Below are positions 1 through 58,583 of a DNA stretch of 58,583 bases, one piece after another. The first letter of the stretch is position 1, and every line of letters starts with the position of its first letter. The stretch lies in assembly GCA_015680685.1 (NCBI GenBank), contig MNCI01002245.1:33803-92385 (forward strand). Reading direction: 5' to 3'. The translations under genes and the position numbers were made by a program. The notes beneath the pieces were generated by a model that was not told the origin of the DNA, searched no databases, and saw nothing but the letters and a program-made list of their open reading frames with translations. This DNA is from Gnetum montanum (Eukaryota; Plantae; Gnetophyta).

Positions 1-47
1 GGTGCTCGTAACGTTCCAGCCTTGCACCGACGATTTCGGTTGGTACA
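1..47 (+). mobile_element. 3' end of the 5' LTR of a young Tat/Ogre-like Ty3 retrotransposon
   Basis: Ends ...CGATTTCGGTTGGTACA (CA terminus) 5 nt before a PBS. Resembles the LTR end at 3040-3075. CpG is retained. Confidence 0.85.
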
Positions 48-52
48 GTTTT

Positions 53-69
53 TGGCGCTAGAAGGAGGG
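53..69 (+). promoter_or_regulatory. Primer-binding site complementary to the plant tRNA-Asn(GUU) 3' end
   Basis: TGGCGCTAGAAGGAGGG is the reverse complement of ...CCCTCCTTCTAGCG-CCA. Confidence 0.9.
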
Positions 70-98
70 CCCACCGAAAACCTTGCTTGCAAATCTTA

Positions 99-357
99 TA
101 GCGTCTACGTTGCCAAACTGAAACTCCAGCGTCTACGCTGCTAATAGACTATAGCGTCTACACTGCTAACAAACTATAGCGTCTACGCTGCCAAACTAAA
201 CCCCAGCGTCTACGCTAACTTTGTTTCAAATTCCTAGTGTCTACGCTGCTACAGTGCTTTTACGCCTGCTATAGTGCTTTTACGCTTGCTACAGTGCTTT
301 TACGCTTGATACAGTGCTTTTATGCCTGCTACAGTGTTTTTACGCCTGCTACAGTGT
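99..357 (+). repeat. 5'-UTR tandem repeats (AGCGTCTACGCTGC units, then about six 20-bp CTACAGTGCTTTTACGCCTG units)
   Basis: Directly visible repeat units. Confidence 0.9.
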
Positions 358-598
358 CGGGCATACAATACACACAACATAACAATTCCGAGATGACTTC
401 CTCTTACCCGAAATCGCCATCCGCGTACGACTACGGTTCATAATTTTATACTTAGCCAAATTTTCTCCCGTTTACATTGTACATGCTAGACCCTTAGAAA
501 AATTTTCAGTGTTCACACATCGGACACTCTGCACACTTAGCCCGAAACACACTCGGCACTTGTTAGCTAGCTCATAAGTTGCCCCATCACACATCACC

Positions 599-2140
599 AT
601 GGAGTCATCCCCGACCTCTAATGCACGCGCCTTCATAGTCTTGACACAAGAACAGTATAACTACATTTGTGTGAAGATTCAAGCCAACCTTCCTCTTGAC
701 ACCATAGAACAGGAGGCAAAACGAAACTTCGAGCACATATACATGGGAGGTCACAAATTCGTCCCCTCTGTATATGACATCATCCCCCTTTCTGAACCTC
801 AGCATAAACTCATCTCCCAGCTCCTTCTGGCAAGGAGCCAAAACTCACGGCGACCCAATGAGGAGCCCCAAAGCCAACATGAAGTAGATGACTTCGAGGC
901 ACAATCTGAACCTGAGGATTCATACCACACCCACAGTCCCCATGCCTACGTGAACCCATCACTCCATCCTCGCATGGGACAGACAACTACTCACCAAGTG
1001 TCAATGAACACACAAGCACCAGTACCCCAACAGAGATTACCCACCTCCATCTCCATCCAGTACATACCGCACATGCAAACACATGGGGCCACTTTCACTA
1101 CATCGACCCCACACATCCAGGGTGTCACTTCACAGTTTGTGGCTAGGCAAGGGACCATACGCCTTGTTCAACAACCCACTCAATTGAACGTGCCACACCC
1201 TGCAACCACAACTCTGAACATTGCTCCACAGCAACAAATGACAACCCAACAACCTCCCCAACCAACTAGTCTGCCTACCGCTCAAGAGTGGGCAGACGTA
1301 AAACAGATGATGCAAGCGTTAGCGGATGAGGTAAAGCAACTCAAAGCTGACAACACTGAACAAGTTAAAGTACTAGATTTCTATCGCGACGATCCAATTA
1401 GCTCTTCAGTGCCACCGTTAGCTTTACCCAAGGGAATCACATTGCCCCAGTTAACCAAGTACAATGGGGAGGGAGATCCAAACGCTCACTTAGTTACATT
1501 TCGATCAAAACCTCTATTGCTTCAAGCTTGGCCCCACACAATCTTGTGAGTGTTCGCTATGTCCTTAACGAGCGTAGCCTTAGACTGGTACCGAGCCTTG
1601 CCTCGTAACTTCATATCCTCTCTGGAGGATCTGTTACATCAGTTCGTTACCCAGTTTAAGTACAACCTCAAGCCTGAAGCCACACTAGACAGTCTGATAT
1701 AGGTGAAACAAGCACCACTTGAGCCTGTGCAAAAGTTCATCCAATGATGGAGTGCAGCCCTTAACGAACTTCATGAGCCCATCCCTGAAAAGTATTTGCT
1801 TACAATTCTGAAGGGAACTGTGAATGACTTCGTTAAGCCAAAACTGTACTACCTAAGCGCTCAAACGTTGAGCCAACCGTTCACACAGATCAAGAACATT
1901 GAACAAGCGGCACAAACCAGCAATGACCCCGCCTATGTGGCTTACAAGAACCAACACGTTGCCAAACAAAAGGCAATAACAGAAATTGTGGCCGTAAGCA
2001 CAAAAACAACTAACACCAGTACCAACCCGCCTACAACAATAGGGGCCACCCCAAAGCCCAACTTTCAGTGCAAAGATCGCTCTAAGTACACACCTCTACC
2101 TGCACGACCTTCAGAACTCCTAGAGCAACTCCAGTTTATG
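599..2140 (+). pseudogene. gag: Tat/Ogre-like Gag with a few in-frame stops, 3'-truncated
   Basis: ORFs at 599 and 1796 are in the same frame. Motif LPQLTKYNGEGDPNAHL...LDWY is retrotransposon Gag. Homologous to the ORFs at 47072-47287 and 47960-48145. Confidence 0.9.
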
Positions 2141-3075
2141 CATCCACAGCGTATACGCCCAGCGTATACACCTGCCCCATAGCGTATACGCCCCGGCGTA
2201 TACGCCAGCAAATGTAACACTTGTAAATTAAATCCGGCCTGATGTAGCGTATACGCCCAGCGTATAAGCCCACGTGTCTCCCAACCCGAATTCCCCGGTA
2301 AAACCTGTCTATAAAAGGCCCAGTTTTCCATGAAACCAGAGGTCAGAGGGCGGTTGGCAAAAAAACTCCCAAAGGAGACAAGAGCCATTTACGCTGCGGA
2401 CCAGAGCTCAAAAACCCTCTTACGCTGGAGAGCCCTGTACACCATACACACAGTCTCTACGCTCCGCCTCCCTTGCGAACCAGCCGAGTCATTCATGCAC
2501 ACGCCGGGGCCTTTCATCCGCCTTGTGCCCAGCCACAATTGAATTAGACCGGTGCACCACATTTCCATTCCATAATACAGTTTATAGTTTACAGTTTACA
2601 ATTTACGCTGTGTTCACATTGTTTCTGCTTACGCTAGTTTACATTTACACTCTGTTTACGCTGTCTACGCCCTGTTTACACTGTTTACGCTGTATACGCC
2701 TTGTTTACGCTTTACACTACGCTCGTTTACACTTGCACGCCTTACGCTTTCTACACTCTGTTTACGCTTTACGCTGTCTACGCTGTACGCTGTCCACACT
2801 TTACACCATTACACTGTTTACACTTTGTTTACGCCTTGTTTTCACCGTTCGCCAGTTTTACGCCCGTTACACAGTTTACGCATAACCCAGCGTATAACAC
2901 TTCAGTGATGCTCGGGGAAATCCTTGTCTGATCCGCATGCGGACCACCCAAGGTACCCTACCTTCGTGCATTCCAGCATGCCCTCAGGTGAAGGTGGGGT
3001 CATCTGTGCTCGTCCTGCGATCCCGCGGTCTCTGTTTTTCCTTCCAGCCAGGGACCGACGATTTCAAGCGGTACA
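2140..3075 (+). mobile_element. Tat-like LTR, probably 5'-truncated, joined directly to gag
   Basis: GCGTATACGC palindromic repeats, TATA CTATAAAAGG at ~2309, TTTACGC repeats, ends ...CGATTTCAAGCGGTACA. No PPT or pol upstream. Confidence 0.8.
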
Positions 3076-5451
3076 CAATGCTTAGCCATGCCCTTCCCAT
3101 GATGATTAGGAAGTCCCATTTATAATTCTCCACCTTGATTGCTAGGAAATTAGTAGGATAAGACCACCCACAAACAATGGTCATAATGTCTTCTACTAGT
3201 CCCAATGGAATAGTGATGGACTAGTTTTCCAATTTCAATCTAATATTACTTTTCTTAAGAGGTGGTAGGTTCCATGTAGCATACATCTCATGAGAAATCA
3301 AGTTGACACTAGAACCTAAATCAAGAAGGAAATTACATGGTTCGTTCCTAATAATCTATAAATAAATAAAAGGACTCCTAGGATGGGCTAATTTCCTAGG
3401 AACGTTGCCAGCCTGAATCTAATCAAATATGGCATAAGTGGGCATAACAATATGGATTCTGGATAGTATTTGGTTTGAAGGGAACTCAAAGGAATTAAGG
3501 ATAGAGAGAGATGGAGAAGTAGGGTTGCCAACTACATGTGTATGTGAGGGCTTAGGTGGACTGTTGGATCAGAAAAAAGGTCTTTTTCATAATATATTAT
3601 CCAAACAACTTGGTTAATGAATTGGTTGTAGATTAATAAACCTAATAGCATTTCATTGCTATGGTTGGGCTAGAAGTTCACCTTGCATAGATGGAGTAGG
3701 TGGTAGCTATGTTGAGAATGGAGGAATAGGTGCAAAAATAGGAGGAGGATAAGGATATAAGGTGGTATCCCTTCTTGAATTTGGAAAATGAGTTTGATAA
3801 TAATCAGGAGGGTAGTAGTGAGGTTGAAAAGTAGAAATGTGACTAGAAGAGTCATGTGGAGATAGGGATTGCTGAACATAATACCCACATGAATTAGGTT
3901 ATCTGTAAAGGAATTACTACATTGGCAGTGCTAGTGCCCATGATTGTGGTTATTGCCACTGTTGATATTGCTCATATGGTTCTAGTGGAATTCCACTTGG
4001 ATAATACTATTGTTGTTGATAATACTGTTACTACTGATGGAAATGCCTAAGGTTGCCTTGAGGATAAGGAAATCTTCTAGGTGTTTGCATTCTTGCTAGT
4101 TGGAAACTTAGAGCATACACCCTAGACTCCTGTAAGGGTGACACAATGGGGCAACATCCCTTAGGATGTTAGATATCACATTCATTGTCATCATTTGATT
4201 CAGTTTCTGCAACTTCCTTTATTGTAGCAATCTTGCCCTTATCCCTTTGATTGGCACATTTAGCTTCCTTTTTCCTCCTATGCTCATGATCACTATCTTG
4301 TTCTTTAGATTCTTTAGAAATTTTTAAGATATCTTAAAATCTACTATCTATAGAGTCTCATAATTAATCAACCTTGGCCAAAATTTCAAAGGTAAATTTT
4401 TGAAGTGGTAATGTTTTTCAATTCACCACCTCATCAAGTGATCATTCCTCCTCACTCTCCTTCTTGTGAATGGAAGGATTACGGTTGTACTCTTCTATAG
4501 TTTTGTGTTTCCTCAACTCTCCTTCTTCCTTTTCCACCTACTCAATCAACCATTAGATCTAATGAGCTCTTAATTCTAATAATTGTCATTGGGGATCGAC
4601 TCTAAGAGTTCTCCTTGTTTTTGATCGAAGCCCATCTATGATATGACGAAGTTGCTCCTATTGAGAATAACCATGACCAAGCCATCTATGTAATAGAGAA
4701 TAGTATCAATCCATGACGATATCCAAGGATTCATATGTCCCTTGTTTGCATCCTTGGATCTACCTAAGTTAGACACATGGGAGTATGTCTAATACTTATT
4801 ATTGAATAATTCAAGCATTGTACTCCACTTTTTGATGAATTCTAGTTCTAAGGACTGGTACCAATTTTTTGCTTCTTTAATGAGTATCCTAGGAAATAAC
4901 TTAAGCTTTTGCTAGTCAATTTCTATATTTTGTTAAGTACAAGTAGCATGGAAAGCTTGAATATTGTTCTATGGATCTAAGTTATATCCCCCTCCTAATC
5001 AAGGGATATTGTTCATGTCTAGCCTCTTGATTTGACTATCCTTTATGTACCTTGTGAGAATCTTCGCTACCTCTGCAATGTTTAGCATGCTCCAGGAAAT
5101 GAGCAAAGGCTCATCGAGGCCATGATTCTAATGCCTATGATTTCCTCTACTACCCCTTCATTCATGGTGATGGATCTCTCCTAAATGCCTACACCCTTGA
5201 TCTTAGCTTGCCTAATAGTCCCTATGATTATCTCAGTCCCATTAGTTACCTTCATCATGATTGCATCCCCTACAGTTGCATTTAGAGCCATAAGAGAAAG
5301 AAGATGATGACGAATAGAAAGAGGAAGCAAAACTAACACCATCATAGTGCTTTCCACCCCTTCTTCAGTGATCATGGCCATGATCACAATCATGCTTTTT
5401 GTCAGCATTCCTACACTAACTCTTCTCCTTGGATCCGATACCATTTTGGGG
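3076..5451 (-). pseudogene. Athila-like element A: degenerate gag-protease (3' part)
   Basis: Minus-strand translation gives KLKLFP..LIKEAKNWYQSL (Gag), LLDLGSSVNLI (aspartic protease) and PLGLVED...FL...IIMGRAWL. Confidence 0.85.
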
Positions 5452-5951
5452 GTGATGGTCGCTTAGGGCCGTCAAGGACTGGTCCATCTTAGTGTGACAC
5501 ATATGCGGATCATCAAACCGTAGGATCCCTTTACTTCGACTCATTCCTTCTGAATCCATGGCTGACTTCCTCGCATAGCATCTTGTCAGAACTCAATCTT
5601 ACACAGCGCACTCCTCTCAATCGGCACTTTCTTTCAGGGAGTTCGTTAGAAAAAGAAGCTACCTTCCAACCAAGCTATCAAAAGGGTCGAACAAAAAAAT
5701 GGAATCATGACATTCAAAAACGAAGCATACAACACACCTAATCAAGAGACAGTGCCAAGAAAGCCATAGTGCTTCCAGATGATGATTATTGACGGAATCT
5801 TAGATAAGAAGAAATCAAGATAAGACAAACATAGAGCAATACTCCAAAGAAAAAGATAATGAAATGCCAATTAATCCACAATAGAAGCGAATTCATTAAG
5901 AGCAATTGTTGAACATACAAGCAAAGACAAGCTTACAGACTAATACACACA
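5452..5951 (-). repeat. Left ~500-bp inverted repeat (inverted copy of the viral leader)
   Basis: Reverse complement of 12579-13084. About 80% identical in the hand-aligned portion, almost all transitions. Confidence 0.95.
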
Positions 5952-6829
5952 ACTGTTTCCCAATACAAATTACCTAATGATTTAGGTCTACCATACTCCT
6001 TATATTCAAACAATGTCTTAGCTAACATAAACAAATGAAAGAATAGAAACACTTTCTAAGTTTTATTGGACAATGGGAAAGAGTCTGGTATCTACCCCTA
6101 ATATTTCAATTAGGCCAAATTTGGGGTCTAAAATGAAGAAAAGTCCATCATGTCCTGTGATAAGCTTAGAACTAGATGGTCCATTAAGGTCATCCTCATC
6201 TTGCCCAGTTTTTTTTGAAATAGAAGAACTACCAAATAGTGATAATGATGTTTAGGAAATCCCAATTCCTGATTTAAATCTTCCCTCTCTCATCCAGTCT
6301 CATGATAAGTATGGAAAGCAATATGTGTATCCGCCTACGCCAATAGGTGATCTGTATTAAGATGAAGTTGAAAATCCTTTTGAACAAGAAGATCAGGAAT
6401 TATTAAGACAAGTAGCTTTAGGTAACAAAGTAACTTATGATGAAAATTCTGTAATCATTTATGATGAAGAACGTGAACAAAGGATTCAAGAAGAAGAAAA
6501 TAGGAGATTTAGGATTCAAATTTTTAATATTTTGGTTCAAGCTGCTTTAGATGAAGTTGATGATGACATCAGGCTTAATGATGATGAAGATGATAAGGAT
6601 GATGGAGAAGCAAGAATTGGAATTATAGATGGTTATCCACATATTTTGATGTTAAGGTTAAGAAGTTTGACATTTCCTAATGCAACTGATGCTAAAGGAA
6701 AAGGAGTTGAGGAGATCTCTGAAGAGCAGCAGGCGATTTTACCATTTTCTAAGGCCTTGCTAAAGAAGAAATCTTTTATGTCAGGAGGACATAAAGATCT
6801 AAGATTTCTAGAGATTCCAAAGGATGCAA

Positions 6830-7330
6830 TATACAATTTTGCAAATACATTCTCTGCAAGAATGGCAACGTCAATCTAACAGTCAGAAGCATTGCTTGAT
6901 ATTAAAGGAAAAGGTATCAGACCTATTTTACTACCGTTATTCACTGATGAAGAAATAGATAAATGGAAAGCTCAGAATTATGCATATGTTCATCTGGGTC
7001 AAATTGATATCATGGTTAGTCCTAAGTTCAACTACAATATTGGGGCAGAATATGTAGTTACGTTATTAGATAATTGAGTAATTAGTGATGGTATATGCTA
7101 AGATCTAGAAACCACATGGGAAACAACAAAGATCTGTCAGTTCAGAGGAACGCTTGATTCTGATGCTCTCTACACAGTCCAGCCAAATTACCAATTAGCA
7201 TTAAATGATGATTATATAACAAGTGCTTTGTTGTTATGTATAGAGATACATGGCATAGATCTGCTTCCAGGTGTAGTTTATGCAGCTATTGTGGTTCATG
7301 GAACGTATCAGCTATCAAATAAAATTCTAA
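6830..7330 (+). pseudogene. 30K-superfamily viral movement protein domain
   Basis: YAYVHLGQIDIMVSPKF...VVTLLDN(R)...GTLDSDALYTVQPNYQLALND matches the caulimovirid MP core. Confidence 0.9.
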
Positions 7331-8329
7331 TGAACCACAAGTTGAAGTGGGGAGTTTAGTTTCTCAAAGGAAGTTAACATTTGATCACATGTAGAAGATC
7401 GATTCATGCACCTGACTACATTCAAAGTTTTCCAAAGATCCAGAACCTGCTACAAGATTAAGAATTCAAGACCATGGAAAAGCCAAAAAGAAGATGGAGT
7501 TAATACCTAATTCAACAATTTGGAAGGTCTGAAATAGTTACTTTGGAAGCACTCCCAGTAGTACTCCCTTCTCAAAAATTTGCAAAATCATCAACAACAT
7601 CAACCTCACCCAACTATGATACTCGTGCTGCAATCTTGATGATGCAACCCTCCTACAGAAAAGTAGGAAACTAAAGGTTACTAAGTGGCGGTCAATGGCC
7701 ACCTCTTGGTGCATATCATACAACAGCATCACAAGTTGATCCACCAGTTACAAGAGTAGATTGTAGCTACTTGCTTGAGCATTCAGTTGCCAGTCCTACA
7801 GACCAATAGGACACCATTCGTCAGCTCAACTACTTGTATCATTGGATGTCATATGCTTCACAGCATATCACACGCATGCATGATCATCTCAGCCAAATTG
7901 AACATGGTGTTGATCGGATTGACGATCATGTCAGTGTTATGTCCAAAGAAATGAGCGATCATCTCACTGCCTATGAAGCAATCATTGAGCACAAGCTTGA
8001 CGAACAGCAGACAAAGAAGTAACAGTAACCGAGTGTGACAAAGCAAAAAATTCAAGCAGTGTATACCCTTGAAAATCAATTGGTTCTTCCAAAAGCTCGA
8101 GAATCTTCTGTACCAGTTTTACAAGCTCAACCGTCCGCACCATCAAGTAAGCCAGTCCTTAAAGATCCGAGAGATCATCTACTCCTCAAAAAGATTAAAT
8201 GTCTTCAAATTGAAAAGGAAGTGAAAAAGCCCAAGTCAGAAGGATAGCAATCAGGACCATCTAGTCCTAAAAATTCAAAGCCAAAATATGAAGATGATTT
8301 TCAACGACACATCATGATGGCAAGGAGAG

Positions 8330-9245
8330 TTCATCTGAATCCTCCATGAAGCAGAAATCCAGTCAATCCACCTCCTGTGTTCTCTGCATTTCAACAATGG
8401 CCAACAGCATTAATTCCTGTAATTGACATTATTTTCTTGCCGCCAAAAGAGTTGTTGCACGCATTGCATCTTTGGATAGACAAACTTAGAACAACCATGC
8501 ATGTTCTAAATCTAGATGAAAGAATAGTCATTATCGATGCATTTACCCAAGCTAGTGGAAAAATTCGACATTGGTGGGAAAGTTCCAGCCAAGAATAGCA
8601 AGAACAGATCATCAGCATAGGATTACAAGGTGTGTTCATTGCCTTAGTTACAGAATTTATAGTACATCTTTTTGCAAATATTAGATTGAAAGATAAATTG
8701 CTCTTCAGTCAGAGAAAGTTGCATGATTTGAAGTATTTTGAGCAATTTAGTGCTAAATATGTTAATGAGGTCTATAGATTAGCTTTTCATAAAGATCAGA
8801 TGATTCCTTATCTATATCTAGGAAGCTTGCTTGCTAAACTTGGAAAAATGGTGTTATATAAAGCTCTTGAAAAGAATATAGATCTGTCTTTAACCTACTT
8901 TGCAGACATGGTGCATATGGTTAGACAAGAACTTTAGTTTGCATGCTACAATGTCTAGTTACACACTTTACTTCCTTCAGCGGAAGTTTATGCTAATCTA
9001 GATGGGGTCGATGTGTTTAGTAGAGCCCCATGAGCTCCTTTCAAAAATCCAAAGAAGATAATATTTCAGCGAAAGTAGTTTAGAAGACCATCTCAACCAA
9101 GGTTCACTCAAAGAAAATGGAGATGATCATTCAAGCCAAATTTGAAGCATTTCTTTACTAAGAAATGAAAAGGTCCCTTCAATAGAAAAAAGGTAACCTG
9201 TTATTCATGCAAAAATCAAGGTCACTATGCAAATGAATGTCCACA
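8330..9245 (+). pseudogene. Capsid protein domain with CX2CX4HX4C zinc knuckle
   Basis: GKIRHWWES..., a basic tail, and CYSCKNQGHYANEC at 9199-9240. Confidence 0.85.
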
Positions 9246-9849
9246 GAAAAGGCCAGATCATAAGATGAAAGCATTCTTTGAAAGCTATATTGAAGACTGG
9301 GAACTCGTAGATGATCCAGAAGCAAAAGCCGTAGAAGAAAAGATTTATGCAATTTAAGTCTTGTCAGATTCTAAGCAAGGTTCAAATGAAGAGACACCTT
9401 AAGAAAGTGAATTATCACTAGAAGATGGTGAAGAACTCCAACGAAGTTTCATGATGCAGCCATCCTCTAGCGAATTCAAAGAAGAATGGTTCACTGATAT
9501 TTTGCTTGAAGATCTTGAAGAAGTCAAGACATGGCTAAATGAAGAAGAAGTGTGGTCAACCTCAGATGAATATCAAGAGATTCAATTCAAATCTAAAGAT
9601 CAATTTGGAGATCGTGATTCAAGTATTTCTTCAACTCTGGGATGTAGAGAAACATTGTTAAAAGCTACCTATGAAGATGATTCAGATGAAGAACCAACCC
9701 CGAAGATCATCAACCAAAAGTTGCCAAAGTTCTTAGCCACACCATATCAGAAGCGTTTTCTAGTTGCAGCAAAAATTGGCAAATGGACAAAAGAGAAGAC
9801 TCGTCAAGTAGACCCTCAAGTTCAGCACCAAATTAAGCATTTACTTTCT

Positions 9850-10190
9850 CTACATAGCATTTTATTAGTTCCAGTTAAAGTAGTAGTAGATGGAAAAGAA
9901 AAGTGGAAGAAATATCAAGCTTTCATTGATACTGGAGCAACTTTGTATTTTTGCCATAAAGATGTTTTAGAAAATTTGGTTACGCATAAACTAGTCACAT
10001 TGGACACAATGAATGGTGTCAGAAAACTTACCCATTTTGCATTTGATGTGCCAATATCTCTTAATGATGAATATGTGAGTTCAACAAATTTTGTGCAAAT
10101 CTCTGATAGTGGTTTTGATATAGGATTGGGTGCTTTCTTCATGGACAATCTTGGTCCATACACAATTAGGCATGAAATGATAGTATGTTC
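9850..10190 (+). pseudogene. Aspartic protease domain
   Basis: YQAFIDTGAT...DIGLGAFF. Confidence 0.9.
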
Positions 10191-10449
10191 ATCCTTGCAA
10201 AAGGATGATCATCCGAAGATTATTTTAAGTAAATTCCGCCTCAATTGCAGAGAAACAAGCATCCGCAGATTCGCACAAATTTCAATAGAGATAATCCTTC
10301 TTTAAAGCAAGTATTGACATAATATGAGCTAGAGGATATTGCCAAGCAAAAATATGCTCTAATTCAAGAATTGAAAATGGCTCAAATTGATTTGAATGAT
10401 GAAGAGAAAAGATGTTATAGTAGCTGTTGTGAAGAACTGAAGAAATGCT

Positions 10450-11810
10450 GTTGTGAGCATCCATTGGATTTTTGGGATAAAGATAGTCCTGAAGCACACA
10501 TTCCAACTGTGCATAACATCCTAGTCCAATCTAAGGTAATTGTACTGAATCAACAAGATACTGAAGAAATGGCAAAACAAGTGGCAGAATTTCTAGAAAA
10601 AGGGTTAATTCAAAGATCTCAATCCAATTATGCCTGTTCCAGTTTTATTGTTCGAAATCATGATGAGATAGCCAGAGGAAAATCCAGAATGGTAATCAAT
10701 TACATACCATTAAATGCAGTTACCATCGACGTCAAATGACCATTACCCAACAAATAGTTGCTAATTCAAACAGTTGCAGGAAAGAAAGTGTTCAGTAAAT
10801 TTGATTGCAAAAGTGGATATCATTAGATCTGAATCGTAGAGGCTGATATTCATAAAATGGCATTCAACACTCCTCAAGGTTTATTTGAATGGACAGTAAT
10901 GCCATTTGGGTTAAAAAATGCTCCATCCTAGTTTTAGAGAAGAATGGATGCCATTTTCAAGAATTCACACAATTTTGTAGCCAACTATTTCGATGATCTT
11001 GTGATATTTTCAGACAATCCCACAGAGCATGTTTCTCATCTGCATCAGTTTGCACAGCTTTGCATTCAACATGGAATTGGGTTTTCCTCTGATAGTACGA
11101 AGTTTCAAATCGGTAAAAAAGCTATTGAATTTTTAGGCATCACCATTCAGGATGGAAAAATTCATATGCAGCCACATGTACTTCAGAAGATTGATAAGTT
11201 TCTAGACCAGCTGGCAAATAAAGAACAGTGCCTTCAATTTTTAGGATGTGTTAATTATGTTTCCAAGCACATTGAAAAGTTTTTAAACAAAACCAAAGAG
11301 ATTCGTTGGTGTAAAAACCAGCAACCGTTTCTTTGGACAATAGCAGCAATAGCCCAAGTAAAGCAGCTCAAAGCAGAATGTCAAAATCTTCCTCCTCTCA
11401 AACTAATTTTGCATGGTCCGTTCATCCTGAACACAAATGCAAGTTATGATGCATGGGCAACGGTGTTGCTTCAAGTAAGCAATTTGAAAGAATCAGAACA
11501 GGTATGTGCTTATGCCTCCGGAACATTCCAGAAAAGTGAACTGAATTACTAGCCTGTGGAAAAGGAAATTCTTGTAGCAGTCCGTGGTCTAGAAAAGTTT
11601 CATATCCATCTCATTGCTGAGCCCTTCATCCTCCACACAGATTCTTCAAATTTAGCAACTTTGCTAAAACGGTGAATCTCCTCATCTCCAAAACTTCAAC
11701 GTTTTGCGTGGTGGAAATTTTTATTGGCACAGTACAAGTTCTCCATTGAAAGAATTCCAGGCATCACCAATAGTCTTCCGAATGCATTAACTTGTGAGTT
11801 AAAACCATAG
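10450..11810 (+). pseudogene. Reverse transcriptase and RNase H domains, caulimovirid type
   Basis: [39 protein letters not shown] at ~10985, CAYASGTF..SELNY..EKE. Confidence 0.95.
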
Positions 11811-11816
11811 ATCAAA

Positions 11817-12455
11817 ATGTTTCAACCTAAATCGAGTAGCAGTTCTCTCAATCCTATCCAAGATTTAGAAGATTGGAAAATTTGGCTAGTGAAAACATTA
11901 GAAGATATTGTTTGCTGGGTTCGACAAGTCTCAAGACTGTTTCCTTAGGATTCTTTACTAAGTGTTTCCAAGCAGTATCCAATGCTTGATTTCTTCATCA
12001 ACATGGCAGGAAGAATCGACTGTGTCATCAATAATATTTGATGGAGTCGGCTAGAAGGTAAACTATTATACCATATGATGTTGAAAAATATGCTTGATCA
12101 TTTGATCCTTATCCAAAGGCCATTATTTGTAAACGAAAATGTAAGAAGATATCTCCATGAGATATTAGGATCAACCTCATAGGAAGAAAAGTTGTGTACA
12201 TCATTCCAACGAATCAAATTTTTCCAAGAGCTTACCTAGTATGCTAATGAACACATAGTGCCCAAGCAACTTCCACTACCAGAACCAAATGATGTCTCAT
12301 CCATGCCAGCAAGCATCTTGATAGAGCTGTCAAAACTTATCAAGAACTGCAACGATTGTAACTGTGCACGTGGAAAGATTTTTCCTATTCATCGTGCCAT
12401 TCTCAAAGATATCTAGGCATGCCTTATACACCTCCCTTTCTTGTTTTCCAAGTAA
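11817..12455 (+). pseudogene. Downstream viral ORF (~212 codons, unknown function, several stops)
   Basis: ATG at 11817 to TAA at 12453-12455 with only deamination-type stops. Contains CNDCNC...H. In frame with pol across a single TAG. Confidence 0.7.
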
Positions 12456-12469
12456 AGTTTTAGCTTCAC

Positions 12470-12530
12470 TTGCACGTCAAGCAAATGTGGTGTGTTTTGG
12501 AAGCCTCAAGCTTCCCTGTCCTATAAATAA
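12470..12530 (+). promoter_or_regulatory. Putative pregenomic RNA promoter (ACGTCA/TGACGT element and TATA box CTATAAATAA at 12521)
   Basis: Lies right after the last ORF, as for the caulimovirus 35S-type promoter. Confidence 0.7.
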
Positions 12531-12578
12531 AGGTCCTCGGTGCACCAGAAGAGGGTAAGAGAGAAAGGTGTGAGAGTG

Positions 12579-13084
12579 TGTGTGTATTAGTCTGTAAGGT
12601 TGTCTCTTCTTGTATGTTCAGCAGTTTCTCTTAATGAATTCCCTTCTATTGTGGATCAATTGGAATTTCATTATATTTTGCTTTGGAGTATTGCTCTATG
12701 TTTGTCTTATCTTAATTGCTGCTTATCTAAGATTCTGTCATTAATCATCCTCTGGAAGCACTGTGGCTTTCTTGGCACTGTCTCTTGATTATGTGTGCCA
12801 TATGCTAATGCTCCATTTTCAAATGTCATGATTTTGTTATTTTTTTCAACCCTTTTAACAGCCTGGTTGGAAGGTAGCTCCTTTGTCTAATGAACTCCCT
12901 GAAAGAAAGCGCCGATTGAGAGGAGTGTGCTCTATAAGGTTGAATTTTGACAAGACGTTGTGTGAGGCAGTTAGCCATGGATTCAGAAGAAACAAGTTGA
13001 AGCAAAGGGATCCTGTGGTTCGATGATTTACATACGTTTCATGCTAAGCTAGACCAGTCCTTGATGGCCCTGAGCAATCGTCAC
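12579..13084 (+). repeat. Viral leader region, which is also the right inverted repeat
   Basis: Starts about 50 nt after the TATA box. Reverse complement of 5452-5951. Confidence 0.95.
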
Positions 13085-13656
13085 TGTAGATTTTTGTTTT
13101 GACCTCTTTCACTAAAGTTAAGGAGAGGAGTTTTGCTAAATGGAAAAATCCCAGAGAAGGGTTCTCCACCATCTTTTTGGTAATAGGTATGGGGAATCAT
13201 TGAACCATGTTCCCTTTGCATATTCATAGTGCTACTCTAGCTATCAATCACTTAGACATAGTGCATCAGTGAGATAGCAATCCGTAGCATCACTATCCTA
13301 CACAATGTACTCAACATAAAGTCCTTAGAGGTAATCACATACGAGTTTGTTGGAGCATCATAGGAATGGATCAATCAGGAGGAAAAATGATGTTGCCCTC
13401 CATGTCATGCCACCACATTAGTTCATATTGGTGTAAGATGAAGATAAAATTAGGTACATACTCATCAAGATGATCATATGCCACTCTATATTATTAGGGA
13501 ACCCACTGATTTACTCTGTCAAACTTGGGTGAAGAATCACTCCTATGAGAAGAAGACATTTTGTTATTTTAATGGATGATATTACTTTAAGGTTCATTCC
13601 AATGATCTTGAATAATTTTCACTAAATCCTAGATAGCACACGTAATAAACAAAAGG
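13085..13656 (-). pseudogene. Athila-like element A: 5' part of gag and 5' UTR
   Basis: Minus-strand ATG at 13559 (MSSSHRSDSSP). Colinear with the gag at 19838-20350 and continues into 5451 across the virus. Confidence 0.8.
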
Positions 13657-13674
13657 TCCCTAGCAATGGCACTA
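13657..13674 (-). promoter_or_regulatory. Degenerate tRNA-Asp PBS of Athila A
   Basis: TCCCTAGCAATGGCACTA is a deaminated TCCCCGGCAACGGCGCCA. Confidence 0.8.
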
Positions 13675-13675
13675 A

Positions 13676-14557
13676 TGATGAGTGGCGAGGTACCCCTACA
13701 TCCAACCATACAAATCATAAGCATTTATGCATGATCTAGTCAAATTTCACAAACCTTAAGTTCCTAAGTACACTGGTTCTAGGACGTGGAATCTAATCAT
13801 GACAATTGTTGTCTTCTCAACTATACTTGTGAAGCATAATTGTATGGTTAAGTATAACTGAGGTACATGATTTTTATTATTTTATATTTTACTTGTCTAT
13901 GATTAAAAAAAAAGTTTAAACTTAATTTATGAACCAATTTCACTAATCTAATTGCTAATTAATAGCTTACTATCCTAGCATAAGTATCTAGTCCTACTTT
14001 CTATGCACATCTTGAACACATATAATGCTATTGGGTTACCAAACGTTAAGCATTGTTGGAATCACCAATAGTCATACGCATGTTCAAAGTATTCATACTT
14101 ATGTACTTAATTAATTTCTATTTAATTTAACTAACTTACTTTAGCTTAATTACTTGGGAGCATTAAAAATTGCATAAACATTAAATGCATGAATAAAATA
14201 TTTAAGCTAGCCAAGGTGCTGCAAGGTTTGATCAGAAAGCTTATCTTTACTGCCACACACATTGTCATGATTAGGTACAATAATGTTCAAATAAAGATCC
14301 ATATACTCAATGAATCTTACTATAGGCACTTTGGAAAATATTCTAACTCTAGAGAAAAGAAACTGCAAGAGCTCTACTATGCTATGAAAGAAATTATATG
14401 AAAACAATGTGTCCAAGTGCTATATTTATAGGTTGGCACATAGCCTATGATATCGAATATCTGACATTACATCTAGAGACCCAATATCTTGTATCTAATA
14501 TCAAGGATCTAATATTGTGTATCCAATATCACAGCCAGGAAAAACACTATTTATGAT
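13676..14557 (-). mobile_element. 5' LTR of Athila A
   Basis: Starts TGATGAGT on + like 24568 and 56198. Minus-strand TATA at 14421-14432. Outer end is approximate. Confidence 0.8.
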
Positions 14558-17500
14558 CAACTATAACATTTTCCATACCCTTCTTGTTCATCATTGTTAT
14601 GTCAAATTCTTGTAAGATAATGAGCCATCTAATCACATAGGGGATGATTGCATGTTTTTTTATAAGGAAACAAATGGCTTTGTGGTTAGTGTGGATGTAG
14701 ATTGGGTACTCGGCCACATAATGTCTAAACTTTTCCATTACATACACCATTGCCATTAGCTTATTTTCTATTGTGATGTAGTAAAGTTATGTCATGATGA
14801 TGCTTTTGCTAGTACAATGAATGTAGTATGGCCTCTTCTGGTCATCTAACTATGTTAGAACCATGCCCAATAAGTAATTCAAAGCATCTATCATGATGTG
14901 AAATGGCTTGGACCAATTCAAAGCTTGTAGGATTTGTGTTTCAATCAGCATCTGTTTCAAGGTTTCAATAGCCTTTTCACATGACTAAAATCACTAAAAG
15001 AATGCATCCTTCTTAGTCAATTCAACTAGTGGTTTTGCAATCCTTGAGAAGTTATCTATGAACCTTTTATAATACCTAATGTGGTCCAAAAATAATCAAA
15101 ATTAATTAACAATTTGTTGTCTTTGGGTGATATTTTTTATGACTATGATTTTTTCATAATCCACTTCTATTCCTTAATAGAAAATTTTGTGCCCTAAGAC
15201 AATCCCATCTTGGACCATAAGATGGATTTTTTGCCAATTGAGCTTTAGATTAGTTTCTACACATCTCTTTCATACCTACTCGAGGTGGTCTAGTGCTTGT
15301 TTAAAATCTAGACTATGCATGGAAAATTCAATCATAAATACTTTAACACCATTTCTTATTTGTTTCTAGAATATGTGAAGTACAAGTCTATGAAAGGTGG
15401 CTGGCACATTGCAAAGGCTAAAAGGAATTTTCTTATAAGCAAGAATTCCCCATAAACTAGTGAATGTCATATTCTCTTGGTCCTTAGGCATGATGTAGAT
15501 TTGATTATATCTATTGTATTTGTCTAGAAAACTATAGTACTCATGTCTTGCAATAGTATCTAGGACTTTATAAATGAATTACAAGGAAAAATGATCCTTG
15601 AATGTGGTAGAATTCAACAATCAGAAGTCGTTGCACACTCACCACTTGCCTCCCTTCTTTAGAATGATTACCAAATGACTACCCCACTCACTATCTGCAA
15701 TGAAATATATGAATTTGGCCTTTAATAATTTTTCCAAATCCTACTTGATTACTTTCTTAAGTTTTGGGTTAAGCCTCCTCTACAATTAGCATCATGGTCT
15801 TACTATTAGATAAATATATATTTGATGTTGATAATTCTTGGATCAATTCCTATGATCTCATCATATGACCACGCAAATGTTATTGGCCACTTATTGATTA
15901 CTTCCAACAAATTCTTCTTCTACTCTTTATCTAGGTTGGTGTTAATTATTATTGGCTTCTAATTATTTAGGAATGCATATTCAAGTGCTGCCATTAAGGC
16001 CTTTAGTTCTAGTGGTTCTGGTTCAATCTTATTTGGGATCTCTAATTGTCCAAATTCTATTTCCTCTTCTTAACCTTAATATGAGTAAGGAAATCTTCTT
16101 CTTAGTTGTTCTATCTTATAAGCTTCTTTATGTACGCATTTATTATTTGTTTCATTGGTTCCATGTATATATTTGATTTGATTTTCCTATCTATAATCAG
16201 CCACTAGATGCCTTCTTGTTGGGTGGCTACTACATACAAGAACTTTGCACATACATTTCTTTGATACATTTGTTGCATGTTGTATTCTCTTCCTATCTGA
16301 TTGTTCATATCGTTTGCACATAACTACACCCATTATCATTGTATGGAATACATGAAACATTTCATATCTAAATGATTCTTACTTCATCTTCCTTTCAAAT
16401 TTCCAAGGACAAATCTTGAATACTAAGCTTAGCATCAACAATGCTAAGCCAAGCCCTTCCCATTATGATTGGGAACTCTCCCTTATTTTTACCTACATGA
16501 ATAGCTAGAAAATTAGTAGGGTAGTACTAGCCACAAATGGTGGTGATCACATCATCCACTTATCCTAGTGGAATTATGATTGATTGGTCTATAAGCTCTA
16601 GCCAAATATTACTTTTCTTGAATGGTAGTAGATTCCAAGCCTAATACATATGTTGTAATATCAGGTTCACTCTTGACCACAAATTGAGTAGAGCCTTACA
16701 AGGTTTTTGCCTTGCTACTTGAAGGTACACCAAGGAACTTTCTAGATCTATTCAATTCTTAGGAAGTGCTCCTACCTTAATCCAATGAGTGATTATTTAT
16801 GTTAGCATGAAAGTTGTTACATTTGTATTAGATGTTGATTGAAGCTTGCTATTTCTAGGAGAATTGGATGTGGATGGAGTGGAAGTAGATGTGTTCCCCA
16901 TTCATTGAACCTTCTCTAGACTCATTCAGAAGAATAGTCATTTCATGCATTGTGGTTCCTATATAACTATCTCCTCCTGCATGGTCATAGTCCTAGTTGT
17001 GTTTTTCTATTGTGGTTGTGATAATAGTTGTCCCTACATTATAGGTGGTGGCATAGGTGGCAAAGTATTAGAAGTTTGATTTAGTGAAATAGCTACTTGT
17101 GGATGCATGTACAGAGAAGGTGTTGGTCTATGGTATTTTTGTGGATAATATTGTGAATTTTTAACTATTACATTCCCAAGAGAAATCGAACACTGGACAT
17201 AGTATCCATAAGGGTTAGGTTGCTGATATGAATACTACTATTGTAGTGGTGGCATTGACCACAATTGTGGTTGGTAACACTACTGATGATATTGCTCCTA
17301 TGGCTACAGATAGGTTCCACTAGGGTAGTAAGCTAGTTGGAAGGTTTGAAGATAATTACCTTGAGGATAAGGTAACTGTTTGGGCATTTTCCTCTTGAAA
17401 AATCTTGGGTTCAATGCATATGCCCCTATTTCTTGCAAATGTATCATAACAGGACAACACTCCTTAGGGTAGTCATACTAGCACACAGAACATCCTTCCT

Positions 17501-18590
17501 CTTCATTTGAGCTTATACCTAAATAGTCTTCCATTGAAGTTACCTTTCCTTTTTATCCAAAGTCCCATTTCTTCTTCTTTTCCTTGCCTTTACTAAAGGC
17601 TTTCTCAGTTGTTTCCTTCACAATTTTTAGAGTTATTGTAAATTTTTCATCTACCAAATCCTACATCTTTTCTACCTTTGCTACTATATCTATGATATAT
17701 TTTTAAATAGGTAGAGTTTTCTTTTGGATTACCTCGTCCAAGGTTTCTTCCTCCAATTGATCACACATTTGTACATTCCTTTTCCTAATGATTAGATCTC
17801 TACTGTACTCCTTAGCTAATCCTCTTTTCTTTAACTCATCTTCTTCCTTCGCCACTTGGTTAATAAGTCTTTAAATTTGATGCGCATTCATTTCTAATAA
17901 CCTATCTTAGGTATAAATCCCAAGGGTTCCCCTATTTTTGTTGTGTAGCCCATCAAAAATGTGCCTAAGTTGCTTTCTTTGAGAAAATTCATGGCTTGGG
18001 CACCTATGTAGAAGTGAATAGTATCTACCCATTGCCACATTAAGGGATTCATGGGTTCCTTGCTTCCATCCCTAGATTTTTTTCATTTGACACCCAAGAG
18101 TAGGTTTGATACTTGTCATTAAAAAGTTCAAGCATGGTACTCCATTTCCTAATTGATTCCAATTCCAATGACCTGTACTAGCTTTTAGCCTCTTTGACAA
18201 GTGTTTGAAGGAACAACTTAAGTTTCTACTAATCACTTTCTATGTTATGTAGGATGCATGCATCATGGAATGATTGAAGGTGGTGTTGTGGATCTATGTT
18301 GTATCCACCCTCAAATCTAGGCATGTTGTTCATGTTTAGACACTTGATATGGTTGTCTCTTATGTACCTAGTTGGAATATAAATAGCTTCCCATATATTT
18401 ATCATGTTCCCAAGTGCCAATAGGGGCTCTTTGCATTCATAGGATTCATATGCTCTATTGTAGTAGTGCCCCCATTAATGTTCATACATCTCTCTTTTGT
18501 TATGTCTATCTCTGTTTTGTCATGGCTCATACTCCTCATCTTCCTCATCATATTGCCTTGGATGATAGTCATTTCATTCATGAGCTCGCT
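14550..18590 (-). pseudogene. Athila-like element C: gag-PR-RT-RH fragment
   Basis: MPRFEGGYN..PQHHLQSFHDAC (Gag), IIMGRAWL (PR), KKGGKW...DHF (RT), AMVYVMEKFRHY...RWLIILQEFD...ENVIVDH (RH). Confidence 0.85.
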
Positions 18591-18910
18591 ACCTTTTCTT
18601 ATTGATGAGAGCAGTTACTCTAGTAGTTATTCTNTGCTACCTTTTCTTATTGATGAGAGCAGTTACTCTAGTAGTTATTCTAATTATTAGATCAGTTACT
18701 CTAGTGGTTACTCTAGTAGTTATTCTAATTATTAGAGCGGTTACTCTAGCAGTTACTCTAACTATTAGAGTAATTACTCTAGTAGTTACTCTAGCAGTTA
18801 CTCTAATTATTAAAGTGGTTACTCTAGTAGTTATTCTAATTATTAGAGTGTTTACTCTAGTGGGTACTTTAGTAATTATTCTAATTATTAGAGAGCTTAC
18901 TCTAAGTATT
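18588..18910. repeat. Low-complexity tandem array (AGTTACTCTAGT / TTATTCTAATTATTAG) containing an assembly N at 18634
   Basis: Directly visible. About 46 bp is duplicated on both sides of the N. Confidence 0.9.
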
Positions 18911-19701
18911 AGAGTAGTTGCTCCCAAGCCTATAAATACAATGCCTATGTGCACAACTGAAAAAAAAGTCTTTTAGCAATTAAGTAGCCAAACTCTTGTA
19001 GTCTATTTAAAAGTTAGAGTATTTTCCAAGTGCCCATAGTAGGAGGTCTAAGTGTGGATGGATCTTTATTTGATCATTGTGTACCTGAGCACACCTTGTG
19101 TACAGCAATAAAGACAAGTTCTTTGATTCATTCTTGCAGCACTTGAGATTTGTTTTCTTATGCATTTATTTTATTCTATTTTCTTATGCATTTACTTTAT
19201 TCTATTTTATTTTATGCACTTTACATTTTTGTTATTAGCACAACAATTCATTTTTATCAATTAAGAAAATCATTAAATTACACAAGCATAACCACTTCGA
19301 GCATGCGTGTAATGCTTGGTAACCCAGTAATTATTAGCATTTGCTAATCCCAGCAATGTTGCACTAGTTTAGGATGTGTACGGTAAGTGGGAACTGATTC
19401 TAGTGTTAGGATTAGTTAGAACTTAGTTAATGAGTAGTTAAGTTAAATTAGTCACTTAGTTACCTCTCTCCTTCCCTACTAATGTAGGACATAAAAATAT
19501 AAAAGCTATAAAAATCATATGCCTTAAGATTACTAAACCATACAATCATGATATATAGGTAAGCTTGGGAAGATAATGATCAACCAACCCATCCTTATTG
19601 TAGAATGGGGCATAAGCACTTAGTCCTTGAAATTCCACCGGATCATGCATAAAATGCTCGTATTCGTATGGCTGAGCATAGCGGGATCTTGCTACTCATC
19701 A
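18910..19701 (+). mobile_element. LTR of Athila-like element D (5' boundary unresolved)
   Basis: TATA CCTATAAATA at ~18929. Ends TACTCATCA, the reverse complement of the family LTR terminus. Confidence 0.8.
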
Positions 19702-19702
19702 T

Positions 19703-19720
19703 TGGCATCGTTGTCGTTGA
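19703..19720 (+). promoter_or_regulatory. Degenerate tRNA-Asp PBS of Athila D
   Basis: TGGCATCGTTGTCGTTGA compared with TGGCGCCGTTGCCGGGGA, 1 nt after the LTR. Confidence 0.75.
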
Positions 19721-19837
19721 CTTAGTTGTTTGTGCGCTAACTAGAACATAGGAAATCATTCACATCATTGGAATGAATCCTTAGGATTGATTGAGAAAAT
19801 AATAAATAAGAATACATTACACACTGAATAGACAAGT

Positions 19838-21110
19838 ATGTCTCCTTCTTCATATGAAAGTAGCCTCACCACCTAGGTCTAAAATAGGAAATAGTCAACG
19901 ACGTAATACACATTACATTGATCCGCCAATCCCTCAACAAGTTTGAGTGGTATATATTCATTCTGATGAGTATATACCAGACTTCACCTTTATCCTTCAT
20001 CAAGATGAACGATTGCATTGGTGAGACTTAGAAGGTAACATAGTGATACATCCCAATCATTCAGTCCTAAGCATGTTTCTTGATGCTCTCACACGAATTG
20101 GCATGCCGCACTTACACGTAGAATATGTTGTGTAAGACCATGACTCAAGAGAATACCATCCCATAGAGGCATAACATCAAAGGGACTTGCAATAGGAGAG
20201 ACATCATAAGTCTTTGAATAGTAAGTGGTCCCAGGATGCCCCACATGTCTTAAGCAAAAATGAGGGTGGTGAACCTACCTCAGGTAGTTGCCCATACAAC
20301 AATGTTCCTCCCCTTAACTTTGGCCAAGGGGTCGTGTATCAGAACCTTCATTCCACTATTCATAACCCAGGTTTTGATACCCACGGGCACAAAGGGTCTG
20401 AAAAAGAGACACAAACTCATGATAAAGATGGACATTCTGATCGCAATCATGATCAAGGCCAAGATCGTAGAAGAGAAGGTAGCAGACATTGTCATGGTAA
20501 TGGTTCTCCTTCTTCTTTACCTTTATTATCATCTTCATCCTCTCCTTTAATATTCAAATGTGATCATAAAGAAAAAGACTATGGGGATAAAGGTAGGCAA
20601 AGTGGAAGTCATAGATGAAACAACTAGGAAAGGGGATGAGGGCACTCTAGAGAGTCATGACACAGAAGAAGGGAGAGTAGGGAACAACGTAGGCATCATA
20701 GATGCCATGGACGAGATAATAACGATGAACCCCTACTCGCTACTCGAAGTATGTTATACATAACTAAGGCTATTAGAATTCTATCAAGGCACCAAAAAAA
20801 TAGTAGGACCAAGAGATTAGATATGAACAATATCCCACGATTTAAAAGAGGATACAACACTAATCATCACAATCATTTACAAGCATTCCATGATGTGTGT
20901 GCCATAAAAAACATAGAGAACGAATGGAAAAAACTTAAGTTGTTCCCATGGATAGTATTTAAAGAAGTGAAAAGCTGGTACTGGTCCTTAGAACTAGAAT
21001 CTATTCATAGATGGAGTACTATGTTAGAATTATTCAACGATAAGTACCAAATGTACTCCTGAGTGTCCAACCTGCAAAAGCAAATCCAAGACTAGAAACT
21101 TACTAACTCT
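19838..21110 (+). pseudogene. gag: Athila D gag, 3'-truncated
   Basis: LDMNNIPRFKRGYN...HLQAFHDVC...KLKLFPW...KSWYWSL...FNDKY. Confidence 0.85.
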
Positions 21111-21299
21111 TGAATGAAATATTATTGGCCCAAGAATATCTGTAACACAAAATGTGGGTATAACATTAAAAATGAAAGTATTCAAAACATAATAAGTTCA
21201 AATTTACCTCTGATTCTTTTTCCTTTTATTTATCGCTCAACTCCTATCCTCTTAAATCTTACCCATTGGGTTGTTTCTAATGAAAATGAGAGATTACAT

Positions 21300-22450
21300 A
21301 TATATATAACAACAAGAATAAACTATCAAAAAAATTATGAAAAACATTGGAAATTGGCTTTGTTGCCTCTACCTCATTCCTCCTTGGACATACTTTTCTA
21401 GTACCTCCTGTTGATCCAATTTGTAGCCCAAATTTCACTAGCACATGAAGATCATGAAAAAAAATAATTGATAAACAAGAAAAAATAAATATAAAGAAAA
21501 TTTTATACCTCATTAGTTCCTTTTGAATTGTGAGCCTATTTGAGAGTTTTCTAGCCTTTCTTGGAACCTTTAATTTGAGCTCTCACAACTCTCTATTCCT
21601 CAAAGAATTCATGGTATGAACTAGGATTGTAATGATTAAAGCTATTATTTGAAACATCATAACATCATATTAGGATCATAATTAAGGATAAATAACATAT
21701 AGTATAAAGTTTCTTTGGATATCTCTTAGTAGTATTCATAAGTTCCATGACAAGATATAAATATGTCAAGCAAGAGAGGGACCAATCATACACCCTACCA
21801 TTTTTTGCATCATGGATAACGTAGATTGAGTAAAAAGTAGCATGGGAAGCTTGGGAATTCCACAAAATATTGATATATGTGAACAAAAATAATTGAAAAT
21901 CTATCCTATCAATCAAATCAACTTTGAAAAATTTCTTTTGAAGAAGCATGAAAGTACATACATAATAAAACATTTTCCTCTTAAAAAAGCCTTGAATTCA
22001 GTAGATTGTATGTTAGGTTTGAGAGTATATACCCTAATATGAAAGCCTAAGATCTTTTAGAGGATATTAGCTATAATCATAGCCCGTTCAAAGATTATTT
22101 TTTAATGAGTACTTCCACAAAGATAGTAAATGTTGCATCATTGAATTACCAAATATTTATTGTAAAGAGTTTGAAATATGGAACAACCTACAATTTTGAG
22201 AAACTAGAAGTTGTAAGATATTCAAAGCCCTCAAATTATACCAAACTATGAATTAAATTAGTAGCTTCAACTATATTATTTTGATATAAAATAATGGAAA
22301 CAAAACCTACATTGCCTATGATTGTAGGAGAAGCCTAATAAAAATGATTAAGAGGAGTCATATTACAAAATCTGCTACACCAAACAATTGTTACAAATAT
22401 GCTATGAAAAAGATTGATTTGATGATGATGTGTTAAAAGATCCCTATTCC
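21300..22450 (-). pseudogene. Plant mobile domain (PMD, aminotransferase-like) gene remnant, apparently spliced
   Basis: MMQHLLSLW...LNGL...ILG and YDWSLSCLTYLY motifs. Candidate GT-AG intron near 21438-21508 on the minus strand. Confidence 0.55.
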
Positions 22451-23598
22451 CATGAATTTATAGAAAGGATCAAGAATTCTAATGATAGTTGGAAGGCCAA
22501 GTTATCTAGACAAATGTACAATTAAAGTTTAGTTAATAAAGTAAGTAATTTATTAATTAATTTTTTAATTTGATGATATATAAGATTAATAAACAAGAAA
22601 TATCTTGAGTTCAACACATAGTGCTCTACAAGATGATTCCAATGATACTAATTTTATTAAAATCTAATCCATGGTTTGTGAAATATTATGTTTCTCCATA
22701 AGAATGTTGTTAATTAAAATTAAAAAAAGAGTACTTTAGAAAATTAAAGTTAAAATTTATTTTAATTATTTTTGCTTTTGAAAAATTAAAAATAAAAATT
22801 AAACACAAGATCTCTATCTTATCAATTCCAAATCTTAACCATTTATATGTTGACCACAATAGCAAACCCTTCTAGTTGTAGACATAAGCATATGTATACA
22901 AATTTATATTTTAAAAATTCTCAACAAAAAAATTGTCCTACCTTAGGGTTAGGACAAGGTAGCACCTACTAGCTGCTACCTTGGCTAGGTGTGCTACTAC
23001 CTAACTAGGTCATAGGGCCCAACCACACTTCATTGTAATAAGATTGGCCATAGCATTGACTCATCATGATGCAACATGGTAGGCTTGCTAGCCATAATAA
23101 CTAGTCATGCCATATGGTGGTTGACTAGACTACAAGATTGGCCTACCAGCCAAATGGTAAGGTAAACCTAATGATCTTCATTTTGCTCCATGTAATGTCC
23201 TTTCCCTTGCCACTGCTTCATGTCACCCTCACATTGTTGCTACTCCATATCATCCTCCATGCATGTCATTGTCCCATGCATCATTCACCTACCTTCTCTA
23301 TCACCTTCACTTTCCAATCTACTAAAATGGTTGGTAAATACTACCTTCTCTAACCATTATCGATATTGGATGATATTACCTCCACTACCTCCTCTAGCAA
23401 GCATCGACTCTAATGGAAACTATCTCCTTTGGTAGTTTTGACAACCAAAAATTTATTTGTCAAGTGATGGAAAATTCCAAAATTTACTAAATAATAGAAA
23501 ATTTTGAATTTAATATTTTGAACAGAAAAAATTTAAATACGAAAATGTAATAAATTTTACTAATTAGTCAAATTGAAAAATTGATAATAATTGGGATA

Positions 23599-23665
23599 AA
23601 AATTCTATAATTAAGCTTGCTCAAGTAAGAGTAGTAGTGGGATGGATGATCTCTTGGGATGTCCT
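23599..23665 (+). other. 5S rRNA-derived fragment (Pol III internal control region: A box, IE, C box)
   Basis: Ungapped 49/67 match to the plant 5S sequence I recall (AGAACTCCGCAGTTAAGCGTGC...GAGAGTAGTACTAGGATGGGTGACCTCCTGGGAAGTCCT). Mismatches are mostly C>T/G>A. Confidence 0.85.
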
Positions 23666-24277
23666 GAAAAGCATGAAATTTTTTTCCAACTTTAAATGAA
23701 CATAAATTTTAATTCTAGTGTCCAATATTAATAAAGAAATAGTCATTTCTAATAGATTTGGACCTTCTAGACATAAAAAAATAATTAGATTTAACCTATG
23801 AAAGCTTAAAAATTAGTTTTTTAAGTCAATATTTTTTCATTATAAAATATGAAAAAGCTTGATTTCGAGCCTAAAACTTGATTCTTTTTAATAAAATTAA
23901 ACTCTTTAAAATTAATTAAGTCTTGATGGAAGGATATATAGAGAGAAAATTCATTTCAAAGTAGTTATAACCCATTCTAGAACTAATTAACCATCCTAGA
24001 ACCCATAAAAAGGACCATCGAGGATGATGGATAATCACCCTACCTTTTCTCTTCATCCTATCATGTTTGGAACCCAAATGGTGCATTGGAGAATGATGGA
24101 GTCTCAAGTCAATGATTGTATAAATATTTTTAAATAACAAAGTAATAAAGTCAAAGGTATGCAAGAGGAGCTCTAATAGTTAAACCAAGAATTTAGGAAA
24201 AATATACAAGACATGTCAAACAATATTAGAAATTGTCCCATAATTCAAAAGTGAAATGGTCTAAAGTCTAGGAGAAG

Positions 24278-24567
24278 ATGGATTCTTTTGCAAACCCCAT
24301 TAAGCAATTAACTAACTATTTAACGTAGCCTCCCAACCAAAATCAACATCCACCTAGAGACCACAGTCAAAATCAACACCCATTTAGGGATCATAACCAA
24401 AATTGGCATCCACCTAGGGATTATTACAAGGATCAATTTCAATCCTAAGGTCAACACCAAGACCAATTTCCACATGGGGATTATTATCAAGGCTATTCCC
24501 CACCTATTCGTCATCAATGTGCTAATTTTCCATTATAAGGATATAGACTAGAACTAGAATGGGAAGA
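24278..24567 (+). pseudogene. Probable N-terminus of a chromovirus-like gag with 30-bp (10-aa) repeats, interrupted by Athila B
   Basis: NQNQHPPRDH-type repeats at 24335-24500. Gag-like coding resumes at 57059. Confidence 0.55.
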
Positions 24568-25416
24568 TGATGAGTAGTGGATATACCCTAAGCCCAACCA
24601 TAAGAATCACAAACATGTATTAGCAATTGAGTCAAATTTCGTGGACTTCTTAAGTTTGTTCATAGTCCTAAACTATGAGTCAAGGAGTTTCATGATCGCT
24701 ATCTTCCTAACTCACACTTGTGGTGCTATGTGTATGGCTAAATATGAGTTAATATATATGCTATTTATTTATATTTATATTTTTATATTTTTTATCTTAA
24801 GTTCTATATGAGAAACTAAATATTTAATGATTAATTATTTTAACTACATCACGTTCTAAAGGCTAACTACCCTAACATAAGTAGCCATTTTCTCTTGCTA
24901 CACATATCTTGGATTTGTATAAATGCTACTGGATTACCACGTGGTCATTATTGGGTGCACTAACTAGCCATTTTTTGGATTACCAAGTGTAATACCTTAT
25001 GCTCGAAGTGGTTGTACTTATGTGTACATGGTTAATTACATTAAGTATCTATGACTTGGAATATTAAATGGATGCAAAATAAAGTGTTTTCAAGGAATAT
25101 TAAGCTAATCTAAGTGCTACAATGAATGCCATAAATCTTAAATTTATTGACATTCATGCCAATGCATTCAAGTACATGGAACTCAAATAAAGTTCCATAC
25201 AATCTCTTTCACTCATACTATGGACACTCAAAGGAAAATATTCTAACTCTAGAAAAGATAAACTTTAAAGGCTTCACCATAAATGTGGTTGGTACATGCA
25301 TTTATATAGGCTACACCTATATTAGCATTGACGTATCTATATTGACCCATGTCACCATGCATCAATGGGGATGTATTGATGCATGTCCATCGAAACAACC
25401 TTTTTATGATGCTTCA
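24568..25416 (-). mobile_element. 3' LTR of Athila B
   Basis: TGATGAGTAG...ATGATGCTTCA, colinear with 56198-57058. Confidence 0.9.
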
Positions 25417-25559
25417 CCATACCTCCACAATTGAATGAAAACTCATCCTCAAGTGAGAAATAGTAGGATCAAGCTTTTTACAAAAATAAGAAAAGTATGA
25501 AATTTATTAACTAAAAAACAATATATTGATTAACTAATAGACTCTAAGTGTTAAATTGT

Positions 25560-28250
25560 ACAGGATTACAAAATTGGTATCCATGACAACAATATTGGAC
25601 GCATATAAAAATTTCAGTAGGTCCATTTTAGTTGTTAAAGACTAGGAAAATTCTCAAATAGCGCCAAGATGTGGATGCTCCTAGGACATTGAAGGTCCTT
25701 CACTAAGCTATGACTCTTGTGACTATGGAGGTGACTAAGGCTAACCTACTATTGCTATAACTTTTGGAGAAAGCTTGAAAGAATCTAGTAATGATTTTTT
25801 TCTTATCTTCCTTGTTGCATGCATTAAACGTAGTCCACATGGCTTCATTGATGTGGGTTGGCATGGGGACATTTGATGGGCAAGACATTGCTGGGAACAT
25901 CTCCTTCACATTAATGAACAAGGCTATGAATTACTTATGTTTAATGTCAAACATCTTTACTAGGTTATGTAGGTCCTAGTAGTCATTCATTCTCTTGGCC
26001 TAGAAATAGTTCATTAGTTAGTGAATTTGCTCTTGCAAACTTCTAGCTCTATGTTGGTTGTCTTTAAATATTGCTTGGTTTCCTTGTGGTGCTTGAATTT
26101 TACCTCATATATTAGGTAGGAACTAGTCACCTACTTCTCTAACTTAATTCTTGGCCTTCCTACTATCAACATAGTCAAGTTTACATATTAGAGGTTGGCA
26201 AGCTTCATATACTCTCTTATCTCCTCAATCTGCAACTCCTTTAGGCAGATTTTGGCTTTGTTGTATGTAATTAGGCCATCATAAATGGCTATGACACATC
26301 ATCTTTTATTGAAGTTGTTGTAGGATCTTGTTCATCTTTGTCTTGGTTAGTTAAATCTTCTTTTCATTTACCTCTTTGAGGAGCCTAACCTACTTCTTGT
26401 AATGATTTTTAACTAATTCAAGTTTCTGGACTTCATTCTTCCAATTAGCTATCTCAATGGCCATTTTCTAGTAAAGTGCTTATACTTTCTCCTTTGAGAG
26501 ATTTCGATTTTCTATTGCCAACCTTCTTAGATCAAGCTTCATGTTGGTTAGCTTCTCCCAATACTATTTAAAAAATTCAACCATATGGTCTTTTTACTAT
26601 TTGACATTACATAGGTGATGGATATCCTTGGTGAAAACCATGTTTTCTTTGTGGACTTGTGACAAGTCAATATCGATGTTAAAGGTTATGGATTTTGACA
26701 AGGATGCATAAAAGACCATTGCCTCCTTTACATTCTCAACCTCTCATATTCTATGGGGAATTTATTAGAAATTTTCATCTCATATGAGTTCTAGGTTGAG
26801 AATGATGGGTTGGAGAGATGGACCCACAACTTCACAACTTTGGTAACCAACTATTGGTTCTCAGTGGTGGTTTCCTATAGTTGGATGTTGGTGATGAGAA
26901 GTTTACTCTTTATCTTTAGTAGCATTGACTAGATTGTTGTTATTTCATCTAGGAAATTGAAGATCTCTAAAAGTGATTGTCCAGATTCCACCAATCTTTC
27001 CAACACTTCTTCATGTTGGGCTTCACTCAACTAATCGCTTCTTACTCTTATATATGCCTAAATATCTACCATTGGCAATGTATAGTACATGGGGGAGACC
27101 TACCTATTCTAAAACAACTAACAAGAAGATGCATCTAGAGGAAGGTCTTTGGGCTCTAAAAATTACAAGAACTTATCTCTTGTTTGAAGGAAAATTATGG
27201 AAAATGGCTAAGTGTTATGAGTATTTATACTATTTTTTAGTTGTGTTGATGGGGATGCATCAACACATTAATCTAGGTTGATGGGGATGCATCAACAAAA
27301 CTATTTTAAGTGAAATTTCCATTTGAAGACTAAGTATTCTGAAAGAGGTTGAGGATGAAATTAGAGCCCAAAGGAAACCATAAAAACCTAGAAGGATGGA
27401 AAAACATGAAATAGGATGTTAGATTTAATGAGAAAAGGAGATTTGGATAAAACACAGATGCTAAAATATTGTAAAACTAGATGTTTGATGTGGTGATATC
27501 ATAGGATTGATTGCAAAATAACCAAGGAATAAGAAGTTTAACTGAAATAAGATCTAGGGGTATGCACATGGATCCTCCCCAAAGTAGGCTCATGCCATTA
27601 ATGCCCTTACATGCCCTCATACCAAGGATTTCGTAGGCACCAAGGATGATTAACAATCATAGGTAGATAAAAACTAAATTCACAAAAGAGATAATGGAAG
27701 GGTTATAACATACCAACACATTCATTGACCATGATAGGAGGTAGTGAGGTGGAGGATGATGAGAATAGAGATATGGAAAAGAAAGATTTGGAAGAGAGTT
27801 TCACATCCCAGTTACATGAAGTCCTTGTGGAACTTGTGTTTAGGATGAATAGATACTATCCTAGCCTTGGTTGGAACCAAGTCCTCCCACATTTAGTAAC
27901 TTCATATTGTCATATTCTAATTGTTTGACCAACAAGAGTCCATGAGCACTCCCAAAGATTACCCATAACTCCATGTAAAGAAGGAAAGAAAAGGAGGAAG
28001 GTGCAAAGTGCCTTAGTTAGAGGGGTGCCTTCAAGCATGGATAACTTGTCTTTCCAGCCTCATAACCAATGCTTTTAGAACATTATTATATCTAAGGAAT
28101 GTGCTTTAAATTTCCATGTATGTTGGTTTTATTATGAAAACCACATGATGTAAAGACATGCTTCCTATAATTGGTCGATAGTAGGAGTGTTGAGAAACCA
28201 ATGAGAATACCCATAAAACTCAACAAGTTAGGTACATAAGGTGAAAAATT
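25560..28250 (-). pseudogene. Athila B post-integrase extra (env-like) ORF remnant with charged coiled-coil segments
   Basis: Position between INT and the 3' LTR. Residual minus-strand coding, for example ORF 25703-25921. Highly decayed. Confidence 0.4.
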
Positions 28251-28562
28251 CCCTTGAATTTAGACCCTTGTTCATTCCACTTGGTCCTTTCCAAGTACAT
28301 TAAGTATCAATATCATTAATTATTTTTAAGTTGTAATTAGCAGAATGGGGGGGGGGATGATGTGGACCCATTTACTAATACCATTAGAAAATTAATGCTT
28401 CATTAATCGATCACATAATCCTAAGGAAAAATGAGTCATTAAACAACCAATCCAAACATGAAATACATTATGAAATGAACTTCTAATAGTAGCAGCTATG
28501 GCAAAAGCACAAGATTCCCAATGAACAAACAAATAAGAATACAACATAGAAGGGAAGTTAAA

Positions 28563-30046
28563 TGTCATGATTAGAATATTTGGTTGCTGAAAAATCAAAG
28601 ATCCTAGGTGGAATAGCTTTAGCCTTGGATCCCAAGGACCCTAAAAATAGGATTTGAGATGCCCTAGATGATCTTGTTGATCACCTAAGGACTTACAGAG
28701 TGTAAACAAGGATAATAAAAATAAAAATAATGTAGATTCAATTCTAGGAAAATGCATAGAATAATACAAAAATAAAGCTATAAAATTATAGGTAAATGCA
28801 CAAAAAATATAACTATAAACTTTATTGCAATAAAATTTTGAAAGCAAAGAGAAATTCAAGATCTTTACAAATGGTGCTAAGGGATGCAAAGAATTCACTT
28901 AAATGGGTTGTTTGGAGTTTTCTGAAGTTGATAGCCTTGGATGCCACAATTAGCTCCATAATCCAAATGCTTCATAACTTTCAAAATTGTAAACCCTTAC
29001 TATACTCCTCACCATATCTGCAGCATTTGTAGTGTAGAGGGGTAAGATGTCTGGAGACTTTGGGCCATAGGAAAGAGCCACACTAGGAATCTTAATGCCT
29101 AGTTTGCTCACCATTTCCAAAAAATCTCACACAATCATAGGGGTTGAACAATGGCCAAAATGGTTGTAGGTTTCATGCTAGAAAATTTTCAAAATCCTTG
29201 TTTCTACGCTGAGTTTTCAAATCTCTTGAATGCCAAAAAAGTGGAACCCTCTCATGGTGTACAAGCCTAGTTTATATAGGTTTGATGGCCATAATTTGGG
29301 CTAGAAATGTTTGTCCTAAGTGCTTAAAAATTGCTATCACATGCAGGTTTTTTAGGTGTATAAATCTAGCATGGTTTCAATGTATGGTAAGTTCTGATAC
29401 CCCTAGGGTACCAAAACCATTTTAGTTCCTAAAAATAGTAAATGAGAATTTTACCCACACTAGCTTCTTTCCCCCACACTAGCCTTCAAAGAGAAATGCT
29501 AGGCCTATAGGAATCATGTTGGGTTGCATGGGATACATTGGGTTGCATGAGCAATTTTGGGGTTGTTGGGGGTCACATTAGAGTTGCTAGAGTAATGTTG
29601 GGATTGCAGAAGCCATGTTGGATATGCTAGACCAATGCTAGGGTTGCTAGACCAACATTGAACATGTTGAACTTTAGGAGCAATTCTAGGATTGTATGAG
29701 CCACATTGAGGCTTCCATAGCTAAACCACCCAATGCTAAGCATAGGTGACTCCAACGTTGAAAAGGTTACATCCCCTACAAAACCAATTAAAATGCCAAT
29801 TTTGGCAATCCAAAGGGCATTTTTGACTTCCCTAAGCCCAAATATGGACATTATATGACTTTTTTCACCTAGGGGTTAAGCCTATGACCACTTTTGAGGC
29901 ATTTTTCTACCCAAAAAGTTAATGTGAAATTGCATCTCATAGATGGCAATCTTTACATTTTGTAATGCAATTTTATCTTTGGGTTTCATGGGGTAAGAGT
30001 TACGATGTTGAAAGGTTACAACATGCATTTTCTTGGTGGTATTTCA
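28563..30046 (-). mobile_element. 3' LTR of the Tat/Ogre-like element
   Basis: Colinear with 49059-50589. Followed on + by TTGGCCCCTC, the reverse complement of PPT GAGGGGCCAA. Confidence 0.92.
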
Positions 30047-31149
30047 TTGGCCCCTCTTTGTTGGTTTCTTCAAGATAGGCCTAAGAGACACCAACAACGA
30101 ATAGAAAACACCATTGCAAATCCATCATCTATGCTCCCTATCCACACTTGATTCAGTACTATTGAACCATGCTAAAGAGCACTTATGATGATGGGATAAG
30201 GTTATGATGGGGTAATAGAGGATAAAGAAGTATTTGACTACAAGGAAATAGTCATGAGAGTTAACAGTGAGTTCCAAATATTGACATCATGGCTACAATA
30301 TGACACTAACATGTTGAATGATCAATGAGGTTTTTGCACTTCATGTTTTAATGTGTTGATACTCAACAATGCGTTTGAGAAACCAACATATCACTCCATG
30401 GTTTCTTTAGCCATCAAGCTCCTTCCTTTGCATGTTTGGAGCCATTGATTTGTATTTTGATCTTCATTTACCTTTTGGCTTCTTGCCCATGTGCTTCCCC
30501 ATTTTTTTGTGGAATGAAATCTTCATTGGGTTTCTTTACCAAGGTAAGGTTTGATCTAGTTTTTCCATTGAATGAAATGTGTTACATTCGATAGACTTGA
30601 TGATGGAGCATGATGAAGGGATGTCATATAATCATAATGCAAGAGTGTTAAACATTTTTCATTATTATTACTTAGGATGAGAAAGGTTATAATTAGGCTA
30701 TGGGGTTGGGCTTAAGGAGAGGTAATAGGACTGAAGTGAAATAAGAACTCTTAACACGATAGGACAAGCTCACCAAATATTGTCCATCGAGGTTACATGG
30801 TGACTTGCTATCATAATGAGTTGCACTTTCATGATGACTCCAAGCTTCATCCTACAAGTACAACTCCAAGAGAATAGGAAAGATAGAGAAAGAATTCATG
30901 TTGTTACAATACAATGCATAAGGCCATTTAAAATGATCAACAAAAAAGGCTACCATATGTCACATATGTTACAAAGTTTAACAGTTCATCTGTTGTGCAA
31001 AAAAGAGGTTGTGTAGGCTTGCTTGTCATTAGTTGCAGGTGTTATTAGTATAAACTATTTGTTTTCATGATAAACATGTAGTAGGATTTTAGGTAGGAAT
31101 GATTAAATGAATTGGCCAACTCATTCCCATTCATGTTCACTATCCTAAA

Positions 31150-32200
31150 AGCTCTATTGCCATAGGCCTTGGTGACCAAGAAAGATGCTTCCTAGTTAGC
31201 TGAGAATTTGTCTACATGCTTGAAAATATCTTTGAGGATCAAGTATGCTTTCTTGATCCTACACTTATTCGGGTCATGGTGATGTCATTTCTACCTCTCC
31301 TTGTACTACTCGATGTTAGCAAGCATTCACACCTATTGCTCCTCCACCAAGTCTAGATCCATGATGTACAACTCCTTATTCTAATCATTGTTGATGAAGT
31401 CTAATAGGGATACTCAATGTGATGGAACCTACAATTCAAGAAGAAAAATAACTTTAGAACCATAAACCAAGCTATATGGGGTTACACTAGTTGCAATTCA
31501 AAATGTGGTTTGGTAGGCCCAAAGTGCATGCACAAGTCACTTGTGCCACTTGCATTTGCTATTATGTAACATCGTCTTGAGTAAGTTTATGATGGCCTTA
31601 TTACTTTCTTCAGCTTCTCCATTGTCTTGGAGGTAGTATGGTGACAAAAAGGAATGCTTAATGCCTAGGTTATGACAAATTTTTTTTGTTTCTTGGCTAC
31701 AAAATTGCAGTCCATTATCTGTGACTATGGTCATAGGTATGTCAAAATGTGCTACTATGTTATCTAGTATGTATCTATTGACTTGTTGAGATGTTTTCTT
31801 CCTTAGGAAAATATCTTTAACCTACTTCATGAAGTATTTGGTTGCAATGATGATAAAGCTATGCCTTGTAGAAGACTTAGGCATTATAGGTCTGATGATA
31901 TCCAACCCCCACCATTGAAATGACCAAGTTATATGAGTGGTTTGTAACTAAGTTGGTGGTACGTGTATAAGGTTGCTATGCTATTGGCAAGTGTCATAAG
32001 TTTTGACCTTTTTTAGGTAGTCACTTTTAATATAGGGCCAATAATAGCCTAATTTTTTGATCTTTGCAACCAAGGCTCTAGGTCCTATATGTCCCCCACA
32101 TACACTCTCATGAACTTGCTCTTGGACTATTTGGCCTTCAACTTTACCCAAGCACACTTACAATACGCCATCATAGGACCATTGGCATAATGTGTTATTG
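31150..32200 (-). pseudogene. Integrase
   Basis: HESVCGGH, YYWP, WGLDII, IVTDNGLQF, NGEAEESNK. Confidence 0.9.
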
Positions 32201-32429
32201 CCTACTATGACATACTATTTTGATCATTTTTGTATAGCATCCTTTTGAGTGATAGTCAAGCCTTGTGAAGGTTCACCATGCATAAGGTAAAACTTGATAT
32301 CATCATACCACTCCTTGCAAGAGCAATATGAACTATGGCTATGGAGTTATCTTCTGTGTTTTGTGTGATGGAAATAGCATGATTCATAGTTAAGGAGGGT
32401 GACTTTCTAAACACATCTAGCATCACACT

Positions 32430-33300
32430 AAGGGCTAACATTACAATGGCATTGACTATGGTGTTCTCATTCTAGGGTACATGTTGGATATCGATGTTTG
32501 TAAATTGTTGCATCAATTTCTTTCCTAGGTCATAATAAGGTTGGAAGTGTTTGGCTTTTCATACATAAATCTCAATTACTTGGTTAACCATAAGTTATAA
32601 ATCACCTTTAATCATTAAGCATTTGATTCCTTGGTCATGAGCTACCATCATTCCCCTAATCAAGCCCTCATACTCTACTACATTATTGGTACATGGGAAC
32701 TTGAATCAATAAGTGAAGGATTGGATTTCATTAGATAGAGTGTTATAATGGTAGTAGCATTGGCCCCATGGATAGTTGAAGCTTCATTGAAGTTCATAAT
32801 GGCCTCATAGCCCTTAAGTTATTGGCTAAAGATGTTAACATACTCATCAGGGAATTCAAGGTCAATGATTGCATGGTCATCAATAGGGGAAGCAATAAGC
32901 TTTGTGATTATAGCTTCACCTTGTGTTGAGGCCTAGTAGATGTAATGAAGGTCAAACTTAGCTATTATGGCTTTCCAACAGGCTATATGATTACTTGCAT
33001 AGATATTTGTCATGATGACTCTAAGCACGTTAACTTTGCAAATCACATTAACCTAGCTCTTAAAGAGGTAGTGTCTCCACGTCTTCAATGAGAAGACTAG
33101 GGCTAGATAATACTTCTCTACTTTGATGTATCAGGTATCATAGGTTATCAATGCATGGCTGAGGTAGTATACAAGCAACCCTGCTCCATCATCTCACTTC
33201 TAATAGGGTAGAGAGGTGATGGATGCATTAGAGTTAGTAATATAGATATAAAAGGTCTTATTCTTTTACGATGGATAAGTTATCAGTAGTTGTACAAACT
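32430..33300 (-). pseudogene. RNase H-like domain followed by archaeal-type RNase H (aRH)
   Basis: YYLSHAL...EKYYLALVF, then FPCTNNVVEYEGLI.G...IKGD..L.VNQV. Confidence 0.85.
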
Positions 33301-34588
33301 CTTGCTTAAGGTATTCAAAGGCTTCTTGGCATTGAGTGATACACTCATAGTGAAGTCCTTTCTTAAGTAAGTGTTGCATGGGTTGTAACTTATCCATAAG
33401 CCTAGTGATAAACTTATGGATAAATTGTAATCTACCTTGTAGCCCCTAAAGCTCCTTAAGGTTTTTTGGTGCTACCAAGTTGGATATGGTCTTAACCTTA
33501 TCAAGATTGATACATATTCCTACTTCAAATACTACAAAGCAAGGCATCTTACTAGTTTTGACACCAAAGACACACTTTTTGGAATTAAGCCTTAGCTCAT
33601 AATTGAGGAATCGTTTAAGCACAAGGTCAAGATCAGACCCATGGTTGTATGCCACTTTGGACTTAATGGCTATATCGTCTATGTAATCATTAAGAAAACT
33701 TGACATATAGTCACTAAAGATATACAACATGGCTCTTTAGTGGCTTACTCCTACATTATTTAGGACAAAGGGCATTATAGTGTAACAAAAGGTACCCCAA
33801 GGGGTCATGAAGGTTGTACTAAGTTGATGTTCTAGGTTAATCCTAATTTGGTTATATCCTGAGAACCCATCCATAAAGGATAATAAGGCATGTATAGCCA
33901 TAGTATCGATAATTTGATCAATATTAAGTAAAGGGAAATCATCTTTAATAGTTGCCTTATTTAGATCTTGGAAATTGATGCAAATGTGTATGTTCCTATT
34001 TTTCTTAGGAACTACCATGATGTTGAACACCCGTTCTATGTAATCAATAACTCTAATGAAATCATATTGGTATAGTTTTTTGATTTCATTACAAATTAAT
34101 AGGGCCAAATCAAGTCTAATCTTACGAACCTTTTACTTGATTGGTCTAATGTTAGGATCGAGTATGATGTTATGTTGAACTAAGTTTGGGTCAAGACCTG
34201 ACATATCTTTCTATGACTAGGTAAAGACCTTAATGTTGTCTTGGAGGACCTAGGTGATGCTTGCTTGTTGAGGTTTTAGTCAGAAACTTAGTTTTAGTAT
34301 TTTCTTCTTACCACTATGTGTCATGATAGGAACCTCGGCTAGAAAGTCTTTGTTAATGTCACCAGCCTTAAGGTCAAGGGTTTTGACTAAGTTTTTAGAC
34401 CAATATATAGGTTTCTCTATTGAGGATATATGGTCAACAAGACTTTAAGGTTGAAGATCTAGGTAATTAGGATCAATAAACCATTTAATATCATAGTGGG
34501 GCCCACTTAGGCTCAAAGGAAAAATAATTTGCTTCCAGGTATCCATATTTTAGTCTTTCATGTCAACCATAAGCACATTAAGTTGCAC
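33300..34588 (-). pseudogene. Reverse transcriptase with N-terminal linker
   Basis: DMSGLDP..VQH, VVPKK, KDDFPL, LSFMDGFSGYNQI, YIDD. The frame is continuous from 34588 to ORF 34108. Confidence 0.92.
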
Positions 34589-35129
34589 CTATGTAAAAAT
34601 GAGTAAATGATGCCAAGATGATAAAATATCTTAGAAACTCTACAAACACATGCTATTTCATGGTCAAACAAGGTGCAAACAAGATCAACAAAAACTTATA
34701 AGAGATAGGTAAAGGAAAATAAGATAGAAAAAATGCAAAAAAAATGTTAAATAAAGGTTAAAAAAGGTCAAAAAAAGTTGAAGCATAATGAAAGTATGAA
34801 AACTAAGGTCAAACATGGTTAACTAGGGTTACATTATTGTCAATTTAAGGCCTTGGCAAGCCATAGTTACATGGTGTCAAATGGTGATCAATCAACATCA
34901 ATTGAAGGCTAAAAAAGATCAACTAAGATCATAATGGAGACAATTAGGCATATATAGTGAGAATGAAGTGTAGTAGAAGTCAAATGAGGTTATCAATGTA
35001 AAGGAAGATTAAAACGAGTCAAAACACCATGAAACAAGGCCAAATCAATTGAGGTGTGAAATGTATGGTAAAACATGATCAATATTAATCAAAAAAGATT
35101 ATATCTTACTAGTTTTAGGTCTTAGTGGG

Positions 35130-37400
35130 CCATGGTAAGAGGTTAGAGAGTTGATGGGTGAGTTTGGGCACCTATGGAGGTTATTTTAAGGCTATTTTAG
35201 GTTAAAAACAAGGTTTTTCTAGGCACCCACACTAGATCCACACTGGCTAGCATGGGTGGGGTGGATAGGATGAGTATGTTATTTTCTAGGTTTATTTTGA
35301 TCAATTTTGGACTCCTAAAGGCTTGTATGGTTAATGTAATAGGTTGGGGAAGAAGATTAGCTAGTTTTGGCATCAATTTGACTCTTTGGAAGTCACAAAT
35401 GAAGCCTGGAACTACCATCCCATGTTGAAGCAATAGTGGCCAACATGACCCAAATGTGGCTACAAAGGAAAACTAAATTTATTCCATCCAAGGATCAAAC
35501 TTGATGTTCTATGGACTTCCTAGGATAGCACAAGGTGACAATGGTCAAAATTCATCATTTTGAAGGTGAGAATTTGCAACAAAAGTAGGTTTTAAGGTCT
35601 TTCCCTTTAGAGCCATGTTAGTTAGCATGGATGGAGGGAACCTCAACATGGATAGTTTAGCTTTGGTGATTATAGGATTAAAATAGGATAGAATTATAGT
35701 TGAATACAAGTTTTTATGACTGTATGCTCCCACAATTGAGTTTTTAGGCCATTTGATGGGTGTTATGTGGGTAGAACCTTGTTGGGAATTCTACCCATGC
35801 TGGGGCCATGTTGGCTAACATGGCTTTAGTATCCCTTAGTGTGGATACATTTGCTTTTTGATTTTTGGTTAGTCCCAGAGGTAAGTTAACCAAGTTTTAA
35901 GGCTTCCAAGGTTACTACTAGTCATATTGGAGGTTTAGACTTGCAAATATCCATGTTTGATGGTCATTTGGGCTTTGGTAAAGTTATACCCTCCTTAGCC
36001 ACACTAGCCAACAATTTTCTAGAATGTGTGAGGGATTTGGATGAGCTTTTATGGTTGAAATGAGGTTAAATGGACAGCATTTTAAGGTCTTGATATCCTA
36101 GGTTTTACTAGGATAATTTTTAGGCTTTTGAGTGTGTCGATGTGCTGTCAAAACCAAGGCAAAAGCTTAGCCACATGAGGGCCATGTTGGTTAATGTGGC
36201 TCTAGCCTTTCTTAGTGTGGCTAAATTGGAATATTAATTTCTAGTAATTTATAGCATTGTATAGATCAAGTATTTGAGTTCCTAGGACTGCAGATATTGA
36301 TGGCTAAGATTTGGCACCAAAATTGATAGGTTTGAAGGCTTTTTGATAATTTTTTGTGGTCATCCCCATTTGAGTCATGTTGGCTAGCATGGATGGAAGG
36401 GGATGATAGAATTTTACCATTTTTAGCTTGTATTTTAGTGTTTTATGGTCTCTGGAGGCTTTGGAAGGGTCCTAGGATCAAGGTAGTATAACATGAGGTC
36501 AATTTGATGCACCTTTGAGCTCCTCATGGATTTTCTTTATGGCACCCATGCTGGCTAGTGTGGGTGAGACTATCTTAGTGTGGATGAATGGTTTTTGGCC
36601 AATTTTAATTAATTTTTTCTTGATTTATGATCATTTAAGACTTTGGGAAGGTTCCAAGGTCATAGGGGTTGGGCCATTTTAGTGTGTCAATTGGTTTTTA
36701 TAGGCTATCCCAGGGCATCCATGCTAGACCCACACTAGCCAACTTGGGTGAGGGATTCCTTAGCATGGGTGAGGTGTTCAATATGAATTTTGATTTGTAT
36801 TTGGTCAATTTCTGGATACTAGAGACTACAAAGAGATGTTAAGGTCATAATATGTCAACTAGGATGTTAATTTTTGTATTTTGAGGTTACATCCCCTTCA
36901 ACCACACTAGGGTCACATTGGCTAGCATGGATGAGGTGGCCCCTAGTATGAATCCACTAACATCCATGGTTGTTAATACTTTTAATTAGTTTTGGAAAGG
37001 TTTTAGAGCTTCCAATGGCTTCTAATGAGCTTTTAGGCTTTATTAGTCCATTTTGAGGTAGAATTAAGGTTTGGTTGATACTTGTGGATATTATGCCCCC
37101 TTAAGCAATGCTGGCCAACATGGGTGGACCCTTGCCTAGAATTGTTACCCAAAGTGGTGAGTGTCATGAAGGGTTCTAGACTCTCTCAAGGCTTGGTTTT
37201 CACTATTGTCAACATCCGACCACTAAATTTGGCATGGGCTTCTTGGTCTTCATTGTGTTGGGCATGGGATGTTAGGACCAACACTAGATCCATGCTGACC
37301 AGCATGGGTGAGGAAGGTTTCAAGTTATAGAATGTTGTTATGGGCTTCAAGGAGGTTAAACTCTAGTTTAGATGGGTTTTAAAGCCTTAAAACCCCATTG
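35130..37400. repeat. Degenerate tandem array of about 12 units of ~185 bp with a palindromic core (deaminated CCACGCTGGCCAGCGTGG)
   Basis: Core recurs near 35238, 35420, 35612, 35805, 35999, 36181, 36374, 36545, 36730, 36913, 37106 and 37290. Confidence 0.75.
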
Positions 37401-37782
37401 CTTGGAAGGTCCCTAGAGGGGCTCACCCAAATTCAAATTTTGATTTTGTTTTGAAACTCCTACCATCCCAACATTGTTAGAAATTGTCCTCATTTGAACT
37501 ATTAGTGCACCATGAGTTTCAATGCATGAATTTGATACTGGAGGTTTAGCATGGGGCGCCTAGGTTGAAGATTGGTTTTTATTGTTATTTTGTCAAAAAT
37601 CACTTGTACAAACCATTTCATCACTTGCAATGCACTAGTTTAGAGCTTTGTCATAAATTTGAAGCATAAATCCCATCACTCCAATGTTTCTTGGCATGTT
37701 TCATCCAAAATTAGTGTTACCACTAAGATTTTGAAGGTTTCTAGAGGTTTTTTAAGGTTTTTCCACACTACCGCCCATCATC

Positions 37783-40700
37783 ATGAAGAGCAAGGCCAAC
37801 ACTAGCAAGAACCCCATCCTGGGGAATGTTCACATAGTAGCCAAGGACCTCTTCCATCTTTTATGGCCCTTGATTGGGCAAGGATATACTACCATCACCC
37901 CCATGTGTACTATTCTTGGCCATTTTATGTGTGTGTGTGTGTGTGTTTTTTTTTTTTTTTGGTAGTTTTCTTATTAGAACCTAGGCATTTTCTTAGATCA
38001 AGGATGATATGCTAATTAAAATAAAGTTTTGAAAAAATCCTACACTATTTTTGGGTGGGGTTTATGTGATTTTGGTGTTTCTTTGACATTTAGATTTGGT
38101 TTTGTAAGGTTATAAATTTTTTTTTAGTTAATTTCATGCATTTTTGTTGTTGTTTTTTAAAAAAAAGCAAAACCACTTTGTATTTTTTATTAAGAAAACG
38201 GTTAGGAATTCTTAATTTTTGAGGCCATAGGGTTATGATATGCTATTAAATGGTTAAAATGGTGATTGAACCACTAGTTTTTTTCTCCAGTTAATTTTTC
38301 ATGAATTTTTCTATTAGCCAACTCATAGTGGCTTTTGGGTTTTACGTTATTTTTTATGGTAGATTTGTAATTTTTTTTAAAAAAATGGCTAAGTATTTTG
38401 GGTTTTTGAAGTTATAGGTTTTTAGTTTATGATTTAGGTTTCAAATGGCTATGTAATGATGTAATTTAGACTTACAATTAATTCTAGGAGAATGTTTTCA
38501 GGTGTAGGTGTAATTCCATGCCATTTTTCAATTTTTATGTCATTTCATGAATTTTTTCTACAAAAAAAATACGAATTTTGATGTTCCAAGTTGTGAGTTT
38601 GTACTTCTAGATTTAAGATATAAAAAGGTTCTAGAATCACTAAATTTGAGTTTGTGGTTGATTTTTTATGATTTTTTCAGTAAGGTTATGTGAAATAAGC
38701 TTTTTGGCTTTGGTAGTTTTACCCTTGTGAAGATGGGCAACGTTTGCACATTGGATGATTTTTCATATGAACATCCCATATTGTTGGGAATACTTGCGTG
38801 CGTTGAGGATGGTTTAGAACTAGTTTCATTGATGTTAAAAAAATTTTGATATTTTTTACCAATTATTTCCTATGGTCGTTTCTCCGGTTTTGATGTGGTT
38901 ATGTGAATTTTGGCTAAATTTGGTTAAATTTTTGCATAGTGTTATAGATTTTTTAGGCTTAGGATTATAGAATAGATATTTTTGTGTTTTAATTATCATG
39001 TTCAAGGTTTTCTTAGTCTATTTTGACATTGATTTTAAATTTTTGGAGAATTTTGAACTAACATTCCTAGAGTTTTTACTATGGCTAGTTTATGCTAGTT
39101 TCACTATTAACTAGGATGTTTAGCAAAATTCTTGTGGAATTCAAATTTGTGTGTGGTTGTTGTTTTACTTAGATTTTTTTTATGGTTGTTCCTAGTTTTT
39201 TTTTTCATTTTAAGTGTTGTGAATGTGGTTTTAACTATGTGTGTTGTTGTTTCCATGTAGGGCCTTAAGTCCATTTTGGTGGTGGTTCAGTTGGTGGGGA
39301 TACATTGCTGTATCAACTTACCCAAGTCCAACATCCCACCTATGAATATGGTTTTGAAGTGGGGTTCCTTGTGCTATGAAACTTCAATGTAATGATGTGG
39401 TCACACTTGTTTTCTTACACGACCAAGACCATTTTGGAGATCCTACTACATCAATCTTCCAATCTGATCATCAAGTTTATAATGGATAATCCCAAAACCT
39501 ACATAGAAGGGGAAGTGTTGGATAGTAATGCTACTAGGAGAAATTTCTAGCTATCCTAAATTTGGAACATGCTAGAGTTCTCTTAGTACAATGTTGACAA
39601 CACTCTGATGGTGGCTCAGTGAGGCCACACACTACTCCAAAATCCTATAGCAGAATGTACCATTTGGAAGGGTAAGTGTATTTGTTAAAAAATTTTCATA
39701 TTTTGGTTTACCTATTTTAACTTAGCCTTTTAGTTTCTAAATATCTTACAGGTACAGGGTTAGTGACCAACATTTGATAAAAAATGATCAAACTTTAATG
39801 TTGGCTTAGACCATAGTGGGTATTTACCAAAATCCCAATAATAAGGACTATCGTGATCAATCAACTAAATCATGATTTTGATAAGTACACTAACATCTTC
39901 ACTCTAGCATTTTAGAGGTGCTTAGCCACTAAGATAGCTCATAGCTGGTGGATGTCTCCTAATCACATTGTAGAAGAAGGCACCATTGCTAGGTCCTCCA
40001 CATAACCCTCATCCAATAGGAAGAAGAAATGTAGGAAGTTTTTGTTTTATTTGTTTTGTTAAGTTATACTAACATTTTCATGGCTACATGACTCTAGGAT
40101 ATTTTGGTTTTAAGTGTTTTCATGGTTTTAATTTGTATGGTTTTAGTTGATTATTCTTATCACATTTTGGTTTCATGTGATGTGTCTATGCCTAAGCTTA
40201 TTGATCATTTTTCATTATCTTATAGGGGCTTCCACCACTTCTAGCATCACCTTGGTTGTTTTAGAACACTCTAAGTAGACTTTCATCTTGAAATATAGTG
40301 AGATGGAATTGGCATAGTGTTGGTTGACTGAAAGGGCACCTAGAAGCATTAAAATAAACATTGCTCATGCATGTTTACTTGATATTTTTATGGCACCTAG
40401 CCTAATCATCCTCACTAATAAGATGGTGAACATCATTGACTCCTTTGACCAAGGAGCCAAGAACTTCACCACTAAGGTTCATGATGTGATGATCATCTTG
40501 ACCATCAATGAGGCCACCTTCTATGACCTCTTTAGTACTTCCTTTGAAGGGATGAAAGTTGCCACCAAACCAACAAAGGAGGTAGGCCATTGAGAGGAGG
40601 TGGAATCATGGTTAGGTGCTCATCATGGACATTTTGAGTTAGCCCTAGAGGATTCTAGGTACTAGAAGCAAGGGAGTCCTATCCCTTATTTAAATACAAT

Positions 40701-43700
40701 GCCTTTCTAAAGTTGCTATCACAAAATAAGGTTATTGGCATTGCCTTAGCATGGACCATGATGAAGGTCCTTACTAAAGGTGCTTAGTTTAACTAGGCTT
40801 CTCAGTTTTCCTCTGGGCTATACGAGGAAATCTTCCAACTCCAAGAGGATCTTACATCAATATTCCACATGTACTATGCATCCTTTGTATCATATTTGAG
40901 GAGATTCATGGAGTTTTTGGTGGTGAAGATGGATCAGAAATGGATGAGCCAAGAGCCATCCCAACTCTCTAAGCCTTGGATAAAGCATATTTATCCAATC
41001 ATGTAGGCCTAGAACCCACCATAGGATGTTGGGGAATCACTGTATATCACCACTAAAGAACTTAGTGGTAGGTCTTATGCTTCCCCAAAAAATATGGGGA
41101 TGGAGCCTCATGTTAAGTAGGCTAAAACTTAGAGGACCAAGGAGTTTCATGCTAAATCTAATGAGGAAGCTAGAGCAAAGTTAAAGTGGCCCATGATTGA
41201 GGAAGTAGCACTGCCCACCAAGCAACCTTTCAAGAGAATGTTTACACTTAAGCTTGGCTAATTACATTAAGCAGTTACAAGTACATTTTTAATTTTTTTT
41301 TATGCTTAATTTATTTTATGTTTTAAGGTTTCAAGGTTATCATTTTGTCTTAAGTGAAATATGTTAAGTGGTTTTAATGTTTTACATTTATTATTCTTGT
41401 AGATAAGTAACAAGAATTGGTGGCCCAAGCTACAATAGCCTAGGTGGAGTAGAAGCATCTGGAGAAGATGTTCCTATAGCAACATGAGGATGAGGGGTTG
41501 GCCAATGTTGCATTAGATGACCTAGACACCATGTTTGGTCAACCATTACTAGGGAAAGCCCCAATCATCATCCTAAATGAGGAACCAAGTATGAATACAC
41601 TTTTGTGTCTTTTGTTCTAAGTTATTATTTTATGTTTAGCTTTTTTTCTAATCATTCATTTATTGCTATACCTATTGTAGCTACTGAGTCCCAAGTAGAT
41701 GCCTTTACTTCTACATTTCACATAAAACCATGGGTAGAGGTTCCAGATAAGGTGGAGTTCATGCATGGAGTAGCTAAAGATATAATCGATCAATTGCAAC
41801 AAGTTGCTCCCGAAATTGGTAAGAACTTTAATTTTCTTTTTTCTTTAATTTTTCTATATAGTGTTATATAGGTATATTGATCACATGTTATGCTTATGTT
41901 CATTCTTTTTGTATATTGTGCTTATTTTTATATTTCATGATTATGTTTCTTGTAGTGCCTATGCTTGAGTGGAACTTCAACTGTGACTTGAAGAGAGAAT
42001 CCTTTCCTACTCTTCCTTTTGAAGTGGAAAATGATCCATGAAAGTTGTATGAAAGTGCAATTGACATTGGAATTTCATGCACAAAAACCTCGTATAAGTT
42101 GTTGTTGACCTTTTGGTATGTCAAAATCTTAAGGAAAATGGAGAATAAAGGATGTTTGTTGTGGATGTCATATTTATAGAACAACAACAAGAACTCCACA
42201 TTATGGACAAGGACTAAAGGAAGAATGGCTATCAAAGTAAAATAATTCATAGGCAAAATGAGAGCATGGACAAGTACGAAGACTTCAAGCTAAATGAAGA
42301 TGCTCTAGGGATTGAAAGGAAGCCAAATGTGTCTATTTGTGTTGATTTTTTTTATGGATGATTCTTAAATGTTTTAGCATGTTTTGGAGTGTTTTTGGCT
42401 AATTTTGATGAGTCTAGGAGGTTATAGAGTCTATGGGGAATTTTTAAAAGGCATTTAGAGACTCCTAGCATCAAAATGAGTAGTTTTATTTTCAACACAT
42501 GTAGAGAAGATGTCTCCCAAAAATAGGAGATGTCTCCTATCAAAAGAAGATGTCTCCCAGATGCAGAAGATGTCTTGGCCAAAGTGGAGGTCACCTAGAG
42601 AAGACATCTCCAAAAAACAAGAGACATATCCTTTCAAGAGAAGACATATCTATTTTAAAATAGACATCTCCCAAGAGTTAAATTCATTTTTAGAGAGACA
42701 TCCCAATCTCAAAAGAGATGTCTTCACTAACTGTTAGATAGCCATTACATGAATTCCAAGGTATTTCCAAAAACTCCAAGGCTATAAGAAGACGTTATTC
42801 TCTTGGAAAAGAATATAGCACTATTCATATTTAAGTTCTTAATTATCTATTCTCTAAAATTGTAATTTTCCCTTTATTTAACTATCATTTTTTTGTAGCA
42901 TTACTTATTGTATTGAAGTGAGCTTCAATTACAAGGACTTCGTAAAGTCAGTTACATTCTTTCCTTATGTATATTTTTTCTTCTTGTTGCTCTGCGGGGT
43001 TGATGTGCATCTTGCAGAAAGGTGTCATTATTAAACTTGTTGAAATCCTATGGAATCAAGTGTTTGTCTAGTGTCAAAACGCTATAGAGTGGAGCTCAAT
43101 TTTGTAAAGGCTATCGGATCCTTTAAACCACATTTTGAGCTTGTTGGGACCTTCCCAGGTTGAGTGGTTACACAATGATGACACACTCTAGAGCAAAGCT
43201 CAGATCTTGTGTAGGGTATGGTCCACTTCAAACCATATTTTAAGCTTTTTGGGACCTTGTAGGATTGAGAGATTTTGTAGTGAAAAAAGTCTCCATGGTA
43301 GAGCTCAAATCTTATAAAGGTTATGGTGTTTTCTAAACCACATTTTTGAAGAAACAAAGTCTAGTGGTGGCATGAATTCTACCCTTCGAGTGTGGATGTA
43401 CCCAAGTTGGAGAACCACGTAAAATTTGGTGTGTTCAGATAGTTGGTGAAATTTTATTTTGGTGAACTTATTCAATGGTCAAATGAATTCCTACGGGAGC
43501 AAGTTGTGGCCTTAAATGAGGAGACTAAGAGGCAGGCTTAGGTTAGCCTTAGGTAAGGTGTCTATTGTCATGGTATCATAGGAGCTGCCTACATGGATAA
43601 AGATTGATGAGAGTAACATCCTCATGGGTGTTAATCTTGGAGATGTGGACTAGGCCTACATGAAAAAAGATCAAAGCCTCCATCATTTGGAGTTTGGACT

Positions 43701-43919
43701 TTAGAATCTTTCCCCAAAGTATGTCATGTAAGAGTCCCATTAGGTTTGTTTTGCTATATGATTTTATCATGTTTTACTTTGTTTAAGTTAACAGCTTAGT
43801 TTTATAATGTGTTGATTACTATTTGGTCTTTTCTTATTATGCTACAAGAACTAGGAAATATCGATAGCCCCAGTGGTGAGGGTGGAAATGATCCTCAACC
43901 TCCTCCAGATGCCTCCTAG
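37783..43919 (+). pseudogene. Antisense multi-exon gene inside the Tat element (PMD/extra-ORF-like domain plus coiled coil)
   Basis: Exons 39261-39671, 39752-40030, 40226-41280, 41403-41588, 41681-41818, 41956-43727 (minus the solo LTR) and 43855-43919. Possible first exon 37783-37906. GT-AG T-rich introns are all phase 1 and preserve the frame. Confidence 0.75.
42330..43481 (+). mobile_element. Solo LTR (copia-like motifs) inserted in an exon
   Basis: TG...CA ends, AATG duplicated at both flanks, GGAGATGTCTCC repeats, GTGGATGTA...GAACCACGTAAA motif. Removal restores ...ERKPN|EFLREQ. Confidence 0.8.
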
Positions 43920-44283
43920 CTCCACCAACTATCTATTTTCAATTATTCTATTGATCACATTTTATTTTAATGTCATTATGGCTAGTGTTAGCAAATGATT
44001 TAGTTTATGGATAGCTTAATTGTTTTATGGTCTATTGTTTAGACATTTTCCACATCATGTGGCTATGGTTGTTATGTTTGAGATAGATTAATTATTATTT
44101 TTAAGGTTCAATTTTGGTTATATCATTTTAGCATTATGGTTTTATTCATATTACATGGTTTATGTTGTGATTATAGTATAAGGACACATTGGCTAACTGA
44201 CACAATTATAATGTAATAAAAATGTAAAACTAGCTAGGAAATAAGGTTGTAAACTAAAACAAAAATAAGGTATGATGACATGC

Positions 44284-44445
44284 TAGTTTTAGGCCATGGT
44301 GGGCCACACATTTTACCAGTTTTAGATCATGGTGGGCCATGCCATGTTTGCTAGTTTAAGGCTATGGTAGACCATACGTTGTTTCCCAGTTTAAGGCCAT
44401 AGTGGGCTATAGGATATTGGTAGTTTTAGACCATAGTGGGCCCTA
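44284..44445. repeat. About five copies of a 34-36-bp repeat (TAGTTTTAGGCCATGGTGGGCC...)
   Basis: Directly visible. Confidence 0.85.
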
Positions 44446-44639
44446 AGGAAAATATTTTTTGTCTATTTCGTATTTTAATTTTTTTATAAATTTCTTAGAT
44501 TTAAAGTTTTTATAACATTTTTATATTTAACATGATAAAAAAGAGAATTATTTAAAAGTAAAAATGCAAACAACCATATATTTAGGCTAAATGCAAATTT
44601 AATTTTAGCATAAAGTAAAACAAAATGGTGCTTACAGGT

Positions 44640-47600
44640 AACATGTAAACTAGGCTAAAAGGCTATAAGTATATACGACTACATGGTCATAGGTGCATAG
44701 GGCAAGAAAATAAATGGTACACATCAATTGTGCAAATGTTTCCTAATCTTTGAGAGATTAGGAAATGTATACTTTTTTTTGACAAGCCTATGGGAGCTTT
44801 CCTCATAGTGTATTCCTAGATCCATCAGCATTAGTTTTGGCCTCTTCTACTCCATAGAGCTTCTTGACTTTATGGCTACCAGTAGGAGTTTTTTCCTAAA
44901 GCTCCACTTTAGATTCCCATTCTATTCTAACATTGTTAACTAGTAGGGAAATCATGTTATCAACATGGATGATTATTTTACCTCCCTCATAAGGTAGGTG
45001 AATTTCTTGATGGATGGATGATGATACAAGTCATAGTTAGGCTAGCCAAGGCATCCCCAAGATAAGGTGGAACCTTGGTGTTTTCTCCACCACCAAGAAT
45101 TTTTCCATTATGGGGAATTATTCCTTTGATACAAAGTCTAAAGAAATAGAGCCTTTTATAGCAATCCATGATCCATTAAAGGATTTGAGATCGAAAGTTG
45201 ACATATGTTGTATGTGTTCTGTTAGGCGTAAATGCTTAATGATGATGTAGGGTATCACATTTGTTGCTACTCCATTGTCTACATGCAATCTATGAACCTT
45301 TTATCATCCTATCCTTATTGGTATAAAGAGGGGGGCCTTGGTTACCTTTCTATTTTAAGGATTGGTTTTGATCTCGTTATTGTGAAACACTAGTGATGTT
45401 GACTTTGTTTCTTCCCTAGGTGAAGATGGTATCATCATTACATGGATGCATTCTTCACTAGCAAGGATGTCCTCACTGATGGGAATGAAGGTCAACATCT
45501 TTACTAGCATCTCGCAATATGCAATGAAAGTCATGACAAGGTTATACAAGATGAGGATTGTGTTCTTTTGTTTTAGCAATAACCTGACTTGTTTCATCAC
45601 ATTAAGGAAGTCCTTGTTATTGGTTGTGAAATTTTTTTTATTCCTATTATTCTTAAATTCCTCCATGCATCCCAAAATATGAACTTCATGTTTCAATTGT
45701 TGTTGCTTAGCCTCTTTCCTCTTCCCTTGTGGCTTGGATTCTTCCTATGATTTACTAGTTAAAGTAACCTGGGTAGTAGAGGTTAGGGGAATGGATGAGA
45801 TGAGAGTGGGCTTCTATGGGTCCACTTCCTTCCATGCATTATCTTGCTTATCATTTTTATCTTTAGGATTTTGTGTAGGCTTCTTACGTTACTTACTTAG
45901 TAACTTCTTGTTGTCATTACTTGGTTGGAAAGAAGAATTTATTACATTAGCTACCATAGGGGGACATTGTTCAATTGTATGGGTGGACTTAATTGAAATG
46001 AGAGGGGGAAATTTAATTACAAAAGGCTCCTTGGGAAGCATAGGTGATGGTATCCTTACAACAAAGGGGGCCCTTGAACTAGTGGAAGTTGAAGGGCCTC
46101 TTTCATTGTGAGGAAGTATCTAAGTCACAAATGGTTCCCTCGTAGGCCTTGGGTCATTTTTGTCATTGAATATTACTATGGTATATGGGCTATTGTTGAT
46201 GTTCAGTGAGTCCTTATAGACATGCATCGACTAGTTATAAGGCCTAACTAGGTTGGAGGCCTGCAAGTCATCTTTTAGCACTAGGCAAAAGTTAGTATCC
46301 TAACTTGGCAATTGATGATAGCAATAGAAATAGTTAAGTTTAAAGTATCTAGACACTAGAGGATCATCTTTGCCTACATTCGTGGGGTCTTTGGCTATCT
46401 CACATATCCTCTCATGTCTCTTACAGGCATTTTCTATCATTTGCTTATAGTACACTCTTCAATAGTTGGTCAAGGAGTTCCACTACCTTTAATTGAAACC
46501 TAGTAGATTTTGACTAGTGTTTTCACTCAAATTTAGGCATTGTGGTGGTTAATGCAGAGGCCCAAAACATTGAAAGTTGATTATTATTAGTAGGGACATT
46601 TGGTTGGTTCATTCTTGGCCCTTGGATTATTGTCTTGTTCTCCTTTGCCAGAGTGGCTATCGCTATGTTGTTTTGTCTCCCTTTCTTCTTATTATTTTGT
46701 GCATGTTGGCTCTTGTACACCACATAGGTGGGGTCATGGCTAGCTTCTATAGCATCCTCTATATTCTTAGTTTAATAAAAATCCTAACTAAGTAACTGTG
46801 GATCTAAGTAGTACAATTTCAAATTGATAAAGTCATTCAATGCCCCCTTGAATACAACTAGATGGTGAGTCTTAGCTATTAGTTTTGGAATCTCATTAAG
46901 TAAAGAATTCCATCATTGTATGAGCTTTTGCACCAGCTCAAGGGGTCCTTACTTGATCTTTATTAATTGGTCAAGGTTTGTGTCAAGTTTAAAGTTATAC
47001 TTGAAATGGTTAACAAATTGTGTAATTAGGTCTTTTAGAAAGGATATGAATCCTCTTGGTAAGTCAAAATACTAGTCTAGGGCTTTTCTTGTAAGAGACA
47101 TAGGGAAAATATGCATTATTGTGTGTGTCCAGGCTTGTAGTAGTAAGTACTTAGAATAAAAGGTTATAACGTATGATTTGGGATCATCCTTGTTGTTGTA
47201 CTTGGTAAATTGAGGTATGAGGACACTTGGGGAAAGAGTTAGTTGTGGGACTATAGGACTAATGGGATCATCTTGATAGAAATCCATTATTTTGACAATC
47301 TGGGATGTGGAAGCCTTGAGCCTTCATAACTATTCCTTTAAGTCCTAGATCATTTGGAAGGCTTGATCTAGTCCTTGAGATGCCCCCACGGATTGTGGGG
47401 TTTGCACAAAGGATTGGGTTATGAGCTATGAGACCTGTGGCCTTACAATGGGTTGTGGCATTGAGGGAAGAGGTTGAGTCATTATTGTTGTGGGTGGACT
47501 AAACAACAAAAAAGAAGTTTGTATTGGTATTTATAGCACAAGGGGAATAAAAGGGGTATGTGACCCTTGGATCAATTAAGGTCCTATTGTGGGTCCCATC

Positions 47601-48180
47601 TATGTGGAAAAGGAGTTAGTGGTAGTCACCTCTATCAATCATGACAACATAGATTGTGGTTATATGGCAAAAGGCATGGAAAAAGAAAAGGTTGTTACTT
47701 ATGACAATGGTTGTGTTTGGTGTGTTGCTATAATGGGAATTAGCCTAAAAATGGTTGAATAGGAAGGGGTCGAGGACTAAGGGATCTACCCTATGGAAGA
47801 GGCAAAGGGAGTTGAGGTAGGCAAGATAGCTTTGATGGTCAACTATAAAAAGAGCCCCTCCATGAAATTCGCATGTTTAAACTTAGCCCCAAACTCATCT
47901 TCTTCCTCATGTTGGTCATCCAAGCTAGCCTTCCTTTCCTCTTCATCAATCTTAATTAACTAAAAAAGGATGTCAGCATAGGTTTCATTCAATAGTATTT
48001 TATCATATGGAAAAGGTATGTATTCCTTTCCATCATAGTGGATGAGTTCATACTTCCTTTTGGCTTGTGCTTCCATTCTTGGAATGAGCATGCTAGCTTG
48101 AATTTTAACATAAATGAAGTCATAATGATCTTTGTTTATCATCAAAAATTTTGAGCTTTGTCCCTTGAGCCTAAGTGATT
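44640..48180 (-). pseudogene. Tat/Ogre-like gag-protease
   Basis: Homologous to the gag at 599-2140 (DFY.DDPIS...TKYN..DP...LLLQAW). Protease VDNGVATNVIP at ~45279 and LILGMPWL. Confidence 0.88.
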
Positions 48181-49035
48181 ACCTATACTTAACTATAGTG
48201 GGGTATTTGGGGTCATAAACTCTTATGGCCTATTTGCTAGATCTTGTGTTAGTCAAGTTGAAAGATAAAAAAATTGATTGGCTAAATGACATTGTTGATA
48301 ATGTTTGAAATTGACCTAATAGAATGTTTAATTAACTAATGGAATAAAATTTGCATCAAGTGGGATTATGAAAAAGTAAAAGGAGGTGTGGCTACCAAAA
48401 GGTTATGCACTATAACTATAAAATATAGTGCAAGTTGCAATGAAAAAGGGGATATACCTTTTACTCAAGAAAACATAAGAAGTTTATCTCAAACCTCCAC
48501 CATGTTAGGCTTGCTAGTAGTATCCACACTGGAGGTGGAGAGGAAGGAAGAAGGGGGTAAGATAAATAATCTTACATCTTCTCACACAATTTTTGGGTTT
48601 TTCCTTATTAGGTTTGATAATTGCTAGCCAATAATTAAAGTGAAAAATCTTGTTGTTTCAAAGGTTTTATTGATTTTGGCTAAAACACCAACACTGGCCT
48701 TGATAGAAAATTTTCACAATAAAGGGGCCTAAGGTTTTAGGTGGTTGTGAGGAGCAACACTAGTCTTTGAAATACACAAAGGTAGGTGCAACTTGGAACC
48801 ACGTTGGCCTTACAATTTCTAGCAATAGCCATAAAATTGTTTTCAAATCCCAAATCACCTACAACATCCACACTAGGTTTTGGTTGTAGGGAGATGGGTG
48901 GCAAGATTGGTTTTTATGTTAAAAAAATGAAGTTGTTAAAATTTAAAAATGTTTTGATGTAAATTCAAGGTTTTAGACTTGAAAACAACGTTGTTATAGT
49001 GGCCAATAGGATTGGACATAGAACTTGGGAAGAGG

Positions 49036-49052
49036 TCCTCCTTCTAGTGCTA
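49036..49052 (-). promoter_or_regulatory. Degenerate tRNA-Asn PBS
   Basis: TCCTCCTTCTAGTGCTA compared with CCCTCCTTCTAGCGCCA. Confidence 0.85.
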
Positions 49053-49058
49053 GAAAAT

Positions 49059-50589
49059 TGTAGCAACTACAAAATTTGGTTATTGAAAAACTAAAGATCC
49101 CAATCAACATATCTTTAATTTCATATCCTAAGGGCCTTCAAAAATAGAATTTGAGGTGCCCTAGATGGTCTTACCAATCACCCAAGGACTTATAGAATGT
49201 AAACAAGGCTAATAAAAATACAAATGATGTAAATATGATTTTAGAAAAATGAATAGAATAATACAAAATTATAAAAATTTGCACAGAAAATAGAACTATA
49301 AACTTTATTATAATAAAATATTGGGAAAAAAGAAGAGATTGGGATGTTAACAAATTATTTTTGGGGATGCAAAGAATTCATTTCAATGGGGATTTGAAGT
49401 CTATTCAAGTTGGTAATCTTGGACATCATAGTCAGCTCTATGATACAAATGCTCCACAACTCTCAAAATTGTAAAACCTTAATGTACTTCTTACCAGATC
49501 TACAATGTTGGTGGTGTAAGGGGGTAAGATGCATGGGGGGTTTTAGGGCACAATGAAGAGCCATGATTGGAGTCTTAATGCCCAATTTGCTCAGCATTGC
49601 CACAAAATCTCACACAAGATCAAGGGTTGAATAATGGTCAAAATGGTTGTTAGTTCCATGCTAGAAAATTTCCAAGAGTGTTTTGTCTACATTGAGTTTT
49701 CAAAGCTCTTGAATGCCAAAAAATTGGAATCCTCTCATGGTGTACAAGCTTGCTTTATATAGGTTTCATGGCCATAATTAGGATTTCAAATTTCTATCCT
49801 AATTGCTATCAGATTTCTATCACATGCAAGTGTTGTAGGTGTCTAAATCCAACATGGTTTCCATGTATGGTAAGTTCTAATACCCCCAAGATTCCAAAAC
49901 CATTTTAGTTACCAAAAATAGTAAATGGAAATTTTACCCACATTGGCTCCTCCACCCACATTTGCCTTCTAGGAGCAATGCTAGGCCTATAGGAACCATG
50001 TTGGATTGCATGGGCAATGTTGGGTTGCATGAGCAACATTAGGTTTGTTGAGGTTATGTTGGACCTATAGGAGCCATGCTGGAGTTGCTATAGCAATGCT
50101 GGGATTTCAAGAGTCATTTTGGAGCTGCTAGAGCAATGCTAGGATTTTTGGACTAATGCTAAACATGTTAAAATCTAGGAGAAATGCTAGGATTGTACAA
50201 GTGACACTGAGGCTATAGGAGCCACATTGAGGCTTCCATAGCCAAACATCCAAATGCTAAGCATAGGTAACTCTAGTGTAGAAAAGGTTACACCCACCAC
50301 AAAATCCATGAAAATGCTAATTTTGATAGTCCAAAAGGTATTTTGACCCCCACCTCCCTTCCTCCCACCCTAAGCCCAAATATGGACACACTATGACTTT
50401 TTTCACCTAGGGATTAAGGGTATGACTCCTTCTGAGGCATTGTTTCTACCCCAAAAGTCAAGGTATGCAAAATTGCATCTAGTGCATGGCAATCTTCACA
50501 TATTATGATGAAATTATAGCCTCAAGTTTCATGGGGTAAGAGTTACAATGTGAGAAGGTTACAACATGCATTTTCTTGGTGGTGTTTCA
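49059..50589 (-). mobile_element. 5' LTR of the Tat/Ogre-like element
   Basis: Colinear with 28563-30046. Confidence 0.92.
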
Positions 50590-50779
50590 TTAATCAAAGT
50601 AAAATATATAAAGTAAAGTGCCAAATATTCAAGAAAATTGAAAAACATATAAAGAATGGTGTAAAATAAAGAGTTGAAAAATAGAGTATCCATCACAAAA
50701 TATTAACGTGAATAGCCTTCTCTCCTACAATTGAGTTGGAAGTAGGAGATTTGAAAGATAGAATCTACTTGTCCATCGA

Positions 50780-53700
50780 TTGGGATGTTCATGTTACTAG
50801 TTAGCCTTGGTTCAAGGAAAGGTTTCAGTTATTGAATGTTGACTAGAAACCACTTATCTGGGCTAGAAGGATGGTAAATCATCATGACCTTGAAAGGAAA
50901 CATTACATGAATAATATACAGTCCTTCCCATAGTGTCTAAAATTTTGTGCATTGTGGTACATGCGTGGGATTCAAGTAAAGAACCTTAACTTCTACTTAG
51001 AATTTAAATTTTCTTATCCTTAAGTCATGATGTTGTTTGGTGTGTTACTTGTACACTTCTTTTATGGAAATGACTACTAATCAATTTTCTTCTAGCATAT
51101 TCAATGTCATTAATCATCATCTTTGTGCTAGACTCAAATTAAGATCAAGTTCACAAGTTGTTGAAAGTGCATGAAGCTCTACTTGAACTGGAAGAGTTGG
51201 TATTTTTCTGTATACTGATTCATAAGGGAAATAACTAATAGAAAATTTCTAACTTGATTAATAAGCCTAGAGAGCATCATTAAGTTTTATGCTTCAATCT
51301 CTCCTATATTTACTAATGGTATGTGTTAGTATCCTAATTATCTTCCTATTTGTAACTTCTACTGGATCGGTAACTTGAAGATGATATGGAGTTGTTAGTT
51401 TGTGTTCCATCCTTAAGTGTTGCATCAATTTCTAAAACGTTTCACCTTTGAAACATGTTCCATTGTCAGAAATAAGTATCCTTGGCACACCAAACCTATT
51501 TACCACATTCTATTATGCAAATTGTAACATTGTAGAGATGAATTATTGATGATAGTGGCAACTTTAACCCATTTAGTATAGTAGTGAACTACTACAATGA
51601 TGTACACCTTTTCATTGGACATGGGATTAATGGATCCCATAAAATCAATGCCCCAGAGATTGAAAGGCTCCAGTGGTTGAATCCACCATTGGAACCTTTC
51701 CACTCATACAGTCATTCCTCCATCTCATTGGCAATGTTCATAGGAATGGGAGAACTGATGAGTGTCCCTAAAGATGATTGGCCAGTAACATCTTTCCATG
51801 AGGATTTTAATGGTCATCCTCCTTTTAGCATAATGGCTCCTACATGGACCCTCATAAGCATCCTGGAGAATTCAAAGTTGATCATTATTGGTCATGCACC
51901 ATCTTACCAAGCCATCAACATATTCCTTGTAAAGGTTTTCCTTGATTTCCATGCATAGTTTGGCTTGATGAAGAAACTATTGTTTCTTTTTGGTATCCCA
52001 TTCTTATGGTGTCTCCTGAGTGAGTAGATCAAAGAGGAAGTTCTTGTACTAATCAGTACCTTTAGGACTTTGCATTTGAATAGTTTTGACAAAGAGAAGT
52101 TCATCTAGAAATTGGTTAGATAAAGGTCCCTCATCCTCTTTGTTATCCCATTGTAACCAAGACAATAGGTTAGCAACCACATTCTCAGTTCCCTTTCTAT
52201 CTACCAGGTTGAGATTGAGATCCTATAGAATTACTAGTTACCATATGACATAGGGGCTCACCATCACTATGATCTATGTGTACAAAAATTTAATATTTGA
52301 GCACATAGTTCCTGAATTTTTCTAAGGCATACACAACCACCATGAGCTTCTTCTCCATGGTGGTGTAGTTCAATTATGTTTCCACAATGCTTCAGCTTGC
52401 ATAATGAATGTAGTAAGGATGTTTTTGATTATCAAATTATGTAAGCACAATGCCCAAACCATAATTGGATGTATTAGTTATAATGCAAAATGGCTTGAAC
52501 TAGTCAAGAGCAAGTATGATTGGATTTTCTATAAGCTTCCTCTTTAACTATTGGAATTCATTCTTGCATTCCCTAGTCTAGGTGAAAGGTGCATTTTTCT
52601 TCATTAGCTCCATCAATGATTTATCAATTTTTGAGAAGTTCTAAATGAAGTGCCTACAATAACCAATGTGGCCAAGGAATGACTTTACATCTTTGACCAT
52701 GTTGAGTTTCCTAGTGATTCCTTGGATGACTTGTACTTTTTTGGGATCCACCTAAATCTCTTTTCATGAAATTCTATGCCTTAGCACAATGCCTTCTTGG
52801 ACCATTAGGTAGCTTTTCTACTAGTTAAGCTTTAGTTAGTCTCCACACATCTTTGAAGCACCTACTTAAGATGGTTAAAGGCTTGCTCAAATGTAGCATC
52901 ATCAATAGAGAATTCATCCATGAATAATTCTATCCCACTACCAATATATTACTAAAAGATATTGAGCACCAAGCATTAAAATGTAGCAGGAGCATTACAT
53001 AGGTCAAATGGCATGTTTTTATATGAAAAAGTTCCCCAGGAACTTGTGAATGTAGTTTTGAGCTAGTCCTCTAGTACAATCTGAATTTGGTTATAGCAGC
53101 TATAACTATCTAGAATGTTGTAATATGCCCTACTATGGTGTCCAATACTTGATCAACAAATGGAAATGAAAAATGATCCTTGAAGGTTGCCATGTTCAAT
53201 AGCTGAAAATCTATATAGACTCTCCATTTCCCCCCTTTCTTAGGTACAATAATGAGTGAACTAACCCATTCACTATCCATAATTGAGTAGATGAATCCAA
53301 CCTTGAGAAATTATTCAACCTCTTCTTTAAAAACCTACTTCAATCTTGGATTTAGTCTTTGTTGTAGCTATCTTTTTTGCTTGATGGAGAAACCTATATA
53401 GATGCAATGTTGGGATATCTATGAATCAATTCTTTTAAGTTTTTAATATGACCAAGTAGAGGTTTTTTTCTAATTTTTCACCACATTTAATAGCTTATGT
53501 TTTTGTTTTGGAGAGGGATTGACATTGATGATTACCAACTTTCCATTAGTAAGAAAAGAACATTTCATAGTTTCTAGTAAAGCTTTTAGTTCAAGGGGCT
53601 CTTGTTTAAAGTTATCAAGGATCTCCAACTCTCCTCAATCTATGTTACTTAATGTGTGTGAGAGTTGGCGATGGAGTTTCTCCATTTTATTTATGTTTTC

Positions 53701-56170
53701 AACAAAGGTGCTAGTGAGGCTCTCTGATGGTTATATGTACATGATGGATTTAGCTTGGTGATCTATTATCAACCACTAGGTATCCTCTTGTTTTGTGAAT
53801 GTTTCATACAAACACACTTAAATAACCACTATTTCAACACTTTGATTGAATGCTTGGAATGATGTATCTTTGACTGTCCATAGTTTTTGCATGCAATGCC
53901 ACCCTGTGTCACTATATATGATGCATGGAACCCTCTTCTTCTTCACTTTTACAAATCTATTTTCCTTGGATATTTCTAAGGAAAGATCTCAAATCCCCAT
54001 TCTGACATCTATGGTACTCAACTATGCCCTTCCCATGATGATAGGAAAGTACCCCTTATAATTTTTCACATGGATCATAAGGAAATTAGTAGGATAAGAC
54101 CACCCATATATGGTGGTCACAATGTCTTCCACTAGCTCTAGAGAAACACTGATGGACTAGTCTACTAGCTCAAGTTTGACGTTTCTCTTCTTCATAGGAA
54201 ATAGGTTTAAGATCTTATACATTTCTTGCAAGATTAATTTTATCTTGTAATTTAATAAAGCATTGCATGGTTCATTCCCTTTAATCTATAAATACATTAG
54301 AGGACTCTTAGGATCATATCATTTTCTAGAAAGGTGACCAATCTTGATCTAATTAGTGATTGCATGGGTCAACATAATAGTATGGATGTTGGAGGCTTTT
54401 TGACTTGAAGGTAGCTTGATGGTATTGTTAGAGATAGAGATGGTAGGGTTAACAACCCACACTTGCCTGTGTGGGTTTTATGGGGTTGTCATTTCTGAAT
54501 AATGGTATCTTATGAGGCTTTGTTTTAGAATCAATCATATGCATATCTTATTATAGATTTACTACCCTCATGGTGTTTTTACACTATGATTGTGGTGGAA
54601 TTTCATTTCCATGGATGGAGCATGTGATAAAGATGTAGTTGATTATGGTGCAAGTGTTGACAAATGATGTGAAGGTTGAAAAGGAAAAGGAGACTCCCCC
54701 TTTGAAGAAGATGCTTTGTAGTATTTTGGAGGGGAGTAATGGTAAGGCAAGGAAGCATGACTAGAGAAGTCACACGGAGACATAGGATGCTAGACATAAT
54801 AACTGTAATGGTTTGGCTATCCATAGGGATACTAATGCCCTCGTGGTGACATTCCCTATGATTGTGAGCATTTCTACTATTGATACTCCTCATAATATTG
54901 AGGAGGTACTTTACTTAGATAGTATGTTGATTGATGGAACTACTCCCTATAGTTGTCTTATGGATAAGGCAACTGTCTCAGTGCTTACCTTTTTAAAAAC
55001 TTGGGATTCAGTAAATACATCCTAGACTCTTGCAGATGTGATAGCACTAGGTAATGTTCCTTAGGATATTCATATGGGAAAATCTCAAAACTATCGTCAT
55101 CTATTTAAGAACTTGCAACCTCTTTCACAACTATAGCTTTTCCCTTGTTCTAATAATAACCCTGATCTATGTTCTTCTTTTTTCTTCTTTCTTGACCACT
55201 ACTTCCTTGGTTCTTTCATTCCTCTATAACTTTTAGAGCTTCTTAGAAATTCTCATCCAAGGAATCCCACATTTAATTCACCTTAGCCAATATCTCAATG
55301 ACATATTTCTATATCAATAAGTTCTTTCTTTATAGTATTTCATGAAGTTGTGCCTCCCCATTTTAGTCATAGAAATGTACCTCTCTTTTCCAAATAAAAG
55401 GGTTCCTGTTATACTCTTTTGCACTTTCATGCTTTCTCAACTCCCCTTCTTCTTTAGTCATCTAATTAATTATCCTTTGAATCTTACTAGCCTACATCTC
55501 AAAAAGTCTTCCCTGGGCATAAACCCCAAGGATTTTTCTTATTTCATTTTTGAGCCCATCTATGATATGGCAAAGCTATTCTCATTGGGTGTACCCATAG
55601 CCTAGGCATTAGTGTAATAAATAGTATTACCTAACGAATGTTGTATCCAAGGACTTATGATTTTGTTATTTCTAGCTTTAGATTTGCCTTTGTAAGTTGG
55701 ACACTCTAGAGTATGTTTAGTACTTATCATTACAGAGTTGCAACATAGTAGTCCACCAATAAATGGATTTTGATTCAAAGAATCAATACCAACTTTCTAC
55801 TTCAAAAATGAATTTCTATGGGAATAATGTCAAATTTTGTCATTCATTCTCTATGTTTTGCAAGGCACAAGCATCATGAAAGGCTTAAAGATAATTTTGT
55901 GAATCTGAGTTATATCCCCCTTCAAACCTGGAGGTATGATTCATATCTAGCCTCTTAATTCTTCTATCTTTTTTATGCCTTGTTAGTTTTTTGACTACCT
56001 TTGAAATGTTAAGCATATTTTGGGTAGTTAAAAAAGGCTCATCACAATCATGATGATCACGATGGCCATGTTCATGGCCATGATGTCTATGATGAGTTCT
56101 ACTATGCCTTCAATTCCTATCATCATTGTAGACTAGTGATGAGTATTCCTTCTTGTCATGTGGATGACCT
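50780..56170 (-). pseudogene. Athila B gag-PR-RT-RH-INT
   Basis: WGIDFMG...YYTKWV (INT), ENVVANLLS (RH), VPKKGGKW and DHF (RT), IIMGRA (PR), RFEGGYNSD (Gag). Confidence 0.88.
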
Positions 56171-56178
56171 AGGTTTGA

Positions 56179-56196
56179 TCCCTAGTAATGGTGCTA
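56179..56196 (-). promoter_or_regulatory. Degenerate tRNA-Asp PBS of Athila B
   Basis: TCCCTAGTAATGGTGCTA, 1 nt from the LTR. Confidence 0.8.
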
Positions 56197-56197
56197 A

Positions 56198-57058
56198 TGA
56201 TGAGTAGTAGGGATACCCTACACCCAACCATATGAATGAAAAGTATGTACTACTAATCTGGTAGAATTTCATGAACTTAGTTCCTAAGTTTGCCCATAGT
56301 CCTAAACTATGAGTCAAGGAGTTTCATGATTGTTGTCTTCCTAACTCATACTTGTGTATGCTATGTGTATAGTTAAATGTAAGTTAAGGTATATGATATT
56401 TTTTTTATTTATATTTTTATACTTTTTATCTTAATTTCCATATGGAAAACTAAATATTTAATGATTAATTATTTTAACTACCTAACTATTCTAAAGGCTA
56501 GCTATCTTAACATAAGTAGTCATTCCCACTTGTTACACATATCCCAAACTTGTATAAATGCTAGTGGGTTACCAAGTGATGATTAATGAGTGTCCCAAAT
56601 GGCCATTGCTAGGATTACCAAGCACAATAATTTATGCTCAATGCATTCATACTTATGTGTTCATGACTAATTACATTAAGTATTTATAACTTGGAATATA
56701 TAATGCATGGACAATAAAGTATTGGTAATGAAGATTAAGCTAATCCAAGTGCTACAATGAATGTCAAAAATCTTGACTTTATTGTCATGCACACCAAATA
56801 TTTTAGGTACATGGCACTTGAATAAAGTCCTATATAATCTCTTTCACTCACACTGTGGGCACTCAAAGGAAACTATTCTAACTCTAAGAAATACAAAATG
56901 CAAGGGCTTCACTATGCTATTCACACAATATATCATAATTGTGATTGGTGCACACATTTATATAGGTTGCACATACACTAGCATTTATGCATCTATGTCA
57001 ATGCATGTCACCATGCACCAATGCATGCCCATTGACACAACCTATTTATGATGCTTCA
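56198..57058 (-). mobile_element. 5' LTR of Athila B
   Basis: Colinear with 24568-25416. Confidence 0.9.
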
Positions 57059-58298
57059 TTAGAAGGTTATTGGAATTAGAAAAATTCACCTAGAGAATGC
57101 TTAATCCAAGTTCATGCTAAGAAGGTGAAACTTGATCATTATGATGGAGCCTTAGGATCTATAGGTTAAGCAAAATATTGGCTCGATACCTTAAAGAATT
57201 ATTTTGATGTGTTGAATTTACCAAGTTAGAAAATTTTAGAGGTGATCTCTTTGTACTTAAGAGGATTTTTTGCAACATGTGGGATGGGTTGAGATCTCAA
57301 GGATTAATTACAAACTAGCTTAACATTTTCCATGACATCAAATAAAAATTTGAACCTATTTCCTTCCTCAAGGAGCATAAGATGAAATTTAGCTTTATAA
57401 GATTGGGTTGACAATATATGGAAAATTATTACAAAAAGTTCTATGATCTTTCCAAGTATGTAAGTTATTAAGATGAAGATGAATTGGCTTTGAAGTTCAT
57501 AGGTATACTACATGGTGAATTACATCCCCAACCATGTGCCCATAATCCACAAATGATCAATGAAGCATATAAAATTACTAAGGACTATGAAGAATCAAAC
57601 CAAGTATGAACTACAACTATTCATTAAGCAATTGTGGAAGAGACACCTAACAAAAGAACTTGATTCTAATGTTTTACTTGCGATGAAGATTACTTCAATA
57701 AGAACTATCCAAAATTACGAGTAAGGATTCAAAGAAACAATTAAAATAAAAACCAAAAACCCAACACTACTATGGTCAATGAAAAAGAATAGTAACTACC
57801 ATGGTTGTGGTGAAGAAAATTTTAGCATTAGATAAGCTAGGTTTGAGGATTTTTCGATTTTCCTTCCTCATTTTTGAAGGATTAATTAAGGGTAAAAAAG
57901 TTAATTTTTTTATTGATAGTGTAGCAAGTGATTATTTTATTTTACTAACTCTAATTATGACATTAAATTTAGCCCTACCTTCCAAAAAAGTTGTTAAAGT
58001 AGAACTTGCAAATGGAACAACTATGAGTAAGCATACCAGGTACTGTGAAATTAAATGTTTGCTTCAAGAAATTTCTTTTGTTATTCAACTTTATGAATTT
58101 GATTTAGGAGACTTTGATGCAATCTTAGTAATGTATTTCCTACAAAAATATAGCGTTACCACCCATTTTGAAACTCTTGTTTTAAAAGTTTCAATCACTG
58201 ATGGAGCCAAGGTTCTAAGGGGAATAGGAATAATAAAGAAACTTCATACTATAGCTAATAAGTAAGCCAAGAAACTAGTCTAAAATAGTGTTACTATG
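57059..58298 (+). pseudogene. Chromovirus-like Ty3 gag-protease remnant
   Basis: KVKLDHYDG...W...LKNYF, a decayed knuckle CFTC at ~57670, and FFIDSVASDYFI...VELANG...FDAILVMYFL. Confidence 0.75.
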
Positions 58299-58583
58299 TG
58301 AAACACCGTGAAAATTACGGGTCGGCCTCAGGCAAAGGATCGCAATTCAAGCAAGAGCGCATTCCACCTTCGTTCCAGGACAAGTTTACGCTCTATTACG
58401 CACGGCAGCATGATACGTGTAATAAGCTCCAAAATAGTCAAAGGCAGAGTCTAAAGAAGCGCAACAGTTTGACGCTTTTTCCTCTCGACGCATGCATAAC
58501 TTGTTTTTACGCTCGATACGCAGCGGTGCGTATCATTACGTATGTTATCATTCAAGTTGCTCATCGTTTTACGCTTCATACGC
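58299..58583 (+). mobile_element. Start of a young Tat-like LTR (runs off the window)
   Basis: Begins TGAAACACC, the same 5' terminus as the old Tat LTR read on its own strand. Abrupt CpG-rich composition and TTTACGC motifs as in 2580-2890. Confidence 0.8.

Follow-up and report, generated by a model that had tools for sequence, protein, structure and literature searches.

Gene content and affiliation

The window analyzed here is 58,583 bases of Gnetum montanum DNA (contig MNCI01002245.1, positions 33,803 to 92,385), and its positions 5452..13084 hold an endogenous caulimovirid that belongs to the Welwitschia-virus group, is decayed and about one genome long, and carries inverted repeats at its ends. 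The caulimovirid content that the first-pass annotation had recognized between the arms is borne out by domains of a 30K movement protein, a zinc knuckle, a protease, a reverse transcriptase (RT), and an RNase H. All of these lie on the plus strand, and their order (30K movement protein, capsid zinc knuckle, protease, RT, RNase H) is that of Caulimoviridae. The decayed movement protein region (6736..7497; Pfam MP, E 1.5e-9; 42% to WMV1) is followed by a decayed coiled-coil/capsid region with the zinc knuckle (7678..9276; zf-CCHC, E 9.6e-5; 23 to 27% to WMV1/2), an aspartic protease (9868..10167; Peptidase_A3, E 9e-4, which is under the Pfam cut-off; 33 to 35% to WMV1/2), and the decayed RT and RNase H (10458..11801; RVT_1, E 6.6e-26; RT_RNaseH, E 2.3e-20; 46% to WMV1), with one frame change between protease and RT. 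Past the RNase H, a further coding stretch with a cysteine-rich end (11811..12416, plus strand; 5 stops in 202 codons versus 15 and 11) gave no protein family match. Neither an integrase nor a transposase or tyrosine recombinase was found by Pfam in the six frames of the element, and direct LTRs are absent from it; the features of an LTR retrotransposon are thus lacking.

Upstream of the movement protein, 5952..6735 (plus strand) consists of a short stretch of uncertain coding state and then an acidic coding region in the polyprotein frame. ORF1 had been described as open up to 5953 and cut by the junction, which was not confirmed: the long frame contains three stops within its first 26 codons and has an in-frame ATG at 6073, and coding is clear only from 6076 onward, where this frame has 2 stops in 220 codons and the other frames have 20 and 40. 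The frame may or may not be truncated. This region has no homologue among 3316 candidates (Atlas scores of at most 0.83), and residue 9 of WMV1 aligns no earlier than 6736.

In the phylogenetic tree, the RT-RNase H sits with the caulimovirids apart from Ty3 (28 caulimovirid-side versus 4 Ty3-like rows, 100/100) and within a clade with WMV1 and WMV2 (subclade B.1; 5 rows, 100/100), the named gymnendovirus, Pinus nigra virus, OTU 1, and OTU 30 references having been left out of this tree. The identity of the RT-RNase H is 46% to WMV1 and 41% to WMV2 (41 to 47% across comparisons), and this figure, which is lowered somewhat by decay, is far under the OTU-level RT identity of 62 to 65% (PMC13308828); membership in the OTU of either virus was therefore rejected. 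WMV1 and WMV2 are reported as ordinary circles of 7,872 and 7,648 bases, and circular double-stranded DNA genomes of caulimovirids measure 7.1 to 9.8 kb, a range that includes the unique part of the element (7,133 bases with the second arm excluded). The element resembles WMV1/2 in its single long frame and in having a movement protein, capsid/zinc knuckle, protease, RT, and RNase H. On the other hand, it has approximately 220 to 260 additional codons upstream of the WMV1 start and a shorter stretch after the RNase H, and it is integrated, decayed, and linear, with a probable inverted second leader. Scans of viral contigs gave no real relative (one weak locus of 66% GC in one scan and none in another). 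Six loci from a 20-base motif scan of metagenome contigs were similar in the motif alone and were put down to chance, as was a single Rfam match.

Inverted repeat

The left arm (5452..5951, minus strand) is an inverted copy of the right arm (12579..13084, plus strand), and both the repeat and its coordinates were reproduced by blastn (5452-5951 against 13084-12579; 84.6% over 506 columns, E 2.5e-159). Pairwise alignment gives 427 identical columns of 500 aligned and a single 6-base indel. Similarity between the arms stops sharply at the inner and outer limits, and no further inverted match was found within the element. The CA/GT microsatellite proposed at the inner junction amounts to 3 to 5 units, and none of the eight Tandem Repeats Finder rows falls there. 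Microhomology at the inner junction is at most 3 bases and is offset. The arms do not fold better than shuffled sequences (97 and 100 of 100 shuffles were equally stable), so that a leader stem-loop is not seen.

The divergence between the arms has the character of methylation-type decay. Transitions make up 54 of the 73 differences, the differing sites comprise 17 of 30 CG, 10 of 29 CHG, and 27 of 157 CHH positions, and changes toward A/T are nearly even between the arms (25 versus 29). The genes carry 30 stops in 1670 codons, versus 16 to 22 expected from the per-arm rate. Since this decay is symmetric and matches that of the genes, the arms were near-identical at insertion, and all of their divergence is attributable to later decay. 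Arms as old as the genes fit the prediction of a single event.

The repeat is not an assembly mirror. The contig matches comprise 32 listed pieces, and 291,021 further ones exist. Among the pieces listed, the left outer end is bridged by a 477-base piece (5378-5854, 3 differences), the right inner end by a 985-base piece from a different study (11736-12720, 14 differences), and the right arm alone is matched by one piece (12691-13062, 6 differences). The other two of the four junctions, left inner and right outer, have no bridging piece among these 32, which is what an artefact would offer in its favor; against this, 73 of 500 arm columns differ with a biological spectrum, and separate contigs from runs of different studies match each arm at 98 to 99%, so that we consider an assembly error to have a negligible probability.

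Probable promoter, leader, and primer site

A likely pregenomic promoter lies at 12470..12560 (plus strand), where a TGACG word (12475-12479, minus strand) is accompanied by a TATA box at 12522; the TATAAA word occurs at one other place in the element. The combination of TGACG and TATA is given as the caulimovirus promoter core in PMC5902531, which also describes leader-length RNA terminating at the primer site in CaMV and RTBV. The right arm begins 57 bases downstream of the TATA start.

A word resembling the tRNA-Met primer-binding site is present at 5430..5443 (minus strand), 8 bases past the left arm, and agrees with the site in PMC13308828 at 12 of 14 positions (13 of 16). It is the sole match with at most two mismatches when both strands of the window are counted (0.26 expected), and the chance of a 12/14 match among the 60 places adjoining the outer ends is approximately 1.3e-4. 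The first-pass annotation had found no primer site inside 5452..13084, which stands (the best 16-mer matches carry 5 mismatches), and had overlooked this word just outside the left arm; a candidate for the primer site that it expected just past the outer end in other copies lies at the locus itself. The word is degenerate, and its zone is not assignable to virus or host with one paralog of 65 to 70% identity; it is nonetheless likely viral. If so, the left end of the insert probably lies further out, somewhere in 5404-5429. Only the 14-base search is informative, as a 12-base word with at most three mismatches gave 28 matches versus 42.6 expected. A 7-base primer-like start near 6086 was set aside as chance.

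Strong-stop DNA spans the leader up to the primer site. With the TATA box 57 bases before the right arm and the primer-site-like word 8 bases beyond the left one, the repeat is likely the viral leader, from just past the TATA box to the primer site, i.e., the strong-stop span. The earlier suggestion that the repeat approximates strong-stop DNA has gained support from these two positions. The right arm would accordingly be the leader in its native place, stopping 8 bases before the position of the primer-site word of the left copy, and the left arm would be an inverted second copy of the pregenomic leader.

This arrangement bears on the possibility of a circular virus with a 1-kb palindrome that opened at its apex. 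Such a circle would yield near co-terminal arms of the same age; however, the primer-site word would lie antisense to the genes, the non-coding DNA of WMV1/2 totals only approximately 1.1 to 1.3 kb, and a perfect 500-bp hairpin in pregenomic RNA should be cut by Dicer. We regard a palindromic circle as highly improbable.

Host target and junctions

The element interrupts a decayed Ty3/gypsy-type gag region on the minus strand (Pfam gag, E 0.12 to 0.13; protease, E 0.034; all under the cut-off), for which the Athila label of the first-pass annotation is a putative lineage. The left part of the target (4753..5403; gag, E 0.13) matches a paralog at 21090-20421 in 441 of 644 positions, and the right part (13085..13677), which has very high contig depth, matches the paralog at 20333-19700 in 385 of 556. 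The two halves are colinear, with approximately 35 to 60 host bases seemingly lost. No target site duplication was found, in agreement with the first-pass annotation: the longest words common to both flanks are T-rich, 5 bases long, and at chance level, and a T-rich word of this kind was rejected as a duplication, while a short decayed one could be missed. A chimera of retrotransposon and virus that the host integrase mobilized (PMC10377300) is disfavored, as the host gag and the viral genes run in opposite directions.

Both arms had been taken to stop at the same outer nucleotide, where host DNA would also begin. For the right side this is plausible, since the flank matches the host paralog at 7 of 10 positions in 13085-13094 and clearly from 13106. 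On the left it is not supported, for shuffled sequences often align with the sole host paralog in the window as well as 5404-5451 does (1901 and 1342 of 2000 as good), and the primer-site-like word lies 8 bases beyond the arm. Exact co-terminality at host junctions is not supported as the key fact; the two ends are probably asymmetric, with the left host junction lying elsewhere than at 5452.

A host replication or repair template switch that copied the right end onto the left soon after insertion would also produce inverted ends, and inverted repeats are suggested to be gained at integration or chiefly later (PMC9868043). However, the left copy seemingly has the primer word that is missing at the right end, which argues against the right end as template, arms and genes are of the same age, and the host target is colinear; duplication after integration is therefore very unlikely.

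Terminal inverted repeats, a feature of TIR DNA transposons, are present, with the left end likely extending beyond the repeat. DIRS-type elements combine inverted terminal repeats, RT, and a tyrosine recombinase, and make no target duplication. The present element shares inverted terminal repeats with these and with TIR transposons, whereas it has no tyrosine recombinase, methyltransferase, or transposase, and its RT is caulimoviral; a DIRS-type retroelement was rejected on the lack of a tyrosine recombinase domain and of an internal complementary region. A virus family that spread or integrated as linear DNA with inverted leaders at its ends (a panhandle, or inverted-repeat-bounded, form) would be in line with the relatives, approximately 81 to 86% alike, that 4 of 4 runs show along the full length of the element and its arms, and with a depth bin at the left inner junction (59/70/77/182) that is 3 to 4.5 times that over the promoter and right inner junction (13/24/26/59). 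Against such a family, depth is equal at the homologous arm positions (28/37/36/91 at 5597 and 25/39/36/109 at 12934), and contig depth does not give copy number and is too coarse for an arm-versus-body copy count. In addition, no transposase, integrase, recombinase, or target duplication was found, the primer-site word is at one end only of an asymmetric pair, and the genomes reported for WMV1/2, the nearest relatives, are ordinary circles. We consider a recurrent element of this kind quite unlikely, and the locus probably does not represent a novel type of mobile element.

Possible origin of the inverted repeat

Tentatively, and at somewhat less than an even chance, we favor a one-off event in which a near-unit-length minus strand was joined to strong-stop DNA by an RT template switch and was then captured by break repair into the retroelement. 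The bottom strand would begin at the site of tRNA primer removal (the right end, with 8 bases trimmed), run through the promoter and genes, and at 5952 become leader-sense, approximately 25 bases behind the predicted RNA start. Copying would then reach the end of the strong-stop template and enter the primer site (the left end). The template may have come from copy-back on the 5' end of the strand itself or from a switch to a sibling strong-stop DNA, the sequence being the same either way. End joining would insert the linear product with the loss of some tens of host bases, and the insert would later decay under methylation.

In support of such a switch, the arm limits coincide with both replication landmarks (57 bases after the TATA start and 8 bases before the primer word), and a random fragment ending at the primer site would rarely terminate so close to the RNA start. 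The primer word is found only at the end expected as the 3' end of the copied strand. The absence of integrase, transposase, and recombinase and the colinear target with approximately 35 to 60 bases missing also agree with it, and junctions of endogenous pararetroviruses concentrate at the intergenic region and replication gaps (PMC526188). Several observations speak against it: the structure is seen at a single locus; the position of the RNA start is a prediction from the TATA distance and lies approximately 25 bases ahead of the arm, not at its first base; the short, offset microhomology at the inner junction offers no clear annealing site for a template switch; the primer word is degenerate, and with a single paralog its surroundings are assignable to neither virus nor host; the arms fold no better than shuffles; and the unexplained excess depth over the left inner junction could mean that other copies share this junction. 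The inverted repeats of tomato pararetroviral loci are drawn from any genome part, patternless (PMC9868043), which favors generic repair.

Host repair fits almost as well, though we judge it somewhat unlikely. Repair of one double-strand break would have ligated a linear virus, opened at the Met-tRNA gap, to an inverted leader-to-primer-site piece, or would have flipped the leader segment at the 5' end of a linear DNA with terminal redundancy. Section 3.1 of PMC10377300 gives filler capture by end joining and multicopy rearrangement as the standard view, endogenous pararetroviral loci often hold inverted repeats (PMC9868043), and ends concentrate at replication gaps (PMC526188); near-zero microhomology and the small target loss suit end joining, and arms of equal age fit just as well. 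Unless it was strong-stop DNA itself, however, the second piece must by coincidence stop close to the RNA start; if it was, this explanation differs from the RT switch solely in the joining enzyme. Copy-back on the strand's own 5' end, a sibling strong-stop DNA, and host joining of two pieces all yield the same sequence. A regular production of copy-back (panhandle) linear DNA with inverted leaders by clade B.1 caulimovirids, as a recurrent route of chromosome entry that leaves several loci with the same inverted leader-ORF1 junction, appears unlikely.

In negative-strand RNA viruses, copy-back defective genomes arise when the nascent strand switches to its own 5' end, which gives complementary termini. 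Under a copy-back reading, the termini of the present element would have arisen in this way; its arms fit the strong-stop limits at a single integrated locus, and in contrast to those genomes the DNA would be made by RT, nearly the whole genome is retained, and no sign that the form replicated is seen. The hairpin DNAs of cauliflower mosaic virus fold back locally rather than into a panhandle of 500 bases. Among endogenous caulimovirids, inverted repeats are already known. The tomato TSAs (PMC9868043) and banana eBSV (PMC10377300) likewise are integrated caulimovirid DNA with inverted duplication and with neither integrase nor fixed ends; their repeats come from any region, whereas the repeat here likely corresponds exactly to the span from leader to primer site and bounds a near-unit-length genome. 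In the rice ERTBV and tobacco pararetrovirus-like insertions, too, junctions fall in the intergenic region and at replication gaps (PMC526188). Unlike these, the element has no flanking (TA)n, and both of its ends are probably at the same landmark in opposite orientation. In the literature covered, which excluded most older and subscription papers, nothing was found on pararetroviral copy-back or hairpin DNA or on leader-bounded endogenous caulimovirids.

The entry of caulimovirid DNA into plant chromosomes is still termed speculative (PMC10377300, section 3.1). The probable mapping of both ends to the tRNA primer site, together with the strong-stop-like duplicate, points to a defined reverse-transcription intermediate as the integration substrate. 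If leader-only terminal inversions proved frequent in endogenous caulimovirids, they would name an integration route and a leader-hairpin source for siRNA; as a lone fossil, the element would be a well-preserved anecdote. The locus also adds a new lineage near the Welwitschia viruses.

Authenticity and age of the inverted repeat

The inverted repeat proposed in the first-pass annotation is present: the left arm (5452-5951, minus strand) matches the right arm (13084-12579; plus strand, 12579-13084) with 84.6% identity across 506 columns (blastn, E = 2.5e-159), and a repeat finder also recovered both arms, which make up two of the six inverted pairs it reports for the window. In a global alignment, 427 of 500 columns are identical, there is a single 6-base indel, and the K2P distance is 0.166; transitions account for 54 of the 73 differences. 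Arm similarity is lost sharply at either end. The stretch is present in 8 of 21 listed runs, with three studies represented. The 32 contig pieces listed from four runs include one that covers 5378-5854 with 3 differences, from a run that may itself be the assembly source; another, from a different study, that covers 11736-12720 with 14 differences; and a third, with 6 differences, whose match is confined to the right arm. No piece among these 32, a small part of the total, bridges the left inner junction (arm to virus body, 5952) or the right outer junction (arm to host DNA). An assembly mirror as the source of the arms is ruled out by separate contig pieces from different studies, and an assembly artefact is an extremely improbable explanation of the repeat.

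The arms differ at 17/30 CG, 10/29 CHG, and 27/157 CHH sites, and the changes are split evenly between them (25 and 29). The genes carry 30 stops in 1670 codons versus the 16-22, a lower bound, predicted from the per-arm rate; thus, both arms arose from a single viral genotype close to the time of insertion. Contigs 97-99% identical to the locus (6117-12720) were found in runs whose labels name three organisms; the insertion therefore likely predates the split of these organisms.

Viral genes and relatives

By every testable feature, the element is an endogenous caulimovirid, of a lineage near, yet distinct from, that of its nearest relatives, the Welwitschia viruses WMV1 and WMV2. One plus-strand frame (approximately 6030 to 10305) has 1451 codons, 28 of them stops; a second, starting at 10326, has 725 codons with 15 stops. 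The Pfam domains are ordered movement protein, zinc knuckle, peptidase A3 (weak), RT, and RNase H; a six-frame search of the element found no other. According to the WMV preprint, the WMV1 and WMV2 genomes are circular, of 7,872 and 7,648 bases, and each has a single ORF; the unique part of this element is 7,133 bases. PMC13308828 places Welwitschia-type viruses in subclade B.1, with gymnosperms, basal angiosperms, and magnoliids as hosts.

ORF1 had been described as running up to a cut at 5953. The frame is not clean that far, and ORF1 may therefore begin at 6073 and be whole. The "microsatellite" noted at this junction is a run of only three to five units, and the inner junction microhomology is at most 3 bases and offset. 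An acidic coding stretch of approximately 220-260 codons (6031-6735), in frame ahead of the movement protein, is absent from WMV1/2, and no homologues were found. A further coding stretch (11811-12416), downstream of RNase H, ends in a cysteine-rich motif and has no family match.

Related copies, approximately 81-86% alike, are represented in 30/30 bins of the element in all four runs. Some skip 7868-8358 (489 bases, two of four runs) or 10949-11149 (199 bases, four of four runs, short sides).

Probable leader, primer-site-like word, and host junctions

A TATA box at 12522, preceded closely by a TGACG word, lies 57 bases ahead of the start of the right arm; by the usual distance from TATA box to transcription start, the arm would begin approximately 25 bases into the transcript. 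The left arm, read in the right-arm sense, is followed by 8 bases and then by a primer-site word (5430-5443, minus strand) identical at 12 of 14 positions to the start of the tRNA-Met primer site given in PMC13308828. No other such site occurs on either strand of the window, where 0.26 would be expected; a match lying this close (within 30 bases) to one of the outer ends has a chance probability of approximately 1.3e-4. The word is likely viral, because the surrounding zone, 5404-5451, resembles the host paralog no more closely than shuffled sequence does. The left host junction, proposed at 5452, likely lies farther out, and the ends, taken earlier as co-terminal, are likely asymmetric. The primer site lies downstream of the leader in most caulimovirid genera, and it is there that a leader-length RNA terminates (PMC5902531). 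Taken together, the TATA spacing, the primer-site word, and this known order indicate that the repeat likely spans leader to primer site, i.e., minus-strand strong-stop DNA. Against the leader reading, neither arm folds better than shuffles; decay may explain the absent folding signal.

Both flanks are colinear with a single paralog at 21090-19700, with 441/644 matches for 4753-5420 and 385/556 for 13101-13677. The target, labelled Athila in the first-pass annotation, is a decayed Ty3/gypsy-type gag region by sub-threshold Pfam matches. From the diagonals, approximately 35-40 host bases are missing if the insert begins at 5452 and approximately 60 if it begins past the primer-site word, both rough figures given a paralog only 65-70% alike. 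As claimed, no target duplication longer than chance was found in the flanks.

Origin of the rearrangement

The rearrangement is real and old, its shape is mechanistically suggestive, and it is probably unique. The bottom strand would begin at the right end, 8 bases inside the presumed tRNA primer position, continue across the leader, the promoter, and the genes, and switch at 5952 to leader-sense sequence terminating in the primer-site word. We tentatively infer, at somewhat less than an even chance, that the insert is a minus strand, nearly complete, that was further elongated with strong-stop DNA as template, supplied either by the strand's own 5' end (copy-back) or by a sibling molecule. 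Host end joining would yield the same sequence, either by ligating a strong-stop piece to a gap-opened genome or by flipping the 5' leader of a linear DNA with terminal redundancy, and is a less probable but serious candidate. Break repair is the standard explanation of integration (PMC10377300), endogenous pararetrovirus junctions concentrate in the intergenic region and at gaps (PMC526188), and inverted repeats are common and arise from any region (PMC9868043).

Contig depth at the left inner junction (5736-6069) is 3-4.5 times that at the promoter and right inner junction (12416-12749) in four of four runs, which could point to a family of elements bounded by inverted leaders. However, depth is equal at the homologous outer positions of the arms, and such a family would lack an enzyme, a target duplication, and symmetric ends; it is quite unlikely. 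Recurrence of the inverted leader junction at other loci is unlikely. Duplication after integration is very unlikely and a palindromic circle highly improbable; both, like the assembly artefact, fit more poorly than a template switch or host end joining.

Inverted duplications in endogenous caulimovirids are already known. A terminal inverted copy matching strong-stop DNA was not found in the literature searched, in which older work is poorly covered; hairpin DNAs of cauliflower mosaic virus were reportedly described in the 1980s.

Other features of the window

No second caulimovirid movement-protein match was found in the window. Ty3/gypsy-type pol remnants lie on the minus strand at 14556-15731, 31432-34249, and 51120-53331; the tRNA-Thr called by ARAGORN at 14896-14983, within the first of these on the opposite strand, is probably spurious. 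LTR-like direct pairs with 76-77% identity are found at 28572-30048/49068-50591 and 24567-25416/56197-57058. A short-period tandem array occupies 18603-18904, and a spaced repeat with a period of approximately 190 bases occupies 35224-37316.
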